IMG/VR virus record: IMGVR_UViG_3300047561_001900
Coordinates: 7,822 to 71,821 of that record
Strand: one strand, 5' to 3'
Length of the DNA stretch: 64,000 nt
From: a virus
Lineage: Duplodnaviria; Caudoviricetes
Below, piece by piece: positions 1 to 64,000 of the stretch. Under the pieces are notes generated by a model. It had not been told where the DNA came from. It made no database searches and was given only the letters and a program-made list of their open reading frames with translations. Every line of letters starts with the position of its first letter. The stretch's first letter is position 1. The translations under genes were made by a program, and so were the position numbers.

Positions 1-2
1 CT

Positions 3-164
3 GTGCATGCAGTGGACAATGTGGATAGAAAGAGCTTTGCAGCAGCTGCAGCTGCATTGCAACATGCAGATGCCAGTGTGGTCACCTTGAAGGTGAAGAG
101 CAAGAGAGCAGGCAGAAATGTGCGTTTTTACTTGAAGTATGTGGCTGCACCCCAGCTGACCTGA
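3..164 (+). CDS. 3' end of a hypothetical protein (5' truncated by window)
   Basis: Open frame from window edge, VHAVDNVDRK...YVAAPQLT, to TGA at 162-164. Confidence 0.6.
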   Translation: MHAVDNVDRKSFAAAAAALQHADASVVTLKVKSKRAGRNVRFYLKYVAAPQLT

Positions 165-181
165 GTTAGCTTTAGCTAGCA

Positions 182-198
182 GTTCCGAAAAGTTTTTT
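182..198 (+). repeat. Conserved intergenic 17-mer GTTCCGAAAAGTTTTTT, copy 1 of 3
   Basis: Identical 17-mer on the minus strand at 11621-11637 and 12083-12099. Confidence 0.85.
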
Positions 199-204
199 TT
201 GAAC

Positions 205-212
205 CATAAATA
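205..212 (+). promoter_or_regulatory. T4-type late promoter variant CATAAATA
   Basis: Resembles T4 TATAAATA; directly upstream of ATGATG at 215; gp55 is encoded in the window. Confidence 0.6.
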
Positions 213-214
213 CC

Positions 215-769
215 ATGATGAATTCAGACACCAAGAACATATTTGAAGCTTTTGTGAACAAACATGCCGATGCACCAGATCGATCTGTGCAACCAGGAGG
301 TGCCATGGATGATATCACAGATGTTCAGAACAAGAGTGTGCATGTGCTCAAGGATCATGGCTTTCATGTGCACAAGGTGAGCAATGCACATGCTGAACAA
401 CAGGGTGGACCGGTGGTGTACATGGGCAAACGCACTGGTGCCATGCATCAAGTGGCTGAGGTGGATCCACAAGGCATGATCAATGATGAATCGCTGGAGG
501 ATTACCTGGCCAATCATGTGCATGCAGAAGATGCAGAAGCATCTGCAAAGACATCATACAATGCCATGACCCATTTGACTCAAGCAGCCAATCACATTCG
601 TCACATATTGCAAACCAATGCAGATGATGAAGCACAAGTGGAACACATCATCAGAATGGCACAGATCATATTGGGGCCCAAGTCAGATCATACTGATGCA
701 GAGTATCGCAAAATGTTGGATGGATTGATTGTCCTATTGAATAGATTCATCATTGTGCCCATGAACTAA
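215..769 (+). CDS. Hypothetical late protein, probable head/internal protein
   Basis: 184 aa ORF; N-terminus MMNSDTKNIFEAF resembles other late-gene N-termini in the window. Confidence 0.7.
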   Translation: MMNSDTKNIFEAFVNKHADAPDRSVQPGGAMDDITDVQNKSVHVLKDHGFHVHKVSNAHAEQQGGPVVYMGKRTGAMHQVAEVDPQGMINDESLEDYLANHVHAEDAEASAKTSYNAMTHLTQAANHIRHILQTNADDEAQVEHIIRMAQIILGPKSDHTDAEYRKMLDGLIVLLNRFIIVPMN

Positions 770-829
770 TGGTGTTTTTGTTGCCATTCTAGTGGCACAG
801 CTCTGCCTGAAAAAAACATAAGTAAATGT

Positions 830-1300
830 ATGCCCATTGGAACAGTAGATTATGTGAGCACTCGACCATGGAATGATCCTACAAATCCATGGCCACAGTA
901 CAGCAGATTGTTGTTGAGTGCCTCAGATGTTAAGTTAGGGTCTGGAGTGCCATTTGCATATGAATTGAGTTATTTTTTTCCTGCTACTATAGCAGGGGTG
1001 TTTGCATGGGCATACACCAGCATTGATGACACATATGATGGTGCTCAATCTGAGATTGTGCTTTATAAGGCATCTGGAGCAGGGAATGCATATGAGGCAA
1101 CTGTAACATATAATGCAATTGATGATCTATATCAACTAGCTGGTGGGACACGCAGAAGCATACCAGCAGGATGGAAGCAAGGCAACACCAATTGGGTTGC
1201 TCTGATTGGTGCAAATGTGACCTCATTGAGCATCATGCCAGTTACTACATATCTGACACCCTGGGAATTCCGTCGCAGAAGATTGTTGGAATATGTTTAA
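830..1300 (+). CDS. Hypothetical protein, possibly virion-associated
   Basis: 156 aa ORF preceded by CATAAGTA late-like motif. Confidence 0.65.
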   Translation: MPIGTVDYVSTRPWNDPTNPWPQYSRLLLSASDVKLGSGVPFAYELSYFFPATIAGVFAWAYTSIDDTYDGAQSEIVLYKASGAGNAYEATVTYNAIDDLYQLAGGTRRSIPAGWKQGNTNWVALIGANVTSLSIMPVTTYLTPWEFRRRRLLEYV

Positions 1301-1496
1301 ACCCATCAAAAAGCACGGATATTTTGCTAAAAAGTGCAGTGTTTTGCTGAAAAACGCATGAAAAATAAACGATAATAGCCGTGCATGGCCATTAAAAGTG
1401 TTCATATAATAGATGTTTACATGTGACACATACCAAATACAGGGCAATACCGAGAAAACAGTGGCCAGTTCTTCAAAATGCTAGTACAATAGACGA

Positions 1497-1724
1497 ATGA
1501 TGGAAGCACAATTGAAGTATTGCAGTTTAACCATGTCAGGTTACCGATATGACTACTGTTATGATGCTTTGAGGAGAGAGGTGAGCACTCAGCACTTTCC
1601 CCGCATTCCTATCCATCAAGTCACCTTGAACTGTGGTGAAACATTGGAACATGATGAGATACGAGCATTGATAGAAGCCAAGCTGCAAATGCCTCAATTT
1701 GCTGCATTGGAGGCATTGTTTTGA
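1497..1724 (+). CDS. Small early hypothetical protein
   Basis: 75 aa; TACAAT-N6-ATGATG. Confidence 0.65.
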   Translation: MMEAQLKYCSLTMSGYRYDYCYDALRREVSTQHFPRIPIHQVTLNCGETLEHDEIRALIEAKLQMPQFAALEALF

Positions 1725-1856
1725 TGACATCAATTTCGGAGGCCGACAGTGTTCATGGCATGAAGCCATGGCAGGTCATGTGGATCTACCTCAAATGGTC
1801 CACTCATCATGGTAGTTTTGTGGTGTCTACCCAAAAGAAACCACCTATTTTCTTAG

Positions 1857-1884
1857 TTGCCAGATTCCCTAATGCATGCATACT
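1857..1884 (+). promoter_or_regulatory. Early sigma70-like promoter
   Basis: TTGCCA-N16-CATACT-N6-ATG(1891). Confidence 0.6.
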
Positions 1885-1890
1885 ATGGGC

Positions 1891-2238
1891 ATGATGAAAC
1901 AACAAACACCGACCAAACCCAAAGAAATGTATGTCCGAATTACCAACATCCATTGGAATGAAGGACCCAAATACAAAGGACCACAAGCCTTCTGGTTCGT
2001 GGTAAACGCCGATACCTATAAGAAATGTAAATCCGATCCTGTGCACAAACTGGCATTGTTTCAGACAATTGAGAATGAACTGCCAGATGCCAGTGAATAT
2101 GCTGGCATTGCCTCTGATCTGTTGGAACATGAATGGGTGAGACCTGATCAATTCCAGGACCAAGCCAGTTATACCCGATGGGGATTCAACACAGGCGACA
2201 CCTTGGAAAGTACCGATCTCACCGATATTAAACTCTAA
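1891..2238 (+). CDS. Early hypothetical protein
   Basis: ORF track 1876-2238; start moved to ATGATG at 1891 from promoter spacing. Confidence 0.7.
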   Translation: MMKQQTPTKPKEMYVRITNIHWNEGPKYKGPQAFWFVVNADTYKKCKSDPVHKLALFQTIENELPDASEYAGIASDLLEHEWVRPDQFQDQASYTRWGFNTGDTLESTDLTDIKL

Positions 2239-2275
2239 TATGGCCATTAATCTAAATTCCACTATCATAGGAGAC

Positions 2276-2584
2276 ATGATGACAACAACAACTGCAACTG
2301 CCGTGACTCACAAACCCATTCCCACCACATTCACCAAGAAGGGCTTCACCTATGTGCAGCTCAAGCGAGAGGGTGCCCGTGCCATCTTTGAACAGACCAG
2401 AGCCGGCACTGCCTTGCACAATTATGAGGTGGTGAAGATTGGACGCCACAATGGTTACATCATGGGTGGCATCACCATTGAACCAGCTGAAACCTATCCA
2501 GGCTCTTCACTGTGGGGCATCACAGCCTGGACTTGCACCAGCCTGGAGCAGGCCATGCAACGATATGAAGGCATGACATCATGA
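2276..2584 (+). CDS. Early hypothetical protein
   Basis: ORF track 2240-2584; TGGCCA-N16-TATCAT then ATGATG at 2276. Confidence 0.7.
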   Translation: MMTTTTATAVTHKPIPTTFTKKGFTYVQLKREGARAIFEQTRAGTALHNYEVVKIGRHNGYIMGGITIEPAETYPGSSLWGITAWTCTSLEQAMQRYEGMTS

Positions 2585-2844
2585 CGTGCGCACGCATTGG
2601 ATTGACTGATGAACAAATTGATGATCTGACTGAACAAGGCCGTCAATTGTACAACAACATCTTTGATTACTGCACTTATGCTGCCGACCCCCAGTATGCC
2701 ACATTGCACAAGTTCCGCAGTCGCATACAACAATTGCAACTGTCAGATCGAACCACACTCATTGAATACTTTAATAACGATCCTGCTATTCAGTGGACAG
2801 GCATGCCATGTGCACCCTATGAATACTATGCAAAGCCTTACTAG
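2581..2844 (+). CDS. Hypothetical protein
   Basis: 87 aa; ATGA overlap with upstream stop. Confidence 0.65.
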   Translation: MTCARIGLTDEQIDDLTEQGRQLYNNIFDYCTYAADPQYATLHKFRSRIQQLQLSDRTTLIEYFNNDPAIQWTGMPCAPYEYYAKPY

Positions 2845-2889
2845 CATCATGGTTGCGCAGGGATAATAGCGGGGTCGTTTTAATAGCAC

Positions 2890-3177
2890 ATGCACATGGA
2901 TACATGCAAACAAATCGATTGGCTTAAACAAGAGATCCTGGACCAGATAGATGCTGGCATGGAGAACTTTACTATTGAAGAAAGAGTGTTGGAGTTTGCC
3001 AAGGTGGTAGTCAATTCATGTGTGGGCAGGATTGATGTGATGCACGCCTTGGACATGCATGATCACCTGGATGAGATTGGTGCATTGGATAACATCAAAT
3101 GCAAAGACCGCCTGCAATGTCTGTACAATTACTTCTACAATTGGATTGAACTGGAACTGGCCACACGTTATGCTTAG
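2890..3177 (+). CDS. Hypothetical protein
   Basis: 95 aa acidic ORF, same strand as neighbours. Confidence 0.6.
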   Translation: MHMDTCKQIDWLKQEILDQIDAGMENFTIEERVLEFAKVVVNSCVGRIDVMHALDMHDHLDEIGALDNIKCKDRLQCLYNYFYNWIELELATRYA

Positions 3178-3283
3178 TATTGCTGCAGATACATTGGCCG
3201 CGGCCATTGTGCCCTTCTTCTTTGTATGCTTTGGGCTATTGTGGCTAGGGTTTGCCATGTACGATTTGTTTAAAAAGAAATAA
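3170..3283 (+). CDS. 37-aa membrane peptide
   Basis: MLSIAADTLAAAIVPFFFVCFGLLWLGFAMYDLFKKK; one hydrophobic span and basic tail; start overlaps upstream stop. Confidence 0.55.
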   Translation: MLSIAADTLAAAIVPFFFVCFGLLWLGFAMYDLFKKK

Positions 3284-3551
3284 CTTCTGTAACTGCTTCA
3301 TTTTGCAGGTTTGCTAAATGGTTGATACTCCCTTGCATACTGTAACTTGTTGATACTACAATTGTATTTGTAGATGGTTCAATCACAACAATCCAACCAC
3401 CCTTCATACTCAACACCTTTACGCGTAAAGTAGCGGTCCAGAGTCCCCCCCTCCTCTCTTAATTTTCAAGATGGTGCTGCTTTCCTAATCTGTCCATATA
3501 GTATACAGGAAATGCAGAATGTGGCCATAACAAAATTTAGTAAGTTTTGTA

Positions 3552-3579
3552 TTGAACAAACTGCCAAATCCATTATAAT
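3552..3579 (+). promoter_or_regulatory. Early promoter
   Basis: TTGAAC-N16-TATAAT-N6-ATG(3586). Confidence 0.75.
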
Positions 3580-3585
3580 TACATT

Positions 3586-3771
3586 ATGAAAATTAAATTA
3601 AGAAAAGATACTAAAACTGATTGTTATTATAAAGGCTACATCAAAACTGAAACATTTGAAAAGGGCACTATTTTTAATGCTGATTGGGATGGTAGTTTGT
3701 ATAATGTGAATGTGAAGAATGGTCCAACTATTATATTTGAAAAATGTGATGTTTTGGAGTTGACCAAATAA
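3586..3771 (+). CDS. Small early hypothetical protein
   Basis: 61 aa; C-terminal LELTK is encoded by the next promoter. Confidence 0.7.
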   Translation: MKIKLRKDTKTDCYYKGYIKTETFEKGTIFNADWDGSLYNVNVKNGPTIIFEKCDVLELTK

Positions 3772-3787
3772 GCAATTCCATTATAAT
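3760..3787 (+). promoter_or_regulatory. Early promoter
   Basis: TTGACC-N16-TATAAT-N6-ATG(3794). Confidence 0.8.
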
Positions 3788-3793
3788 TACATT

Positions 3794-3964
3794 ATGAAAA
3801 TTAATAAAAGCAAATTGAAAGTGGGTTATGTGTTTGAAGGTAGTGAAGGTTGTGAAGAAGTAGTAGTATGTATTGATAAAAGGAATGGAGAAGTGTATTG
3901 CAGACATTTAGAGGAAGATGGTAACAGATATCAAATTGAAAAGGATGGAAGTATTAAAGTTTGA
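3794..3964 (+). CDS. 56-aa early hypothetical protein (not in ORF track)
   Basis: MKINKSKLKVGYVFEGSEGCEEVVVCIDKRNGEVYCRHLEEDGNRYQIEKDGSIKV; has its own promoter. Confidence 0.7.
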   Translation: MKINKSKLKVGYVFEGSEGCEEVVVCIDKRNGEVYCRHLEEDGNRYQIEKDGSIKV

Positions 3965-3966
3965 AG

Positions 3967-3994
3967 TTGACCAAATTCTAAATTCCCGTATAAT
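3967..3994 (+). promoter_or_regulatory. Early promoter
   Basis: TTGACC-N16-TATAAT-N6-ATG(4001). Confidence 0.8.
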
Positions 3995-4000
3995 ATGATT

Positions 4001-4252
4001 ATGAAAATTAATAATAACAAATTGATGGAACGTTTGCAAACTGATTTTGAAAATGCGGCGAGTGTATTGGATAGTTTGGGTAGGATTAATAAAGTTCCTG
4101 CGACGGAATGGGTAGAAACGTTAAAGGAGTATGTTAAGTGGGAACGAAAAGAGATGGGAGAGAATATGGAATGGGACGCGATGGAAATGGAGAAGGAAGA
4201 TGTGGAGTTTATTAAAACAAATAATATTAAATGGAATTGGATGTACGAGTAA
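4001..4252 (+). CDS. Early hypothetical protein
   Basis: ORF track 3995-4252; start refined from promoter spacing. Confidence 0.7.
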   Translation: MKINNNKLMERLQTDFENAASVLDSLGRINKVPATEWVETLKEYVKWERKEMGENMEWDAMEMEKEDVEFIKTNNIKWNWMYE

Positions 4253-4260
4253 GTTTGAGG

Positions 4261-4317
4261 TTGACTAAAACCAAATTTCACCTATACTAATAATAAGAAA
4301 GAAGGATACAAAAATGA
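4261..4317 (+). repeat. 57-bp promoter+leader unit, copy 1 (copy 2 at 4617-4673)
   Basis: TTGACYAAAACCWAATTTCACCTATACTAATAATAAGAAAGAAGGATACAAAAATGA; 2 mismatches between copies. Confidence 0.9.
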
Positions 4318-4631
4318 TAATGAAAGTAATTGAAATGACTGTAAAAGGTAGAAAAGGATATTATACAGGCCTGCAATCATCCTATAATGGGGGTTGGAGA
4401 ATTACAAACAAATTAGAAAAGATTCCTAAAAGTGGCAGATTCTTTTATAGTTTTATGGATTGGGGGGATGGTAGTGAGAGGACTGCAGATTGTTGGTGGT
4501 CCACATTTCCCAACGAATTGCAATTTACTGTTAAATTGTTAACAGATTGGAGCGAAAAATATGGCATAACTGATATAAAAGTGTTGGATGTGGTGGTGCA
4601 ATCTGAAAAATTAGAGTTGACCAAAACCTAA
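4314..4631 (+). CDS. Early hypothetical protein
   Basis: 105 aa; ends EKLELTKT across the next promoter. Confidence 0.7.
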   Translation: MIMKVIEMTVKGRKGYYTGLQSSYNGGWRITNKLEKIPKSGRFFYSFMDWGDGSERTADCWWSTFPNELQFTVKLLTDWSEKYGITDIKVLDVVVQSEKLELTKT

Positions 4632-4673
4632 TTTCACCTATACTAATAATAAGAAAGAAGGATACAAAAATGA
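4617..4673 (+). repeat. 57-bp promoter+leader unit, copy 2
   Basis: Near-identical to 4261-4317. Confidence 0.9.
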
Positions 4674-4975
4674 AATATGTAATGTTAAATGTGGATTGTG
4701 AATGTGGTGGAGAAGCCTATTTGCAAACTATTAATACAGAAACTGAATTGAAAGATGCTGTAAGTGGTTACAATACAGCAGTTAGTGAAGATGTAGGTAT
4801 TAAGTTCTATAATGATGGAGAAGATGACTTTACAACTAGCATATTGTTGAATGAAAAGGGGTTAGAGGAGTTTAGGGATGCCCTTAAAGGAGCTAATCCG
4901 TTCGATAAGAACAAATATGATTATAAGAGTTGGTTGAGTGGTAGTGATGGTGATGATGATAGTGATGATGAGTAA
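4670..4975 (+). CDS. Acidic early hypothetical protein
   Basis: 101 aa, D/E-rich tail. Confidence 0.7.
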   Translation: MKYVMLNVDCECGGEAYLQTINTETELKDAVSGYNTAVSEDVGIKFYNDGEDDFTTSILLNEKGLEEFRDALKGANPFDKNKYDYKSWLSGSDGDDDSDDE

Positions 4976-4983
4976 GATTTGCA

Positions 4984-5011
4984 TTGACCAAATAAGAAAT
5001 TCAGCCATAAT
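4984..5011 (+). promoter_or_regulatory. Early promoter
   Basis: TTGACC-N16-CATAAT-AGGAGG-ATGATG(5018). Confidence 0.8.
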
Positions 5012-5017
5012 AGGAGG

Positions 5018-5236
5018 ATGATGAAAACAGAAAGAAAACAAAAGATTGAGCAACTTATTGAAATGACTTTCAAGAATGTTGCAGAACTAAATGAAATGCT
5101 TAAAAAGTCTGATTATGATTGGGCCAATAAGATGGTGAATAGTGATGGTGATGTGTATGATAATAATGGTGAATTGGCTGAAAGCATTTTGAATGTGGGT
5201 GACAATTTGGTGGATTATGGGAAGATGTTTAGATGA
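5018..5236 (+). CDS. Small early hypothetical protein
   Basis: 72 aa behind own promoter. Confidence 0.7.
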   Translation: MMKTERKQKIEQLIEMTFKNVAELNEMLKKSDYDWANKMVNSDGDVYDNNGELAESILNVGDNLVDYGKMFR

Positions 5237-5451
5237 ATAACTTCAAACCTTATACCCAAACTGATGTGGTGTCCTTTTATAAGGAGTTGGTGAAGAGATG
5301 GGCAGATGATCAGTTGGACCAATTGCATGAATACCCTATTACTGATAGGAAGAATGCATTAGGAAGGCTTATTGATTCTTCTTTAGATGTGTTTAGGGAT
5401 GATATTGAAGAAGAGATAAGAAAGAGAAATCTTTCTTTTTTGGTTGACTAA
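5233..5451 (+). CDS. Small hypothetical protein
   Basis: 72 aa; ATGA overlap. Confidence 0.65.
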   Translation: MNNFKPYTQTDVVSFYKELVKRWADDQLDQLHEYPITDRKNALGRLIDSSLDVFRDDIEEEIRKRNLSFLVD

Positions 5452-5471
5452 AACTGAATTGCCCATATAAT
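5444..5471 (+). promoter_or_regulatory. Early promoter
   Basis: TTGACT-N16-TATAAT-N6-ATGATG(5478). Confidence 0.8.
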
Positions 5472-5477
5472 AGGAGT

Positions 5478-5771
5478 ATGATGAAAAACAAAACAAACCA
5501 ACATTTGCATATTGATCTGTATAATGGAAAAAGTAAATGGATATCTGAAAGTATATTTATGAACTATACTGTAGGAACCAATTTTGATGGTAATGATAGT
5601 AAAGGCTATTTTATGACCTACAAATTGGATGATGGTACAATTGAAAAAGAATATTACAATTGGAAGGACAATTGGAACAGAATTAAGAGGTGTGAAACCC
5701 ATACTGTTTATATGGGTGAGGAATGCATATTGATTGACTTCACTAACAAGAAGTTGAGAGGTACAAAATGA
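5478..5771 (+). CDS. Early hypothetical protein
   Basis: 97 aa. Confidence 0.7.
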   Translation: MMKNKTNQHLHIDLYNGKSKWISESIFMNYTVGTNFDGNDSKGYFMTYKLDDGTIEKEYYNWKDNWNRIKRCETHTVYMGEECILIDFTNKKLRGTK

Positions 5772-5992
5772 GGTTCTCACAAAAGAAGCTGCTTGAGTCC
5801 CACAACCAACATCTTAAAGCAGAATATGGTAAAGACATTTTTACCAACAAAACCTTTCACTGCAATTATGGATGGTCAGAGGATGATGAATCCATTTGCA
5901 CCAAAATCTATAAAAAGAGTGGGCATGAATACCTCTCCACCTTCTACAAATTGGGTTTGTATCATTTTGAGTGCAGCAAAATTGGCAGTTGA
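5768..5992 (+). CDS. Small hypothetical protein
   Basis: 74 aa; ATGA overlap. Confidence 0.6.
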   Translation: MRFSQKKLLESHNQHLKAEYGKDIFTNKTFHCNYGWSEDDESICTKIYKKSGHEYLSTFYKLGLYHFECSKIGS

Positions 5993-6016
5993 CTGAATTC
6001 CAAATTCCATCATAAT
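5989..6016 (+). promoter_or_regulatory. Early promoter
   Basis: TTGACT-N16-CATAAT-N6-ATG(6023). Confidence 0.75.
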
Positions 6017-6022
6017 ATGCAT

Positions 6023-6229
6023 ATGTTAAATCAAGAAGACCAAGACCAAAGGCTAATGAAAAAAACCTACACCATTGAGAACATCATCAATGGGCTCAAA
6101 TACATTGATGCAGAGTTTGATGTGGCTAGTCCATCATGGAAGCAATTCTGTGTGAGGATTGAGGTGATTGACAATGCAGTGGACAAGCTCATTGAAACAA
6201 TTGAGATCAGAAAGAATCAGAACAAATGA
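6023..6229 (+). CDS. Small early hypothetical protein
   Basis: ORF track 6017-6229; start refined. Confidence 0.65.
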   Translation: MLNQEDQDQRLMKKTYTIENIINGLKYIDAEFDVASPSWKQFCVRIEVIDNAVDKLIETIEIRKNQNK

Positions 6230-6474
6230 AGATACGAGCATACAGCATCATCTATGATACGATGAGCCCTCCAGAAGATTGCACACACTTGCCCCAGGAG
6301 CTCATGTTTGAAGTGCCTGACACTTTCAATGTGGCAGATGATGGGGCAGAATTGATATCAGAGCAAACTGGCTGGTTGGTGCACTCGTTCAATTATGTGG
6401 TGGAAGAGTTTGGCTGGCATCCCTCTCCTGCAGATTACATACCCACCAGTCTGAGTGGCATTGAAGTGCGATGA
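6226..6474 (+). CDS. Hypothetical protein
   Basis: 82 aa; ATGA overlap. Confidence 0.65.
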   Translation: MKIRAYSIIYDTMSPPEDCTHLPQELMFEVPDTFNVADDGAELISEQTGWLVHSFNYVVEEFGWHPSPADYIPTSLSGIEVR

Positions 6475-6499
6475 GCAACAATCAAGGAATACTTGATAG

Positions 6500-6527
6500 T
6501 TGACCAAATAATAGTTTCCCGTATAAT
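6500..6527 (+). promoter_or_regulatory. Early promoter
   Basis: TTGACC-N16-TATAAT-AGGAGG-ATGATG(6534); closely matches the unit at 4984. Confidence 0.8.
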
Positions 6528-6533
6528 AGGAGG

Positions 6534-7022
6534 ATGATGAAAACAACGACAGAGCCAAAGCACAAGTTCTTCATGAAGATCATGACCACTCAAGTGCTCA
6601 AACCTTACCTCAAAGAAGCCAAGCGCGTGGGATACACCGTCAAGGGTGGCATCAAAGATGGCTTTGTGAAAGTGATCACTGATGAATGTGCCAGTCATCC
6701 TGCTGGTGAGGTGGTCATGAGGGGTACCAAAGCTCCTTGGAACCCTGCATGGATCATGTCATTCAATACTGAGTATTGGGTGGAGCCCAGCATCAAGGAT
6801 ATCTTGAACAACACCAAAGAGATGAGCAACACAGCTGCTGCATTGCTCATGATACCCAGCTTGGTGGACAAGAAGACTGCCTTGCAGAAGCTGTATGCTG
6901 AGACTCATCTGGAACACACCCAATATGAGATGCACACCCTCATGCTGGATATCGGTCCCATGGACCATGCACAATTGGATGCATACATCAACAAGCTGGT
7001 GAAGCATTGGCAGTTGACCTAA
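6534..7022 (+). CDS. Early hypothetical protein
   Basis: 162 aa. Confidence 0.7.
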   Translation: MMKTTTEPKHKFFMKIMTTQVLKPYLKEAKRVGYTVKGGIKDGFVKVITDECASHPAGEVVMRGTKAPWNPAWIMSFNTEYWVEPSIKDILNNTKEMSNTAAALLMIPSLVDKKTALQKLYAETHLEHTQYEMHTLMLDIGPMDHAQLDAYINKLVKHWQLT

Positions 7023-7042
7023 CTGCCGCTTTCACATATACT
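7014..7042 (+). promoter_or_regulatory. Early promoter
   Basis: TTGACC-N17-TATACT-N6-ATGATG(7049). Confidence 0.7.
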
Positions 7043-7048
7043 ACTGGT

Positions 7049-7375
7049 ATGATGAATAAGCAAATAACCAACGAATATTACTATCAGAAGAATGGTGAAG
7101 GGTTCACCAAAACCGAAACCATCCCAGCCATTGGTGGCATCCGATGGGCCCAGCGCGAGAGCACAGGTGAATACAAACAGTCTGCTTACTATGACCACTC
7201 CTTCTACAAGGTGGCCTTTCATGGCCCTTGTGACTTGGGTCGTATCCGCAACGCACTCAGCAAGTTATACCCTGCTCGCTTCAACAAGTTTGGGGGCTTC
7301 ACCACAGTGGCTGATGTGCAACAGCTTGATGATCAACACATTAAGGTGGAGCTCTGCTACCACATAGGAGATTAA
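7049..7375 (+). CDS. Early hypothetical protein
   Basis: ORF track 7007-7375; start refined to MMNKQ. Confidence 0.7.
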   Translation: MMNKQITNEYYYQKNGEGFTKTETIPAIGGIRWAQRESTGEYKQSAYYDHSFYKVAFHGPCDLGRIRNALSKLYPARFNKFGGFTTVADVQQLDDQHIKVELCYHIGD

Positions 7376-7376
7376 C

Positions 7377-7595
7377 ATGCCCAGTAAGCTCAGACTAGCA
7401 GAAGACATCCTTTTAACAGTGCGAGAACCTAGGGAGCTCAAGGGATCGCTTGTTTGTTTCATACAAGACAGTGATATACCCATGAAGGATAAGCGCAAGC
7501 TCATCATGAACATTGATCGATGCATGACTATCAATGAGATACAGCGCTTGTTCTACAATGCTTTGCTCAAGTTTGAAGGGTGTGGAGTAATCTGA
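7377..7595 (+). CDS. Small hypothetical protein
   Basis: 72 aa, tandem with neighbours. Confidence 0.65.
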   Translation: MPSKLRLAEDILLTVREPRELKGSLVCFIQDSDIPMKDKRKLIMNIDRCMTINEIQRLFYNALLKFEGCGVI

Positions 7596-7750
7596 TGGGC
7601 TGGGCTGCTCGTAAATTGTGTGGCAGTGATTGGGAGGATCAACATCAAGTGGTTACAGAGTATCTGGCAGCCAAGGATGCAGCTAAGATATTGCTAGACA
7701 AACAGTTAAAAGAGTTCTGGGCAGAGTATGAAGATGAACGAGGAGCATAA
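7595..7750 (+). CDS. 51-aa hypothetical protein (not in ORF track)
   Basis: MGWAARKLCGSDWEDQHQVVTEYLAAKDAAKILLDKQLKEFWAEYEDERGA; TGATG overlap. Confidence 0.55.
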   Translation: MGWAARKLCGSDWEDQHQVVTEYLAAKDAAKILLDKQLKEFWAEYEDERGA

Positions 7751-7751
7751 C

Positions 7752-7871
7752 ATGGACTGGCAGCATATGAAAGACAGATGCTGGTCATTCTTTTACTCCG
7801 TGCTGGCCAATGTGTTAGCGTTGATATTGTACAGCGCCATTGCTTATGCATTCATATGGTTCATTTGGTAG
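7752..7871 (+). CDS. 39-aa membrane peptide (not in ORF track)
   Basis: MDWQHMKDRCWSFFYSVLANVLALILYSAIAYAFIWFIW; AGGAG upstream. Confidence 0.55.
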   Translation: MDWQHMKDRCWSFFYSVLANVLALILYSAIAYAFIWFIW

Positions 7872-7899
7872 TTGACCCAACTGCAAACGCCTGTACAAT
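7872..7899 (+). promoter_or_regulatory. Early promoter
   Basis: TTGACC-N16-TACAAT-N6-ATGATG(7906). Confidence 0.8.
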
Positions 7900-7905
7900 A
7901 TTAGT

Positions 7906-8229
7906 ATGATGAATAACAACACCACCAAACAAGTCGGCAACGTCACCATTCACAGCAACCCCTGGGTCACTTTTGCATTTGAAGTGCATGGTACCATGTT
8001 CAAGATCAATGAAGGGGTGGACATCATTGATCCCAAGACTGGACTCAAGTCTGTGCAGGGCACCATTGACTACATCTGTGACTCAGGGTTCTCTGCTCGC
8101 ATTCTGGGACCATTTGGTTCAGGATCACCTTTTCAGAGCTTTGATGCAGCTGCCACATTTGGTAGTGCTGCAGATGATCATGCCTCATGGAAGCAGTGCC
8201 ACCGCAGCTGTGCTGTGGGATTGATCTAA
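7906..8229 (+). CDS. Early hypothetical protein
   Basis: 107 aa. Confidence 0.7.
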   Translation: MMNNNTTKQVGNVTIHSNPWVTFAFEVHGTMFKINEGVDIIDPKTGLKSVQGTIDYICDSGFSARILGPFGSGSPFQSFDAAATFGSAADDHASWKQCHRSCAVGLI

Positions 8230-8237
8230 CTTTGGTA

Positions 8238-8265
8238 TTGACCTACCCTCAAGTTCCTGTACAAT
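8238..8265 (+). promoter_or_regulatory. Early promoter
   Basis: TTGACC-N16-TACAAT-N6-ATGATG(8272). Confidence 0.8.
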
Positions 8266-8271
8266 TGTAAT

Positions 8272-8505
8272 ATGATGAATGAAGCAGCCACAACAACGGA
8301 AGAAACCACTGCATATGCCTTGGGCACTACCATTGGTATTCTTATCAACCTGAAGCGCATGGTGGAACAGAACATGACTGACTATGGCAACAACCTGGAA
8401 GGTGTCAGGGGGTTGCATCCCATGTGGGGCAAGCACAAGCTCATGTCTGAGTTTGACCGTGCCCTGGATACATTGGATGGCATCAAGTACCCTTACAAAT
8501 ACTAA
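8272..8505 (+). CDS. Small early hypothetical protein
   Basis: 77 aa. Confidence 0.7.
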   Translation: MMNEAATTTEETTAYALGTTIGILINLKRMVEQNMTDYGNNLEGVRGLHPMWGKHKLMSEFDRALDTLDGIKYPYKY

Positions 8506-8519
8506 CCAAGGAGACACAC

Positions 8520-8777
8520 ATGAATGAAATGGACACCACAATTGAAACACCAACAGAACCTCAGGCACCCTATGATGCTGAAATGCATTGCAGGAAGATT
8601 GCTTGGATGGGCAAGAACAGCCCTGATTGGGACATTGAGAACCAGACACTGGAACAGTACCTGGAAACCTCAGCAGATTATCCCACGGATGCACAGGTGG
8701 CAGGCTTCAACCATCTGTGGGTGGAACCTTTCGTGCCTGTTAAGAGAGAGAAGTATCAGGGAGAACCCACCAAATGA
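8520..8777 (+). CDS. Hypothetical protein
   Basis: 85 aa; AAGGAG RBS. Confidence 0.65.
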   Translation: MNEMDTTIETPTEPQAPYDAEMHCRKIAWMGKNSPDWDIENQTLEQYLETSADYPTDAQVAGFNHLWVEPFVPVKREKYQGEPTK

Positions 8778-8835
8778 TGCATCACAATTGCATTGACATC
8801 AGCAAACAAAGCAGCCAACATAAGGAGAATAACAA

Positions 8836-9519
8836 ATGAGTAACAACACCAACATCACAGGAGCAGTAACCGACAAACTAGTGGAAGCCTTTGAGTTCTT
8901 TAATACCGAACTCAAGACCAATCTGGACAACCCCGTATTCACGCTCATACCCAACCGTGGGCGTCAGAGCTACTATGGATGGTATTGGCAAGGGCGCTGG
9001 AAAGATGGCAAGAAGACCCTGCCTGAGATCAACATTACAGCTGATACATTGAAGCGGTCCGTGGAAGACATTTGTGAGACCATCATACATGAGATGGTGC
9101 ATTATGCCAACAATGTGGCAGGTGTGGTGGACTGCAATGGCAATCAGTATCACAACAAGCACTTCAAGACACGTGCAGAAGCATTTGGGCTCAAAGTTGA
9201 GAAGGTGCAGAACAAAGGCTATGCTCGTACTGCATTGGATGAGCGGGCTGCCAACATGGTGAAGAAGTACAAGTCAAAATATTGCAAGGATGACAAGAAC
9301 CCCTTCCATGTGTACCGCATTGGTGCAGAGTCCAAGACTGTTACCAAGAAGTCAGACAAGCGCTTCATTGCCATTGATCGTGCATTGGCTGCTTGTGCTG
9401 AAGGTCAGTATGAAGGTGGCACGCTCAGAGAATTGGTGGAACACTTGTTGGAGTCATATGTGTCTGAGGGTGCAGTGATGCATGCCAATCGTTGCAAAGA
9501 GCTTGAGCAACTGGCTTGA
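8836..9519 (+). CDS. SprT-like zinc metallopeptidase
   Basis: HExxH motif TIIHEMVHY followed by YHNKHF third-ligand motif. Confidence 0.8.
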   Translation: MSNNTNITGAVTDKLVEAFEFFNTELKTNLDNPVFTLIPNRGRQSYYGWYWQGRWKDGKKTLPEINITADTLKRSVEDICETIIHEMVHYANNVAGVVDCNGNQYHNKHFKTRAEAFGLKVEKVQNKGYARTALDERAANMVKKYKSKYCKDDKNPFHVYRIGAESKTVTKKSDKRFIAIDRALAACAEGQYEGGTLRELVEHLLESYVSEGAVMHANRCKELEQLA

Positions 9520-9538
9520 AGCACATACAATTGTAACA

Positions 9539-10039
9539 ATGAGAACAGCGTTGTTGATCATCATGATCATGACAAGTGCAGCACACAGTCAAGGGGTGAT
9601 CAACATTCAATCAGGCACAGGTGTGCCCACAGACATGGGTGTGGGTGCATTGTTGGGTGCATTGCTGGCTCCCATGATCAGCAAGGGTAGTGATGCCAAG
9701 TTGGTAGGTGGGCTGCTGGGTGCGGCAGCAGGTGGTGCATATGGTACCGCACAGATGCAACAACAACAGGCACAGTCCCAGCACATGAACGCCTCAATGG
9801 CATATCAGATGCAGCTGCAGCAACAACAGATAGCCACTTTGCAGAGACAGATGGCTCATATGGACACAAGTGGTGGCAGTAGTAGTGAGTACCAAGGGCC
9901 TATCAAGATGGGCATTGGCAAGGGCAAGATGGTCAAGAGCCCATACAGCAACTTCAGCATGGATCCTGCCAGCTGCAACATGACAAGTGGTGAGGTGGTG
10001 TATGATCCCATCAATGGCAAGCCATTCAGATTGCCCTGA
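9539..10039 (+). CDS. Secreted/membrane glycine-zipper protein
   Basis: Signal-like MRTALLIIMIMTSAAHS; GALLGALL...GGLLGAAAGGAYG glycine zipper; Q-rich coil. Confidence 0.65.
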   Translation: MRTALLIIMIMTSAAHSQGVINIQSGTGVPTDMGVGALLGALLAPMISKGSDAKLVGGLLGAAAGGAYGTAQMQQQQAQSQHMNASMAYQMQLQQQQIATLQRQMAHMDTSGGSSSEYQGPIKMGIGKGKMVKSPYSNFSMDPASCNMTSGEVVYDPINGKPFRLP

Positions 10040-10065
10040 TGCATGCAAGCCTGCATAATATGCAC

Positions 10066-10221
10066 ATGAGCAACACAATGACCATTGCAGAGTACATGGA
10101 AGACAGGCGCAGAGACATTGATAGGTATGTGGAGGGTGAGCACAAGTGGTATGGTGACTGCAGTACAACCATGCCCAGTGTATCGATGAATGTGGATCCA
10201 TTGCCTTGGTATGTTAAGTAA
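10066..10221 (+). CDS. Small hypothetical protein
   Basis: TTGCCC-N17-CATAAT-N6-ATG(10066), MSNTMTIAEY... Confidence 0.55.
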   Translation: MSNTMTIAEYMEDRRRDIDRYVEGEHKWYGDCSTTMPSVSMNVDPLPWYVK

Positions 10222-10224
10222 CAC

Positions 10225-10455
10225 ATGATACATGATGCTGTACTGGCCACGTTAACAGATGAAGAGCATGGCTTGTTGATGAGTACCAGTGCACACATAT
10301 ACAATGCCATGGGCCTGCCACACAATGCACAATGGGTGAAGATGTTGAGAGTGGATCAATTGAGAACATACCTGCACAAGATAGCCAACCTGAATGCAGA
10401 GGGTGTACAAGTGAGAGACACTCTGGTACATAAGCTGAGCAGTGATGGGTTCTGA
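10225..10455 (+). CDS. Small hypothetical protein
   Basis: 76 aa, tandem. Confidence 0.55.
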   Translation: MIHDAVLATLTDEEHGLLMSTSAHIYNAMGLPHNAQWVKMLRVDQLRTYLHKIANLNAEGVQVRDTLVHKLSSDGF

Positions 10456-10654
10456 ACAGTGCATGCATTCTAGACAGGTGTGCATCTAATAGAGCCACAC
10501 TGCTATATAACCCCAGCATGCAAATCCTCTAATAGAGACAAACACAACTGTGTTCCAAAGCCCCATGCTCCCAAATTTTTTGCGCAAATTTTTGTAGATT
10601 TTGGCCAATGGCTTTTTAGTATACTGAGTTCCCCAAATCCCCCTGGGTCTGCAA

Positions 10655-10960
10655 TTACTGAGGCTTCTGCACCATCTTAACAATCAGATTCTCCACTGTC
10701 TTGCCTATATTGGAACCTGTGGGTACATTAAATGCAGTCAATAGATTTTGGATGGCTTTCTGTTGATCTGCAGTGATCTTCATTTGTCCTGCCATGGCAT
10801 TAACTGCTGCACCTGCTTGACTAGCCAATTGTGCTGGCACTTGTTGTGCCATGTTGTCCAGAGCCACAGCACCTGCACCAGCAGTGGGCATGGCATCTGC
10901 TTCAGTGATCACTCTGGAACACTTGTACATCTCAAACATGGCACGTGCATCTGCATTCAT
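10655..10960 (-). CDS. Hypothetical late protein, probable head protein
   Basis: CCTAAATA upstream; N-terminus MNADARAMFEMYK...VITEAD. Confidence 0.65.
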   Translation of the reverse strand: MNADARAMFEMYKCSRVITEADAMPTAGAGAVALDNMAQQVPAQLASQAGAAVNAMAGQMKITADQQKAIQNLLTAFNVPTGSNIGKTVENLIVKMVQKPQ

Positions 10961-10964
10961 TGCA

Positions 10965-11600
10965 TTATTTAGGCTGCATGTTGGTTATGAATGCATTCAT
11001 GATCTGTTTGGGCAGTGGTGGATTGAATTCTATTTCCACACGTCTGTTGGGTTGTTGTTGTTGAATACCTTGTGCAGGTGCTTTGCCATTCACTATGTCA
11101 TATTGCAATGGCACCTTGGCATTCTTCATGCCACCTGTTTTGGCTGACACTTTGGTCACACCAGCTTGTTGCAATGCCTCAGACACTGCTTGTGCCCGGG
11201 ACATGCCCAATTGCTGGTTGTATGATGTGCCACCATACAAATCAGTGTACCCCACCACATTCACCTGTATGTTGGCATTGTTCAATCTTAAAATTTGTTG
11301 TGCTATGCGTTGAATCACTTGTTGTCCTGCTGGTTTCAGTGTGGCCTTATCAAATTCAAACAATATGTTCTCATTCAAATCCAAGTGACCTGCAGGTGTG
11401 ATCACCACCTGATTGAAGCTGTTGACAGGTTTGAATGCACCATTCACCATGAAGCCATTGGCATTGGGTGTCATTGCATTGGTATTGGCCACAGGCAAGA
11501 ATTTACGCAAACGACCATTGGCAGACAATTGCACAGGTTGTTCACTCAATTCACTCACCATTCTGTATGCCTCAAACAGGTGATGCATGTCATTGTTCAC
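10965..11600 (-). CDS. OmpA-like C-terminal peptidoglycan-binding domain protein without signal peptide
   Basis: ILFEFDKATLKP, VVGYTDLYGGTSYNQQLGMSRAQAV and NRRVEI motifs; GTG start 5 nt after CATAAGTA. Confidence 0.85.
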   Translation of the reverse strand: MNNDMHHLFEAYRMVSELSEQPVQLSANGRLRKFLPVANTNAMTPNANGFMVNGAFKPVNSFNQVVITPAGHLDLNENILFEFDKATLKPAGQQVIQRIAQQILRLNNANIQVNVVGYTDLYGGTSYNQQLGMSRAQAVSEALQQAGVTKVSAKTGGMKNAKVPLQYDIVNGKAPAQGIQQQQPNRRVEIEFNPPLPKQIMNAFITNMQPK

Positions 11601-11620
11601 TGTGTTACTTATGGTGGTTA

Positions 11621-11637
11621 AAAAAACTTTTCGGAAC
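11621..11637 (-). repeat. Conserved intergenic 17-mer, copy 2
   Basis: GTTCCGAAAAGTTTTTT on minus strand after stop of 11650-11865. Confidence 0.85.
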
Positions 11638-11649
11638 TGGCACCTGCGG

Positions 11650-11865
11650 TCATGGGCAGGGCATCCATTCACCATTCACAAGCTTGTACCTTTTGGTGCC
11701 CAAGGCAGTGTTCTGTTCAATGTGCTGCAGCAGCGTTTTAACATCTGTTCTCAATTGTGCATTGTCCACAGCCATCTCATTGGGTTGACCCACATATGCA
11801 TTGTAATGTTTCACTGCATCATACAGGATTGCACATTGTTGAGCAGTGAGTTGCAGTTGATCCAT
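11650..11865 (-). CDS. Small hypothetical late protein
   Basis: 71 aa; TCTAAATA upstream. Confidence 0.6.
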   Translation of the reverse strand: MDQLQLTAQQCAILYDAVKHYNAYVGQPNEMAVDNAQLRTDVKTLLQHIEQNTALGTKRYKLVNGEWMPCP

Positions 11866-11885
11866 GCATTATTTAGAGATGGTGC

Positions 11886-11913
11886 TTGCCATGGCCATGG
11901 ATTCCTGTATCAT
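11886..11913 (+). promoter_or_regulatory. Early promoter
   Basis: TTGCCA-N16-TATCAT-N6-ATG(11920). Confidence 0.6.
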
Positions 11914-11919
11914 ATGCAC

Positions 11920-12084
11920 ATGGCAAACATCATTGGATACCACAGAAACAACAGCAATCACAGCAACAAAACACTGGCCAAACAGTTCCGCGACAGGACC
12001 ATCAAGCCCATCAAGGCCATGGGCACACGCAGCAAGCCTGCCTATCGTGCACGGCGTTCTGATCACGGTCAGAAGCGCAGCTAA
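11920..12084 (+). CDS. 54-aa highly basic protein
   Basis: MANIIGYHRNNSNHSNKTLAKQFRDRTIKPIKAMGTRSKPAYRARRSDHGQKRS; 3' part of track ORF 11587-12084. Confidence 0.55.
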   Translation: MANIIGYHRNNSNHSNKTLAKQFRDRTIKPIKAMGTRSKPAYRARRSDHGQKRS

Positions 12085-12099
12085 AAAACTTTTCGGAAC
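12083..12099 (-). repeat. Conserved intergenic 17-mer, copy 3
   Basis: Follows the GT11 stop and an ACCTG/CAGGT hairpin. Confidence 0.85.
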
Positions 12100-12115
12100 C
12101 CACCTGCGGCACAGG

Positions 12116-12892
12116 TTACGCAGCCTGCCAATCAGGCATGTCAAAGATTGGTGCATGCCAGGCATGTTCTCTGGGTATGTTATAATAGTACACTGTGGGT
12201 GCATCACTCAAAGCTGCCAACCACCAACTGAAGGTGCCAGTGCAAGCCACCACTGCATTGAAACCCCTGGCAAAATTGAGAGTATTGGCAGGTGTGTCAT
12301 GATACAGCTGCAAGTTGAATTCTTTTTGTAACCGTTGAATCATGTCATCATGACGGTTCATGGGATCTGTGGTGATGTATCCATGTGTGCACTGCAATTG
12401 TGTGAGCACCTTGTGGTAATACTCATAGGTACCAGACCTTTCCATGGACAGATCACCCAGTCGTGCATGTACTAGTACACCTTCTTGTGGTTCTAAAGGT
12501 TTAACTGGTTGAAATACTTCTTTAATTTCCTTGTAATAACGAATCAAGAATTTTTGCACCTGAAAATAACCTGCATAAAAACAATCCTGTGCACCCAACA
12601 CACTCAAATCATCACAATGCTGTTGCAACCAATCATCACCTATGATGTTGTCCTTGCTGCCAAAGAACCCCAAACTGTCTGCAGATTGCACCAACTGTAT
12701 GTGGTCTGGCTTGCATGAGAAATATTCCTTGAAATCTGGATAATGTTGTGACATGTCTGCCAGATCAAAATTCAAATTCTGCAATTTGTTGCCACTGTGA
12801 TGGGCCAGCACACAAGCACCTGCATGTTGCAGCATTCTGTTGCCCAGTCGCCCACTCCATTGCACCTGAATCACCCATTGTTTAATCTGCAT
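12116..12892 (-). CDS. Alpha-1,2-fucosyltransferase-like (GT11)
   Basis: GRLGNRMLQ, LVHARLGD and GTFSWW motifs; start refined to MQIKQW. Confidence 0.8.
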   Translation of the reverse strand: MQIKQWVIQVQWSGRLGNRMLQHAGACVLAHHSGNKLQNLNFDLADMSQHYPDFKEYFSCKPDHIQLVQSADSLGFFGSKDNIIGDDWLQQHCDDLSVLGAQDCFYAGYFQVQKFLIRYYKEIKEVFQPVKPLEPQEGVLVHARLGDLSMERSGTYEYYHKVLTQLQCTHGYITTDPMNRHDDMIQRLQKEFNLQLYHDTPANTLNFARGFNAVVACTGTFSWWLAALSDAPTVYYYNIPREHAWHAPIFDMPDWQAA

Positions 12893-12907
12893 GCAGGTGT
12901 TTGCCAG

Positions 12908-12934
12908 TTGACTTCTGCTGCAACATGTTATAAT
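12908..12934 (+). promoter_or_regulatory. Early promoter
   Basis: TTGACT-N15-TATAAT-N6-ATG(12941). Confidence 0.65.
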
Positions 12935-12940
12935 TAAATT

Positions 12941-14065
12941 ATGGATAAAGTAGCATACCAACCATACAGCACCATTTCTGGCACCTACAGTTTGTTCAGT
13001 GCAAGTCATTATTTTTCTCATCGCTTTGGTGTGCAACCATCTGTGTATCGCCCTGTGCGCTTGTTGTACAAAGACACATGCTTGGAAAAACTTGAAAAAA
13101 ACTTCAAATGCATATTTGAAGCAACTGTGCCATTCAAAACCAAAGATGAATTGAAAACAGTCACCACCATTTATGCATTTGAAGGTGAAAACATTGTCAT
13201 CTACCTGGAACGTTCACGCATGGAGACATTTTTAGATGAACACATTGATGTGGAGTTTGATCACAGCACACAAAGAGACATCAATTCTCCCACCTTCTCA
13301 CTCACCATATTGTACAATGACAGAAAGAAACTGGCTGATGCAATTACCTACTTTGAGGTGCAAGAGGAAAGCCCCACCAACAACATTTATTTGATTGTGG
13401 GATCACCCACTGAGGGATTTGTGTTGAAAGAATTCAACACCAAGCTGCCTTGCAAAGACATGGATTTGGATATCAACTATGGAGAAACTTTTGCAAAGAA
13501 ACACAAGACAATCCTGAAGCGGTTGAATGCTGCCAATGACACTGGGCTGGTCATATTGAATGGCAAGCCTGGCACAGGCAAGACAACATACATTAAATAC
13601 CTCACCACAGTTCTGAACAAAAAAATTATATTTGTGCCACCCAACATGGCTGAAGGCATCACTGCTCCAAGCTTTTTGCCATTTTTATTGGAAAATAAAA
13701 ATTCCATATTGGTCATTGAAGATGCAGAGAAGGTAATTGGATCACGAGATTCCAATGACACCAACAATGGTGTGTCCAACATCTTGAACATGACTGATGG
13801 TGTGTTGGGCGATTGCTTGAACATTCAAATCATAGCCACATTGAACACCACACGCGAGAAAATTGATCCAGCTTTGCTCCGACGAGGCCGATTAATTGCT
13901 GAACATGAATTCAAAGAATTATCCATTGAAGACTCCAACAAGCTGTTCAAACATTTGAAAACAAAGAAAACCACAGATAAACCTCTGACACTTACAGACA
14001 TATATAACAATGAAGAAGACAGCATTGAAGCAGACAAACCTGAAGTAAAACGCATGGGGTTTTAA
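12941..14065 (+). CDS. AAA+ ATPase (BCS1-like)
   Basis: Walker A GKPGTGKT, Walker B LVIEDAE, SRH DPALLRRGRL. Confidence 0.85.
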   Translation: MDKVAYQPYSTISGTYSLFSASHYFSHRFGVQPSVYRPVRLLYKDTCLEKLEKNFKCIFEATVPFKTKDELKTVTTIYAFEGENIVIYLERSRMETFLDEHIDVEFDHSTQRDINSPTFSLTILYNDRKKLADAITYFEVQEESPTNNIYLIVGSPTEGFVLKEFNTKLPCKDMDLDINYGETFAKKHKTILKRLNAANDTGLVILNGKPGTGKTTYIKYLTTVLNKKIIFVPPNMAEGITAPSFLPFLLENKNSILVIEDAEKVIGSRDSNDTNNGVSNILNMTDGVLGDCLNIQIIATLNTTREKIDPALLRRGRLIAEHEFKELSIEDSNKLFKHLKTKKTTDKPLTLTDIYNNEEDSIEADKPEVKRMGF

Positions 14066-14083
14066 AAAAAGATGTTACATGGC

Positions 14084-14091
14084 CATAAATA
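14084..14091 (+). promoter_or_regulatory. Late promoter CATAAATA
   Basis: 6 nt upstream of ATG 14098. Confidence 0.65.
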
Positions 14092-14097
14092 TAATAT

Positions 14098-14475
14098 ATG
14101 GCATCCATAGTTTTTACAAATACTGTCGCAGACCCCAACGCAACTTCACCTGCTAGCTTAAATTTAGCTTTAACAGCCAATGGTGTTGGCATCACTTTCT
14201 TGGAAGCTGGTACAACCAGTGTGTTGTTCACTGCTCCTACTGCCAATGGCAATGCATTGAATGGCAAATATACAGGTGTGACATTTGTGGGCAACACCAC
14301 CAGAGTCAACATTGACACTGCATTGAACAATACAGTGATGGCACTGGAGAAATCAGACAACACAAGCAGCTTGTTCACATACAACAGCGCAGTGCCATTG
14401 TTGCGTCCGTTGACCAACAATGGTTATGACTCTGTTGGATCAGAGTCATTGAGGATGTGGAATCTTAACGGGTAA
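14098..14475 (+). CDS. Hypothetical late (virion?) protein
   Basis: 125 aa, T/N/A-rich, behind late promoter. Confidence 0.65.
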   Translation: MASIVFTNTVADPNATSPASLNLALTANGVGITFLEAGTTSVLFTAPTANGNALNGKYTGVTFVGNTTRVNIDTALNNTVMALEKSDNTSSLFTYNSAVPLLRPLTNNGYDSVGSESLRMWNLNG

Positions 14476-14661
14476 TTACTTACCCTTGCGCTTGTTCTTT
14501 TCCGCTTGAATGCTCTTGCGCTCGTCACGTGAATACTTGATCACCTCTTGAAGAGCTTTGCGAGCACGTGTGCCTGCAGCATTGTTACCACCCCAGAATT
14601 TTTCACTCTCAGTGGCAAAGGTTTCAACAATAGTTTTTAAGGAATCAGATGTGTTTGACAT
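14476..14661 (-). CDS. Histone H1-like (Hc1 family) small DNA-binding protein
   Basis: GNNAAGTRARKALQE motif typical of Hc1-like proteins. Confidence 0.7.
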   Translation of the reverse strand: MSNTSDSLKTIVETFATESEKFWGGNNAAGTRARKALQEVIKYSRDERKSIQAEKNKRKGK

Positions 14662-14807
14662 ATACCTGATTTATCATGCAATGCATAAAAATCAACCTAC
14701 TTGTTCTTTGACCATATTTTCCAACTGGCCACTGTGGCAACAATCACTGTCAACAGAAACGTACACATAATATTATTTAGATGTAGCAACATTGCAGTGT
14801 GTTGTTT

Positions 14808-15410
14808 TTATCTGAAGGAATTATGCAGATCTTCTGCCAACTTCAAGTTATAATCATATGACTTGTTAACCAGATCAATGAACACATCTTCATGCATTGC
14901 AGCACTCTCAATCAACCCACGAGCCAGCTTGATGCATTGCCTCACATTTTTAAATTTTAACATGGAATTGTATTTGAAATTTTTACTCATAATTTGACCA
15001 CCATACAAATCACCCAACCATCGGATGTAAAAATCAGAGATCAATTCAAAATCTGTTTTGTCAATACACGCCTTGACCCATTCGCTGTTGAACAGCTTGT
15101 ATGTTGTTTGCACTTTTAATGCATCTTGATAATTGCGAATATCTTCTGTGATCTGTGCATCTCTGTGCAATGGGGAGAATTGTGCTGGTTGTAACAGCCG
15201 ATTTTCAATGATGGTGTAGATGGGGGAGAGATTCTCAATATAAGCAAAATACTCCTCTGCAGAAATGTCACCGGTGATTAGTTTGTGAATGAAAGGATGA
15301 GACTCTATTGCATCATGTTTGGCACGCGTTTGTGCTTTTAATTTTTTTGCAAAAGCAGTGGGTCTGTAAGCAGTAATAACATTAATCAAATGCAAAAAGT
15401 CCATAGCCAT
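14808..15410 (-). CDS. Heme oxygenase-like protein
   Basis: Proximal helix LKAQTRAKHDAIE, distal helix YIRWLGDLYGGQ. Confidence 0.8.
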   Translation of the reverse strand: MAMDFLHLINVITAYRPTAFAKKLKAQTRAKHDAIESHPFIHKLITGDISAEEYFAYIENLSPIYTIIENRLLQPAQFSPLHRDAQITEDIRNYQDALKVQTTYKLFNSEWVKACIDKTDFELISDFYIRWLGDLYGGQIMSKNFKYNSMLKFKNVRQCIKLARGLIESAAMHEDVFIDLVNKSYDYNLKLAEDLHNSFR

Positions 15411-15438
15411 ATTGTAGACTACAGATGCATTAGATCAA

Positions 15439-15654
15439 TTATTTCTTCTTTTTCTTGGAAGTCTTCTTTTTCTTTTTCTTTACTGGCTCTTCTGTTGCAA
15501 CAACGTCTTCTGTGTCCCATGTGCATACATCTTGCTTATGACCCTTGACAGAGTCCACCAAATCTAACACCTTGTACTTGACTGTGTCAATCAAATCTTC
15601 CACACGGAAGATGGTGTCATAATATGCATCCAGAACTTTGTCGAATAGTTTCAT
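15439..15654 (-). CDS. Small hypothetical protein with poly-Lys tail
   Basis: 71 aa; AATAAATA-like late motif upstream. Confidence 0.65.
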   Translation of the reverse strand: MKLFDKVLDAYYDTIFRVEDLIDTVKYKVLDLVDSVKGHKQDVCTWDTEDVVATEEPVKKKKKKTSKKKKK

Positions 15655-15659
15655 ATTAT

Positions 15660-15836
15660 TTATTTAGTCTCTTTGCCCCTATTACCCCAACTCATCATGC
15701 CGAGTTTATTGCGTATTTTGAGCAGATCTTTGATGGTTTTGCAACTGGCTATTTTTTTCAGAACGCTTTTTCTTTTGCCACCCTTTGCTGTGTATCTCTC
15801 CACTGTAAAAGCTATGAGATCATCCAACTCTGCCAT
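15660..15836 (-). CDS. Small basic hypothetical protein
   Basis: MAELDDL...; ACTAAATA-N5-ATG. Confidence 0.6.
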   Translation of the reverse strand: MAELDDLIAFTVERYTAKGGKRKSVLKKIASCKTIKDLLKIRNKLGMMSWGNRGKETK

Positions 15837-15866
15837 GCAATTATTTAGTCGACTACCCAACAGTAA

Positions 15867-16235
15867 TTAACAATGATAATTTAGGTAGCGCTGAGCTGCT
15901 TTAGCTGTATGATTTCCTTTATTTTTTTGCTTAGCCTTAAGACCTCTAGCCTTAGAACAAGTCATTTTACCTTTAGTCTGACGCTTCAATATGCCTGGCC
16001 TGACAGGATCGTGTATACTTTTTTCCTGTAAATCCTTTCTTTGACTTTGCTTCCACCATTCACACCACGCCTCAGGCTTAATATCACCAGCTACTGCTGA
16101 ACACTTATCCGGGGCTCTCCACATGGTGCATTGATCACATCTCTGACCTTTAACAGTATGCGCTACATAACCAGCCTCTTGCTTAGAATGCTTTTGCTTT
16201 GACTCAGCTAAAAACTGCTTAAACGTCTTCACCAA
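15867..16235 (-). CDS. Probable head protein with HiPIP-like Cys cluster
   Basis: N-term KTFKQFLAE; CDQC-x8-C-x12-WC motif (CDQCTMWRAPDKCSAVAGDIKPEAWCEWW). Confidence 0.7.
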   Translation of the reverse strand: MVKTFKQFLAESKQKHSKQEAGYVAHTVKGQRCDQCTMWRAPDKCSAVAGDIKPEAWCEWWKQSQRKDLQEKSIHDPVRPGILKRQTKGKMTCSKARGLKAKQKNKGNHTAKAAQRYLNYHC

Positions 16236-16492
16236 TTTTTACAGCTAAAATACTTGGCTGTCCCGGGCTTAGCAGAAGAGCACTTGTGTCGCGCTCTGAA
16301 CGATCTTCTCTTTGTGGGGTTAGATTTCTTGATACGCAAATTGGGATCACCATAATGCACTCTTTTCAATTTGCCACCCACACGTGCACACCGCATGTAC
16401 TTCTTATCAGACCTGGAAGATGACTGTTGACCTGTGACCTTGGTACATCTGGCGCCAGCTTTTTCTAGGAGAAATTGCTTGAAAGTCTGCAT
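16229..16492 (-). CDS. Small basic Cys-containing phage protein, probable head protein
   Basis: MQTFKQFLLE N-term; HYGDPNLRIKKSNPTKRRSFRARHKC...YFSCKNW motif seen in T4-like phage proteins. Confidence 0.7.
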   Translation of the reverse strand: MQTFKQFLLEKAGARCTKVTGQQSSSRSDKKYMRCARVGGKLKRVHYGDPNLRIKKSNPTKRRSFRARHKCSSAKPGTAKYFSCKNW

Positions 16493-16615
16493 GTTAGTAT
16501 TTAATGTACCACAACAGTTAAATATAGCATTAGTAATGCTAATAACATTTATTAGAAGCTTGAAATTATAATAATAGCTGTTATAAGTATAGACATAGGA
16601 ACAAATTAAAAGATA

Positions 16616-16666
16616 TGAAAAATAAATCTAATGTTTTTCAGTCTCACCTGTCTAATATGGTATATG
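16616..16666 (+). repeat. 51-bp direct repeat upstream of the PEP-CTERM cassette (copy 2 at 22186-22236)
   Basis: TGAAAAATAAATCTAATGTTTTWCAGTCTCAMCTGTCTAATA-nnn-TATATG; 5 mismatches over 51 nt; ends on an ATG. Confidence 0.9.
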
Positions 16667-16843
16667 AAAGGTAACACTTTAACTTTCCATGATGAGAAGA
16701 AGGTCGCTTTAACACGCGATACAATAGGACAAGCCGCAATGAATGCGGCTTTTTTTATGGTCAATGGTATTCTTTGGTTATTATTCTTTCCTTATGAGTT
16801 TTATCTGAAGCTAGAAAGATCTTTGAAGGCTTTAAAAAAATAG
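16664..16843 (+). CDS. 59-aa putative membrane/leader peptide
   Basis: MKGNTLTFHDEKK...FFMVNGILWLLFFPY; start at end of the repeat. Confidence 0.5.
   Translation: MKGNTLTFHDEKKVALTRDTIGQAAMNAAFFMVNGILWLLFFPYEFYLKLERSLKALKK
16731..16757 (+). terminator. Intrinsic-terminator-like hairpin inside the leader ORF
   Basis: AAGCCGCA-ATGAA-TGCGGCTT followed by TTTTT. Confidence 0.6.
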
Positions 16844-16847
16844 ATTT

Positions 16848-17594
16848 ATGAAAACAATAACAACAACAATACAATCCATGAAACCCAAATCCCTCCTATC
16901 CCTGGCCTGCACACTCGTGTTGCTTTGCCTTGGTGGCCAGGCAAATGCAGCATTGACCGTAATCAATGGTGACTTTAGCAACCTGACAGGCCTAACTTAT
17001 GTGGGAGGCCCTTGGTATTCTGGCGTTCCCTTTGGTTGGAACACTGACTTTACAAACACAATCTACACAGTCAAATATACTGGCATCACTAATGGCGCTT
17101 ATGATTATGTTGCCAACTTGTCTCAGCTCACCTCTACGTCTCCTAATTTCTATGCTCTCTCTCAAAGCGTCGGAACTACGGATTATACAGGCGATGTCAC
17201 CGTAAAATTTGATTTAGCAAACATTAATGGCGGTGGATATGATGTTGGTGTTGCTATCTTCCAAGGCCCTAATTCCAACACTCTCCTTGCGAATCGTAGC
17301 ATTCAGGACGTGTTCCCCGATGCTAACGGGGTTCCTCAAAACGGTGTTGGAACATTTGAGCTTACAGCATTGAATGTCGCCTCTGGAAGCTTGCTTCAGA
17401 TCGCTTTCTGGACAACTGGAGGCACTCCTTCTCTTGATAATGTTCAAGTTTCTATAATCCCTGAACCTACAACATTAGATTTAATCTCGCTACCAGTAAA
17501 GGTAGGTCTTTACATGGTGGATACCATCTCAAAGAATATTTACACATGTGGAATAAACCCTAGAAAGTTTAATGCGCTAACCATTGTGTACTAA
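16848..17594 (+). CDS. PEP-CTERM-type surface protein with degenerate sorting tail
   Basis: Signal peptide ending ANA; IIPEPTT present but not followed by a clean TM helix and basic cluster. Confidence 0.7.
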   Translation: MKTITTTIQSMKPKSLLSLACTLVLLCLGGQANAALTVINGDFSNLTGLTYVGGPWYSGVPFGWNTDFTNTIYTVKYTGITNGAYDYVANLSQLTSTSPNFYALSQSVGTTDYTGDVTVKFDLANINGGGYDVGVAIFQGPNSNTLLANRSIQDVFPDANGVPQNGVGTFELTALNVASGSLLQIAFWTTGGTPSLDNVQVSIIPEPTTLDLISLPVKVGLYMVDTISKNIYTCGINPRKFNALTIVY

Positions 17595-17597
17595 TTT

Positions 17598-18344
17598 ATG
17601 AAGAAAACAACAAACATAATAAAGAGGGCATTGAGCTTTATTGCCGCTGCTTTCATTGCAACTGCAGCTAGTAATACACAGGCAACTACTGTGTATTGGA
17701 ATAATGACAATGGATATGGAGACCGCACATGGTCGGACGATTACAATTGGAATGGTGGTGCTCCCACTAGCCAGGATAATGCCCTGATCATGGGAACTGA
17801 ATGGAATATTAGTCTCAACAACATGCCAATTGTAAATTCTGCGAATAACTTTGCAAATCAAATTTATGTACGCGCAGGGGCAGGCATATCAATTGTTACA
17901 GATGGATTGCTCACTGCAAACGATCTAATCACAGGCTTAGATGGCAATTCAAATGTTGTTGATATTTCAGGAGGCCTTCTAACATTAACAGGTATTTTAA
18001 ATCTTGGTGCTGGCGGTCATGATGGCAAGGTGAACATATCAGGTGGAAGCTTGGTTACAAAAGGTCTTTCCATTAATACTATAGGAGGTGCAGGGGTAAA
18101 TATAGGTCAATCTGGAGTATTTGTTGTTGAATACACTGCTGCTAATCTGAGCAATATCAATTATTGGATTGGAGTAAATGCTATTACTGCAAATGGTGGC
18201 ACTGGAATAGTGGATGTAAATACCACCACTTACGCAGATAAAATTGTTCTCAGTGCAATACCAGAACCCAGCATCTATGCAAGTTTTGGCATGGGGCTTG
18301 TTGCTCTAATTTCAGTACACAGGTTCAATAAAAAAAGGATATAA
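17598..18344 (+). CDS. PEP-CTERM protein
   Basis: Signal peptide; C-term AIPEPSIYASFGMGLVALISVHRFNKKRI. Confidence 0.85.
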   Translation: MKKTTNIIKRALSFIAAAFIATAASNTQATTVYWNNDNGYGDRTWSDDYNWNGGAPTSQDNALIMGTEWNISLNNMPIVNSANNFANQIYVRAGAGISIVTDGLLTANDLITGLDGNSNVVDISGGLLTLTGILNLGAGGHDGKVNISGGSLVTKGLSINTIGGAGVNIGQSGVFVVEYTAANLSNINYWIGVNAITANGGTGIVDVNTTTYADKIVLSAIPEPSIYASFGMGLVALISVHRFNKKRI

Positions 18345-18348
18345 ATTT

Positions 18349-20817
18349 ATGAAAACAACAAACATAATAAAGAAGGCATTGAGCTTGATTGCCGCTGCTT
18401 TCATGACAACCGCAGCCAACAATGCCCAAGCAGTAGTATTCCTATGGAACAACAGCGGCTCAAACTGGACATCACCCACCAGCTGGACCAATGGCATACA
18501 ACCATCATCCACCAGTTCCAGCACCACCACAGATGAAATTCAGTTTGGTAATGTTGGAGTGAGTAATAATACAGTCATACTCACTTCTACTAGAGCTGCA
18601 AGAAACATCACATTCCTAACTAATGCGAATGCATATGCAATCAACAGCTTCAATGGTGCACAAACTGTATCATCTAGTGGAGGTATTACAAATAACTCCA
18701 CTGCTACTCAAACATTTAATATATTAGTAGAAAATGCTAACGCCAGCAACACTTGGTATCAAACTGCAGGTGGTGCATTATTATTCAATAATGTGGCTTC
18801 ACTCACCACTGCTTCTTCTGCCACATCCAGAACTTTAACTCTGGCAGGAGATGGTGCATTCACATTCAACAATGAATTGAAACAAGGCGGTACATCCACA
18901 GCAGGCATAGTCAAATACATTGGAGCAGGCACTGTCACAATGAATGGCACCAACACACTGGGTGGTGGTTTTGAAATAACAGGAGGAGGCACAGTTGTTG
19001 TGAATGGGGGCACTGGTGTGGGTCAAGGCTTAATAACCATGTCAAATGGCACTTCAAAACTAGTAGTCAATTCAGCTAACGGGTTATCTGTTCAGAATAG
19101 TTTCAAAGGGTCCAGCAGTCTAGCCAACATGAGCACTGTGGATCTGGCTGGGTCTAATTCTGTTGCTGTTACCACTTATGCTATTAACCAATATCAAGGC
19201 GGTAACATGAACTTCACCAATCATGGTGGATACAAAACACTGTTACAGTTTACTAATGCTGCTAATACATTAACTCCATCTTCAGGTTCAGGTGGAGGCA
19301 GAAGATTGTTCAACAACAGCACCAATTTAACTGTGCAGTTTGATGGTACCATGGACATTGGAGGCACAGTTGCAGATACAAGTCTTGTGGGTGGTGTGGG
19401 TGATTTTCTGTTCAAAGGATCTGTGTTCAATACAGCTACTGCACTCAGAGGATTGACCAAGTCAGGCACAGGCACAGCCACCTTTCAAGCAGTCAATGCT
19501 TACAATGGTGACACCACCATACAAGAGGGTACATTTGTAGTGGATACTGCTGGTTCCATTGCTTCCAGTGCTGCCATAATATCAGGGGGCACTTTGCGTG
19601 TCAAAGGCACAGCTGGCACAGTGGCTGCTAACAGTGGAAGCTTGATAGTGGACAGCACAGGCACCATTGGCAACACTTCCATTGGGGTGAGTACCACAGT
19701 AACCATGGATGGCACAGCAGGCACCATAACACAAGGTGGAGGCACTTTGAACTTGAGAGGAACTGGCAGCACATTCTCCATGTCTGCAGGCACTGCCACA
19801 GTGTACAGTGGAGCATTTCTGGGTGCTTCCACTCTCACAGGAGGCAGCTTGCTTAACAGTGGCACAGTTGGGGAGACAACCATTGCCACAGGCAGCACAT
19901 TTGATGTGAAGACAGGGGGTACTGCTTCCAAGGCCACTGTGAATGGAGGCACTTTGATTGTGGGAGGATCTGTGGGGCAAACTGTTGTAAACTCTGGCAC
20001 AGCCACCATCAATTCCGGTGGCAATGCAGGCACAACAACTATCAATGGCAGCACATTGGATGTGTATGGAAACACTGGTGTATCCACTGTTAACACAGGA
20101 GGCACACTCAATGTGAAAACTGGTGGCAGTCTGTTAGGCGCTGCCACTGTGGGTGGAGGCACATTGTTGGTGAGTGGAACTGCTGGTAGAGTCATAATCA
20201 ATTCTGGCACTGCCACTGTTAATACAGGTGGTGCCATTGACAGTACCACTGTGAATGGTGGTCTGTTGTCTGTGAATGGCACTGCAGGTGATATTTTAGT
20301 TAAAACTGGAGGCACTTTGGGTGGCTCTGGTAGTGTGCAAGGACTCACACTCAATGGTGGTACTGTGGCCCCAGGCAACAGCCCGGGTCTGCTCACTGCC
20401 TATGAGTTAAATGGCAGCAATGGAACATTTGCTTTCCAATTGGGAGCCCCCACTACCAGAGGAGTCACTTATGATGGCATTGATGTGACCACATTGCTCA
20501 CTCTGGGCACCAGCACTGCATTCACATTTGAAACTTTGGACAGTTACACATATGCCATGGGAGACGTTTATGACTTGTTCAATTTTGCATCCATAGAAGC
20601 ATCTGCATTTGATAGTGCAGTGCTATTGGCTGCTCTGCCTGACTTGAACACTGCCAGTTCTGACTTGAAGTGGAATGTGAGCAACTTCACCATGGATGGC
20701 ACAGTGGGTGTCATTCCTGAGCCCTCCACTGCATCACTGTTGTTAGGGGGAGGTGCCAGTTTGATTGCTCTCAGAGTCATGAGGAGAAACAAATGCAAAC
20801 ACCAAGCACACTCTTAA
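18349..20817 (+). CDS. Large PEP-CTERM protein with autotransporter-associated beta-strand repeats
   Basis: GLTKSGTGT...YNGDTTIQEGT repeat, G/T-rich beta-helix, VAPGNSPG; C-term VIPEPSTASLLLGGGASLIALRVMRRNK. Confidence 0.9.
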   Translation: MKTTNIIKKALSLIAAAFMTTAANNAQAVVFLWNNSGSNWTSPTSWTNGIQPSSTSSSTTTDEIQFGNVGVSNNTVILTSTRAARNITFLTNANAYAINSFNGAQTVSSSGGITNNSTATQTFNILVENANASNTWYQTAGGALLFNNVASLTTASSATSRTLTLAGDGAFTFNNELKQGGTSTAGIVKYIGAGTVTMNGTNTLGGGFEITGGGTVVVNGGTGVGQGLITMSNGTSKLVVNSANGLSVQNSFKGSSSLANMSTVDLAGSNSVAVTTYAINQYQGGNMNFTNHGGYKTLLQFTNAANTLTPSSGSGGGRRLFNNSTNLTVQFDGTMDIGGTVADTSLVGGVGDFLFKGSVFNTATALRGLTKSGTGTATFQAVNAYNGDTTIQEGTFVVDTAGSIASSAAIISGGTLRVKGTAGTVAANSGSLIVDSTGTIGNTSIGVSTTVTMDGTAGTITQGGGTLNLRGTGSTFSMSAGTATVYSGAFLGASTLTGGSLLNSGTVGETTIATGSTFDVKTGGTASKATVNGGTLIVGGSVGQTVVNSGTATINSGGNAGTTTINGSTLDVYGNTGVSTVNTGGTLNVKTGGSLLGAATVGGGTLLVSGTAGRVIINSGTATVNTGGAIDSTTVNGGLLSVNGTAGDILVKTGGTLGGSGSVQGLTLNGGTVAPGNSPGLLTAYELNGSNGTFAFQLGAPTTRGVTYDGIDVTTLLTLGTSTAFTFETLDSYTYAMGDVYDLFNFASIEASAFDSAVLLAALPDLNTASSDLKWNVSNFTMDGTVGVIPEPSTASLLLGGGASLIALRVMRRNKCKHQAHS

Positions 20818-21452
20818 AGCATTTAAAACCATTGATGTGCCAAGGCTTCACATTAGTTGAAATGGCTGTGGTCATAGTTATAATGGGATTATTGATGACC
20901 ATTTTATTTCCAGGATATGCAGCTGTTAAGCGCAAGTCATCTCAAGCTGCTTGTGCATCCAACATGAAGCAAGTAGGCACATCAATTGTGTTGTTTGCAG
21001 CAGATAATGATGGTTGGCTTCCACCTGGACCTAGCGGTCAGACAATCAATTCGTTCATTAGTGATTCCAGATTTGGAGCTAATACATCCAATGTTGTAGA
21101 CACATCTAATCTGGAATATTATCTTACAAATTATATCACCACTACATCTCTAGGTAAAAAGAGAAAAGGCAATCCAGTTTTTTCATGCCCGGCTCATGAT
21201 GAAAAGCGACCTTTGATTTGGAAGAGAGGATCTTGTTTTGGTGGATCAGGCGGGCAATATGGTACACAAAATTCTGAAAAACTAATTGCAGTAGATACAA
21301 ATGATTATTTTCTGGTTGACTTCACTAAAGCTTTTACCAATCATTCTACTGCATCTTTAGATCGGACAATTAAAAATCCACATGGAGCAACCAGAAACCT
21401 GCTAAGAACAGATGGCAGTGTGACCACAGAACTGGATACAAAGGCCAGGTAA
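20793..21452 (+). CDS. Prepilin-type N-terminal cleavage/methylation protein with H-X9-DG motif (DUF1559-like)
   Basis: G|FTLVEMAVVIVIMGLL, CASNMKQVG, C-terminal H-GATRNLLRT-DG. Confidence 0.9.
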   Translation: MQTPSTLLKHLKPLMCQGFTLVEMAVVIVIMGLLMTILFPGYAAVKRKSSQAACASNMKQVGTSIVLFAADNDGWLPPGPSGQTINSFISDSRFGANTSNVVDTSNLEYYLTNYITTTSLGKKRKGNPVFSCPAHDEKRPLIWKRGSCFGGSGGQYGTQNSEKLIAVDTNDYFLVDFTKAFTNHSTASLDRTIKNPHGATRNLLRTDGSVTTELDTKAR

Positions 21453-21916
21453 TGGAGTATGTGTCTTTATCACAGGCTATTAAGAGCGCTTCAAATCTTA
21501 ATGCACCTTCCACAGAGTATCTTAATAATTTCCTACCTGCTTATAAAAAGTACCATCACAGGCAAAATTTCAGAAGAACAGTTTGCAAAATTGGTTCAGG
21601 CTTTGCAGCGTTTATAGTTGCATGTTTCTGTTATGCATCTATAAATAATCATAACAAGCTGGACATTGACACAGCTTCAGGAACAGACATGGCACAACAC
21701 AACACACATGGCAAGCAAGTGGTATTTGAAGGTGATGTAAGAGCTGTAACTGACTTCATGAGAGAACATGTGAAAGAGAAGACCAAGACTTTGCATTTGC
21801 GCGATTATTTTGAATCAGATGTGTGGGGGGTGTATGTGGAAGGGGAAGACAAGTTCCGCTACTATTATCAATGCTTAGGACATGGCAGATATGCAGTTTT
21901 TGTCATCAATGAATAA
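21452..21916 (+). CDS. Single-pass membrane protein, anti-sigma-like
   Basis: N-terminal PSTEYLNNFL...HHRQ segment, then TM helix GFAAFIVACFCYASI, then extracytoplasmic domain. Confidence 0.5.
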   Translation: MEYVSLSQAIKSASNLNAPSTEYLNNFLPAYKKYHHRQNFRRTVCKIGSGFAAFIVACFCYASINNHNKLDIDTASGTDMAQHNTHGKQVVFEGDVRAVTDFMREHVKEKTKTLHLRDYFESDVWGVYVEGEDKFRYYYQCLGHGRYAVFVINE

Positions 21917-22283
21917 GATACCTCTTGTTGTTGGTATTTGTCTTGCTGGTTGTATTTTTTACACTGCATACAGCCCACATGCATCCATGGTGAAACAACA
22001 AATAGATACATATGGCATGGATTTTGAATATGTGACACCAGAAGGCTCTTGTTTCACTCAAAATATAGAACCCATTGGTCATGACAGCCACAAATACATT
22101 TTAAGCTTGGGCAAACCTGTCAAGCCTGCAATTGCAGAAGAGCCTTTGTATGTGATGGTGGGGTACACCATGAAACAAGTGCGTCTGAAAAATAAATCTA
22201 ATGTTTTACAGTCTCAACTGTCTAATACTTTATATGATAAAGCCATTAATTATCCTGGTTCTGCTGGCTCTGATGGGTCATAG
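21909..22283 (+). CDS. Small exported/membrane hypothetical protein
   Basis: MNKIPLVVGICLAGCIFY hydrophobic N-terminus; reads through the 51-bp repeat. Confidence 0.55.
   Translation: MNKIPLVVGICLAGCIFYTAYSPHASMVKQQIDTYGMDFEYVTPEGSCFTQNIEPIGHDSHKYILSLGKPVKPAIAEEPLYVMVGYTMKQVRLKNKSNVLQSQLSNTLYDKAINYPGSAGSDGS
22186..22236 (+). repeat. 51-bp direct repeat copy 2, upstream of FecR gene
   Basis: Matches 16616-16666. Confidence 0.9.
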
Positions 22284-23106
22284 TGCCATTGCTTCTGTTG
22301 TTTCATTTGTAAAAAATGATGTGCACAGCATCAAAGCTACAAACAAAGTTGCAGCTGCTCTAAACGACAAATTAGAATCTGACACTCAAATAGGCACAGG
22401 AGACAAGAGCATGTGTGAATTGTCATTTGATGACAAGTCTGTAACACGCATAGGAGAACATTCTGTCTTCTCATTCCAGGAACAAGAGCGTTTGATCAAA
22501 TGTGGTGATGGTAAGTTTCTGGTGTCCAAAGATCCTGACACAGCACCCATCACTGTTACTGCAGGTGGTGTCACTGCTGCTATTGCTGGCAGCACTGTGT
22601 TGTTTGATGTGAAAGGTGGCATAGCCCATGTGGCTGTGGTGGAAAGCACTACAGGTGTGACTGTGACTGATGCAAATGGCAAAGTTGTTACTCTGCAATC
22701 TGGTGAAGGCATTGCTGCTGCACCAGGTGGCTTGACATCCTCAGCGCCTCGTCCTGTGGATGTGAAGGCAATGACTGAAGCATCACCGCTGTTCACTGAA
22801 GCAGGATTGGCTCCTCTGGCCAATGCAGCTGCAATCAAAGGGGTAGTGGGTGCTCAAGATATTGCCAAACAAGCAGGTGCATCCTTTGCCAGTGAAATCA
22901 ATGATGTGATGTCTGGTAAGATGGATGGTGCCACTGCATTGGCCAAGAATGCTGGCATGGATGTGCCTGATATTGATACTGCTGCAGGTGCTGAGACAGC
23001 TTCCAGCAACAACAATTCAACACCACCAAACACACCACAACCAAATCTGCAACAAGTGCCACCGGTCAATTCTAGACCCAACCCATTTGAAGCTACACCC
23101 ATTTGA
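22234..23106 (+). CDS. FecR-domain exported protein
   Basis: Signal peptide MIKPLIILVLLALMGHSAIA; IGTGDKSMCELSFDDKSVTRIGEHS and TAAIAGSTVLF FecR-like strands. Confidence 0.8.
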   Translation: MIKPLIILVLLALMGHSAIASVVSFVKNDVHSIKATNKVAAALNDKLESDTQIGTGDKSMCELSFDDKSVTRIGEHSVFSFQEQERLIKCGDGKFLVSKDPDTAPITVTAGGVTAAIAGSTVLFDVKGGIAHVAVVESTTGVTVTDANGKVVTLQSGEGIAAAPGGLTSSAPRPVDVKAMTEASPLFTEAGLAPLANAAAIKGVVGAQDIAKQAGASFASEINDVMSGKMDGATALAKNAGMDVPDIDTAAGAETASSNNNSTPPNTPQPNLQQVPPVNSRPNPFEATPI

Positions 23107-23226
23107 GCTTGACTCATCTTAATTACACACTTTTGCATAAGTAATATTACCAGACAGGCTTTTATCGCATTTCAAATTGAATTAACCACAGCCGATGCAA
23201 CAACCATCATTGACATAAGAAATGCA

Positions 23227-24222
23227 TTGAGTGCTGCTCCTCTGAGCATGCCTTTGACATCTCAATACTATGTGGATGCCAACAGAACTGATGATTACAC
23301 ACAAGATGGCAACATATTAACACCATACAAAACATTGAGTGCTGCTTATGCAGCTGCAAAAATTGGAGCCACCAGACTCAATCCCAAGTACATCAACTTG
23401 CTCAGCAGCATCACTGAAAATCTCACCATGGACACCGGTTATGTGGGATTGCAAGGATTCACCAATTCTGGTGTAAGAGCTCCCTTGTATTTGAATGGCA
23501 CCATCACCATTGCTCCTACTGCAGGCATCATCACTGACAATTTTTTTGGCATTACAAATTTGGCCATTCTCAAACCTGAAGTGACCAGTGGCAATTGCAT
23601 TGATGTGCTGGGAGGTGCTGTACCCCTGAGAGTATTCCTGGAATCTGTTTGGCTTCAAAATGGAAGCACTGGTTCTTTTGGGGTAAACATTAATAACACT
23701 GGTGCATCAAGTGTTGTTAATGGGCAACTGTGTCAATTCAGCCCTTTTGCCACTGGTGGCGGTATCAATGTGATAAATGGCATTTGCAACATGAGCATTT
23801 GTGATTCCACTGCAGGTGGTGCTGCATGTGTGGCTATGTTCAATGTGCAGAGTGCAGGTGTGCTCAATTTTACAAACTGTCAGTTGGAAGGAACAGCTCA
23901 ACAAATGATAAATTGTGTGGGAGGCACCTATGCAATTAGCAATCTGATCATGACTCAGACCTTGATCACAAACAGTCTGGCCACTGGCCATGGCATCACA
24001 CTGAGTGCAGGTGCCATAGCCAACTTGGCTAATAGTGGTTTCAACATACTCACTGGCGCTGGAGCCAAAGCAATCAATGGTGTGCAATCTGCCAATCTTG
24101 CCACACTGCCATTTTCTCTGGTGTTCTTCAGCAATGTATCTTTTGCCAATGCCCCAGGCACCACACTGGTGAGAAACACCACTGTCACCACCAACAAGGC
24201 TGCTTATTCAGTCATGAGTTAA
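23227..24222 (+). CDS. Beta-helix (pectin-lyase-like) protein, possible tail/receptor-binding protein
   Basis: YYVDA...DGNILTPYKTLSAA motif, N/G-rich repeats; frame stays open upstream to 23113. Confidence 0.6.
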   Translation: MSAAPLSMPLTSQYYVDANRTDDYTQDGNILTPYKTLSAAYAAAKIGATRLNPKYINLLSSITENLTMDTGYVGLQGFTNSGVRAPLYLNGTITIAPTAGIITDNFFGITNLAILKPEVTSGNCIDVLGGAVPLRVFLESVWLQNGSTGSFGVNINNTGASSVVNGQLCQFSPFATGGGINVINGICNMSICDSTAGGAACVAMFNVQSAGVLNFTNCQLEGTAQQMINCVGGTYAISNLIMTQTLITNSLATGHGITLSAGAIANLANSGFNILTGAGAKAINGVQSANLATLPFSLVFFSNVSFANAPGTTLVRNTTVTTNKAAYSVMS

Positions 24223-24500
24223 TGAGCATGGGCGAGAGTTAAGTTACCACCTCTAAACAAAAGGTCTCTTCTAGGTCCCCTAAAAGTTATTTCATTATCA
24301 TAACTAAAATCAACTTCACCACCACCACCATCATATCCTCCTGTGGCAGTGTCTGCTGAATGTGCATGCAACATGCTTTCTTCTTCAAGCATGCGCTCAA
24401 AAATGAGTTTTTTTTGCAGTTGTCTTTTATTGCATGCAATCACAACAGGTTGTGTAGGCCTCTTGTCATGTTGCTGCAATGCATGCACATACATGTTCAT
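24219..24500 (-). CDS. Hypothetical late protein
   Basis: CTTAAATA-N5-ATG at 24500. Confidence 0.55.
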   Translation of the reverse strand: MNMYVHALQQHDKRPTQPVVIACNKRQLQKKLIFERMLEEESMLHAHSADTATGGYDGGGGEVDFSYDNEITFRGPRRDLLFRGGNLTLAHAH

Positions 24501-24514
24501 ATGTTTATTTAAGC

Positions 24515-24542
24515 TTGACACATCTGATAAAGCCTGCATAAT
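24515..24542 (+). promoter_or_regulatory. Early promoter
   Basis: TTGACA-N16-CATAAT-N6-ATG(24549). Confidence 0.75.
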
Positions 24543-24548
24543 CACTTG

Positions 24549-25445
24549 ATGCTGTTGTCATTGTGTTGCCAGAGTAACGTTCTTAATGAACAAGGTGTGA
24601 AGTTTCGCACCATGACTGTGACTCAATTCAAGAAAAAGCCTATCAATGAATCCCTGGATGTGCTGTGTCATAGAATCATAGAGAACTTTGAGACGCTAAA
24701 GACCACAGTAGAATTGTGTAAGAGCATGCGTCTGGCTGGTCTGCGCATTGGTAGTGACTTGATACCTGTGATCAATCATCCAGATCTTAATCTAGATCTT
24801 CATAAACTACCCATGCAAGATGAAATGATGCATGCCATCAATGCAGCTAAGACTTGCATACAACAATCTGGATTGCGCTTCTCTGCTCATCCTTCTGAAT
24901 TTATTAGTCTCACATCTGATAACCCTCGAGTGGTGGCCAACAGCATTCGTGATTTGAAAGCTCATGCATTGGTGTTTGAATTGCTGGCATTGCCTGAATC
25001 ATATGAAGCTCCTTTCAACATTCATATTCGCAAAGATGGTGATGCAGAAACAATCTATGCAAATGTGGTACGCAGTTTGAAGCAATGCCCTGCAAATGTG
25101 ACCAGGCGATTGGTGTTTGAGAACAATGACAACAGAAAGGGTGTGTGGAGCATCAGCAATCTAGTGAAATATTTTCATGCACGTGAAGGTATTCCTATTA
25201 CGTTTGACACATTGCATCACAAAATGTTGCCAGGTGGTTTGTCTGAATCTGAAGCATTTCATCTGGCCCATGGCACATGGCCTGTGATGCCCATATTCCA
25301 TTATTCAGAAGGCATTGGTGAAACTCGCAAGCATGCAGATTATGCATGTCATATGCCTCCTGATTATGGTAAACCTGTGGTATGGGAAGTGGAGCTCAAA
25401 GCCAAAGATAGAGCCATCAACAAGATCATGGGCATGATGTCATGA
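24549..25445 (+). CDS. uvsE: UV DNA damage endonuclease (UvsE/UvdE)
   Basis: RFSAHPSEF, LVFENND, ITFDTLHH, IFHYSE, HADY, VELKAKD motifs. Confidence 0.9.
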   Translation: MLLSLCCQSNVLNEQGVKFRTMTVTQFKKKPINESLDVLCHRIIENFETLKTTVELCKSMRLAGLRIGSDLIPVINHPDLNLDLHKLPMQDEMMHAINAAKTCIQQSGLRFSAHPSEFISLTSDNPRVVANSIRDLKAHALVFELLALPESYEAPFNIHIRKDGDAETIYANVVRSLKQCPANVTRRLVFENNDNRKGVWSISNLVKYFHAREGIPITFDTLHHKMLPGGLSESEAFHLAHGTWPVMPIFHYSEGIGETRKHADYACHMPPDYGKPVVWEVELKAKDRAINKIMGMMS

Positions 25446-26200
25446 ATGTTTTAATCATTGATGCCACTAATTTGTTGTATCGCATCTATCATGTGTTGCG
25501 TGCATCACATGCTGATGAAATGGTGTCTGCATACATGCGCAGCGTGAACAAATACATACGCGATTTTGCTCCTGATACAACTTATGCTGTGTCAGACAAG
25601 CGCTTGATCAGAGGTCAAAAGAATTATCGCCGCCAAGATGTAGACTACAAACAGACCCGTGATAGCAGCATGTGGGAAGTGGTGCATGCTACAGAAGATG
25701 CATTGGAACAGATTATGCAAAAGCAGGGCATACACATGATGTTTCCGGGCATCATGGAAGCAGATGATGTGATTGCTTTCTTGTGCAAACAGGTGCCAGG
25801 TCACAAGACTATTGTGTCCACAGACAATGACATGGCACAGTTGATTACATCTGATGTGCAATTGTATTCACCCATCAAGAAGATTACCATTGATGTGCAT
25901 AACTTTGAACAACACTATCCGGTGCCTCTGAGCAAATATCTGCTATACAAGAGCATATTGGGTGATGCATCTGACAACATTGCAGGCATACCTGGATATG
26001 GCAAAGTGAAGGCTAAGCGACTGGCTGAGAGTTATGAAACAGAGATTCATAAATTGCCTGCAGACTTGCAGCTGCGGCAAAAGCATAACATGCGTCTTAT
26101 GGACTTGACGCAGGGTTTGGTTGTGCATCCAGAAGAGCGTGAATGTTATGAGCAGCAGTTGCAGAAAATAAGCTTGACATGTGCACAGGTTGCTGTATAA
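25442..26200 (+). CDS. rnh: 5'-3' exonuclease / T4-type RNase H
   Basis: IIDATNL, EADDVIA, STDNDMAQL, GDASDNIAGIPGYG. Confidence 0.85.
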   Translation: MNVLIIDATNLLYRIYHVLRASHADEMVSAYMRSVNKYIRDFAPDTTYAVSDKRLIRGQKNYRRQDVDYKQTRDSSMWEVVHATEDALEQIMQKQGIHMMFPGIMEADDVIAFLCKQVPGHKTIVSTDNDMAQLITSDVQLYSPIKKITIDVHNFEQHYPVPLSKYLLYKSILGDASDNIAGIPGYGKVKAKRLAESYETEIHKLPADLQLRQKHNMRLMDLTQGLVVHPEERECYEQQLQKISLTCAQVAV

Positions 26201-26201
26201 T
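26174..26201 (+). promoter_or_regulatory. Early promoter embedded in rnh 3' end
   Basis: TTGACA-N16-TATAAT. Confidence 0.75.
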
Positions 26202-26213
26202 TAACATTTAAAT

Positions 26214-26444
26214 ATGACTGTAGAATTGCTCATCAGGGAATTACAAAAACATCCAAGCCAAATGCGAGTTACAGTAGACGGGTATGAGGCTGGTGTAAAT
26301 GATGTGGGTGATGTGAGATTAATAAAGCTTAAGCTTGATACTGCTCAAACACATGAATGGTATTATGGCAAGCATTCTGCAATTGATGGTGATGATGAGT
26401 ATGATGAGTTTGCTTTGCACTTAAGATCATGCTCGAACATGTAG
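26214..26444 (+). CDS. Small hypothetical protein
   Basis: 76 aa; MTVELLIRELQKHP...VTVDGYEAG. Confidence 0.7.
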   Translation: MTVELLIRELQKHPSQMRVTVDGYEAGVNDVGDVRLIKLKLDTAQTHEWYYGKHSAIDGDDEYDEFALHLRSCSNM

Positions 26445-26450
26445 TGTCAC

Positions 26451-26939
26451 TCAGGCGATATATTTACGAAGACTGTCGTTTCTGTTGGTCCATCCTTTGA
26501 GAAACTTTTTTAACGGTGGTTTATTTGCAGCTAAGTTTTCGTAAAAGGTTTGACGCTGATCAATAACTTTGAGGGCAAGCGTGTATGCATCTGCTTTGTA
26601 AATAGCTGCAAATGTTTTGGGTCCTATGACCCCATCTGGTTCAGTGCCCACAGCACGTTGCAAAAATTTATTGGACTGTTTGGCACCAGTATTGACACAA
26701 CAATCAAAATACACTTCACCCACTGGCTTGGCATATTGCTCACAATTGAATCTCACCCAGTACTCTGCAAAATAAATATCCTTTGCGTCTTCTATAGTCA
26801 ATGCTTTAATATTCACATCTGGGTGACTTCTCTTGTCAATACCATATTTGGTTTCACCGCCTGGATCTACAGGATCATTATCATAACCACCTTCAGCATC
26901 TAGAACAAATTTAATTATCCAATCAAATCGACTATTCAT
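26451..26939 (-). CDS. Endolysin, glycoside hydrolase family 108 with peptidoglycan-binding domain
   Basis: EGGYDNDPVDPGGETKYGI, FDCCVNTG, DGVIGPKT, FLKGWTNR. Confidence 0.9.
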   Translation of the reverse strand: MNSRFDWIIKFVLDAEGGYDNDPVDPGGETKYGIDKRSHPDVNIKALTIEDAKDIYFAEYWVRFNCEQYAKPVGEVYFDCCVNTGAKQSNKFLQRAVGTEPDGVIGPKTFAAIYKADAYTLALKVIDQRQTFYENLAANKPPLKKFLKGWTNRNDSLRKYIA

Positions 26940-27109
26940 TTGTTAAAAGAGTTTTCGTCAAACTTTGTTCTCATGGCATCTTCTGCAGATTGTAAAGTTG
27001 GCTCTTCTGTATTGTATCTCTCTTCTATAGGATAAGCAGAGTGAGGACATTGTACAGGTGAGCAGCCAGCCAGCATTATTACCGGTAAGATCAACATGAG
27101 TCTTCTCAT
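26936..27109 (-). CDS. 57-aa lipoprotein, o-spanin candidate (not in ORF track)
   Basis: MRRLMLILPVIMLAG|CSPVQ lipobox; TATAAGTA-N5-ATG; stop overlaps endolysin start. Confidence 0.7.
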   Translation of the reverse strand: MRRLMLILPVIMLAGCSPVQCPHSAYPIEERYNTEEPTLQSAEDAMRTKFDENSFNK

Positions 27110-27122
27110 GCTAATACTTATA

Positions 27123-27542
27123 CTACTTTACAAGATCTTTGGCCTTATCCCAAATAGAATCAGGCTCTTTGCCATCTTTGCGCCAGCTATTAAGAACTGC
27201 ATAGTATACTAGATGCTGCTGATCTATGATGTAAAGCTTGTTATTAAGTTTATCAGTATATTCTGTAACGCCATCATTGTCGTTAAGCTCTACACCTTTG
27301 AAGGACTTAAATCTTACCTTATAAGCCTTGATGAGGGTATTATAACGAAGCAAACCAAAGGAAGTAATAAGACCCCGGCCATCGTCAGTAAAGCCAATGA
27401 AACCGGAATTTTGCACATCATACCCAGAGGGTGTTGTCGCATCATAAGAGGCTATTTCATCTTTCACTTTATCCGGTGTAACTGTTGTACACGAGCACAA
27501 CAAGAGACTACTCAGAGAGAATATCGCGAATTTTTTTAACAT
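27123..27542 (-). CDS. Lipoprotein in lysis cassette
   Basis: MLKKFAIFSLSSLLLCS|CTT lipobox. Confidence 0.7.
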   Translation of the reverse strand: MLKKFAIFSLSSLLLCSCTTVTPDKVKDEIASYDATTPSGYDVQNSGFIGFTDDGRGLITSFGLLRYNTLIKAYKVRFKSFKGVELNDNDGVTEYTDKLNNKLYIIDQQHLVYYAVLNSWRKDGKEPDSIWDKAKDLVK

Positions 27543-27708
27543 CTTTATCCTTTATTGCGTCTTCAATTTCATCACTGTAATCAGCTTCTTTTTGCTGCAC
27601 CTGGGCTTTCTTCATCTCTGGTGTATTTTTTGCCCCAAATACATTGTTAATGGCAGAAAAAATACCAGCAATAGCACTCACTACTGCTTCAAAAATACCT
27701 GTAGGCAT
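27508..27708 (-). CDS. Small membrane-anchored coiled protein (spanin/holin-like)
   Basis: MPTGIFEAVVSAIAGIFSAINNVFG amphipathic anchor, charged tail. Confidence 0.55.
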   Translation of the reverse strand: MPTGIFEAVVSAIAGIFSAINNVFGAKNTPEMKKAQVQQKEADYSDEIEDAIKDKDVKKIRDILSE

Positions 27709-27713
27709 ATATG

Positions 27714-28157
27714 TTATTGCACGTAGCTGGATGTTGCGTCTTTGCATCCTTTGGCAATGGCATTCAGTACATCAATAGCGAGTTTGGTATTGCCATCAAT
27801 CTTGTTAAACTGTGTTGCATAAAGATCTTTGATTGATGTAACATAATTAACCCAATGAGTTTTTTCTGCAGGAAGATAATCCGTTAAAGCTTTTTGCAAT
27901 TGATCTGGTGTTGGGGCTGCACCTTTTGTTAGCCCCTCCACAATTGTGGCAACATGATTGATCAATTTAGCCTTCTCTACTCTATCAGCAGGTGACAGTG
28001 CTTGATCAAGCACTACAGTGCATGTTAGTGTCACAGCTGGTGCAATGTAGGGTAAAGCGTTTTCTGTTGTTTGTGCTGCATCAATTTTGCCTGTCTCTGT
28101 GGTAGCACAACCTGCCACAAGAAAAGGTACTAACATAAATGGTAAAAGATTCTTCAT
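27714..28157 (-). CDS. Lipoprotein in lysis cassette
   Basis: MKNLLPFMLVPFLVAG|CATT lipobox; ACTAAATA-N5-ATG. Confidence 0.75.
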   Translation of the reverse strand: MKNLLPFMLVPFLVAGCATTETGKIDAAQTTENALPYIAPAVTLTCTVVLDQALSPADRVEKAKLINHVATIVEGLTKGAAPTPDQLQKALTDYLPAEKTHWVNYVTSIKDLYATQFNKIDGNTKLAIDVLNAIAKGCKDATSSYVQ

Positions 28158-28161
28158 ATGG

Positions 28162-28413
28162 CTATTTAGTAGTTTCAACTAATAATTCTACTTCTTTGTT
28201 CTTTTCATCTTTATTTTGTACACGTGATATGGTTTGATCTATGTATGCTCTGACTGCAATTAGTCCTTGCAACACCATGTTTGTTACTAACACTGTTGCT
28301 GCTATTCCAGATATCTCACTAAATGATTTATACTTAGTTAGATCTACGACCACCACTGGCAGAGCCGCTATTGTAAAATATAGCACACCTCTCAACCATG
28401 CACAATCTTTCAT
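28162..28413 (-). CDS. Holin-like two-TM protein
   Basis: Two hydrophobic spans and charged C-tail; AATAAATA-N5-ATG. Confidence 0.55.
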   Translation of the reverse strand: MKDCAWLRGVLYFTIAALPVVVVDLTKYKSFSEISGIAATVLVTNMVLQGLIAVRAYIDQTISRVQNKDEKNKEVELLVETTK

Positions 28414-28500
28414 TATATTATTTATTTTGCCATTCATTTTATTCATTGATTTATTATACTTATATGTTATTATTAATAAATGAAAGGAGGAGTTATTAAT

Positions 28501-28698
28501 ATGTCGATTGATTATACAAGCAAGGATATTCGCCCGAAGACGTTCTACGTTAAAATGGAACGTGCTCGCAATGGTGAATTCACAGTCAAGCGCGCACGAG
28601 TGTTGGAGCAAAAGAACCAATTTGCCACCACGATTCGTCGTGTTGATGCCCGTGATCTAACCCGCGCCATTCGCAAGAATGGTTTACAGGTTGCTTAA
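28501..28698 (+). CDS. Small basic hypothetical protein
   Basis: AAGGAGG RBS; MSIDYTSKDIRPKTFYVKMER... Confidence 0.7.
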   Translation: MSIDYTSKDIRPKTFYVKMERARNGEFTVKRARVLEQKNQFATTIRRVDARDLTRAIRKNGLQVA

Positions 28699-28728
28699 TT
28701 CCTCCGCCTGCGACGGTTTCGCAGATTT

Positions 28729-28760
28729 AAATACCGGATATTATTATCCGGTATTTTTTT
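28729..28760 (+). terminator. Intrinsic terminator
   Basis: AAATACCGGATA-TTAT-TATCCGGTATTT followed by T-run. Confidence 0.85.
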
Positions 28761-28795
28761 GTAGCAATACATACATATACAAATAAAATATCATA

Positions 28796-29587
28796 TTGAA
28801 TAAAAAATATATCATCTTTAATTGCACTACACGACCCGCCGGCGGGCTAGCGGATAGACTCAAAGGATTAATATCTACATACGCTTTATCTAAAAAATTA
28901 AATCGTGAGTTTGTTGTCAACTGGACATTTCCACAAAAACTCAGCAGTGTACTAGAGCCAAACACATACAACTGGCTACCGCGACCCATTCAGGGTCTCA
29001 CTCAACAAGATTACTTTTTAATTGACAATGATAGCTTCAATCAACACAAACATCTATTTTCACCAGTAAGTGAGATGAACTTTCCAGAAGATCTGATATC
29101 TATCAGAACAAATATTAACTTCTTACCTCTGCTCGATATGAAACAAAGCTTTGCAAATTTATTTGAAGAACTATTCAAGCCAAAATTTACAGTCCCGTCT
29201 GTACAGGAGTATGTTGGATTTAGTGCGCGGTTTGGAGGAACACAAAGCAATTGGGCGGATTCAGATTTTGATAAGATTGTAACCTATGACTATGCTTTCG
29301 AGAGCTTGCAAGAACAAATGTCTAAAAATAAAAATAAAAAACTTTTCATTTGCACAGACAGTAGTGCTTTTTTGGATTTCCTAAAAGATAAAGATGTAGA
29401 CTTCCTCACAACGGAAGGCTACGCTGAGCATATTGATCATGCAGGCTGCACTGAACAAGGGTTTAAAAAAGTATTTGAAGATTTCTTTATACTAAGGCAA
29501 TGCGACCCAATACTAACAATCAAGGGCGAATTTGCAAAGACTGTAATTAGTTCTTCTCCTACTGGCAAAACATTAGTAACACTGTAA
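28796..29587 (+). CDS. Fucosyltransferase-like (NodZ/O-FucT fold) glycosyltransferase
   Basis: GGLADRLKGL, LFICTDS, EDFFILRQC motifs. Confidence 0.6.
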   Translation: MNKKYIIFNCTTRPAGGLADRLKGLISTYALSKKLNREFVVNWTFPQKLSSVLEPNTYNWLPRPIQGLTQQDYFLIDNDSFNQHKHLFSPVSEMNFPEDLISIRTNINFLPLLDMKQSFANLFEELFKPKFTVPSVQEYVGFSARFGGTQSNWADSDFDKIVTYDYAFESLQEQMSKNKNKKLFICTDSSAFLDFLKDKDVDFLTTEGYAEHIDHAGCTEQGFKKVFEDFFILRQCDPILTIKGEFAKTVISSSPTGKTLVTL

Positions 29588-29594
29588 GTACATC

Positions 29595-29816
29595 ATGGGA
29601 GCTACAAAATCAACAGCAAGAACTGGGTCCAAAACCTCCATGCACAAGATGAGGTACATGTTAGTCAACAATGAAAAGCAATTGGTTGCTCCCATTTGGC
29701 ACCATGGAGCACGGGTGGGGCATGGCAACTATATGACTGGCACAGTGGGAGGTGTCACAGTAGAGGATAGTAATGGTCGCCCCATTCCTTTCAAACAAAT
29801 TGGCTTCACAGAATAA
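29595..29816 (+). CDS. Small hypothetical protein
   Basis: 73 aa; TGTAAGTA late-like motif upstream. Confidence 0.6.
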   Translation: MGATKSTARTGSKTSMHKMRYMLVNNEKQLVAPIWHHGARVGHGNYMTGTVGGVTVEDSNGRPIPFKQIGFTE

Positions 29817-29840
29817 GCTTGATCTTACCGACATTGCATT

Positions 29841-29848
29841 TATAAATA
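29841..29848 (+). promoter_or_regulatory. Perfect T4 late promoter TATAAATA upstream of tmRNA
   Basis: Exact T4 late consensus 38 nt before the tmRNA 5' end. Confidence 0.65.
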
Positions 29849-29886
29849 GATGGTAAGGTGTTACCTTATATTGTTCTTTAACAACT

Positions 29887-30292
29887 GGGGCTGTAATGGT
29901 TTCGATTGAATGGTGGAGCTTATGAGTGCAAGTACTGGGGCATGCCAGTATAAAATAGCAACAAACCTTAAATGCCGAAGACAACTTCGACATGGCTATG
30001 AGTCTCGAAGAGGCTGATGCAATTCTTGCTCAGCACAACTTTGTTGACGCAGAAGCTGAATTCGAACTAGTTTAGTTCGATCGTTCTACTGTAGATTAAA
30101 GCTTGTAAAGTAGAGCGTGTTACTGGCTTTCGTATAAATTGGGTTTTAACAGTTAATAGTTTATATGTATAAAATTGTTATGAATAAGGGCGTTTCGTTT
30201 AGTTCAATCCTTATGAAATTATAACTAAAATAAACTTGTAGTGCTTATGAATGAATCCATTCAAGACGAGAGTTCAATTCTCTCCAGCTCCA
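29887..30292 (+). ncRNA. ssrA: tmRNA (transfer-messenger RNA)
   Basis: 5' GGGGCTGTAATGGTTTCGA; 3' GACGAGAGTTCAATTCTCTCCAGCTCCA T-arm; acceptor GGGGCTG/CAGCTCC with G3:U; helix 2 TTGAATGG/CCATTCAA; resume context TAAAT-GCC at 29974; tag stop in hairpin TCGAACTA-GTT-TAGTTCGA; CCA not encoded. Confidence 0.93.
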
Positions 30293-30330
30293 GGCACTTG
30301 AAAATTTAATGTTGTCACTATACTTAATAG

Positions 30331-30933
30331 GTGGACATAACATATTATTGCTTACACCACCCAGTCCTACGAGATCGCAGACAAAATATGCAATTGCAGC
30401 TGGACAAGCTAAATCTGGCTGTTGAGTGGGTTTGTGCTTTTCTTCCTGAGGAAATTGAATTGCCTTCAACTGCCAAATTTAAGAATAAAAATGAATACTC
30501 TCTATATTTGAAACAGCAATACTGCATTGAACAACAAGTACAAAAAGAAATTCCGTTAATTGTTATACTAGAGGATGATGTGTTATTGCCGGATAATTTT
30601 TGTGACTTTGTTGACAACTGTGTATCAGAGTTTACTTTGTTGAAGGGTGATCTATTATTTCTTGGAACATGTTGCAATATAACTGCTCGTAATATTCAAT
30701 CAGACAGAAGTGTTTATTATGAACCTGATTATAAGAGCAGATGTGCACACTGCTATGCAGTTACTCTATCAGCAGCCAGAACCATTATGAAGCATATCGA
30801 TAACCGGCAATGCGCTTATGATTTTAAATTGAACCAAATTATTGCACAAGAAGCTCTTCGAGTATGCTATGCTGAGCCAGGCATACTACAAGCAACAGAA
30901 CAAAGATTAATAAAATCCTCACTGCAACTATGA
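30331..30933 (+). CDS. Glycosyltransferase family 25
   Basis: IVILEDDV, AHCYAVTLSAARTI. Confidence 0.8.
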   Translation: MDITYYCLHHPVLRDRRQNMQLQLDKLNLAVEWVCAFLPEEIELPSTAKFKNKNEYSLYLKQQYCIEQQVQKEIPLIVILEDDVLLPDNFCDFVDNCVSEFTLLKGDLLFLGTCCNITARNIQSDRSVYYEPDYKSRCAHCYAVTLSAARTIMKHIDNRQCAYDFKLNQIIAQEALRVCYAEPGILQATEQRLIKSSLQL

Positions 30934-31817
30934 CTACTTTAAAAATTTACTTTGAAGACATGTGGGGATATGATATGTACCAGTTCAATCCACATGACAA
31001 TTATTTTACAAATCTGTTTAAACAGGAATATAATGTAGTTATTGATCCGGACCCAGACATTTTAATATATTCAGTATTTGGCTCTAATAACACACGGTAC
31101 AATTGTAAGAAAATCTTTTTTTGTGGAGAAAATATAGGACACAATTTTAAACACCCAACAGACCAGCAATGTGATGCTTCACTCTCTCAATTTGCAGATG
31201 ATGGTAAAAATATATATTTTCCTCTATGGTGTATATTTGTTAACTGGTTTAATGAGCAGCAACCAAGACCTCTTCCATCAAACCCCACATTTCACACAAA
31301 CATACAAGATCTAATATCACCCTCTCTATATCCTAAAACTAAATTTTGTGCCTTCATTAATAACAACCCCATTGAGAATCGCATGAAAGTATTTGAGTTA
31401 TTATCCAAATATAAAAAGGTTGATAGTTATGGTAATCTTTTTAATAATGTGGATACTGTGTTAAGAGGATCAGAACAAGCGAAGATCAATGTTCTCAAGG
31501 ATTATAAATTCACTATTGCTTTTGAAAATTCCTGTCACCCTGGATATAATACAGAAAAAATTATTCAACCACTTTCAGTCAATTGCATACCCCTGTACTG
31601 GGGAGGAGATCATATTAAAAAGTATTTTAATATGAGTAAAGTGGTCTTTGCAGACAATTTTACCAGTTTCGAGTACATGGTGGAAGCTGTTATTAATATG
31701 GATAAAGATAATACAGTATATAATTATATCCAGACACTATCAGGTGTACAAGATGCATTTTTTGACTTCGCCCCACATAAAATTCTCTCGAGAATAAAAA
31801 CAGCTTTACACCTATGA
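30930..31817 (+). CDS. Alpha-1,3-fucosyltransferase-like (GT10)
   Basis: KTKFCAF, YKFTIAFENS...GYNTEKI, CIPLYWG. Confidence 0.85.
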   Translation: MTTLKIYFEDMWGYDMYQFNPHDNYFTNLFKQEYNVVIDPDPDILIYSVFGSNNTRYNCKKIFFCGENIGHNFKHPTDQQCDASLSQFADDGKNIYFPLWCIFVNWFNEQQPRPLPSNPTFHTNIQDLISPSLYPKTKFCAFINNNPIENRMKVFELLSKYKKVDSYGNLFNNVDTVLRGSEQAKINVLKDYKFTIAFENSCHPGYNTEKIIQPLSVNCIPLYWGGDHIKKYFNMSKVVFADNFTSFEYMVEAVINMDKDNTVYNYIQTLSGVQDAFFDFAPHKILSRIKTALHL

Positions 31818-32557
31818 AAACGGCAATCATGAAGCAACCGGCTGGTATTGGAGATATTTTATTCTGCCAAAAAATTGCAACAATGTTGCAACAAAAATAC
31901 AATGTTGTGTGGCCAATAATACCGCAGTATTTGGGTATTAAACCTTATCTGCCTCACATTAATTTTGTAGATGTTAATTCAAATTTTGAACACAGAGACT
32001 TTTATTCTAGTTGTCCAAAAGGTCAAATCATTGAAAACGACAATTGTATCATAATTGGCACAGATGGTACTCTTATAGGTGACTCTGGTGTGATGGTTTC
32101 AAAATACAAACTGGTTGGCATAGATCATACTGATTGGGTAGATTACATCAAGTTAAATCGTAATCCTATTAAAGAAGACGAATTGTTTTATAAGACCTTA
32201 CAACTCAAGGATGGTGAAGAATATATTATAATAAATGATACAACTGGGTCACTTGGACATGAAAGTGAAACAAAATGGGTCATTCCTCATCCCACAGATA
32301 GAAGAGTAATTAAACTGCAACTATTTGATGGCTTTGAAATATTTGATTGGTGCAAGGTGTTTGAAAGATGTTCAGAATTTCATATCATTGATACAAGCAT
32401 TTCGTACATAATTGAAAAAATTAATACTACAGAGAAGGTATACAAAATGTATCATCGATCCAATTCGGATGATAAAGATTTTAAAGACTTTACAAAGCTA
32501 CACAAAAAGCCACAAAGCCATGGAGGCCGAGAAACCCTTCAACCACCTATTGCATAA
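31814..32557 (+). CDS. Putative glycosyltransferase (GT-B-like)
   Basis: QPAGIGDILF N-terminal motif, IDTS motif; island context. Confidence 0.55.
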   Translation: MKTAIMKQPAGIGDILFCQKIATMLQQKYNVVWPIIPQYLGIKPYLPHINFVDVNSNFEHRDFYSSCPKGQIIENDNCIIIGTDGTLIGDSGVMVSKYKLVGIDHTDWVDYIKLNRNPIKEDELFYKTLQLKDGEEYIIINDTTGSLGHESETKWVIPHPTDRRVIKLQLFDGFEIFDWCKVFERCSEFHIIDTSISYIIEKINTTEKVYKMYHRSNSDDKDFKDFTKLHKKPQSHGGRETLQPPIA

Positions 32558-32581
32558 CTGAGTGATATTCTTAAATTATAC

Positions 32582-34120
32582 ATGGGACATATTAGTTTCT
32601 TTGATTTAAACGCTCTCAGGGAAACATTCAAAGCAGATGTTTTCGTAGAAACAGGAACGTATTTAGGTGATTCCTTAGCACACGCTGCAAAAGCAGATTT
32701 TAAGAAATTATATTCCATAGAAATTGCTCCAGATCTGGTAGCTAAAGCTCGTGAACGGTTCAAAGATGATCCACGCATTGAGATCATAGAAGGTTCATCC
32801 TCTGAAGTGTTGGAGCCTCTGTTAAACCGCACCAAAGAAAACATTGTGTTATGGCTTGATGCACACTTCTCTGGCTGTTATACAGATTATAATGGTGATC
32901 AAAACAAAGATAGCCGTGCACCACTTGAAGCAGAGATTCTTGCTCTGCAGAGAAGATTGGGCAAATATGCAGATGTTATTCTTATTGATGATTTGCGCTG
33001 CTATGAAGATAATATACCTGGCGTCACATCTTTTAATGATCACATGCGAAACATAGGGCAACCTCATGTCACACGTGAACAAGTGATTGGCACCGATTCT
33101 AAATTTATTTACGATGCATTCAATGCAACACATGAAATTACAAAACACCCCACGCACGAAGGATATCTGTCATTGATACCCAAACAAAATTTTATTGATT
33201 CATTCGATAAGGTGGTGTTCTTCAATCATGGTCATCTAGGCGATACTTTAATTGCAAAAATTTTTATTAGAGAGTTGATAAAGCAGTTTTCCACCAAAAA
33301 AACCGCAATTGCGAACAACTATAACATTCATTACATAAAAGACATAGTTGACGAGCATATTAATATAAACAGTATACCCATTGGTCGAGGTGATATTGAA
33401 AGGTCCATAGAGTTTAAGCTAGTGGACCGTATACTATACATTAACACATGGTTTGCTCCTCCTTGTGTGCAACCGTCTGATGCTGCAGAGGGTAACAGAT
33501 TTACAAGTGACATTCGGGATAGAGATGGTGTTGTATATAACTACGATTTGCATTTAAAATGCTTTGAACAAATTATTCACAACATTAATGATACCCACAA
33601 TACAAGTTTTGATTTGAGCCATATGTGGAAAAATAAAAACGAATATTTGCTAGAACTGTATAATGAAGATCTCGACACAAGCATAATACCTTTTATAAAT
33701 GATTTAAATTATAAAAAGATTCTTATTTTTAATCAAACAGCTACATCTGGTCAATCAGATAACGCTAACTTTTCACCTTTTATTGATGAACTAAAAAACA
33801 ATGAGCATGTTGTAATATATACTAGTCAGCCTAGTGTTATCAGACATCCCAGAGTTATAAATCTGCGAGATTATTATGGGGAGCCAGATCTGTTTAAAAC
33901 TGCTAGAGTTAGTATGAATTGTGACATTATTTGTGGCCCTAGTAATGCAACCATAATATCTACTTGGATTAAACCAAACCTCATGAACAATAAGATGCAC
34001 TACATTGTTATTAACTGTAACAATGCAGGTGAGGCAACATTGTTTAAAGACTTAGCATGCAAGACCACAGTTGTGAGTACAACCCATGCTTTATTCAACA
34101 AAATAAAGGAAATAATATAA
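32582..34120 (+). CDS. Class I SAM methyltransferase-like domain fused to GT-like domain
   Basis: VFVETGTYLGDS, WLDAH, LIDD; C-terminal half starts HGHLGDTL. Confidence 0.65.
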   Translation: MGHISFFDLNALRETFKADVFVETGTYLGDSLAHAAKADFKKLYSIEIAPDLVAKARERFKDDPRIEIIEGSSSEVLEPLLNRTKENIVLWLDAHFSGCYTDYNGDQNKDSRAPLEAEILALQRRLGKYADVILIDDLRCYEDNIPGVTSFNDHMRNIGQPHVTREQVIGTDSKFIYDAFNATHEITKHPTHEGYLSLIPKQNFIDSFDKVVFFNHGHLGDTLIAKIFIRELIKQFSTKKTAIANNYNIHYIKDIVDEHININSIPIGRGDIERSIEFKLVDRILYINTWFAPPCVQPSDAAEGNRFTSDIRDRDGVVYNYDLHLKCFEQIIHNINDTHNTSFDLSHMWKNKNEYLLELYNEDLDTSIIPFINDLNYKKILIFNQTATSGQSDNANFSPFIDELKNNEHVVIYTSQPSVIRHPRVINLRDYYGEPDLFKTARVSMNCDIICGPSNATIISTWIKPNLMNNKMHYIVINCNNAGEATLFKDLACKTTVVSTTHALFNKIKEII

Positions 34121-34380
34121 TGGCAAATTTATATAGCATAGCTGAGCTAATTGACAAGCTTATAATTGAGAACATTAAAATCTTCACTAGCAGGGAGAAG
34201 ATACATAACAAGTCTATATCTGATGAAGAATACGTTCAAAATGAAAATAAGATGAATGTATTAAACGAAAATAGAGGCATTATTATACGGTTTCTTGACG
34301 AAAAGATTATCAATGTGATAAATGAAACTGAACAAAATACCCATGTCAAAAATGTCAAAACCTACTATAATTCCAAATAA
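34120..34380 (+). CDS. Small helical hypothetical protein
   Basis: MANLYSIAELIDKLIIENIKIF; TAATG coupling. Confidence 0.65.
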   Translation: MANLYSIAELIDKLIIENIKIFTSREKIHNKSISDEEYVQNENKMNVLNENRGIIIRFLDEKIINVINETEQNTHVKNVKTYYNSK

Positions 34381-34567
34381 AGCGATTGAATTGATAACAG
34401 AGTTAACAGAGCTTTGGATCACTTGGATGCAGAATCACAACATATCGAACAATATCAGGATACCCTTGGAAGATCGCAGAGCTGGAGGTGAAAGATGTGA
34501 ATGCCTGCAGCGCCGTCGTCAAGAGATTCTCATTGAACTAAATGAAGAGTTTAACGCAATTTTATGA
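34322..34567 (+). CDS. Small hypothetical protein (start uncertain)
   Basis: 81 aa filling the gap before rmlD; overlaps previous ORF. Confidence 0.5.
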   Translation: MKLNKIPMSKMSKPTIIPNKAIELITELTELWITWMQNHNISNNIRIPLEDRRAGGERCECLQRRRQEILIELNEEFNAIL

Positions 34568-35451
34568 GCTATAAGATTTGGATTATTGGTTGCGGTGGCA
34601 TGCTAGGCAAGGCATTTTACAATAATTTTTCCAGCACATGTTCTATAGATGCTTATGATATAGATGTAAACGAAAAATGGCTAAAATATGGCGATATTAC
34701 AGATTATAATTTTTGTAGCAAAAGTATAGAGGTCTTTAACCCAGATATAGTAGTTAATTTTGCTGCACTCACAGATCTAGAATACTGTGAAGCTCATAAA
34801 GATCAGACATACAGTACAAATGCTCTTGGAGCCGACATTGTTACGCATGTGGCCAGGAAATTGAACAAACCTCTTATCCACATCTCGACTGCAGGTATTT
34901 TTGATGGCAAACAAGACACCTACACAGAATATGATACCCCTGTGCCACTCAGCGTGTATGGCAAGAGTAAGCTTGAAGGCGAGAAAGCTGTGCTGAGATA
35001 TAAGAATGCATACATCTTTCGAGCTGGATGGATGATGGGCAGCTTGCAGAAAGATAAAAAATTTATTAAAAAGATATACAATCAGATTCTTGAAGGCAAA
35101 AAAGAAATTTTCGCTGTTACTGACAAATTAGGCACCCCGACTTACACTAATGAATTCTCGTTAAACATCATACGGTACGCACAATCTGGATTATTACCTG
35201 GGTTGTACCACCTGGTGTGTGGTGGCGATTGCAGTCGTTTTGATGTGGCAAAGCACTTCTGTAATCTTGTTGATCCAAGTATCACTGTGACACCCACAAC
35301 ATCAGATTACTTTAGTAAGGAATATTTTGCTGTGCGCCCATATTCTGAAGCATTGATAAATTTTAAACTTAACTCGTTGAAGCAAAATTATATGCGCAAT
35401 TGGAAGGACTGTCTTGATGATTATACGAAAGACTTACTAGCTGTTAAGTAA
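34564..35451 (+). CDS. rmlD: dTDP-4-dehydrorhamnose reductase-like SDR
   Basis: IIGCGGMLG, NFAALTDLEYCE, HIST..IFDG, YGKSKLEGE, GTPTY. Confidence 0.85.
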   Translation: MSYKIWIIGCGGMLGKAFYNNFSSTCSIDAYDIDVNEKWLKYGDITDYNFCSKSIEVFNPDIVVNFAALTDLEYCEAHKDQTYSTNALGADIVTHVARKLNKPLIHISTAGIFDGKQDTYTEYDTPVPLSVYGKSKLEGEKAVLRYKNAYIFRAGWMMGSLQKDKKFIKKIYNQILEGKKEIFAVTDKLGTPTYTNEFSLNIIRYAQSGLLPGLYHLVCGGDCSRFDVAKHFCNLVDPSITVTPTTSDYFSKEYFAVRPYSEALINFKLNSLKQNYMRNWKDCLDDYTKDLLAVK

Positions 35452-36216
35452 TAAATTTTTATAAAAGATAAAATCTGCTAACTCTGTACTCTTCGCAATT
35501 GTTTTGTCATAATTATCTTGTAAAAAAGTTTCCGTTACCTGCAACCAGTCATTGACGAAAAGTATTGGACAATTCTTAAAGTACACCATCGGCAGACTCT
35601 TAAGGCAAATGGGAACTGTCTTGACATAGATAGATTCCCAAACCCTATGACAGTCAATGCTATTACCTGGAGGTGAAATTACATATTTGTAGCTACTAAG
35701 CTTCTCGATATAGTCTTCAAATGAGTGCAAATTAAAATCAAAATCAATAAAATTATAATCTTTTAATACTTTGAGTGCTTGCATACGCTCAGCAGCATTG
35801 GTTTCAATCTTATAATTACAATACACCAATTTAGTTTTAGGTGTATTTTTTCTGAGCACACGCACAAGAGCATCTATATTACCATGTGGCCATTCTGCGT
35901 TTGCTAATCCAATTGGTATTGCTTGAATCTTTTCATGCAATATATGCACATTCATTCCATACCATTTCTTAAGAAATGGGTTATTTAAAATAGGCTCATA
36001 GTTACCTGGTACTTGATAATCTGATTCGTGTGTAATGAGAGTGAATGGGTAATAGATTTTTGGTAATATATTGCTAGCAAAAAACTCCAAAAAATCTGTT
36101 TTAACAAAGAATATATTTTTCTCTGGCGTAATATCAATGTGGGTTTTTTTCTTTGATATGTAATTTGTTGATAATTCCAAGAATTTATCTGAAGTAATAA
36201 TATTTGCATTATTCAT
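35437..36216 (-). CDS. Exostosin-like (GT47) glycosyltransferase
   Basis: AIPIGL, YVISPPGNSIDCHRVWESIY. Confidence 0.7.
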   Translation of the reverse strand: MNNANIITSDKFLELSTNYISKKKTHIDITPEKNIFFVKTDFLEFFASNILPKIYYPFTLITHESDYQVPGNYEPILNNPFLKKWYGMNVHILHEKIQAIPIGLANAEWPHGNIDALVRVLRKNTPKTKLVYCNYKIETNAAERMQALKVLKDYNFIDFDFNLHSFEDYIEKLSSYKYVISPPGNSIDCHRVWESIYVKTVPICLKSLPMVYFKNCPILFVNDWLQVTETFLQDNYDKTIAKSTELADFIFYKNLLLNS

Positions 36217-37144
36217 GGAGAAACTTTTCTATAATTTTTTTGTTATGCAAATGTAAATTATACAAAGGAATCTGTTTACCTTCATAGATAACAAATGGCT
36301 TTTTATCAAAAATAACCTCAATCTGTTTTGAGATGAGCTGTTGGCCTATATAGTGTGCTGGTTCAGTATAGCCTTGTGGGTGACCATTATTAGTCCCCCC
36401 TAGGAATTGACCATATGAGGCGGGATCAAACAACATATTAAACTTGTCAAAATTTTGTGATTGCTCTCCAAAAGGCAAGCTTGGTAACAATCGAAAATAC
36501 TTCTTACTTCTAGCAATAACGTCAATAAAATTCATATCTGTGATGTAATCAAAATGGACACCGGTGGCCTGTTTTATAGCAATTTCACCCTTGATGAGCA
36601 GCTTCACAATTCTGTTAATAAAATTATTACCCGCTTTACTGTCTCTAAAATATAAGATTCCTGGTGCAGCAACAAGTGGTGAAACAACACTATAGCCGAA
36701 CTCACCCTCTTCAAATACAGAATTAAATTGTGTAAGGTTATCAGAGTAAACAAGATTATCAGCTTCTAGGTGTACCACATTCTCGAGATTACTCTTTTCT
36801 ACAAAAATACCTAAAATTATTAAACGCATGAATGCATGATAAAGAAAAACCTCATTCTTGTAACGTGGCCATAAAGATTCTAACAACTGCAATATCACTT
36901 TAAACTCATCTGTACAGAGGACACTGTCTTCAATGGAAATGAGATTGATGTTTGACGGTATACGAGTCTTAATTTTATCAATCTCAGCCTGCTGCAATAA
37001 AAAATAACTAGCGCTAAAGTTCTTTGAATTATACTCTATAGTTTTAAGGTAATAATCAGGGAGACAGGCATAACTATAGGTCTTTTTATCGCTTGCGTTG
37101 CCATTGAATTCACTGTTAAGAAAGACGTATACTAGATTACTCAT
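36209..37144 (-). CDS. Putative glycosyltransferase
   Basis: HLEADNLVY (DxD-like), FDPASYGQFLGG, NLHLH; island context. Confidence 0.55.
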   Translation of the reverse strand: MSNLVYVFLNSEFNGNASDKKTYSYACLPDYYLKTIEYNSKNFSASYFLLQQAEIDKIKTRIPSNINLISIEDSVLCTDEFKVILQLLESLWPRYKNEVFLYHAFMRLIILGIFVEKSNLENVVHLEADNLVYSDNLTQFNSVFEEGEFGYSVVSPLVAAPGILYFRDSKAGNNFINRIVKLLIKGEIAIKQATGVHFDYITDMNFIDVIARSKKYFRLLPSLPFGEQSQNFDKFNMLFDPASYGQFLGGTNNGHPQGYTEPAHYIGQQLISKQIEVIFDKKPFVIYEGKQIPLYNLHLHNKKIIEKFLHE

Positions 37145-37923
37145 AGTAGTGCAATATCATTATCATACTTCTTAAGTGCATCACCACATGCAGCAAGAAC
37201 ACCACGGTGATGCATGAATAACTGACCATACTCTGACTTATCATTTATCAAGTAGTTTCCCCATTGAGAAGGCTCTCGAGACACAGGCAATTTGTGCTTT
37301 ATGGCCATTAATGATAGAATAGACTGATCATGCCGATGTTGTCGGAACGCTGGGTAGTCCTCACCTAGTACGCTTGGCTCATCTGTAATAATAGTACCTG
37401 TCTCACACCATGCGAGATACTCATTAAAGAACTGAACAGAAAATTTATTCTTCTGTATTAAAACATATGACCCATCTATTTGATTACCATTAATATACTC
37501 TTCAGTATTACACTGCATTGTTTCAAAGCAATCGAACTTTGTCCACATATCATTTTTCCATATTGTACCCTCAGGGCAACCATCTCTGTTATCAAAAAAT
37601 AAAACACCACGACTATCACGGGTGCAAATATTAAATAAAGGGGTTATATCACCTGTGATCAGATTACCACTATCTACATAAAATAAAAAATCACCATCTG
37701 AAAGCATTGAGAGTGTCTTCTGTATAATGTAAGGTTTCCACAACCAATATCCACCACCCCGGGGAAGATCAAAAATATGTTTGTTTTTCTTTTTAAACTC
37801 CTCATCAATTAATTCTGGTGTATAAGAAGCATGTGCATTAAAAAATTGCTTTGACGATGCTACCAGATATTGTTGGCACAAATAATAATTGGGAGTAGCG
37901 TAGCTTACAAGTACTTTCTTCAT
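37141..37923 (-). CDS. Putative glycosyltransferase (GT-A-like)
   Basis: GYWLWKPYII, FYVDSG, HRHDQSILSL. Confidence 0.7.
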   Translation of the reverse strand: MKKVLVSYATPNYYLCQQYLVASSKQFFNAHASYTPELIDEEFKKKNKHIFDLPRGGGYWLWKPYIIQKTLSMLSDGDFLFYVDSGNLITGDITPLFNICTRDSRGVLFFDNRDGCPEGTIWKNDMWTKFDCFETMQCNTEEYINGNQIDGSYVLIQKNKFSVQFFNEYLAWCETGTIITDEPSVLGEDYPAFRQHRHDQSILSLMAIKHKLPVSREPSQWGNYLINDKSEYGQLFMHHRGVLAACGDALKKYDNDIALL

Positions 37924-37980
37924 GTTATAATTTTATTATGTGTTCATTGGATTTCAACAGACTATATCTTAATATACTAT

Positions 37981-38847
37981 ATGAATTTTAACGTTTTAGG
38001 GTTCTTAGACGGAGCTGTTGAAATTTTGGAGAAATTCAAGGGTAAAGAACCATGTTGTGTAGGCAAAATTGGTAATGCAGAATTAATGTGTGCTTATAAC
38101 TACTTCCACGCAAAGCATCACAATCAAAATCCAATTGTCTGGAGCCCAACCATTGAACGTGAGATCTATATTAATGCAGGTGTATTTCCCCAAACGGAGG
38201 AGGCGAGAATTTATTTTGCAGAACAGCTCTCTGATGCTGTTGCTAATACGGACATAATATCTCCCTGGAATGGAGGATTAGGTGATTTTGAGCTTCGTTT
38301 TATTAGAAGTCGTAACCCCAATAGCGTGTTAGTTGATCTACAATCTCTTGAGCCTTTTTATAGTGGGATTCCTTGGAGTAGCACTCTCGAAGACAAGACT
38401 GTTCTAGTAATAAGTCCGTTTGTTGAAACTATTAAGAAGCAATATGTGCAACGACAAAATATATGGGCTAATTCCAGAGTTCTGCCAAAGTTTGACTTAA
38501 AAACAATCTACCACCCAACCAGCAAAGCAATTTCCGGTAGTAAGAACAAGTACAGTACTTGGAAGGAAATGGTGGATGATATTAAGCAGCAAATGTCTAA
38601 TATTGAATTTGATGTGGCATTAATTGGTACTGGTGCGTCATCTTTGCCGCTAACATCATTTGCCAAGCAAATTAATAAACAAGCTATTCACTTAGGTGGC
38701 TCCTTACAGCTTATGTTTGGCATCAAGGGCAAGAGATGGGAGCAAATGAAAATATTTAACCATTTCTATAATGACTATTGGACTAGACCGTCTGCAGAAG
38801 AAACCCCTGAAGGTTATAAGCTTGTTGAAGATGGTACCTATTGGTAA
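37981..38847 (+). CDS. Putative glycosyltransferase-associated protein (GT-D-like)
   Basis: FDVALIGTGA, AIHLGGSLQLMFGIKGKRW; start refined to MNFNVL. Confidence 0.6.
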   Translation: MNFNVLGFLDGAVEILEKFKGKEPCCVGKIGNAELMCAYNYFHAKHHNQNPIVWSPTIEREIYINAGVFPQTEEARIYFAEQLSDAVANTDIISPWNGGLGDFELRFIRSRNPNSVLVDLQSLEPFYSGIPWSSTLEDKTVLVISPFVETIKKQYVQRQNIWANSRVLPKFDLKTIYHPTSKAISGSKNKYSTWKEMVDDIKQQMSNIEFDVALIGTGASSLPLTSFAKQINKQAIHLGGSLQLMFGIKGKRWEQMKIFNHFYNDYWTRPSAEETPEGYKLVEDGTYW

Positions 38848-38850
38848 TTG

Positions 38851-39714
38851 TTATTGTGTTTTGCCACTTCTAAACGCTGCATAAGACCAATAGTTTGATT
38901 TAAAATAATTGTCATTAAAATACTTTCTCTCCAACTCAACTTCATTCTCATGTGGTTGCCAGTAGTTAATACCTGGTCGCACAAGCAACACATTAAACAG
39001 ATAATTATGCCACATATCCACATCAAAAGTATGTGGCTGCCAGTATGTTTTATTATTAAATTGTGTCAAAACATCTTCATATTGATCGCCACCTTGGCCG
39101 TGCTTAATGTGAAATGTGGGAGCTGGCCAATCATTGCAAAGTCTTGACTGACCAAATCTCAAGCAAAGCGTGGCATAATGCACATCCCAACACGGGTGAC
39201 CAAGAATATATGTGGGAAATTTATCTGAATTTTCTTTCCACCATTCTGTCCTGATACAAAAAGTATCAAACCCTGCCACCTGGTAATGATCAGCAGTTAT
39301 TGAATCTGTCAGAGTAGAAATTGGTTCTATGGCAAGCCTGCTTGCAGGATAACAATCATAATTAGTTTCAAGAAAAAACTTTATGTACCGGTCTGATATG
39401 ATGATATCATCATTAGTGAAACAAAAATAATCGTAGTTTAGATCTGCTAATTTATCAAAAACCTCCTTCATCATAGGAATTGTTCTTGGTGTGCCTTGTA
39501 TATAATTATGATTTGATTCTGTCAATACCCGCAATGTTTTTATGTCAGGATGCTCTCGCCCCTTTATACTTTCATCAACAAATTGTATGTTATACAGGTC
39601 TATAACATCAGGAAACTTCTTTTTCAGCGCAACCAGAGACTGTATGCACAAGTCTGTACGTACAGATTTACCAAACAAGTTAACACCAAGGGCTATTTTT
39701 TTATTCTGTGGCAT
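38851..39714 (-). CDS. Putative glycosyltransferase (GT-A-like)
   Basis: CFTNDDII DxD-like motif; island context. Confidence 0.6.
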   Translation of the reverse strand: MPQNKKIALGVNLFGKSVRTDLCIQSLVALKKKFPDVIDLYNIQFVDESIKGREHPDIKTLRVLTESNHNYIQGTPRTIPMMKEVFDKLADLNYDYFCFTNDDIIISDRYIKFFLETNYDCYPASRLAIEPISTLTDSITADHYQVAGFDTFCIRTEWWKENSDKFPTYILGHPCWDVHYATLCLRFGQSRLCNDWPAPTFHIKHGQGGDQYEDVLTQFNNKTYWQPHTFDVDMWHNYLFNVLLVRPGINYWQPHENEVELERKYFNDNYFKSNYWSYAAFRSGKTQ

Positions 39715-39728
39715 AAAACTCCAGATAA

Positions 39729-40538
39729 TTAATCTCGTTTAGCGTGAAAACGTTGTATATCTTTTAGTACCCTGTTCACTTTCTTATCATCCATGTCAGG
39801 TACACAGCCTTGCCAAGCTGGCAGATAACCGTGCTTTTGTTTAAAGAGCATGGCACCTTGCTCAATATTCTGTCTCCAATCATCTCTGGGTCTAATTGCA
39901 CTACTCGTTTCCGAACATTCTATTTCATCAAGATACTCTGTACTATTGGATATGTCTGGAAAATGCCAATATGGTGCACCCATGCCAGCTTTAAAAACTC
40001 TGTAGTCATGGTCTACATGTTCAAAGGCGTTGGTATAATCTTCATCAATATAACCAACCTTTTCAATAACTTGCTTACTGTAATAACAAAATGCCCCTAC
40101 ACTATGTCTGTTAAAAGCTATCTTAATTTCCCCATAATCAACCACATAACGAGGTTTTGGCGGACCACCAGAAACTCCATCCTTATTTGCAGGACCATGG
40201 TAACCAAAATTAAAATGCTGAATACCAGTTATATCTTTTGCCCTGATGTATTCTTCAAAGACTTCTTCTTTCTTTATTATTATATCATCTTCAATTAAGA
40301 ATAAATCTGTACAACCTTTTTCAACAAGATACCTTAATGCTTTATTCTTAGATTTACCCACACCCACATTGATCTCATTATGAATGTAGTGAAACGGTCT
40401 TTCCTTTAATAATTTAGCCCAATCTTCAAAGTTAGAACCATCATTTACAACGACCAATTCTACATTCTTAGGTATTGTTCTAAAACATTTTACAAAGAAA
40501 TGCGGCCTATTGCATGTTATTATTCCTGCACCAATCAC
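39729..40538 (-). CDS. Glycosyltransferase family 2
   Basis: GIITCNR, VVVNDGS, FLIEDD, GYIDEDY..FEHVD. Confidence 0.85.
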   Translation of the reverse strand: MIGAGIITCNRPHFFVKCFRTIPKNVELVVVNDGSNFEDWAKLLKERPFHYIHNEINVGVGKSKNKALRYLVEKGCTDLFLIEDDIIIKKEEVFEEYIRAKDITGIQHFNFGYHGPANKDGVSGGPPKPRYVVDYGEIKIAFNRHSVGAFCYYSKQVIEKVGYIDEDYTNAFEHVDHDYRVFKAGMGAPYWHFPDISNSTEYLDEIECSETSSAIRPRDDWRQNIEQGAMLFKQKHGYLPAWQGCVPDMDDKKVNRVLKDIQRFHAKRD

Positions 40539-40601
40539 AACAATATTTTAAATAAAAATACTTGTATTGCAACTGCGTTATATCATATAAATAAAGGATA
40601 T

Positions 40602-41426
40602 ATGCCAACATTTAATAATGTTAATATCAAGGAGCTAAATCAAGTTGAAGAGATAGTTAATGGTGATTATCTCATAACTGAGACAGAGAACGGTACAAAT
40701 ATAATTGATTTTAGAAATTTCGTCGTTGGACCTAACAATGTTAGCTTTTACACTGCTTTTGCTACACTCAGCACTCAAGTGGTATCATTAAGTGCAGATC
40801 TAGGTACCAAGCCCTCCGGATTTACTGCAGCATTAGTTTATAATAGTGGCACCGGCACAGTAGCCATACCTTCAGGTGTTAAGAATCTGAGGGTAACTGT
40901 TGTTGGTGGTGGTGGTGGCGGTGGGGCAGCAACCAGCACTGCAGGTTCAGCAGGGGCAGGTGGCGGCTCTGGTAGTGTAGCAATAAAGTACTTTACCAAC
41001 GTGTCTGGTTCATTCACATACACTGTTGGAGCAGGTGGTGGTTCGAATGCCAGTGGCAATGCTTCTACTATGGTAGTTGGTTCAACAACTGTTACTGGGA
41101 ATGGCGGCAGTGCTGGTACTGCAGGCAGTGCATCTGCTAGCACAATAGTTGCAGGTGGTGCTGGTGGTACCACAGGTACAAATGGTGATTATAATGCTGT
41201 TGGCTCAGCTGGTGGGAATGGCATAGGCGGTGCTGGTACTGCTTCATCAAGTGGCGGTAACGGAGCTCAAGGGTATTTGGGCATGGGCGGCGGCCGAGGT
41301 GGCGTAGGAAGTGGTGGAGCAGGTGCAAACGGTGCTACAGGCACTGGTGCAGGCGGTGGTGGCGGCAGTGGTGCTTCTGGAGCTGGTGGAACTGGTGGAA
41401 GCGGTGTAGTTATAGTTGAATATTAA
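40602..41426 (+). CDS. Glycine-rich tail-fibre-like protein
   Basis: TATAAATA at 40586; VVGGGGGGG...GAGGGSG glycine-rich domain ending GGSGVVIVEY. Confidence 0.7.
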   Translation: MPTFNNVNIKELNQVEEIVNGDYLITETENGTNIIDFRNFVVGPNNVSFYTAFATLSTQVVSLSADLGTKPSGFTAALVYNSGTGTVAIPSGVKNLRVTVVGGGGGGGAATSTAGSAGAGGGSGSVAIKYFTNVSGSFTYTVGAGGGSNASGNASTMVVGSTTVTGNGGSAGTAGSASASTIVAGGAGGTTGTNGDYNAVGSAGGNGIGGAGTASSSGGNGAQGYLGMGGGRGGVGSGGAGANGATGTGAGGGGGSGASGAGGTGGSGVVIVEY

Positions 41427-41638
41427 TTGCTATCTTTGTGAAAGGGCAGAGCACGAGTCATTTTGTGTAGAATTCTCTTGTCATCAATCTGCATAGATTT
41501 CAACCGACTGTATTCTTTATTGAATGCTTTAATGAATTCGTCTGACAAAGAGAAATTTCTTGGATAAAACAACCGACTAACAGTCTTGATGGACCTAAAA
41601 TTTTCCATTAATAGATTGTATGTTTTGTCATATAGCAT
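41423..41638 (-). CDS. Small hypothetical late protein
   Basis: 71 aa; AATAAATA-N4-ATG. Confidence 0.6.
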   Translation of the reverse strand: MLYDKTYNLLMENFRSIKTVSRLFYPRNFSLSDEFIKAFNKEYSRLKSMQIDDKRILHKMTRALPFHKDSN

Positions 41639-41648
41639 CTATTATTTA

Positions 41649-42344
41649 TTATAAAATTCCTTTTTCTTTGGAAGCCAATCCTTGTTGCTCTCTTAATAAA
41701 GCTTCCATCTTGGCTATCTCATCCATATTCACCAAGCTCTGCTCTTCACCATACATATTGCCATCTTCATTAACATACATTGACACAAGATTGAGCCGTT
41801 CATCCAAGTTACCTTTCAATTCAATGAGCACAGGGCTATCGTTGGGAGGAAGAAAAGGTGATGCACCACTTGTTTGAAATTGGTCATAAATTGCTCTAAA
41901 GATATTATCTGTTTCAGAGACATAAGTTGGATCAACCTCTCGCACACTATTATTTTCTGCTGGTCCCATCAAATCCCTTGGACACCAAAAAATAATATCC
42001 AAATACCTCATGCTCTCCTTGACCAGTTCAATACATTCATTAGTAAATGCATCTGTGAATCCTTTCTTGCCTTTATCAAGTGCCCATATTGTGTAAACTA
42101 TATTATCTAACCCACATCTATCAAGAGCCACTTTGTCATGAGCAGTGTATTGTTTCTGCTGATTGAGCATAAACTCAAGAATAGCTTTTTGTAATTTTTT
42201 ATCTGTCTTTTTGCTATGATTATTTTCTGAAATCAAAGATCTATAAGTTTTTTCTGGTGTACTATAACTGGGCCATTTCTGTAGAAAGGCATTTAAAGTT
42301 GTTGTTTTACCTGTACAAGCTGCACCGCTGAAGGCTATTCGCAT
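41649..42344 (-). CDS. P-loop nucleotide-kinase-like protein (AAA_28/NadR-kinase-like)
   Basis: IAFSGAACTGKTT, ALDRCGLDNIVY, NSVRE lid. Confidence 0.7.
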   Translation of the reverse strand: MRIAFSGAACTGKTTTLNAFLQKWPSYSTPEKTYRSLISENNHSKKTDKKLQKAILEFMLNQQKQYTAHDKVALDRCGLDNIVYTIWALDKGKKGFTDAFTNECIELVKESMRYLDIIFWCPRDLMGPAENNSVREVDPTYVSETDNIFRAIYDQFQTSGASPFLPPNDSPVLIELKGNLDERLNLVSMYVNEDGNMYGEEQSLVNMDEIAKMEALLREQQGLASKEKGIL

Positions 42345-42373
42345 ATCTTATTTTATAAGATTTGTAGTAATTA

Positions 42374-43249
42374 TCAACGATTAAACAGATTTGATATGCC
42401 GCCAAATGCTTTTGTTTCTTTGTTGGATTTTTGAGCCATTCTATTCTGATATCTGTTCTTTATTACTTGTGGGGCATTTTCTACATCTTCTGGACTCTGT
42501 GGAACACCCGGTGTCGCTTGCGGTGTTTGCCCGGTGAATACTTGTTTTACTACATCCATGGGAGATGTATTTGACGTATCTTTATGAGATGTTGGACCAT
42601 AACCTTGGGAATATATGCCACCTGGCCCTGTGTTTACACCCAGAGGTATATCTTGTGGTTGACCATACTTCACATCACCTTTCCTATATTGTTTAGAGTA
42701 ATCTGCAAAAGAAGGTATTGGAGGTATTGGAGGCATATACTTGGGACTCACTTGGCTACTTGTGGCAGTTGCATCAACAGTGGTTTGTGTGGGCGGAGCC
42801 ACAGCTGTTGTAGTTGGTTGTTTTGTTTGAGTGGCAGATATGTCCGGTACAGACTGACCTCCTGCATTCGTTGTTGATGCTGTCTGGCCCAGAGGTGTGG
42901 GGATAACAGTCTTTTTCTCTGGTGCAGGTATAGCGGTTTCTTTCTCTGGTTCTGGTATAGGCGCAATTGTATCAGGTAATAATTTACGTTTACTAGGTGC
43001 ACTATCGGGTGAAACTTGGGGTGAAACTTCTATACCTGGTGATGGTGACCTTGATGTTATATTATGATGTATTGCCAGGGCACCACCCAAAGCAATCAAT
43101 GGTGCTAGAAGTTCAGCAACAAGGGTTCCTATGGCAGGAGCAGCTGCAGCCACAGCAGGCAGTGCTTCAATGGCTACTGGTGCAGCTAGAAGAGGTAGAA
43201 ACTCGTTTAGTAATTGGCTTGTTTTGTTATCAAATCTATTATTGAGCAC
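42374..43249 (-). CDS. Pro/Thr-rich hypothetical late protein
   Basis: 291 aa low complexity; GATAAATA-N4-GTG. Confidence 0.65.
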   Translation of the reverse strand: MLNNRFDNKTSQLLNEFLPLLAAPVAIEALPAVAAAAPAIGTLVAELLAPLIALGGALAIHHNITSRSPSPGIEVSPQVSPDSAPSKRKLLPDTIAPIPEPEKETAIPAPEKKTVIPTPLGQTASTTNAGGQSVPDISATQTKQPTTTAVAPPTQTTVDATATSSQVSPKYMPPIPPIPSFADYSKQYRKGDVKYGQPQDIPLGVNTGPGGIYSQGYGPTSHKDTSNTSPMDVVKQVFTGQTPQATPGVPQSPEDVENAPQVIKNRYQNRMAQKSNKETKAFGGISNLFNR

Positions 43250-43263
43250 TAATTATTTATCAA

Positions 43264-43461
43264 TTAGCGATTAATAACAGAGGAGAGCTTTTCACGAAAT
43301 TGTGTCATGAATTTCTGAACAAACCCTTCAAGAGCTTTATTGCCAGCATCAAACCCTTCCGTCTTGATGATATTCGTCAGATCATCTTGATTGAGAAGAA
43401 CTCTGTAAGATTCAACACCACCATTTTCACCAGTAATTTGTATATCAATTGTTACGTTCAT
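43264..43461 (-). CDS. Small hypothetical protein
   Basis: 65 aa. Confidence 0.6.
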   Translation of the reverse strand: MNVTIDIQITGENGGVESYRVLLNQDDLTNIIKTEGFDAGNKALEGFVQKFMTQFREKLSSVINR

Positions 43462-43494
43462 GTGTATGTTTATTCTTCAAGTTAAACTTATCAA

Positions 43495-44241
43495 CTATAC
43501 TTTTAATGCTTTATCCCAGATAACAAGCTGCAATCGGGGGCTAAAATTAAACATGTGCTCTTTGCACAACTCAGCAACCATGGCTGCTTTCTCAGTTAAC
43601 TCAGCACGGCTACCGCAACATGGCATCAACCATACTCTATTGCGAGGCACTCTGATGTCAGGAGCATCTATGTAATTACGAAATACTTCATCAAGGTCCT
43701 CTTGCTTGCTGATGACAAATTTAAACCCAGAACCATTTCTTGCATGCCAGCTCAACACTTCAGGTTTGTATCTCTTGTCTGCTGCATCACCATTATTAGC
43801 AAGCTTTGGTGATGTTGTGAAGGTAGCTTTATACTTCTTGACCCACTCCTCCCGTGGCATAATTGTTGCGTTAGTTTCAAAATCAATGATAGGTGTGACG
43901 CCATGACGTTCCACAAAAGCTTCCACTAAATCCAGTAGTTTATTTTGCTGAATAAGAGGTTCACCACCAGTGATCTTCCATATTGCGCCATTAGTCAACC
44001 GCTTATCATATCCATTTTCTTTTAAGGAATCAAGAATTTCATTCACAGTGAATTTATTTTTAACAGACCAACTCACGTAGCTATCACATCCATACGGGGC
44101 ATCAGCTGATTTGAACCCCTGACATGTCAAATTACACATTGAAAGCCGCATAAAAACAGATGGAATACCTGCAAATTCACCTTCACCCTCAATTGTATAG
44201 AAAATCTTATCATCACTCAGGAATATTGTAGAATCTTGCAT
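43495..44241 (-). CDS. queE: 7-carboxy-7-deazaguanine synthase (radical SAM)
   Basis: FYTIEGEG, FMRLSMCNLTC...CDS, ITGGEPL, FETNAT, SPKL, RLQLVIW. Confidence 0.9.
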   Translation of the reverse strand: MQDSTIFLSDDKIFYTIEGEGEFAGIPSVFMRLSMCNLTCQGFKSADAPYGCDSYVSWSVKNKFTVNEILDSLKENGYDKRLTNGAIWKITGGEPLIQQNKLLDLVEAFVERHGVTPIIDFETNATIMPREEWVKKYKATFTTSPKLANNGDAADKRYKPEVLSWHARNGSGFKFVISKQEDLDEVFRNYIDAPDIRVPRNRVWLMPCCGSRAELTEKAAMVAELCKEHMFNFSPRLQLVIWDKALKV

Positions 44242-44279
44242 ATCAATATATAATAGTATAACTTAAGTTGAAATCAAGA

Positions 44280-44287
44280 CATAAATA
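44280..44287 (+). promoter_or_regulatory. Late promoter CATAAATA
   Basis: 6 nt upstream of phoH ATG. Confidence 0.6.
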
Positions 44288-44293
44288 TTACAG

Positions 44294-45052
44294 ATGTCGA
44301 AAAAAGACAGGGCACTTAAGAAGGCCAATAGACTTGCAAAAGATCAAGACGGTGTCATAAGAACAGACATCTTTCTTAACTTTAAGATAGATCAAAAGTT
44401 CCATTTCAACGAGAGACACAAAGCTCTAGTAGACAGAGCCATGGATGACACCTCGCAAATCATTTTTTGTGATGGTCCTGCAGGTTCATCAAAAACCTAT
44501 TGTGCAGTGTTTGTTGCACTAACCATGTTAAAAGAAAAGAAAATAGACGAAATTGTGTACATAAGAAGTATTGTGGAATCCGCTACCAGAAAATTGGGCA
44601 GTTTGCCTGGTGAAGTTGATGAAAAGTTCAAACCATGGAGCATCCCGTTGGTTGAAAAGTGTGACGAGCTTGTTGGCAAGCAAGTAACTAACATGCTATT
44701 TGATAGCAATTACATGAAGTGTATTCCAGTTAATTTCTTAAGAGGTTCAACCTTTACAAATAGCGTGGTCATTGTGGATGAAGCTCAAAACTTGGAACAC
44801 AGTGAACTGGTGACCATATTAACACGTTTTGGAAAAAATTGTAAATTGTTTGTAATTGGTGATACACTACAATCGGATATCTTTGGCAAATCTGGGTTTG
44901 AGAGAATGATGAATGCTTTTGATACAGATGACAGCCATGCAAATGGAATCAATGCATTCCATCTCACAGAGGAAGATATTACACGGAGTAAGTTATTGAA
45001 GTTTATTGTTAAAGTGATATCAACAATAAAGATAAGAACTAATAAAGATTAA
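44294..45052 (+). CDS. phoH: PhoH-like ATPase
   Basis: GPAGSSKT, LGSLPG, FLRGSTF, IVDEAQN, GDTLQSD. Confidence 0.9.
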   Translation: MSKKDRALKKANRLAKDQDGVIRTDIFLNFKIDQKFHFNERHKALVDRAMDDTSQIIFCDGPAGSSKTYCAVFVALTMLKEKKIDEIVYIRSIVESATRKLGSLPGEVDEKFKPWSIPLVEKCDELVGKQVTNMLFDSNYMKCIPVNFLRGSTFTNSVVIVDEAQNLEHSELVTILTRFGKNCKLFVIGDTLQSDIFGKSGFERMMNAFDTDDSHANGINAFHLTEEDITRSKLLKFIVKVISTIKIRTNKD

Positions 45053-45711
45053 GCACCCCAGCTTGTACCGCTATACGGATTTCCCCAACCAGAAGATACT
45101 TTATTGCCAACAGCGGCACCATGCTCTTTATCCACAGCCTTCTGTATTTCAGGTGATGGGGCAGCTACAACATTAGCAACTGGTTGTGTCTGGGAAGTAA
45201 AATTAAGTTCATACTGCTCAGCTACAACTTTCTGATTGCCATTAGTTACAGTTGGTGTATTTGTATGCTTAAAGTCATAACTAACAATTGCAGAGTTTTT
45301 TTCATGCTCCCACACTTCGACTCTATCTACCCAACATCTGTTACTTGTAATGCCTCTCACATGGGCATCAGCCACATCAAAACACCATTCGGCTGTTCTC
45401 TCGATGCCCACGCCCCGCTGCATGACTCTCAAATCACAAACACCTGCAATATCCAGTTGCTTGAATAACTCAAGCTGAGGATCATCTGCTGATACACAAA
45501 ATGTATGATCAAACTGTTTCTCTAGAACCTGCTTAAGCTCCTTGAGCCCGCCAAAATCCACAACCCAATTTCTATCATCCAGGCGGTCACATGCAAACCA
45601 AAACTTTGCAATCAATCTATAGCCATGAATAAACTTGCAGTGACTATCTGCCTTCCATTGACGAAATGCACAACTCCCAAGTTCAATAATTTTAGTACTT
45701 TGATATTCCAT
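45049..45711 (-). CDS. queD: 6-carboxytetrahydropterin synthase
   Basis: CAFRQWKADSHCKFIHGY, WVVDFG, FDHT, VEVWEHEKNSA. Confidence 0.88.
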   Translation of the reverse strand: MEYQSTKIIELGSCAFRQWKADSHCKFIHGYRLIAKFWFACDRLDDRNWVVDFGGLKELKQVLEKQFDHTFCVSADDPQLELFKQLDIAGVCDLRVMQRGVGIERTAEWCFDVADAHVRGITSNRCWVDRVEVWEHEKNSAIVSYDFKHTNTPTVTNGNQKVVAEQYELNFTSQTQPVANVVAAPSPEIQKAVDKEHGAAVGNKVSSGWGNPYSGTSWGA

Positions 45712-45717
45712 ACCTAC

Positions 45718-45745
45718 ATTATAATGTGTATTAGCTGATTCTCAA
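45718..45745 (-). promoter_or_regulatory. Early promoter of queD
   Basis: TTGAGA-N16-TATAAT-N6-ATG. Confidence 0.75.
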
Positions 45746-45769
45746 CTAATTTTTTGTATAGAAGCCTAG

Positions 45770-46054
45770 TCAGTGATTCAACTGATTCTCTTTACACTCT
45801 TCACAACCATTGCAATCACAACCATCTTTAGCATACTTGCAATGACTTTCCACCGTCATTCCTTCTTTAAAGAACTTTTCAAGAAGATTATTAACAGTTT
45901 CATCAAAACTCTCTTTCTTAAGAAACTCTTTAATCTTTCTTTCTGGCATCTCAGCAGCTGCCTGCTTTGCTGCTCCAGTTACTTTTGATTTGCCCTTCTT
46001 AGCGCCCATGACGGCGCCAAAAAATCTCTTCTGTTTCTCTGATTTTGATGGCAT
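45770..46054 (-). CDS. DUF3008-like small protein
   Basis: MPSKSEKQKRFFGAVMGAKKG N-terminus; Cys-rich tail. Confidence 0.65.
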   Translation of the reverse strand: MPSKSEKQKRFFGAVMGAKKGKSKVTGAAKQAAAEMPERKIKEFLKKESFDETVNNLLEKFFKEGMTVESHCKYAKDGCDCNGCEECKENQLNH

Positions 46055-47361
46055 TATATTTCCTCTTTTATTATCTTGATCACAACCTTCAATTTATTTA
46101 GTTTTTCAGCAACAGATTTTCCTGCAAAATCGGGTTCTTTCTTCAATTCCTCGAAGAAAGCAATAACATCAGCTAGTTTTGATTTATCATAAGTCTTAAG
46201 ATCTTGTGCAAAATTCATAAGAATATCACTAAATTGTGCAAGCTTTTCAGCTTCTTGATATGACCCTTCAAACAGATCCTTCAAGAGCCGCTTTGCACGC
46301 ACAACATGTATCAACCCTTTGCTACTCTCTGGTGTTTTATCTGCCACATTGTATTTGAGTATCTTCACAAACCAGACATCTTCAGTTAATGTTATTTGCG
46401 CAGTACTGTACCGTTTCTGTCCGTTGATAATAAAGATGGCTTTGCCAGTTTTGCGTGGATTATCCAGTACTGAAAAGTCTAACATTATTCTATCTAACTT
46501 TGGGTACTGTGGTTGAATGTCTGTAACCATATATTTGATACCTTCTGCAGAATAATTAGCTGAAGCAACACTGCCTTTTAACTGATAATTCACAGGTCCT
46601 TGATTGTACGACAACTTAGGAAGACCTGTAAAGTACACAGTATTACCTTTGTATGGTATGTGTGGGTATTCCTTCGAGGCTAGCTTCAAGGACTTGAGAT
46701 CTATAAGATCTTGAACATTTAAGGTTTTTAAGAATGAAGCAAAGCGGGCCACTATATTGCGCTTACCTAGTGCCAATTCAGATGCTGTGTCAATTGCTGA
46801 CGCAACCATTCCTACACCCTTGGATATGCTGCCACCATTCTGTAGACTTCTAAGAATGCCTCCAGCTCTGTTTTGTTTGCGACCAAAGATTTCATCCAGA
46901 TCGTCACCATCTGCATTTGCAGCTGACAGTGCGGCAGCCTCAGTAAATGTGGTGTTTAGAAGTGTAACAGGGTCAATATTTGCTTGCTGCAAAAACGTTT
47001 CAATAAATTCTGGGTTGTTGCTGTTCCTGATTTGCATATATACAGGGCTCTCGGGACCATGACCTGCTTGCACAAGTGCAGCTAGTAGGTTACGCTTTAA
47101 GTTTTGAAAGGATGGGTTTATTGTGGGCTCTTCCACAGGCTCTACTTGTGTGACGCTTATTTGCTGTATGGGACTGACATGTGGAGGAACATTTATTATG
47201 TACACGCTTACTGTTGCACCACATTCCTCTAACACATACCCCTCAAAATAAGCCATATTTTCGTATCCAAAAACTGGCAGTTCAGAAGGATCTACCTTTA
47301 TTCTGACCCTCTTGAGCTTAGTGTTTCTGAGTGTATTTTCAATAAGTTTATTTAAAAGCAC
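46054..47361 (-). CDS. Hypothetical late protein
   Basis: 435 aa; GATAAATA-N4-GTG. Confidence 0.7.
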   Translation of the reverse strand: MLLNKLIENTLRNTKLKRVRIKVDPSELPVFGYENMAYFEGYVLEECGATVSVYIINVPPHVSPIQQISVTQVEPVEEPTINPSFQNLKRNLLAALVQAGHGPESPVYMQIRNSNNPEFIETFLQQANIDPVTLLNTTFTEAAALSAANADGDDLDEIFGRKQNRAGGILRSLQNGGSISKGVGMVASAIDTASELALGKRNIVARFASFLKTLNVQDLIDLKSLKLASKEYPHIPYKGNTVYFTGLPKLSYNQGPVNYQLKGSVASANYSAEGIKYMVTDIQPQYPKLDRIMLDFSVLDNPRKTGKAIFIINGQKRYSTAQITLTEDVWFVKILKYNVADKTPESSKGLIHVVRAKRLLKDLFEGSYQEAEKLAQFSDILMNFAQDLKTYDKSKLADVIAFFEELKKEPDFAGKSVAEKLNKLKVVIKIIKEEI

Positions 47362-47407
47362 ACATTATTTATCTTGATTAATGCAGTTTATTACTATAAT
47401 AACTTAT

Positions 47408-48061
47408 ATGTCTAATAAGAACAAGTTTGCTTATGCTAATCATAACCGTCCACACACCAAAGAAGAAACAGCACAAATCATAGAAAACGCTGCCAAAGCC
47501 TATGAAGCTTACATGGATGCATTGGGATATGATTGGAGGAACGATCCTAACAGTGCCAACACACCACATAGAGTTGCAAAAGCGTTTGTTGAAGACTTCG
47601 CGTCAGGTTGTTACAGCAATCCACCCAAGGTAACTGCATTCATAAATGTGGATCGTTATGATGGCATGGTGTGTCAGAATAATATCAAGTTAACGTCATT
47701 GTGTTCACATCATCATGCACCATTCACTGGGCATGCTCATGTTGCATACATACCATCAACAGATGGCAAGGTTATTGGACTGAGCAAGTTGAATAGAATT
47801 GTGGATTGGTTTGCTCGCAGACCACAAGTGCAAGAAAACCTCACAATACAAATTCATGCTTATATTGATAAGGTGTGTGAGAAGAATAATGGTGTTGCAG
47901 TTATGATTGAAGCAGCTCATACATGTTGCTCAAATAGAGGCATCAGACATGATTCAACTATGCGTACTGCCAGAATGTCTGGTGCATTCCTGGATAATGA
48001 TGACAATTCACGAGCTGAGTTTTATAAGTTTGTAGAATTCTCTCATTCCAATCGAACCTAG
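47408..48061 (+). CDS. folE: GTP cyclohydrolase I
   Basis: TPHRVAK, SLCSHHHAPF, GLSKLNRIV, RRPQVQE, HTCCSNRG; start refined to MSNKNKF. Confidence 0.92.
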   Translation: MSNKNKFAYANHNRPHTKEETAQIIENAAKAYEAYMDALGYDWRNDPNSANTPHRVAKAFVEDFASGCYSNPPKVTAFINVDRYDGMVCQNNIKLTSLCSHHHAPFTGHAHVAYIPSTDGKVIGLSKLNRIVDWFARRPQVQENLTIQIHAYIDKVCEKNNGVAVMIEAAHTCCSNRGIRHDSTMRTARMSGAFLDNDDNSRAEFYKFVEFSHSNRT

Positions 48062-48062
48062 G

Positions 48063-48479
48063 CTAAGAGCTGAGGTTGTTGTTGATATTGACATTGACAA
48101 CACCACCATTTTGTTGAATAAAATCCTTGCAAAGCAAAACAGGATTGTCTTGATTGGTTCTGTCAGCAAGACTGAAGGGAGTTTTGTTGAATTGCTCTTT
48201 GCCTATGCTGCAATCCAACTCAACAACAACTCTATCATTGATGTTATTGTTGCCTGAAACTGTGATATTATCTTTGATGGGAAGCTCTAGTACTTTGTCG
48301 CCAACAGTTTTAAATTTTACATGACCAGGTTTAGCATCTTTTAATACTATTGCATGCAATACATTATACCCATTATTGCCTGTGTCCACAGTAGCTCGTA
48401 CATTTCCAACATGTTGAATAGTAATGCCTTCTGTTGAACCAAGTATTTGCTCATAAAAAAATTCTTTAAAACTGCGCAT
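48063..48479 (-). CDS. Retropepsin-like (RimK-associated type) putative protease with capsid-targeting-like N-terminus
   Basis: ATVDTGN, FSLADR...PVLLCKDF; N-term MRSFKEFFYE. Confidence 0.75.
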   Translation of the reverse strand: MRSFKEFFYEQILGSTEGITIQHVGNVRATVDTGNNGYNVLHAIVLKDAKPGHVKFKTVGDKVLELPIKDNITVSGNNNINDRVVVELDCSIGKEQFNKTPFSLADRTNQDNPVLLCKDFIQQNGGVVNVNINNNLSS

Positions 48480-48485
48480 ATTAAG

Positions 48486-48503
48486 TATTTAGTGCTATAA
48501 ATA
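48486..48503. promoter_or_regulatory. Back-to-back divergent late promoters
   Basis: ACTAAATA on minus (48486-48493) and TATAAATA on plus (48496-48503), each 6 nt from an ATG. Confidence 0.7.
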
Positions 48504-48509
48504 TATAAA

Positions 48510-49058
48510 ATGAATAAGAAAAACGAGCTTATTAAAATTTCTGAAGCTTATAACGAAGTTGTTGTGAATGAATTGAACCTTGGACCTGGTGCAGAATCAA
48601 CAGCAATGGCTCCTTCCAATAACACGCCAACAGTGCTGAAGATAAGCGATAATAAAGCGTGTGAGGATGGTGAGGAAGGTTGCGAGACAGGGATGCCTGC
48701 TGCAGGCACAGGTGAAACAGATGCAGACATGGCAAAGAACGAGCTCTACAAGCTGCACAATGCTTCAAAAGAGCTATACAATCTAATCAAAGATGGTGAC
48801 GATCTCGAGCCTTGGGTGTTCAGTAAAATCACTATAGCAGCAAGTTATATTGAAGGTGTAAGAAATTATTTGGAATATAATAAGTTTAAAACTCAGGGTG
48901 AATTTGCCCCTGACCATGACGCACATGAATTTAAAATTGTTTCCAGAATCAGAGATATGCTGCATGGTGAAAACAAAGAAGTGTTAGAAACAGTGTTGCG
49001 GCAGACCATTTTTAATCTTGAAGCCATCAAGACAATCGAAGAACACAAAGAAAAATAA
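48510..49058 (+). CDS. Probable head-associated protein
   Basis: ISEAY N-term; DLEPWVFSKITIAASYI motif seen in T4-like phage proteins. Confidence 0.7.
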   Translation: MNKKNELIKISEAYNEVVVNELNLGPGAESTAMAPSNNTPTVLKISDNKACEDGEEGCETGMPAAGTGETDADMAKNELYKLHNASKELYNLIKDGDDLEPWVFSKITIAASYIEGVRNYLEYNKFKTQGEFAPDHDAHEFKIVSRIRDMLHGENKEVLETVLRQTIFNLEAIKTIEEHKEK

Positions 49059-49059
49059 A

Positions 49060-50415
49060 TTAAAATTTGCCACCCAGGAGACGGTTCATCTTGGTAAAGT
49101 CTACCCGGTCAACTATCTTGACTTGATTGTTACCAACAAACAACACATACCCCTCGTCCTTAGCTTTAGCATAAGAACCATCAGGTAGTTGATAGAATGC
49201 ATGCGATGTCAATCTGGTGTCCAGCTGGGAAAGAATTTGCAGTATGAAAAACTTCACATGTATCATTTCATATGTGGCGTGTATCAAGCTTTCCAGACTT
49301 TTACGATGCATGTCAAGAAAATCCATTATGCTAGAAATCTTTTGTTTTCTTGCTGCCTTACCCCTTTCACCTAATTCCTCCATGCCTTTGACAATACGGT
49401 CATTCACAAATGCCTTGAACCCTTCAAAAAACTGCGCTGTATCAAACTTAGCACCTGTTTTAGCAGCACCAAAAATTCCATTATCTTGCAAATCCACTTG
49501 TTTATTCAAATAAATTTTTAACAGCGGCAATATTTGACCACCCATTGATCCTCTTGCTGAAGAAACATACTCTTGATCAAACTTATTATCAATACTATTA
49601 ACATGCTTAGTAGCCGCAGCAATTGTTTTTTCTATGTCATGCACCATTTTGTCTGGCATGTCAAAAGATACTTCACCGTAGTTGCTACCCCTTACAAAAG
49701 CTTTAGTACCTTGGCTGCTACTAATTAGAGACGATATGTTTTTCCCAGCAGGCTTCAACTTGATACTCTTGCCATTCTCACTCACAACACCCATGAACGA
49801 ATCATGCACTATAATACCAACATTGCTGCTATTGATACTGGCAAACAGAGGTGACTTATCGTCAATAGGAACAGTATACATAATTGTGTTCGGTTTAAAC
49901 GCAATGTATTCCTCATTTCCTATTGTGACTCTACTTTTATCTGCAGGCGAAGTAAAGAGCACGTCAGCTTGATAGATTTTACCACTATTATCATAAGCCG
50001 GTTTAAGATTTAAAAGCAAACTCTTGAGTTTAGTTGCAAGCTCTTGCTTACCACCAAAGCTTTGATCTATCTCTTGCTCGCTATGCAACAGCTTGGCATT
50101 TTCTTTGAGTGCATCAGTACTCTCATCTATTACATATTTCAAAGCAACAAAAAATTGTTTATTAGCTTCTGGACGAGGGTCAGCGCCAAACAGAATGGAC
50201 GGGGCACCATCAATCTTGGCATTAATTTCCTGCTCTGATTCAAATCCTTTTAATTTGTTTATTATGCCTGCGGTTTGTATGATAAAACTATTGAATCCGT
50301 TCTTACCGCCTTCTATAGCCAAATCTTCCAAATGTGAAAGATGTGGGGAGAAGTAAGTATCTTTTTCCAGAAGAATTTCGTTTTCAGATAGTAGATAGGT
50401 TTTAAAGCTAATCAT
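49060..50415 (-). CDS. DUF6267-like conserved T4-like phage protein
   Basis: HLSHLEDL, KIDGAPSILFG, FKPNTI, EGYV, KIVDR motifs; N-term MISFKTYLLSE. Confidence 0.65.
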   Translation of the reverse strand: MISFKTYLLSENEILLEKDTYFSPHLSHLEDLAIEGGKNGFNSFIIQTAGIINKLKGFESEQEINAKIDGAPSILFGADPRPEANKQFFVALKYVIDESTDALKENAKLLHSEQEIDQSFGGKQELATKLKSLLLNLKPAYDNSGKIYQADVLFTSPADKSRVTIGNEEYIAFKPNTIMYTVPIDDKSPLFASINSSNVGIIVHDSFMGVVSENGKSIKLKPAGKNISSLISSSQGTKAFVRGSNYGEVSFDMPDKMVHDIEKTIAAATKHVNSIDNKFDQEYVSSARGSMGGQILPLLKIYLNKQVDLQDNGIFGAAKTGAKFDTAQFFEGFKAFVNDRIVKGMEELGERGKAARKQKISSIMDFLDMHRKSLESLIHATYEMIHVKFFILQILSQLDTRLTSHAFYQLPDGSYAKAKDEGYVLFVGNNQVKIVDRVDFTKMNRLLGGKF

Positions 50416-51035
50416 TTTACTAGCTTTCTATAAATCTCTTGCTTGCCTTGAATGGCAATATCTGGCAAGAAAGTTAGGAATTTTGTCTCTTGCTTATTCT
50501 TTAATGCCTCTCTAGCTTGTGTAGCTGAAGCTAGTCTGGAAACATTACCATGATTAATACTAGATACATTCTTGCCTGTATAAATTTGTTTATTAGGACC
50601 AGTGAAGGCATTAAAGCGTACTAAATCCTCTTGACTTGCATATAAGTTCACAGTGTAAGGTGCAGGTGACCCTTGCAACATTTTTGCAATCTTATCAGCA
50701 TCAGGCAATGGATTAGCAACTTTCGGTGTCGATGAAAATTGCCCATTATTCAATATATCTACAATCTGATAGATTGCAGTCACAGGGGACCCAGTAATGG
50801 TATGTATGTAAACATTTTTGGGAAGATATTCTTTGTACATGTTCCAAATTTCATATGAATCTGCTGTTGTGATACCATCTCGATCTGAACCTGAAATTAA
50901 TACAACAGCCATGTCGTTGTCGGTGGCCGCTTGTTTAGCAGTATCAAAATGTCCTTTGTGTGGCGGTTTAAATGCTCCTGGGAAAAAACCTATTGATGTG
51001 CCTTTTTGCTCTACAAAGAGCTTAAAAGATTTCAT
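50412..51035 (-). CDS. HxGH nucleotidyltransferase (cytidylyltransferase-like)
   Basis: FFPGAFKPPHKGHF, SATQAR; N-term MKSFKLFVE. Confidence 0.8.
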   Translation of the reverse strand: MKSFKLFVEQKGTSIGFFPGAFKPPHKGHFDTAKQAATDNDMAVVLISGSDRDGITTADSYEIWNMYKEYLPKNVYIHTITGSPVTAIYQIVDILNNGQFSSTPKVANPLPDADKIAKMLQGSPAPYTVNLYASQEDLVRFNAFTGPNKQIYTGKNVSSINHGNVSRLASATQAREALKNKQETKFLTFLPDIAIQGKQEIYRKLVK

Positions 51036-52213
51036 GGTTTTAACCTAATTTTTGGTTTATTTTGCGATAGTCTATTATTTTCTATAAATTGTGTTAACTG
51101 ATTTTTAGGAATATATTTAAACTTAGTTGCATCCACAATGAACAATCCTGCAAACGTAGATTGTTTAGGAAATATATTAAAAACATCATTTCTGAAAGTT
51201 GTTATCAAATTCTGTATATCTTCTAGTAAATTTCTATTTCTAATCTCTTGAATGAAAGTATCCAATGTTGCACAGTATCTTTCATCTCCAGAAAACTCAC
51301 ACCGCTTGCTAGCCAAATCCCTATCTAAAGACTCTAACTCTCTCTCTACTTGTTTATAAAAATTTGCTTTATTATCACCCTCCACACCATACATTTCCTT
51401 CTTACTGATTAAATCAAGCAATGCCTGTACTCTAGGATTTTTTGCCCCTGCCACATTTGACATGGTTTGATTGCTCTGCAATTCAATGATTGAATTAACA
51501 GCAGTTAAAATAGATGGTTCCGTACTCCAGTCTGAACCCTTATTTCGCGCACAAAAAATACCTGGCGCACCTAATAATCTCGATGGTAGCTCGGACAATT
51601 TGCCTTCACTGAACTTGCTAAGATATACGCCAAGATTAAATTTTTCTATATTAAATTTCCGTTTCAATAGACCATTAACTTCATCTTGTGTTTCTCTCGT
51701 TAAGGAACTGTAGAGGCTTCTAATAATTTTTGCTGCAGTAATAAGACCTTGTTTCAACGTATTAGCAGTATCAATTCCCTCTACACCAATTCTTACATCG
51801 AGATCACCTTTGTCATTAAGCTGCTTCACTTCATACTCTTTACCACCATACGCTACATCAAACGTTGCATTTCCACCTTGCACAAGATTGTCTTTATCTA
51901 TCTCCTTTCTATCCTTTAAACCAGAGAGAAAAGAGGCAACACTATACTCACCTCTGCCTTCACCAGTGGTACCGGCAGTTAATTCAAATAAATTTTGCGG
52001 AACATTTACACTACTCCATGTTGTCCAGTCTGTAATCTGGGTTGGATTAAATTTGACTGGTTGTGCAGCTGGTATAGCATTTGTTGGTGTGGCTGCAGGA
52101 TCAGATGGTACTGGTGCTTGTTCTTGCATTCTAACTGCTTGTCTCGGAAGAGGAGGTACATGCTTGAGCATGACTTGACCTGAGTATAGATCTTTTAAAG
52201 ATGTATATGCCAC
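51032..52213 (-). CDS. Hypothetical protein, possible PD-(D/E)xK nuclease fold
   Basis: GRGEY...FDV...YEVKQ pattern (weak). Confidence 0.55.
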   Translation of the reverse strand: MAYTSLKDLYSGQVMLKHVPPLPRQAVRMQEQAPVPSDPAATPTNAIPAAQPVKFNPTQITDWTTWSSVNVPQNLFELTAGTTGEGRGEYSVASFLSGLKDRKEIDKDNLVQGGNATFDVAYGGKEYEVKQLNDKGDLDVRIGVEGIDTANTLKQGLITAAKIIRSLYSSLTRETQDEVNGLLKRKFNIEKFNLGVYLSKFSEGKLSELPSRLLGAPGIFCARNKGSDWSTEPSILTAVNSIIELQSNQTMSNVAGAKNPRVQALLDLISKKEMYGVEGDNKANFYKQVERELESLDRDLASKRCEFSGDERYCATLDTFIQEIRNRNLLEDIQNLITTFRNDVFNIFPKQSTFAGLFIVDATKFKYIPKNQLTQFIENNRLSQNKPKIRLKP

Positions 52214-52241
52214 TTATTATTTATTAAAGCTTTATAAAGTT

Positions 52242-52586
52242 TTATGTTTTATCTACGTCTATATTAACAGCATCAATCTGCATTATCTTAATAATTTTAT
52301 TAAGTATATCAGAAGCATTCTTTTCATCAGTATCAGGTAAATCTTTCAACACCTTGAGCTCTACATCACCAGGATTCATGAATAGCGCTTTCCTGAGCAA
52401 GTTGATTATAAAGACTTCACCCTCGGGGGTCAAGGGCTTTTGTTGTTGTGGCTCCACCTGAGCTGTGGGGACTGCTTGTGGTGCAGCAACAGGTGCCTCG
52501 GCTGCAGGTACATTGATCTCTGGCTGCACTGGTGTTTGCTCCAGCAAATTGCCAAATTTTGTTGCAATTAGATCATTGAATCTCAT
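52242..52586 (-). CDS. Hypothetical late protein
   Basis: 114 aa; LLEQ then Pro-rich linker. Confidence 0.65.
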   Translation of the reverse strand: MRFNDLIATKFGNLLEQTPVQPEINVPAAEAPVAAPQAVPTAQVEPQQQKPLTPEGEVFIINLLRKALFMNPGDVELKVLKDLPDTDEKNASDILNKIIKIMQIDAVNIDVDKT

Positions 52587-52945
52587 GAAGCTGGTGTAAG
52601 TGCAGTTGCAGTTGGTGTTGTGGCAGGAATTTGTGACGAAGCTTGCTTTAATTGGCTAGTGGCTTCTTCAGCTTTCTTCTTCAATGCATCAGCAACTTGC
52701 TTATAAATTGTATCTAATTCCAGCTTTTTCTTAGCTAGTTCAGGGTCTTGTTGTACCTTGAGAGTATCATTAATAACCTTTCCAAGATTAGGTGCTTGAC
52801 TAACAGATGAAGTGGAGGGTGTGGAAGGGGTCGAAGGTGTGGTTGAAGTTGCTCCAGGTATGCTTGATACATACTCCATAACCCATTGTGGCGGATCAAT
52901 TTCTAATTTTCTATACTTCTCAATGATTTGCATTAAAAACTTCAT
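52583..52945 (-). CDS. Hypothetical late protein
   Basis: 120 aa; CATAAATA-N7-ATG; TPS repeats. Confidence 0.65.
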   Translation of the reverse strand: MKFLMQIIEKYRKLEIDPPQWVMEYVSSIPGATSTTPSTPSTPSTSSVSQAPNLGKVINDTLKVQQDPELAKKKLELDTIYKQVADALKKKAEEATSQLKQASSQIPATTPTATALTPAS

Positions 52946-52955
52946 TATAAGATAT

Positions 52956-53495
52956 TTATGTTAAGAACAGCCCTAATTTTACTTTGAAATTGCTATTCAA
53001 TTCACCTTGGATTTTTTGTATCCCGTTTTTAAGTAAAAGTTTATCTAATTTCATGAGATCAGGATGTTTAAGATGACGTGCATACATAAAATTAACTCTG
53101 GCCCGGGCCTCTTTACCCTCCCCTGTTGTGGATATTAATAGATGCACAAACTCATTAAAACTCAAATCATCCACATGCAAACTCAAAGATAAAATTGCAG
53201 CTAATTTGCGGAATAAATTAATTACAAACAGTTGACTGTCACCTATATGTTCTGCCTGTAGTTCTCTTGGAACAAACAACAACAGCTTCTTGCCACTGTT
53301 AACATTATTGTTTAATGTATCTAAAATAAAACTCACCACCCTGTAAACTATGAATCTCCTCAACAACCGTCTATTTTTTTCCAAATTATACTTGAACACA
53401 TCTGCAGTCACACATGGTTCAATTTCTTCAGTAAAAGCTCGCTGAACGTCTACTATCTTGTAATCAAGAGTTTTTATGTCTTTAATATATCCCAC
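52956..53495 (-). CDS. Hypothetical early protein
   Basis: 179 aa, GTG start behind early promoter. Confidence 0.7.
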   Translation of the reverse strand: MGYIKDIKTLDYKIVDVQRAFTEEIEPCVTADVFKYNLEKNRRLLRRFIVYRVVSFILDTLNNNVNSGKKLLLFVPRELQAEHIGDSQLFVINLFRKLAAILSLSLHVDDLSFNEFVHLLISTTGEGKEARARVNFMYARHLKHPDLMKLDKLLLKNGIQKIQGELNSNFKVKLGLFLT

Positions 53496-53501
53496 AATTT
53501 C

Positions 53502-53529
53502 ATTATATATGAAATTATATAGCAGTCAA
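53502..53529 (-). promoter_or_regulatory. Early promoter
   Basis: TTGACT-N16-TATAAT-N6-GTG. Confidence 0.8.
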
Positions 53530-53943
53530 TTATATTTTAAAATCTTTTGGTGGGGTTCCAATTCGGACATTAAGAATACCGTTATAGTAATCTTCACTGA
53601 GAATTACATCACGATATATTTGTTCTTTAATTTCTCTGTAACCTAGTTCCCACTTGGATCCACAAAAGTGTAATATGGTGAAACGGAATTTATCTTTGCC
53701 GTATTTTTCTATGTCTGCATTCAGTTCATTTGAAGAGCCAGTGTACACCTTCCAATCAGATTCTTTTAATTCTATTCTTTTATTCTTGCGACCTTTGAGA
53801 GGCTTTCTCTTGAGCTTTGATATGCATTGCTTTTTGCCAATGTATTTTCTGTTAGTTACACTATTGCAAATTTCGTATATGAATCCAAATGCTGTTTCTT
53901 GAGGTGCAACACCTGCAGCTAATTCCCAGTGGCCAAGATTCAT
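53530..53943 (-). CDS. GIY-YIG family endonuclease
   Basis: GFIYEI...KYIGKK, ESDWKVYTGSS, YYNG. Confidence 0.8.
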   Translation of the reverse strand: MNLGHWELAAGVAPQETAFGFIYEICNSVTNRKYIGKKQCISKLKRKPLKGRKNKRIELKESDWKVYTGSSNELNADIEKYGKDKFRFTILHFCGSKWELGYREIKEQIYRDVILSEDYYNGILNVRIGTPPKDFKI

Positions 53944-54182
53944 CAGAAGTATTTAAACAAACTTCTTCGTTGTACAAGAGGTACGCGCCCCTTTTTGCCT
54001 TTTTTGCTTTTTTTGCCGACAAACGTTGCCCCTAGAAATGTAGGTACCCGTGCATCAATAGGTGCATAGAAATCTGAATTCCCTACTGCTCCACCATGTC
54101 CCATGCTGGGTGCATCACCAAAAACACCTCCTGCACCTGCAGCATTATCCTCTTGCATAACAAATTCTTTAAATGTTTTCAT
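53943..54182 (-). CDS. Small probable internal head protein
   Basis: N-term MKTFKEFVMQE, essentially the T4 IPI-type start. Confidence 0.7.
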   Translation of the reverse strand: MKTFKEFVMQEDNAAGAGGVFGDAPSMGHGGAVGNSDFYAPIDARVPTFLGATFVGKKSKKGKKGRVPLVQRRSLFKYF

Positions 54183-54186
54183 GGTA

Positions 54187-54214
54187 TTGATTTCTGTATA
54201 TATGAATATATTAT
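54187..54214 (+). promoter_or_regulatory. Early promoter of uvsY-uvsW
   Basis: TTGATT-N16-TATTAT-N6-ATG(54221). Confidence 0.65.
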
Positions 54215-54220
54215 GTATTT

Positions 54221-54616
54221 ATGAGTCTGCTACAGAAATACATATTGGAGTTGGAAGAAGATGTCAAGCTGGATGAACTTAATTTAAAGGAAGCTGCACT
54301 CATGTTGCCAGCAAAGAAAGCAAAATGGGTGTCACGTCTCATGCTTGAGAAAGCTGCTTTAAATGAACTATTAAGAAAGAAGGAAAGAACCACATACGAT
54401 ATTGTGGAGGAATTGCGCAAGGAGTCACCAGTGAAGCTAGCTCTTCCTACGCTTCAGAATGCAGCTGAGAGACATGGACAAGTGATGGCAATTAGTAATG
54501 AAGTTAGAGACCGGCATGCTGTCATAGAGTTTCTGGAACGAGTGGAAAAAACAATGCATAGCATTGGGTTTGATATAAAAAATTTAATTGAATTGATCAA
54601 GATGGAGACTTCATAA
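54221..54616 (+). CDS. uvsY: Recombination mediator UvsY-like
   Basis: Helical, EEDVKLDE...P..K.KW and C-terminal FDIKNLIEL pattern; directly upstream of uvsW. Confidence 0.75.
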   Translation: MSLLQKYILELEEDVKLDELNLKEAALMLPAKKAKWVSRLMLEKAALNELLRKKERTTYDIVEELRKESPVKLALPTLQNAAERHGQVMAISNEVRDRHAVIEFLERVEKTMHSIGFDIKNLIELIKMETS

Positions 54617-56100
54617 TGGTTTATTTTGATTTAGATAAAAATAAAACCACAGGCGTTCTCACAGGAGAACATTTGAATGATGTGCGAGAGCACTTTTCAG
54701 TAAAAAATGAAGGTGCCAGATTTGCCAGAATGAGAGGTCGGTTCATACCATCCCGTACCTATGCCATGACACCTGGTGGTCGCATGGATCCATGCTTATT
54801 TTTTGAAATAACCAAGTTCTTACTTCAAAATAATTATTGCAAGCAAGACCAAATCCGAGCATCAAAAGAGTTTCTTGAAGCTATCATACCTGGTCCAACC
54901 ACATATCAAAAAGGTGTGCATTACACCAATCAACCATACAACAATCTTTCTCTTGAATTGAGAGATTATCAAAAAGCAGTTGTGACAAGATGTCTTGATA
55001 CAGGACGAGGAGTAGTGGTACTGGCAACTGCTGGTGGCAAGACGTTGATCATGGCATCTCTTTTATCAAATTTCTTTTACATGAAGAATAATTTTAAGTG
55101 CTTGTTAATAGTACCAGATTTAGGATTAGTAGAACAAACGTTTTCTGACTTTACATCTTATAATGTGCCATTCTCAATTCGCAAATGGACAGGTAGCAAT
55201 CCCATGGAGGGTGACAAAGCATGTGCTGCAAACGTTATTATTGCCAACTTAGGAATCTTGCAGTCAGAAAAATCTGATTTGGGGTGGGTTGAGGATGTTG
55301 ATATGTTACTATTTGATGAAATTCATAAAGCTCGCCGCGGCAATCAAGTCAATAAGATTATTAAAAAAATGAAAACGAATATTCGTTTTGGGTTCACTGG
55401 TACTATGCCTGAAGAAATGCTTGATCAATGGAACATAATCGGTAAGATAGGACCTATTATATATGAGAAGAACAGCTTCCAGCTGCGCAATGAGAAGTAT
55501 ATTTCTAACGTAAATGCGAATATACTGGAAATGAATTACAGCTCACGTCCACCAGCAATAACAGAGCTCTCTAATCCTGCAGAAAGATACAGAGCTGAAT
55601 TAGAATTTCTTTTTACTAATAATTTTCGCAACAATACAATTGCTGCTCTATGTAATAATGCCCCTAATAACGTTCTAATACTTGTGGATTTCATTCGACA
55701 TGGCGAAGAATTACAACGGATACTAACCACTACGTGCAATCGAAAGAAAGTTTTCTTTATCCAGGGAGAAGTTGAGGTAAAGGATAGAGAGCAAGTGCGA
55801 GATTTAATGGAGAAGAGCAATGATGTGGTCTGTATTGCCATAAGCAAGATTTTCAGTACAGGGGTGAATATTAAAAATCTACACTTCATTGTGTTTGCTG
55901 GTGGTGGTAAAGCAAAGGTGCGTACTATTCAAAGTATTGGAAGAGGGCTAAGATTGCACACATCCAAAGATAAGCTGTATATTATTGATATAGCAGACCA
56001 ATTCACGTATGGCAGACGCCACCAGCTTAAGCGACAATCCCTATATGAACAGGAACAAATACCTTACCAGATTAAAAAGGTAGCCGAGAAATCAGCATGA
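54616..56100 (+). CDS. uvsW: SF2 DNA helicase UvsW
   Basis: LRDYQ, LATAGGKT, FDEIH, GFTGT, QSIGRGLR. Confidence 0.9.
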   Translation: MVYFDLDKNKTTGVLTGEHLNDVREHFSVKNEGARFARMRGRFIPSRTYAMTPGGRMDPCLFFEITKFLLQNNYCKQDQIRASKEFLEAIIPGPTTYQKGVHYTNQPYNNLSLELRDYQKAVVTRCLDTGRGVVVLATAGGKTLIMASLLSNFFYMKNNFKCLLIVPDLGLVEQTFSDFTSYNVPFSIRKWTGSNPMEGDKACAANVIIANLGILQSEKSDLGWVEDVDMLLFDEIHKARRGNQVNKIIKKMKTNIRFGFTGTMPEEMLDQWNIIGKIGPIIYEKNSFQLRNEKYISNVNANILEMNYSSRPPAITELSNPAERYRAELEFLFTNNFRNNTIAALCNNAPNNVLILVDFIRHGEELQRILTTTCNRKKVFFIQGEVEVKDREQVRDLMEKSNDVVCIAISKIFSTGVNIKNLHFIVFAGGGKAKVRTIQSIGRGLRLHTSKDKLYIIDIADQFTYGRRHQLKRQSLYEQEQIPYQIKKVAEKSA

Positions 56101-56708
56101 ATTTTATTAAAAAATATAACTTAAATTTAACTGGTGCCATTACTATCGGCGCAGATGAGGGGCAAGAGATACCTTTCTATAAGGAGAATAAAATTAAGCA
56201 GTTAGCGTTTTTTGAGCCACGACCACCAGCATATGAAAAGTTGTTAGAATCTTTAAAGGATATTGATGACTCGTTTCATATACAGACCTTTAATGTCGGT
56301 TTAGGTGATGTAGATGAAGTGTTACCTATGCACACAGCGGGTGGTGGTCAATCCAGCTCTTTCCTTAAACCTAAGCTACATCTGGAAAAGCACCCTACTA
56401 TCTTGTTCAGAGATGACATGATATATAACTTCCCTGTCAAACCACTGGACTCATACAATTTTGGCCCAGAGTATAATTTTATTCACATGGATGTGCAGGG
56501 ATACGAACTAAGAGTATTAAAAGGCGGTATAAAAACATTAAATAATGTACTAGCCTTAAGCACTGAGGTTAATATAATAGAACTATATGAAGATTGTGTA
56601 CTCATGGATGAATTAGATAATTTTCTAGCAAAATTAAACTTTTCACGTGTGGAAACTAATATTACCGAATTTGGATGGGGCGATGCTGTATATATTAAGA
56701 ATTTATGA
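56097..56708 (+). CDS. FkbM-family methyltransferase
   Basis: IGADEGQE, FFEP, GQSSSFL, IHMDVQGYELRVLKG, WGDAVY. Confidence 0.85.
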   Translation: MNFIKKYNLNLTGAITIGADEGQEIPFYKENKIKQLAFFEPRPPAYEKLLESLKDIDDSFHIQTFNVGLGDVDEVLPMHTAGGGQSSSFLKPKLHLEKHPTILFRDDMIYNFPVKPLDSYNFGPEYNFIHMDVQGYELRVLKGGIKTLNNVLALSTEVNIIELYEDCVLMDELDNFLAKLNFSRVETNITEFGWGDAVYIKNL

Positions 56709-57301
56709 TAAAAAAACAACCAAAAGATAAGCAGAAACTTTTAAAGGCAAAGCAGGAGGACGTGGTGCTGCCTGTTAGCCTGGCCATAGTTAGCTCTGTC
56801 ATAGCGACCCTCACTGGAGAGGGTGATGGTAAAGCAAAGAAACGAAAATTAAAGCCCTCTGAGAAACCACACTATGTAAATAGTAAGCAATTTGAAGAGG
56901 AGATTAAGCTGTTTTACAAGACAGATAACATGACTGAATACTTAGCTGATGCCATAAAGAGAATAACGTATGGATTATCTTTTGCACCTAATTTTATCAA
57001 TTATAGCTATCGCGATGAGATGATGGGAGATGCCTTGGTAAAAATGTACCAAGCATTAAAATATAAGAAATTTAAAGTGGATCAAGGATTTAGCCCATTC
57101 AGCTACTTCACAACCATTGCGTTCCATGCGTTTATTAGCCGTATTAAGAAAGAAAAGAAACATCATCAACTAATTACAGATTTCCGTGAACGCAATTATG
57201 ACAGTCTTATTAATAGAGACGAGGATGAAACTGGAATCCGGATTTGTACTAAAGACCATGGAGTTCTAGATAACAGTCTTTATAATCAAAGTAACGCTTA
57301 A
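56705..57301 (+). CDS. gp55: Late-transcription sigma factor gp55
   Basis: HYVNSKQF, LSFAPNFINYSYRDEMMGDA, PFSYFTTIAFHAFISRIKKEKK. Confidence 0.9.
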   Translation: MIKKQPKDKQKLLKAKQEDVVLPVSLAIVSSVIATLTGEGDGKAKKRKLKPSEKPHYVNSKQFEEEIKLFYKTDNMTEYLADAIKRITYGLSFAPNFINYSYRDEMMGDALVKMYQALKYKKFKVDQGFSPFSYFTTIAFHAFISRIKKEKKHHQLITDFRERNYDSLINRDEDETGIRICTKDHGVLDNSLYNQSNA

Positions 57302-57310
57302 GCGTTATGA

Positions 57311-58354
57311 ATGAATCAAAATAAAAAAGTAGCTATAATATCCGATCTTCACCTGGGTGTTCATCTGAACAGTCCTGCGTGGCATGACATATCTCTGGAT
57401 TGGGCTAAATGGTTAGTAAATGAATTGTCTGAAAAAGATATTACACAGATAATATTCTGTGGCGACTTCTTTCATAGTCGCAGCGAAATCACTGTGAATA
57501 CATTGCATCATGCAAGTACTATGCTCAGTATCTTTAAAGATTTCAATATAATCATGATCACAGGTAATCATGATTCATTCTACAAGAACGACAGCCGCGT
57601 TAATAGTATCAGCATATTGGACGGTCGTCCCAACATTACAATCTTAGACAAACCCACCCTCAAACAAATACATGGCAAAGAGGTATTCTTTGCCCCTTGG
57701 GGCACAGGGTTGAATGATTTGCAAAGTTGTGATATTATGTTTGGTCATTTTGAGATTGAAAGTTTCAAGATGAACACCTTCAAGGTGTGTGATGAAGGAT
57801 TTAAATCTGCAGATCTATTTAAATATGCTCCCTTTGTTGTGTCAGGTCATTTTCATTTAAGGGAAGAGAGAGTGTATGAAAAAGGCACAATCCTGTATGT
57901 TGGGTCACCTTTTGAACTTGATTTTGGTGATACTGGTTCAACAAAAGGATACTACATAATGGATTTTAATAATTTGAAGCACGAGTTTTACCCTAACACC
58001 ATATCACCACAACATATAAAGGTGTCTTTGTCTGATCTCATAAAACTCAAGGACTTTAAAACAGAAGCCAAGAAGCTTTTTAGTAACAACATTGTAAAAT
58101 TATCTATTGATAAGACTATTGACAGTAGTGATCTTGAGAAGATTACCACTAAAATTAACACAGCAACTCCATTGAGCTTGGTAGTAGATCATGTTGCTAC
58201 ATTTGATCAACTGGGCAAAGCTTGTCAAACCGAGGTTGACTTGAGTGGTGTAGATATTGGTCAAGCAATCTCTGATTTTGTTAATTTGTTGGATATTCAA
58301 AACAAGAAGGAGGTCATAGAGTATACAGTATCGCTCTATGCTAGCTGCAAATGA
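57311..58354 (+). CDS. gp47: Recombination endonuclease subunit gp47 (Mre11/SbcD-like)
   Basis: SDLHLG, GDFFH, GNHD, GHFE, SGHFH, YVGSP. Confidence 0.9.
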   Translation: MNQNKKVAIISDLHLGVHLNSPAWHDISLDWAKWLVNELSEKDITQIIFCGDFFHSRSEITVNTLHHASTMLSIFKDFNIIMITGNHDSFYKNDSRVNSISILDGRPNITILDKPTLKQIHGKEVFFAPWGTGLNDLQSCDIMFGHFEIESFKMNTFKVCDEGFKSADLFKYAPFVVSGHFHLREERVYEKGTILYVGSPFELDFGDTGSTKGYYIMDFNNLKHEFYPNTISPQHIKVSLSDLIKLKDFKTEAKKLFSNNIVKLSIDKTIDSSDLEKITTKINTATPLSLVVDHVATFDQLGKACQTEVDLSGVDIGQAISDFVNLLDIQNKKEVIEYTVSLYASCK

Positions 58355-60153
58355 AGAAGGTAATTTTTGATAAATTGATTATAAAGAACTTTCTTAGTGT
58401 GGGTAATGCTCCAGTTATTATATCCTTCAAGCCCGGGCTACATGGTATTACTGGTATCAATCGTGATCAGATTGACAGACGCAATGGGGTGGGCAAGAGC
58501 ACTGTACCTGATGCTGTGCATTTTGCCCTATTTGGTACTACCATACGTGAGCTTAAAAAAGAATTTATTATTAATAATATAACAGGCAAAACATGTGAAG
58601 TTGCATTGTCGTTTAGTATTATAAAGGGAGAAAATGTAGAGAACTATGAGATTGTTCGCACACTAGAGCCAAGCAAGTGTTTTTTATATCATAATCAGCG
58701 AGATATAACCCGCGATAGTATTGTCAATACAACGGAGTACATATCCCAACTCATAGAATGTAATTCAGAATTATTTCAAAATTGCGTCATAATGACTGTT
58801 AATAATACTGTGCCCTTCATGGCTAAGAAGAAAACTGAAAAGCGTAAATTTATTGAAGGTATTTTTAATCTAGAAATCTTCAGCAAGATGCTCAATCAAC
58901 TCCGAGAAGAACAATCAGTTGTTAAGAAAGACTTAGATACTGAATCAGCTCGAGAAGATGAGGTGCGTCGTGTAGTAGACGGGTTAAAGGAACAACAAGT
59001 AAAGGCACACACTGAATACACAGCTCGAAAGGCTTTACTGGAAAAAAGACAAGTGGACAATACAAAGGAGTTAGCCATCCTGACAAAGAAGCTGGAAAAT
59101 ATTAAGTTCATTGATGTGGATGATGTAACTAAAAATATAACCTTACTTACTAAGAAAATAACTGAGTGTGATGATCAAATACAAGAGTTAGGCAAGCAAG
59201 CTGCTACACTAGAAACAACAAATGAGTTTTGCTTCACAACAATGAGTAAGATTGGTACCGATAAAGACATGTGCCCGACCTGCTTAAAGTCAATCACTGA
59301 ACACGATACAAAGCATATTAAGGAGAGCAAAGAGAATTACAAGAAACAAATCAAGTCGCAAGAAACTGAAATCAAGGTGCTAGAATCAAAGATAAGCGAA
59401 ATTAACACTCTTAAAACAAAGGTAAATGATGCAATTAAAAAAGGTCAAAATAATATCAATCAGAGTAAGCTGCAGTTGCAACAAAAAGTACACGATGATA
59501 AACGTGTCAAGCAGTTGCAAGATTACAACAAACAGGTAGATCAAGACTTGCAACATCTCACTGATACAAGCGCAGGACTCACTACTATGATTGAGGAGGC
59601 AGCACAAAAATTAGGTACTTTGCAGGAAAAAGTGGAAGGATTCAAGAAGGTATTAAATTTAATGGACACAGTGAAATTTGTGGTGAGCGAGGAGGGGGTA
59701 AAGAGCTTTATTGTGAGACGTATATTAGACTTGTTTAATAGTAAGCTTACCTATTATCTCATGAAGCTTAACTCTACAGCCATTATATCGTTTAATGAGT
59801 ATTTTGAGGATCAAATCATCAACGATAAAGGCAAACTCACCAGTTACTTTAATTTTAGCGGGGCAGAGCGCAAAGCTATAGATTTGGCCATTATGTTTGC
59901 ATTCATTGATATGCTAAGATTACAAGGTAATATTTTTTATAATATTCAATTTTACGATGAATTGCTGGATACTAGCTTAGACGAAACAGGTGTTGAGCTA
60001 GTGCTTAGTCTGTTGAATGAATTTGTAAATAAAAATAATTTTGGTGTATATGTTATATCACATAGAAAAGAATGTGCCCGTTTTGTAACTGGTGATTTGA
60101 TCTTTTTGGAGAAAAGAAACGGTATTACAACTCTCTCTACACAGACTACTTGA
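58351..60153 (+). CDS. gp46: Recombination ATPase subunit gp46 (Rad50/SbcC-like)
   Basis: NGVGKST, CPTC zinc hook, FSGAE signature, YDELLD, VISH. Confidence 0.92.
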   Translation: MKKVIFDKLIIKNFLSVGNAPVIISFKPGLHGITGINRDQIDRRNGVGKSTVPDAVHFALFGTTIRELKKEFIINNITGKTCEVALSFSIIKGENVENYEIVRTLEPSKCFLYHNQRDITRDSIVNTTEYISQLIECNSELFQNCVIMTVNNTVPFMAKKKTEKRKFIEGIFNLEIFSKMLNQLREEQSVVKKDLDTESAREDEVRRVVDGLKEQQVKAHTEYTARKALLEKRQVDNTKELAILTKKLENIKFIDVDDVTKNITLLTKKITECDDQIQELGKQAATLETTNEFCFTTMSKIGTDKDMCPTCLKSITEHDTKHIKESKENYKKQIKSQETEIKVLESKISEINTLKTKVNDAIKKGQNNINQSKLQLQQKVHDDKRVKQLQDYNKQVDQDLQHLTDTSAGLTTMIEEAAQKLGTLQEKVEGFKKVLNLMDTVKFVVSEEGVKSFIVRRILDLFNSKLTYYLMKLNSTAIISFNEYFEDQIINDKGKLTSYFNFSGAERKAIDLAIMFAFIDMLRLQGNIFYNIQFYDELLDTSLDETGVELVLSLLNEFVNKNNFGVYVISHRKECARFVTGDLIFLEKRNGITTLSTQTT

Positions 60154-60183
60154 TTTTTAACCAGATTAATATAGATATAGTAT

Positions 60184-61419
60184 ATGTTTAATACTGGTGA
60201 GTTTGCTTCCCCCTTCTTAAGAAACATCCCTCAACTTGTACCGCTGGCAGGTACTTTACCTAGATCTAATGCAGCACCCATGTTACAAGCCGATAACACA
60301 CCGCCACCAGATGTTAATCTGCCTCGTGTGGTACAGTACTATGCTGATTACTCTGGGTGCGGCTTCTGGCGCATGCTTTGGCCAGAACAGCTGTTAAATG
60401 CTTTCGGTAGCATGACTGTACATGGTAGCACAGTCATGGTTTTAGATCCCCGGTGGTATACAAACGTTAAGGTTGTGAGGGTGCAGCGACAAGCCACATC
60501 CTCACAATTGCAGTTTGTTAAATTTCTAAAGGATGTCTCAAAGATACATGGATTTAGAATTATATATGAAATTGATGATCTTGTTTTTAGTGAGGACATT
60601 CCTGATTATAACAAATTTAAGACTGCTTTTGTAGATCCAGAGATCCGTAAAAATGCACAAGAAATCATGTCGCTGTGTGATGAAATAACTGTAACTTGTG
60701 ATTTCATGAAAGAGTATTACAAAGAGAAGACAGGTCATAAGTGTGTGACAGTTATACCTAATTTCCCACCAAAGTTTTGGCTTGGCAGACTTTACGATGA
60801 AAAGACAATAAGCAGTAACTACGATACATACAAAAGTAAGCCTAGAATTTTATATGCAGGATCTGGAGCACACTTTGATGTAGAGAATCGTGTAAATCAG
60901 AATGACGACTTTGCTCATGTTATTAAGGCCATATATGAGACCCATAAAGAGTTTCAGTGGGTATTTCTTGGAGCGTTCCCTCTTCCTCTTCGACCTTTAG
61001 TTGAACAGGGATTGGTTGAATTTCATCCATGGGTGAATCTTTATCATTATGGAGAAAAGCTTAAGAATCTTAGAATTAATATGCTTGTTGCTCCTTTACA
61101 AGATAATACCTTCAATAAGAGTAAATCAGATCTAAAGTGGATTGAGGCCAATTGCTTAGGATTACCAATTGCGTGTCAAGATTTATGCACGTACTCTGAT
61201 GCAGAGTTTAAGTTTAAGACAGGTGAGGAGATGATTAAAGTGATTCGTGATGTGTTGAGCAAGAAGGGCAGGTACATGAATTTATGTGCAGCTGCATACA
61301 AAAAAGCTGACACCCGGTGGCTAGAGGATAACATGGATTGTTACGAGGAATTATTTAAACACCCATACGGCAGCCCAGAGCGCAAGAAGCTAAATAAAAT
61401 TAATAATATTACTACTTGA
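60184..61419 (+). CDS. GT-B glycosyltransferase in the replication module
   Basis: GCGFWRM, YEIDD, RILYAGS, VAPL.DN.FNKSKSDLKWIEA. Confidence 0.75.
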   Translation: MFNTGEFASPFLRNIPQLVPLAGTLPRSNAAPMLQADNTPPPDVNLPRVVQYYADYSGCGFWRMLWPEQLLNAFGSMTVHGSTVMVLDPRWYTNVKVVRVQRQATSSQLQFVKFLKDVSKIHGFRIIYEIDDLVFSEDIPDYNKFKTAFVDPEIRKNAQEIMSLCDEITVTCDFMKEYYKEKTGHKCVTVIPNFPPKFWLGRLYDEKTISSNYDTYKSKPRILYAGSGAHFDVENRVNQNDDFAHVIKAIYETHKEFQWVFLGAFPLPLRPLVEQGLVEFHPWVNLYHYGEKLKNLRINMLVAPLQDNTFNKSKSDLKWIEANCLGLPIACQDLCTYSDAEFKFKTGEEMIKVIRDVLSKKGRYMNLCAAAYKKADTRWLEDNMDCYEELFKHPYGSPERKKLNKINNITT

Positions 61420-61600
61420 GTATGGCCTGAAGTCGTATAATAAATTTATTTTTTAGCGTATTCTCAGCACACTTACCGCAACCACCTTGACGTTTTAAAT
61501 TGTTGAGCTCATCCACATATTCAATTCGGACACGATCACACTCCGGTATTTCAGTTGGACAAGGTAATTCAAAATTAAAGAATTGCATAATTTTTTCCAT
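61412..61600 (-). CDS. Small Cys-containing hypothetical protein
   Basis: 62 aa; CPxxxxxC and CGKC motifs. Confidence 0.55.
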   Translation of the reverse strand: MEKIMQFFNFELPCPTEIPECDRVRIEYVDELNNLKRQGGCGKCAENTLKNKFIIRLQAILK

Positions 61601-61612
61601 ATAATAATTTAT

Positions 61613-61640
61613 TTGCCAAATACAGAAGTTCCATTATAAT
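61613..61640 (+). promoter_or_regulatory. Early promoter of DNA polymerase
   Basis: TTGCCA-N16-TATAAT-N6-ATG(61647). Confidence 0.75.
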
Positions 61641-61646
61641 AAGAAG

Positions 61647-64000
61647 ATGATAGGCTATAGAAATATTGCATACAATCCACGACAGGAGCTTATTCGCCTA
61701 TTCACTTGGGATGCATCAGGTAATAGAATTGCCATTGACTCCACATTCAAACCATACATCTATCTAGAATCCAACAACGCCAAAGATGCAATTAGCATTT
61801 TTAATACCAATCTCAAGAAAAAGAGTTTTAAGAATCAATTTGAAAAGTCAAGATATTTAAAAGAGACGGACACAGTCAGAGTATTTGAAAATCTTTCACC
61901 AAGTCAGCAATTTTTGATTGATAATTTCTGGGAACACAATGAATCGACAGAGTTCTCACAGTTCCCTCTCAAGTTATTCTTCCTTGATATTGAGACATAT
62001 TCTGTTGATGACTTTCCCAATGTGGAGACAGCTAATCATTCTGTGAATGTTATCACAATCTATGATAGCTTAAGCAAGAAGTACATAACCTGGGGTACAA
62101 AGCCTTACACAAAGATTACAGAAGATCATAAATTCTATTTTTGCAAGACTGAAAAAGAAATGTTTTTAAAGTTCATTACATTCATAGAGAGTGATTACCC
62201 GGATGTGTTGTTAGGGTGGAATTCTATTTTGTTCGACCTGCCATATTTAATCAACCGTATCAGAGTGTTGTTTGATGAAGATACAGTGCGTCGCCTGAGT
62301 CCCATGGGCAGGGTTCATAGTAGAACTCTAAAGGGTCAGTTTGGTAGAGAGCAAGTCAGATGGTACATAGATGGTATCTCTTGCCTGGATTATCTTGATA
62401 TCTACAAGAGATTTTGCATGGTGTTACGGGAAAACTACAAACTTAATAACATTGCTATCACCGAGTTGGGAGAATCTAAGATAGATGTTGGTGGTACCAA
62501 CTTAAGCACTCTGGCTGACACAGATTGGGATACCTTTGTGGAGTATAATGTACAAGACGTTCGACTCTTGATCAAGCTTGAAGAAAAACTACAATACTTT
62601 GAGCTACTTCGCATGCTGAGTTATACTGGTCTAACGACCATGGAAGCTGCAATGGGCAGCATGAGTGTGGTTATTGGTGCATGTGCTATCCGTGCACGTT
62701 ACAGAAATAAGAAAATACCTACTTTCATACGTGGGGCTGATGATGGCAAACAGAATGAAGGTGCATATGTTGGTGACCCTAAACGCGGATTTCAAAAGTA
62801 TATTGTGAGTTTTGATGCTAACAGTCTGTATCCCTCCGTTATGATTACTCTCAATCTTTCCCCTGAAACAAAGATGGGTGTCATAGAATCACAGACAGAT
62901 AAAGATGTTACCATATGTGATGTTAATGGCAGAACAGTGGTTGTTCCTATGGTTAAGTTTGCTAAGTTAGTTCAAGAAGAGAAGCTGGCTATCAGCAAAG
63001 CAAAGGTACTGTTCAGCCAGAAGCACAAAGGCATTATACCGGAAATGGTCGACCAATACTACAAGCTTCGTGTGCAAGTAAGAAAAGAGCATAAAAAAAT
63101 CAAGAGACAATTGTCTGAGTTAGACAAAAAGGACCCCCTGTATCGAGCGCTTAAGGACAAACTCTCTGTGCTGAACATCAAACAACATACAATCAAGATT
63201 TTTATTAACACAGTGTATGGTGCTCTGGGCAACAAGGTATTCCCTCTTGGTGATGATGACTTGGCAAGAAGTATCACCCTAACTGGTCAAGCTGTAATCA
63301 AGCAAAGTAATAAAATTTTAACAGACTATATTCAACAGAAGGCTGGCATAAGTGCAGAAGAGATTGAAAAGAACACACCAATCATATATAACGATACAGA
63401 TTCGAGTTATATTTCCTTAGAGAGCCTAGTAAAGACTCTTAATATTAACGCCATAGATAGTAAGTCTAAAATTACACCAGAATTCCATAGTCTGGTTGAT
63501 GGTATTGAGACACACCTCAACCAACAGATACAGATATGGTGCGAGCAAAATCTTAACAGTCTTGACAGTAGAATTACTTTCAAACGTGAGGTAATTTGTG
63601 ATGTTGGTCTATTTTTACAGAAAAAACGCTATGTTATTCGTGTGTTAGATGAAGAGGGTATACCATGCAACAAGTTCAAGTACACTGGTGTAGAGATTGC
63701 TCGTACTACCATGCCTGCACCAATCAAACCACTAGCTAAGAAGATTGTTGAAACTATGTTACTCACACAAGATCAACAGAAAACTAATGAAGTAATCACA
63801 GAAGCATATAATGTGTTTCAAGGTCTACCAATTAGTGATTTTTCCTTTGTGACTGGATTGAAGGGGTATGAAAAATATTCCAGTAAATGCGATGGGTTCA
63901 AGACAGTCAAGTCAATGCCTCTGCATGTAAAAGCGGCATACCACTATAATTTGCTCCTAAAGACACTTGGCATAGAAAGAAAATATGAATCCATTGGCAG
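61647..64000 (+). CDS. gp43: Family B DNA polymerase gp43 (3' truncated; missed by ORF track)
   Basis: Translated by hand: FLDIETY (ExoI), GWNSILFDLPY (ExoII), YNVQDV (ExoIII), SFDANSLYPS (A), KIFINTVYG (B), YNDTDS (C); motifs A and C are in frame with the start. Confidence 0.95.
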   Translation, partial: MIGYRNIAYNPRQELIRLFTWDASGNRIAIDSTFKPYIYLESNNAKDAISIFNTNLKKKSFKNQFEKSRYLKETDTVRVFENLSPSQQFLIDNFWEHNESTEFSQFPLKLFFLDIETYSVDDFPNVETANHSVNVITIYDSLSKKYITWGTKPYTKITEDHKFYFCKTEKEMFLKFITFIESDYPDVLLGWNSILFDLPYLINRIRVLFDEDTVRRLSPMGRVHSRTLKGQFGREQVRWYIDGISCLDYLDIYKRFCMVLRENYKLNNIAITELGESKIDVGGTNLSTLADTDWDTFVEYNVQDVRLLIKLEEKLQYFELLRMLSYTGLTTMEAAMGSMSVVIGACAIRARYRNKKIPTFIRGADDGKQNEGAYVGDPKRGFQKYIVSFDANSLYPSVMITLNLSPETKMGVIESQTDKDVTICDVNGRTVVVPMVKFAKLVQEEKLAISKAKVLFSQKHKGIIPEMVDQYYKLRVQVRKEHKKIKRQLSELDKKDPLYRALKDKLSVLNIKQHTIKIFINTVYGALGNKVFPLGDDDLARSITLTGQAVIKQSNKILTDYIQQKAGISAEEIEKNTPIIYNDTDSSYISLESLVKTLNINAIDSKSKITPEFHSLVDGIETHLNQQIQIWCEQNLNSLDSRITFKREVICDVGLFLQKKRYVIRVLDEEGIPCNKFKYTGVEIARTTMPAPIKPLAKKIVETMLLTQDQQKTNEVITEAYNVFQGLPISDFSFVTGLKGYEKYSSKCDGFKTVKSMPLHVKAAYHYNLLLKTLGIERKYESIG

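Follow-up and report, generated by a model that had tools for sequence, protein, structure and literature searches.

The genes at 16.6-23.1 kb of the window, the 64,000-nucleotide stretch of phage DNA analysed here in full, form a conserved, co-oriented block encoding predicted exported surface-type proteins and carried by an uncultured T4-like lake phage. The block comprises two PEP-CTERM proteins with signal peptides, one protein with an IPEP remnant, a prepilin, two single-pass membrane proteins and a secreted FecR-domain protein (Table 1). With a probability of roughly 0.55, we read it as a conserved accessory module in a lineage of ~200-kb T4-like freshwater phages, the products of which would be exported in infection and finished by host machinery, re-dressing the envelope of the infected cell. 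No published description of such a module was found in the literature searched; phage-encoded surface modification is already known, and the module would fall within that class.

Table 1. Genes and sequence elements of the module and the adjoining gene (window coordinates)
Feature	Coordinates	Strand	Description
52-nt repeat copy 1	16616..16667	+	promoter-like or regulatory element, ends just before p70 start at 16664
p70 region	16664..16843	+	small membrane ORF or structured 5' leader
A248	16848..17594	+	signal peptide, C-terminal IPEP, no canonical TM helix or basic tail
B248	17598..18344	+	signal peptide, PEP-CTERM-type tail: IPEPS, hydrophobic stretch, HRFNKKRI
C822	18349..20817	+	822-aa signal-peptide protein, PATR/beta-helix repeats, PEP-CTERM tail
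D219	20793..21452	+	prepilin-type protein: G|FTLVE, CxSNMKQVG segment, H-X9-DG C-terminus
E154	21452..21916	+	N-in single-pass membrane protein, 70-aa alpha/beta C-terminal domain
F	21909..22283	+	N-terminal TM helix and ~90-aa outer domain; 3' end carries repeat copy 2
52-nt repeat copy 2	22186..22237	+	spans F 3' end and G start
G	22234..23106	+	secreted FecR-domain protein, 290 aa, starts MIKPL... (signal peptide)
H331	23227..24222	+	adjacent gene, no signal peptide, possibly beta-helix-like

An earlier reading made from the sequence alone had proposed a co-oriented cassette of surface proteins in a T4-like phage, and both parts of this proposal were confirmed. All described ORFs are present on the + strand, where they sit among nuclease, replication and accessory genes, and the predicted core genes place the carrier with T4-like (Straboviridae-type) phages. 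The window encodes a polymerase (phrog_262, 570 bits), an SbcC-like protein (phrog_77), helicases and a gp55-type gene (56705-57301) next to gp47/46-like genes, and the best phage matches are to T4-like cyanophages at ~30% identity. The T4 gp23 capsid gene was not found on the window's contig, which is 34% complete, and was detected (312 bits) in a complete relative, G001 (217 kb, CheckV-100%). The search of related phage contigs suggested in the earlier reading recovered the cassette in at least 16 independent IMG/VR contigs, G001 among them, with every gene recurring and the order unchanged. Some relatives lack D219, the C-domain of E154, F or the G-encoded FecR domain, indicating that no single part is indispensable. 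The dN/dS values were 0.11-0.27 for C822, D219, E154, F and G (0.12-0.16 for C822, 0.12-0.14 for D219, 0.12-0.27 for F and 0.14-0.26 for G) versus 0.08-0.14 for the neighbouring nucleases, and the predicted export signals (Sec, PEP-CTERM and prepilin) are kept under purifying selection.

The host-like character of the gene families, together with a slightly raised GC content within C822 (0.45-0.47 versus ~0.40 nearby), raises the possibility of an assembly chimera or host contamination. However, many assemblies made independently from different samples show the same gene order, flanked on both sides by phage genes, a search of 185,579 species genomes gave no close cellular copy, and the best cellular homologue is only 38% identical, with the 19 kb around its gene having a GC content of 65%. 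The synteny across independent assemblies effectively refutes a chimera, and the cassette is phage-borne.

Three PEP-CTERM proteins had been claimed for the block. This stands for B248 and C822 but not for A248, which has a conserved non-canonical IPEP tail only. The complete architecture of signal peptide, PEP, hydrophobic helix and basic cluster was found in B248, in its orthologue and in C822, with the tails of both window proteins running from IPEPS through ~17 hydrophobic residues into a basic cluster. By contrast, no TM helix or basic tail follows the IPEP of A248 in any frame; its orthologue in locus L123 (84% identical) has the same odd tail and lies directly upstream of a C822 orthologue, and A248 has no Pfam or PHROG match. 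B248 is paralogous to C822 at the N-terminus (52% identity over the first 52 aa), the two genes have an 82-nt DNA repeat in common (87% identity), and a B248 orthologue, 80% identical, precedes C-D-E-F-G in the 133.6-kb contig L124. C822 has orthologues in 16 viral contigs, and [VI]PEPS, the hydrophobic stretch and RRxK are conserved in each of the 13 C-termini that are complete, while the hydrophobic residues vary. A comparison with TIGR02595, as had been proposed, gave a divided outcome, in that the whole proteins scored below the cut-offs of the PEP-CTERM models (PF07589 16.5-16.6 versus 20.7, with B248 at 16.6; TIGR02595 13.6-14.6 versus 16), whereas the isolated C822 tail passed PF07589 in a six-frame search (21.8 versus 20.7), with three orthologues at 22.9-24.8. 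The 822-aa protein was also correctly recognised as beta-helical, its PATR matches being above cut-off (PF12951 28.6 versus 27; TIGR02601 30.5 versus 19.85; residues 368-398) and its tandem rungs measuring 34-36 aa each. The PEP-CTERM/exosortase protein-sorting system, with its TIGR02595/PF07589 substrates, was reportedly described by Haft et al. in 2006. PATR-bearing Verrucomicrobiota proteins of this system resemble C822 in signal peptide, beta-helix PATR and a tail of PEP, TM helix and basic residues, and the best cellular relative of C822 is a 590-aa PEP-CTERM protein of Verrucomicrobiota origin, with 38% identity across residues 13-445. The phage proteins nevertheless diverge strongly from all cellular copies, with borderline HMM scores, and their genes sit in a lytic-type T4-like phage for which the records searched gave no exosortase.

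A long beta-helix repeat protein such as C822 could also be part of the particle, decorating it as an adhesin or fibre along with B248 and neighbouring LRR/beta-helix proteins; BspA-type LRR proteins are indeed encoded just downstream in relatives, where H331 is found in the window. We consider this highly improbable because the conserved Sec signal peptides, PEP-CTERM tails and prepilin signal would send the proteins out of the cytoplasm, the site of T4-type virion assembly, and the module lies ~135 kb from gp23 in G001.

D219, whose start overlaps the C822 end by 25 nt, had been described as a G|FTLVE prepilin with an H-X9-DG motif, and the description proved accurate. Its prepilin signal, with G-1, F+1, E+5 and a hydrophobic helix, scored above cut-off (TIGR02532 26.9 versus 16.3; PF07963 26.4 versus 21.2), with a cleavage region reading ...CQG|FTLVEMAVVIVIMGLL, and the prepilin-signal models match 25 of 26 D family members. 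H197-X9-D207G208 ends the protein; across 26 homologues, none of H197, D207 and G208 varies, and the motif aligns with HG..RNYLYFDGHV of cellular relatives. The suggested comparison with TIGR04294 was negative, with no match at E <= 1 for D219 or the 26-member family, while PF07596 gave weak, sub-threshold matches in 9 of the 26 members (best E 0.0016), the window protein not being among them. A profile search ties the family to colinear cellular proteins of 240-280 aa at 80-95 bits. The DUF1559 (PF07596, 'SBP_bac_10') or H-X9-DG (TIGR04294) proteins constitute a prepilin-type family of Planctomycetota, Verrucomicrobiota and Lentisphaerota and resemble D219 in having G|FTL[VI]E, CxSN[ML][KR]Q[VI]G, a CPA motif and the H-X9-DG end. 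By contrast, D219 is ~60 aa shorter in the middle and its family is one tight phage-only clade (434 bits inside versus <=95 bits outside), set apart by a tree branch 2.5 changes per site long. Being very distant from any cellular relative, D219 may have a phage-specific role. Among the best 80 cellular D-like loci, 74 belong to the PVC group, and a PEP-CTERM gene lies directly upstream of the H-X9-DG gene in 4.

Neither exosortase (PF09721) nor prepilin peptidase (PF01478) was found in the four phage records searched (G000, G001, G002 and G003), and the search for an ECF sigma factor in the phage returned a gp55-type gene as the sole sigma-like match. The absence of exosortase and prepilin peptidase, first noted for the window, holds in the window's contig and in the complete relative. 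Exosortases are present in all four Verrucomicrobia genomes tested. As the signals are conserved and the four phage records yielded no sorting enzymes, sorting would fall to the host, and we regard it as soundly inferred, in agreement with the earlier proposal, that the module proteins would depend on host sorting machinery. A Planctomycetes/Verrucomicrobia affinity had likewise been suggested; the PVC affinity holds, with C822 and G favouring Verrucomicrobiota over Planctomycetota. C822 has matches in 30 of 301 Verrucomicrobiota genomes versus 1 of 301 Planctomycetota genomes, and G in 12 of 301 (best E 7e-20) versus 3 of 301 (best E 2e-4). The host is therefore probably a Verrucomicrobiota bacterium.

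G was verified as a FecR protein with a signal peptide (PF04773 31.3 versus 24, residues 63-149). A start at 22201 was rejected for 22234, at which its 179 homologue clusters begin (they cover 96% of the query, beginning near residue 12). Among the homologue clusters listed, the FecR domain is present in 120 of 120 and the motif DI[DQ]TA[AS]G in 112 of 120; in G this motif reads DIDTAAG (nt 22969-22989), and the protein also has a Ser/Thr/Pro linker and a conserved tail, PPVNSxPNPxEATPI.

The FecR domain, which G has in common with the periplasmic part of FecR/PupR-type anti-sigma regulators of ECF sigma factors, would be expected if G or E154 titrated a host sensor or sigma factor, and jamming of a trans-envelope signalling system had been put forward in the sequence-only reading. 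The predicted topology of E154 combines a single TM helix with a cytoplasmic N-terminus that is short and basic, and one Verrucomicrobia locus with four G-like genes ends in an ECF sigma gene. However, E154, which had been labelled anti-sigma-like, is single-pass as stated and like an anti-sigma factor by topology only. Moreover, the signal peptide of G is cleavable, no cytoplasmic anti-sigma domain, TM anchor or partner sigma was found for it, and in some relatives it is replaced by a 110-165-aa signal-peptide protein that drops the FecR domain and keeps only the tail of G. Its nearest cellular relatives are secreted FecR-domain/beta-solenoid proteins (258-1588 aa) rather than members of sigma/anti-sigma pairs, and in three of the four loci examined a neighbouring gene encodes a protein of ~320-370 aa with F as its last residue; BBP2_2 porin matches were obtained for two of these proteins, one above cut-off. 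G thus resembles Verrucomicrobia secreted FecR-domain proteins beside BBP2_2-type beta-barrels, not FecR/PupR regulators, and, combined with the lack of a phage ECF sigma described above, interference with ECF signalling is very unlikely.

Porin-like beta-barrels beside the relatives of G are also what a role in nutrient or iron/haem capture would predict, in which the surface and FecR-domain proteins boost or redirect host uptake at the envelope of infected cells, like cyanophage PstS. The FecR domain family (PF04773) is named for iron-dicitrate sensing, and the other strand carries a gene for haem oxygenase (PF01126, 57 bits) at 14808-15410, 1.2 kb upstream of the module. This role is unlikely in that families of transporters, TonB-dependent receptors or binding proteins were not detected among the module's products, the surroundings of the 80 cellular D-like loci yielded no haem oxygenase, and the cassette flanks differ in locus L011, indicating that the haem oxygenase is not a fixed neighbour.

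In most relatives the counterpart of E154 is divided between two ORFs, 88 aa and 72 aa long, that overlap. F, 124 aa long if started at 21909 and 133 aa long if started at 21882, has homologues in 63 clusters, which are phage-only, and matches no Pfam family; it is a second single-pass protein, missing from the list in the sequence-only reading. E154 has the motif DI[DQ]TA[AS]G in common with G, conserved family-wide, and carries it as DIDTASG ~6 aa after the TM helix (nt 21662-21682). This motif, on the predicted periplasmic side in both proteins, resembles TAAG, the dialanine target motif of LapG in LapG/LapA periplasmic proteolysis (bioRxiv 10.1101/198937). In a sister sub-lineage, the gene directly upstream of C encodes a protein with a TM anchor and a C..H..D pattern; neither Pfam nor PDB gave a sequence match for this protein, neither the window's contig nor the complete relative has it, and the LapG family PF06035 was not found in five Verrucomicrobia genomes. 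LapG-like cleavage at DI[DQ]TA[AS]G is purely hypothetical.

T4 holin T and antiholin RI have topologies that are resembled by E154 and F, with E154 predicted to be N-in with a periplasmic domain and F to have an N-terminal TM helix with a periplasmic domain. These small membrane-protein genes are conserved and tightly coupled, as would be expected if p70, E154, F and the 2-TM 88-aa protein of relatives served lysis or its timing as holin, antiholin or spanin-like proteins with G sensing the periplasm. We judge such a function to be distinctly unlikely, and its corollary that the PEP-CTERM and pilin genes are merely unrelated neighbours to be equally so. No holin, antiholin, spanin or endolysin match was obtained in Pfam, NCBIfam or PHROGs, and a PDB structure search with the E154 C-domain model (pLDDT ~75) gave no convincing match, none above Z 4.8. 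Furthermore, the same 52-nt repeat element heads p70..F and G, which ties the small membrane genes to the C-D genes.

The two copies of this direct repeat are 90% identical. Its core CAGTCTCAnCTGTCTAATA is kept upstream of p70 in loci L010, L011 and L018, a shorter core, CTGTCTAATA, is conserved ahead of the G orthologue in 6 of the 6 loci shown, and the repeat is unlike the early promoters of the window (TTGAC-N17-TATAAT-N6-ATG). The p70 region may encode a small membrane protein, 59 aa long if read from 16664 and 70 aa long if read from 16631; alternatively, it may be a structured 5' leader, with a terminator-like hairpin (16731-16751) that is the best terminator-like site of the region. Orthologues of p70 lie directly upstream of C in the same three loci. 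p70 has a dN/dS of 1.1, its dS of 0.25 being unusually low, and the first ~125 nt of the region are almost invariant across 4 phages.

Redecoration of the host surface is a plausible reading of the predicted protein features. B248 and C822 would cross the inner membrane via Sec and be handled by the host exosortase through their PEP-CTERM tails to reach the cell surface, while D219, once cut by the host prepilin peptidase, would become a phage-specified H-X9-DG subunit of the host's pilus or pseudopilus system. The inner membrane would hold E154 and F, with their domains outside, and G would be released to the periplasm or outer membrane, its FecR domain and conserved Pro-rich ATPI tail perhaps docking there on host envelope components. 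The purpose would most likely be blocking adsorption of further phages or of the phage's own progeny (superinfection exclusion or receptor masking), although this is the most weakly inferred part of the proposal. A precedent exists in P-FimU, a FimU-like minor pilin encoded by F10-like Pseudomonas prophages, which was experimentally shown to join the host pilus, replacing a surface component and blocking the adsorption of competing phages (PMC12952977). P-FimU resembles D219 in being a phage-encoded pilin-type protein and depends on host pilus machinery; by contrast, it is encoded by one gene in temperate phages, whereas D219 comes from another pilin family and is part of a multi-gene exported module known from sequence in a T4-like phage. 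Superinfection exclusion is also less obviously useful to a lytic phage than to a prophage.

Whether H331 belongs to the module is uncertain. Its orthologues occur in 8 viral contigs at 75-92% identity, and H331 itself gave only a weak DUF4957 hint. H follows G in loci L125, L127 and L128, and the cassette is absent beside H in L126 and L129-L131.

The window covers bases 7822-71821 of an IMG/VR contig that is 71.8 kb long, with an estimated completeness of 34%. Its replication genes are of T4 type and encode helicases, a polymerase resembling gp43 and nuclease subunits resembling gp46/47; the closest isolates are T4-like cyanophages, with a polymerase identity of about 30%. The module ORFs at 16.6-23.1 kb all lie on the plus strand and mostly abut or overlap, and PHROGs returned no match for p70, A248, B248, E154, F, G or the adjacent gene H331. 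A haem oxygenase gene (14808-15410, minus strand; PF01126, 57 bits) sits 1.2 kb ahead of the module and is oppositely oriented. H331 (23227-24222) has a TTG start without a signal peptide, and its orthologues, 75-92% identical, occur in 8 viral contigs, some right after G and some without the cassette nearby.

Genes of the module with their window coordinates, strand and main features
Gene	Coordinates	Strand	Features
p70	16664-16843	+	small ORF or leader
A248	16848-17594	+	signal peptide; IPEP only
B248	17598-18344	+	signal peptide; PEP-CTERM-type tail
C822	18349-20817	+	signal peptide; PATR repeats; PEP-CTERM tail
D219	20793-21452	+	prepilin; H-X9-DG end
E154	21452-21916	+	single-pass membrane protein
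F	21909-22283	+	single-pass membrane protein
G	22234-23106	+	signal peptide; FecR domain

The sequence-only reading took this block for a host-like surface cassette carried by the phage itself, the rival explanation being an assembly chimera. C822 orthologues with 64-88% identity were present in 16 IMG/VR contigs of different samples, and the gene order C-(D)-E-F-G was preserved in most of them. Genes that had at first been seen in the window alone were found again in three viral contigs, as A-C in L123, B-C-D-E-F-G in L124 (133.6 kb) and C-D-E-F-G-H in L127. In the relative G001 (217,413 bp, CheckV 100% complete), p70-C-D-E-F-G precedes endonuclease and exonuclease genes that the window shares, and a T4 gp23 capsid gene lies about 135 kb from the module. 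Recurrence of the cassette order in independent contigs, including this complete gp23-containing genome, effectively excludes the chimera, indicating that the module is phage DNA. A search of cellular genomes (185,579 species, one genome each) found no close copy of C822. Clustered at 90% identity over several public sources, the families of D, F and G comprise 73, 63 and 179 clusters, respectively, and dN/dS against orthologues is 0.11-0.27 for C, D, E, F and G, much like that of the flanking nucleases (0.08-0.14).

Three PEP-CTERM proteins had been proposed. In a whole-protein scan, the PEP-CTERM-like tails of B248 and C822 scored just below cut-offs; searched alone, the C822 tail passed PF07589, as did the tails of three orthologues. 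In all 13 complete C orthologues, [VI]PEPS is followed by a hydrophobic stretch of about 17 residues, which themselves vary, and then by an RRxK cluster. A248 possesses IPEP, but none of its frames adds a TM helix or a basic tail; its orthologue in another contig has the same atypical end, so that the proposal stands for B248 and C822 only. The PATR repeats of C822 were confirmed by a family match above cut-off. The prepilin signal of D219 likewise exceeded its cut-off, and H197, D207 and G208 are invariant in 26 D homologues, at least 90% of which conserve the GFTLVE signal, bearing out a prepilin with an H-X9-DG end. The TIGR04294 model did not match D and PF07596 matched the D family only weakly, whereas the H-X9-DG end aligned with cellular proteins. 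The best cellular relatives of D, matched by a profile of its family, are colinear proteins of 240-280 aa sharing a GFTLIE signal, CxSNxKQxG, CPA and HG..RNYLYFDGHV, the last being the H-X9-DG end. The best 80 cellular D-like loci, obtained by scanning species genomes with this alignment and with search patterns that favour this pilin style, fall into Verrucomicrobiota (35), Planctomycetota (24), Lentisphaerota (15), Armatimonadota (2) and others (4). At 4 of these 80 loci the H-X9-DG gene has a PEP-CTERM gene immediately upstream, an arrangement also seen in the phage. The D-family profile scored 434 bits within the phage cluster and at most 95 bits for cellular proteins. A tree that placed D among 11 cellular H-X9-DG proteins did not resolve and put the phage clade on a branch of 2.5 changes per site, so that it names no donor of D.

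Processing of these tails and signals would probably fall to enzymes of the host. Neither exosortase (PF09721) nor prepilin peptidase (PF01478) was found in the window's contig, in G001 or in two further relatives, in agreement with their reported absence from the window. The search of the phage for an ECF sigma factor likewise yielded none, its sole sigma-70-like match being a gp55-type gene beside gp47/46-like genes. Were the tails and the prepilin signal in use, the enzymes would have to come from the host, which is a strong inference. Exosortases were present in all four Verrucomicrobia genomes tested. C822 matched 30 of 301 Verrucomicrobiota genomes versus 1 of 301 from Planctomycetota, and its best cellular match is a 590-aa PEP-CTERM protein (38% identity over residues 13-445) in a region with a GC content of 65% (19 kb around the gene). 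G matched 12 of 301 Verrucomicrobiota (best E 7e-20) versus 3 of 301 Planctomycetota genomes (best E 2e-4), and protein-atlas neighbours agree with the Verrucomicrobiota affinity.

The sequence-only reading had also raised the possibility that the module jams trans-envelope signalling. The FecR domain of G is above cut-off, and because all homologues begin at 22234, G starts there with a plain signal peptide. G has neither a cytoplasmic anti-sigma domain nor a TM anchor. Its relatives in Verrucomicrobia, 258-1588 aa long, combine a signal peptide with a FecR domain, and some also have beta-solenoid regions and Pro-rich C-termini. In three of four loci examined the G-like genes adjoin one whose product has 320-370 aa and a final F; two of these products matched the BBP2_2 porin family, one above cut-off. 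G thus resembles a FecR-domain protein of the periplasm or the surface and not a sigma regulator, which speaks against jamming. In some phage relatives G is replaced by a signal-peptide protein of 110-165 aa that keeps only the tail ...PPV.S..P...ATPI, indicating that this tail is a functional element. Separately, secreted FecR-domain proteins with lengths up to 1588 aa, some of them partly beta-solenoid, are encoded in clusters at the Verrucomicrobia loci L111 (G056:C9:199000-216000), L112 and L113, each adjoining a 320-370-aa beta-barrel (BBP2_2-like) gene, and one cluster terminates in a DUF6249 membrane protein and an ECF sigma factor. These clusters appear to be an uncharacterised envelope system.

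E and G are linked by a motif, DI[DQ]TA[AS]G, of which the window holds just two copies in all six frames, about 6 residues past the TM helix of E and immediately before the Ser/Thr/Pro linker and tail of G. The motif is real: all E or 88-aa orthologues have it, as do 112 of 120 G clusters. LapG, a periplasmic protease, has the dialanine motif TAAG as its target (bioRxiv 10.1101/198937). A LapG-type protease was considered and rejected: the LapG family PF06035 was not found in five Verrucomicrobia genomes. In a sister sub-lineage the gene immediately before the C822 orthologue encodes a TM-anchored protein of 176-194 aa that shows a Cys...His...Asp pattern (NSCF, GHAV, YDPN; L017:4057-4587, L014:9419-9985, L012:9401-9985, also L004, L007, L009 and L015), which had no Pfam or PDB sequence match and is absent from the window's contig (G000) and G001. 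E154 is a single ORF in the window and in L011. In most relatives it is split into overlapping ORFs of 88 and 72 aa (L003:3238-3695, L005:13117-13574 and others), the 88-aa part holding the TM helix and DIQTASG and the 72-aa part lying in the −1 frame; the junction at GAAAAATG could be a true split or a frameshift site. The AlphaFold model of F was too poor for use (pLDDT 51); that of E was confident in the C-terminal domain only (pLDDT about 75), and the best hit of this domain among 48,161 PDB representatives, the EnvZ periplasmic domain (Z 4.8), is not meaningful.

Phages are known to alter the host surface by exporting one protein, for instance a pilin, a lipoprotein or an exclusion protein; the present module would be phage-encoded surface modification by a whole conserved block. 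It is well supported, as a general statement, that this is an exported, host-sorted envelope module, whose products would be completed by host machinery and would alter the envelope of the infected cell. Its purpose is less well supported. We rank exclusion or receptor masking first because of the best-tested analogue, a prophage FimU pilin that becomes part of the host pilus and keeps rival phages from adsorbing (PMC12952977). The rivals ranked behind it are nutrient or haem capture, a lysis device, interference with ECF signalling and a virion adhesin. A more far-reaching reading, which we would put at roughly one in five, is a coordinated envelope takeover, in which a lytic T4-like phage feeds substrates into three host routes at once (Sec/exosortase, prepilin peptidase/pilus and FecR-domain/beta-barrel), with E and G matured by periplasmic cleavage at their shared DI[DQ]TA[AS]G site, giving infected Verrucomicrobia a phage-specified surface. 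If true, this would be the first virus exploiting exosortase, and it would give a first grip on what the very large H-X9-DG/DUF1559 family does. No paper linking phages with PEP-CTERM, exosortase or DUF1559 came up in the literature searched, and neither the PEP-CTERM/exosortase route nor PVC-type H-X9-DG pilins were tied to viruses there. The module also gives a strong host signal for an abundant, uncultured freshwater lineage of T4-like phages of about 200 kb, and offers compact, highly conserved versions of two Verrucomicrobia/Planctomycetes protein families of unknown function, with the DI[DQ]TA[AS]G motif and the ATPI tail as concrete sites for experiment.

Regarding regulation, a 52-nt repeat (90% identical) occurs at 16616 and 22186, upstream of p70 and of G, the second copy forming the 3' end of F. 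The core of the repeat, CTGTCTAATA, with an ATG after a further 4-6 nt, precedes G in six of six loci shown and is unlike the window's early promoters (TTGAC-N17-TATAAT-N6-ATG). With the repeat before both p70 and G, the module appears to consist of two co-regulated units. The T4 late-promoter word TATAAATA was not enriched (4 found versus 4.3 expected), and Rfam gave no family in the module region. For p70 (region 16616-16850), dN/dS is 1.1 and dS unusually low. Four phages share its first ~125 nt with hardly a change, and a hairpin resembling a terminator lies within it (16731-16751; 8 pairs, then seven T); no covariation was found that would prove a leader structure. Instead of or besides encoding a protein, p70 may be a regulatory leader or attenuator.

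Further genes that may relate to the surface lie elsewhere in these genomes. A run of glycosyltransferase-like genes occupies window positions 28796-40538, and PHROGs assigns the ORF at 60184-61419 as a glycosyltransferase. PEP-CTERM proteins are often assumed to be glycosylated; if so, these genes could share the surface theme of the module. Just downstream of the module, relatives encode BspA-type leucine-rich-repeat proteins of 105-952 aa with a common MAFIVKRD N-terminus and without a signal peptide, together with a sulfotransferase (loci L017:8692-11550, L014:14129-15229, L012:13725-15557 and L014:15288-16094), and this downstream region looks like a hypervariable island of host-interaction genes.

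Follow-up and report, generated by a model that had tools for sequence, protein, structure and literature searches.

A one-piece tmRNA gene predicted to encode a 33-residue acidic tag in a family of uncultured freshwater T4-like phages

The window analyzed here (the whole stretch of DNA under study, 64,000 nt, positions 7,822 to 71,821 of IMG/VR virus record IMGVR_UViG_3300047561_001900) contains a one-piece tmRNA gene that is the sole tmRNA of the entire 71.8-kb virus record. A first-pass annotation, made from the sequence alone, had described a complete tmRNA at 29887-30292 and proposed that ARAGORN and Infernal (RF00023) be run on it. Both programs recovered the gene. The Rfam model RF00023 matched at 29887-30293 over model positions 1-374 with 93.8 bits against a gathering score of 47 (E 3e-35), which is a full-length match to the covariance model, above the curated threshold and far outside chance expectation. 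ARAGORN reported nothing in the window at its default settings; with a relaxed threshold (-ps) it called 29887-30292, together with the tRNA-like domain and an identical 33-residue tag that is absent from the program's list of known tags. The acceptor strands, T-arm, the helix formed by TTGAATGG and CCATTCAA, and the resume context TAAAT|GCC at 29974 were all found at the positions that had been given for them, as was TATAAATA 38 nt upstream. The 3′ CCA is not encoded, and GGC directly follows the discriminator base. The features of the gene are as follows.

29887..30292 (+): one-piece tmRNA gene (ssrA), from RF00023 and ARAGORN -ps
29887..29913 (+): 5′ half of the tRNA-like domain, with acceptor strand GGGGCTG and helix strand TTGAATGG, from the ARAGORN bracket output
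29887-29893 and 30285-30291 (+): acceptor strands GGGGCTG and CAGCTCC, a 7-bp stem with G3:U70; discriminator A at 30292
29969..29973 (+): resume context TAAAT; relative to the resume codon, U is at -5 and A at -4; the G of GCC is 29974
29974..30075 (+): tag reading frame, 33 codons from GCC followed by TAG (30073-30075), from ARAGORN -ps and the relatives
30062..30080 (+): helix 5 hairpin containing the stop codon, a perfect 8-bp stem TCGAACTA-GTT-TAGTTCGA with loop GTT
30257..30292 (+): 3′ half of the tRNA-like domain, with CCATTCAA, T-arm (30268-30284), acceptor strand and discriminator A

To the left of the tmRNA the window encodes a GH108 lysin (26.5 kb), a 5′-3′ exonuclease and UvdE; to the right, past a glycosyltransferase island, are a helicase, SbcD/SbcC-like nuclease subunits and PolB (54.6-64 kb). 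The best matches of the family-B DNA polymerase were to cyanomyovirus gp43, with about 30% identity. The window's own T4-like evidence consists of these replication genes, the capsid gene falling outside it. Pattern scans of IMG/VR yielded related tmRNAs on 28 further viral contigs. Two tmRNA-bearing relatives, of 217,413 and 229,717 bases, were rated 100% complete by CheckV, and all family records tested encode a T4 Gp23-type capsid protein (PF07068; E 1e-88 to 1e-94). A Gp23 gene was present on nine tmRNA-bearing records, five of them from this family and four from other T4-like phages; CheckV rated four of the nine 100% and one 98% complete. A blastn search with the tmRNA found no match among 50,697 deposited phage genomes, and the family is therefore known only from metagenomes. 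One candidate from the scans, L008, was discarded as a chance match to the tag-start pattern.

We considered whether the gene could instead be a host ssrA on a chimeric or prophage-edge contig. Prophages classically attach at ssrA, IMG/VR labels the record of one relative "provirus", and the gene marks a drop in G+C, from about 0.43 to about 0.35. Nonetheless, phage genes flank the tmRNA on both sides, the same tmRNA lies inside the CheckV-complete 217-kb and 230-kb T4-like genomes that also carry Gp23, the tag-core pattern occurs in none of 185,579 species genomes, and in relatives the tmRNA sits in a phage tRNA cluster. A host origin is so improbable on these grounds as to be nearly negligible. 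As the first-pass annotation had held, the gene is phage-encoded: it belongs to an uncultured freshwater T4-like phage and is not a prophage edge.

A consensus fold of 20 sequences contained compensatory changes in 30 of its 85 predicted pairs, including pairs of the T-stem (GC/CG, AU/UA/CG and GC/AU), of the long helix joining both halves and of several helices in the pseudoknot region. These 30 compensated pairs show the whole tmRNA to be under structural selection. The acceptor stem likewise changes pairwise among relatives (GGGGGCG/CGCCTCC, GGGGGTG/CACCTCC, GGGCCAG/CTGGTCC), with G3:U kept. RF00023 aligns through the PK1-PK4 regions with low posterior probability; RNAalifold cannot draw pseudoknots, and the covarying helices at columns 203-238, 268-301 and 319-350 refer to the pseudoknot region as a whole. 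The perfect 8-bp hairpin in which the TAG had been said to lie was confirmed, with TAG at 30073-30075 forming the start of its 3′ arm. This hairpin has a predicted energy of -8.7 kcal/mol (z -1.8 taken alone) and covaries, TCGAAC/GTTCGA being replaced by TCGAGC/GCTCGA in relatives (columns 179-183 / 197-201). None of the pairs that RNAalifold drew within the tag region showed a two-sided change. A terminator was looked for 3′ of the tmRNA gene and none was found.

The 33-residue acidic frame of the first-pass annotation was the one returned by ARAGORN -ps; its peptide has a net charge of about -10 and ends in ELV. In E. coli, A86 sets the frame and the resume codon lies four bases downstream (PMC2481249). 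The bases AAAT before the resume codon were invariant in all 20 aligned sequences and the T at -5 was kept in at least 90%, so that the choice of frame fits the A86 rule. Every family member has a 33-codon frame ending in ELV, save one with 34 codons that ends in ELVY; neither is a ClpX-type end (..LAA, ..VAA or ..MAA). The stop codon itself differs among relatives (TAA, TAG or TGA). Among 22 distinct coding sequences, variable sites at codon positions 1, 2 and 3 numbered 11, 8 and 21, respectively. The third-position excess was carried by codons 1-25 (6/6/16, p 0.008) and by codons 1-19 within them (3/2/11, p 0.004), and was absent from codons 26-33 (5/2/5). Variation was synonymous only at eleven codons, and pairwise dN/dS averaged about 0.18. 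The constant frame length, the third-position excess and the low dN/dS suggest that the long tag is translated and selected. These patterns show the frame to evolve like coding sequence in about 28 related phages, where it is kept as a peptide in its own right.

Resumption at the in-frame GCA at window position 30049, 25 codons downstream, would give a far shorter tag of 8 residues that also ends in ELV, and this was the resume codon preferred by ARAGORN in three relatives (L002, L004 and L019). However, the base at -4 of the GCA site varies among relatives (T, A or G; T in the window) while the upstream AAAT|GCC is invariant, the coding-type variation in codons 1-19 lies wholly within the segment that a short tag would omit, and the Rfam alignment sets the consensus resume codon on GCC 29974. 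We therefore regard the short tag as highly unlikely and retain the 33-residue frame. The three relatives are part of a wider difficulty with this family. In batch runs with -ps, ARAGORN missed the tmRNA of 5 among the first 18 relatives; at default settings it returned none in L166, L174, L175 and L180; and in other relatives the tmRNA was called "permuted" or given a wrong resume codon. Since ARAGORN at its default is the standard finder in common phage annotation pipelines and either overlooks the family or reads its tag wrongly, too few genes of this kind are likely to be reported.

Among the 19 distinct peptides of the family, 20 of the 33 residues are invariant, including F5 to L11, A14 to A19 and the E-L-V end. 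What is kept comprises the segment F5-A19, the ELV end and a short helix around SLEEADAIL. The last eight codons coincide in part with the 5′ arm of the covarying helix 5, and the constancy of ELV is therefore in part an RNA constraint. Given the alignment of the 19 peptides, AlphaFold2 predicted a single helix at residues 11-20 (mean pLDDT 67). An amphipathic helix was rejected, as hydrophobic moments were low (0.04-0.33) and the AlphaFold2 helix was of only moderate confidence.

Two elements lie between the preceding sequence and the 5′ end of the tmRNA.

29819..29848 (+): promoter-like element, TTGATC (29819-29824), a 16-nt spacer and TATAAA (29841-29846)
29852..29865 (+): leader hairpin GGTAA-GGTG-TTACC, downstream of the promoter-like element and ahead of the tmRNA 5′ end

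The sequence TATAAATA, at 29841-29848, overlaps TATAAA and ends 38 nt before the gene. It had been taken for a late promoter, a claim that found no support. In the window TATAAATA occurs 4 times against 4.3 expected, and of 24 relatives just 6 have it in the 160 nt before the tmRNA, while 18 do not. The chance-level count, the poor conservation upstream, and the overlap with a -35/-10 pair in which TATAAATA doubles as a sigma70-type -10 all speak against a T4-type late promoter. In about half of the relatives a sequence scoring 10-11 of 12 against TTGACA-16/17-TATAAT lies about 22 bases before the tmRNA or before a preceding tRNA-Met, and promoters of the TTGACT-16-TATAAT type occur at the same side of the tmRNA. 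Transcription by the host polymerase, early or constitutive, thus seems at least as likely as late transcription; early, host-polymerase transcription has likewise been suggested for the phage Melnitz tmRNA (PMC9004378). In L003, the closest relative, the place of the window's leader hairpin is taken by one of another sequence (TAAAGC-AA-GCTTTA, upstream of 173).

Seven relatives carry a tRNA-Met(CAT) gene 11-13 bases ahead of the tmRNA, in the same orientation and within a phage tRNA cluster.

L004:4489-4565: tRNA-Met(CAT), upstream of the tmRNA
L005:4454-4529: tRNA-Met(CAT), upstream of the tmRNA
L010:10823-10899: tRNA-Met(CAT), upstream of the tmRNA
L016:6921-6996 (-): tRNA-Met(CAT), upstream of the tmRNA
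L017:10765-10840 (-): tRNA-Met(CAT), upstream of the tmRNA
L018:8286-8358 (-): tRNA-Met(CAT), upstream of the tmRNA
L019:7591-7665: tRNA-Met(CAT), upstream of the tmRNA

With the sigma70-type promoter in front, tRNA-Met and tmRNA look like a single tRNA-tmRNA transcription unit in these seven phages. The window has no tRNA gene at all and hence lacks the tRNA-Met. On the related 158-kb phage contig L010, a group I intron (RF00028, 70.9 bits) was also found at 7675-7911 (-), about 3 kb from the tmRNA.

Four lake-water metatranscriptome studies yielded contigs that match the gene. They lie wholly within 29895-30290, are 245-357 nt long and differ from the window at 2-4 positions, and their loose ends carry variants known from relatives; contigs of this kind cannot give RNA ends, strand or level, nor do they prove transcription. 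The 1-kb flanks on either side of the gene gave no contig from four RNA runs, an absence of cover that carries no weight. The contigs are at most a weak hint that the tmRNA is present as a discrete, abundant RNA molecule.

A DNA pattern for the tag core, with the phage codon variants allowed, matched 18 viral contigs and none of 185,579 species genomes, which speaks against a tag borrowed from bacteria. A second scan, for the tag head AEDN[F/Y] at its usual distance downstream of a standard tRNA-like 5′ end, returned at least 120 bacterial loci (in Clostridia, Syntrophomonadaceae, Acidimicrobiia, Acidobacteriota and others), with no PVC genome among the matches listed. Of the matches listed, 101 were called as tmRNAs by ARAGORN; all 101 had tags of 9-16 residues ending in Ala-Ala, and in 78 the tag was AEDNFALAA. 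The first five residues of the phage tag, AEDNF, are the head of this tag, which bears out the earlier remark that it starts like a normal one. The phage tag thus opens as a very common bacterial tag does and diverges afterwards. When the tag was searched without a profile against 1.84 billion proteins, it matched only three short ORFs, which had been called over such tmRNA genes; the tag was therefore not borrowed from a protein, and that origin was rejected.

Compared with the canonical bacterial one-piece tmRNA (SsrA of the Clostridium/Acidimicrobiia type, with tag AEDNFALAA), the phage molecule shares the alanine acceptor with G3:U, the T-arm, the A at -4, the helix 5 stop, a full-length RF00023 match and the first five tag residues. 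It differs in having a tag of 33 rather than 9-16 residues, with a charge of about -10 and a Glu-Leu-Val instead of a Leu-Ala-Ala end, in being encoded by a T4-like phage of lytic type, with no adjacent smpB, and in falling under the default threshold of ARAGORN. Of the earlier claim that the tag lacks the "LAA" degron, the observation stands in that there is no Ala-Ala end. To say that it lacks a degron is too strong, because Val-ending ssrA variants (AAV, ASV) are still degraded in E. coli, as Andersen et al. reportedly found in 1998.

Phages with a tmRNA of their own have been described before. About 2% of sequenced phages carry one (PMC9004378), huge phages have a tmRNA and sometimes SmpB too (PMC7162821), and the tmRNA Website lists mycobacteriophage cases (PMC4131195). 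Five published phage tmRNAs were read with the same tools as the window.

Bxz1: tag of 25 residues, end LV, acidic; RF00023 73.9 bits
Wildcat: tag of 22 residues, end VAA, acidic
Enterococcus phage EFDG1: tag of 10 residues, end VA
Bacillus phage G: tag of 13 residues, end VA
Cellulophaga phage phi14:2: tag of 11 residues, end VA; tmRNA 46 bits, just below the Rfam cut-off of 47

The first-pass annotation had presented the gene as a phage rewiring trans-translation rather than copying it. As something new in kind this does not hold, given the 25-residue acidic LV tag of Bxz1 and four other non-LAA phage tags. Phage tags that do not end in LAA, and phage tags that are long and acidic, had thus been recorded before, although to our knowledge they have never been explained. 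Bxz1 offers the closest parallel in form. Its tag, like that of the window, is long, strongly acidic, ends in Leu-Val and is unlike its host's; the Bxz1 tmRNA was reportedly described by Pedulla et al. in 2003. Bxz1 and other cluster C1 mycobacteriophages (listed in PMC4131195) likewise have a one-piece tmRNA in a large myovirus. The Bxz1 and window tags have no detectable sequence relationship (z 0.9 versus shuffles), and lineage and host phylum differ. As the resemblance is restricted to composition and end, it appears to be convergent or coincidental. The Wildcat tag has no similarity to that of the window beyond composition (z -0.1).

T4-like pelagimyophages, cyanomyophages and the Methylophilales phage Melnitz have two-piece tmRNAs (Buchholz et al., 2022, PMC9004378). 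Like the present family, these are T4-like aquatic phages with an ssrA of their own near tRNA genes, and in Melnitz the gene is also just downstream of an early promoter. Their tmRNAs are, however, circularly permuted two-piece forms of alphaproteobacterial or cyanobacterial type, whereas that of the window is a standard one-piece form; one of the two-piece phage tmRNAs carries a glutamine riboswitch. Unrelated one-piece tmRNAs were also observed in other T4-like viral records (L169:6391-6755, L170:6903-7267, L179:5018-5382, L171-L173 and L176-L178), of which three are jumbo genomes of 363-424 kb (CheckV 98-100% complete) and the rest contigs of 6.6-137 kb. Their tags have either 8 residues (ANTYAMAA) or 27-31 residues with an Ala-Ala end. 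The 27-31-residue tags of the jumbo phages resemble the window tag weakly (z 2.1 and 4.0 versus shuffles) and share an ..AEL(E/Q).. end motif with its family, which hints that the long tag architecture may be older than the loss of the Ala-Ala end.

Searches for SmpB, ClpP and Lon genes came up empty for this record, for the two complete relatives and for several partial ones. Without a phage SmpB the RNA must use that of the host, and the reader of the tag, if it is a protease, is the host's. Under the reading that we favor, host RNA polymerase would transcribe the tmRNA from the sigma70-type promoter, jointly with tRNA-Met in many relatives, and the transcript would be matured by host RNase P and the host CCA-adding enzyme. 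Host AlaRS would charge it through the G3:U identity pair, and it would enter stalled ribosomes with host SmpB. Translation would then resume at GCC 29974, four bases past the conserved A, append the 33-residue acidic peptide and stop at the TAG in helix 5, upon which the ribosome would be freed. The phage would in this way gain rescue capacity during infection, and we infer that the rescued products might meet a fate unlike that of host-tagged ones.

The absence of SmpB is also what would be expected if the RNA mainly titrated host SmpB or blocked host trans-translation, with tagging being irrelevant. The tmRNA of mycobacteriophage DS6A is little more than its tRNA-like part, and molecules of that kind are inhibitors of tmRNA (PMC4131195). 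A sponge of this sort, however, would not need a kept frame, resume context, stop hairpin or pseudoknot helices; frame, context and hairpin are kept in this family and several helices of the pseudoknot region covary, and we consider the idea very doubtful. The conservation of F5-A19, of the ELV end and of the SLEEADAIL helix argues that something reads the tag. Our best guess is a host factor other than the plain ClpX LAA pocket, which could be another protease, an adaptor, or ClpX with altered kinetics. Taken as a whole, the comparisons make it probable that this is a working tmRNA of a T4-like phage, with a selected 33-residue tag.

The Leu-Val C-terminus may still be accepted by ClpXP, Tsp or FtsH. 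The tag might be an ordinary degradation tag, with its LV end read by ClpXP or another protease that recognizes C-terminal tails, and with its length either tolerated or tuning the binding of an adaptor. Its AEDNF head is that of the commonest bacterial tag among the matches listed, its tail is non-polar as in nearly all tags, the weakly similar 27-31-residue tags of the T4-like jumbo phages still end in AA, and there are the Val-ending ssrA variants mentioned above. Against this, residues 5-19 are kept in the 22 coding variants while codons drift, which a mere spacer would not require, and Glu stands third from last, where canonical tags have Leu or Ala. We regard ordinary degradation as possible but rather unlikely. 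Long ssrA tags of Mycoplasma are reported to have switched from ClpXP to Lon (Gur and Sauer, 2008), a precedent for a long non-LAA tag that can send tagged proteins to another protease; that case differs in being bacterial, in concerning organisms without ClpXP and in having a tag that is not acidic.

Tentatively, and with no greater confidence, the tag could be a phage-specific address label rather than a degron, in which the SLEEADAIL helical motif and the ELV end would be recognized by a dedicated host or phage partner. If so, proteins truncated during infection would be routed in a way that benefits the phage, e.g., sequestered, spared or recycled on the phage's schedule, and Bxz1 and other unrelated phages would have arrived at their similar tags by convergence, in answer to one need. 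The tag is kept as a peptide in about 28 phages and is unlike every sampled bacterial tag, which suggests that the phage selects for ribosome release plus what is attached. The significance is limited by the fact that phage tmRNAs and odd phage tags were already known; the family does offer a concrete handle, namely one 33-residue peptide for fusion, pull-down and assay.

Several further observations were made in the window. A prepilin-like protein with an H-X9-DG end is encoded at 20793-21452 (+). Its 73 homologues with at least 69% identity all come from metagenome contigs, which probably belong to the same phage clade, and the next match is at 37%; the two NCBI matches are short contigs of whole-metagenome assemblies. 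The gene thus appears to be a fixed one of the phage clade and not a recent pick-up from a host. The nearest ESM Atlas clusters are from Planctomycetota, Armatimonadota and Lentisphaerota, which is a lead only, and a PVC host is no more than hinted at. A small ORF at 48063-48479 (-) has a weak match to RloA3 (retropepsin-like aspartic peptidase, NCBIfam NF052264; E 6e-9), far under the cut-off. Directly after the tmRNA, at 30331-41426, is a run of glycosyltransferase-type genes (GT25, GT10 fucosyltransferase, GT-D-like and RXYLT1-like) with an RmlD-like reductase, in which G+C is 0.34-0.38 compared with about 0.43 to the left.
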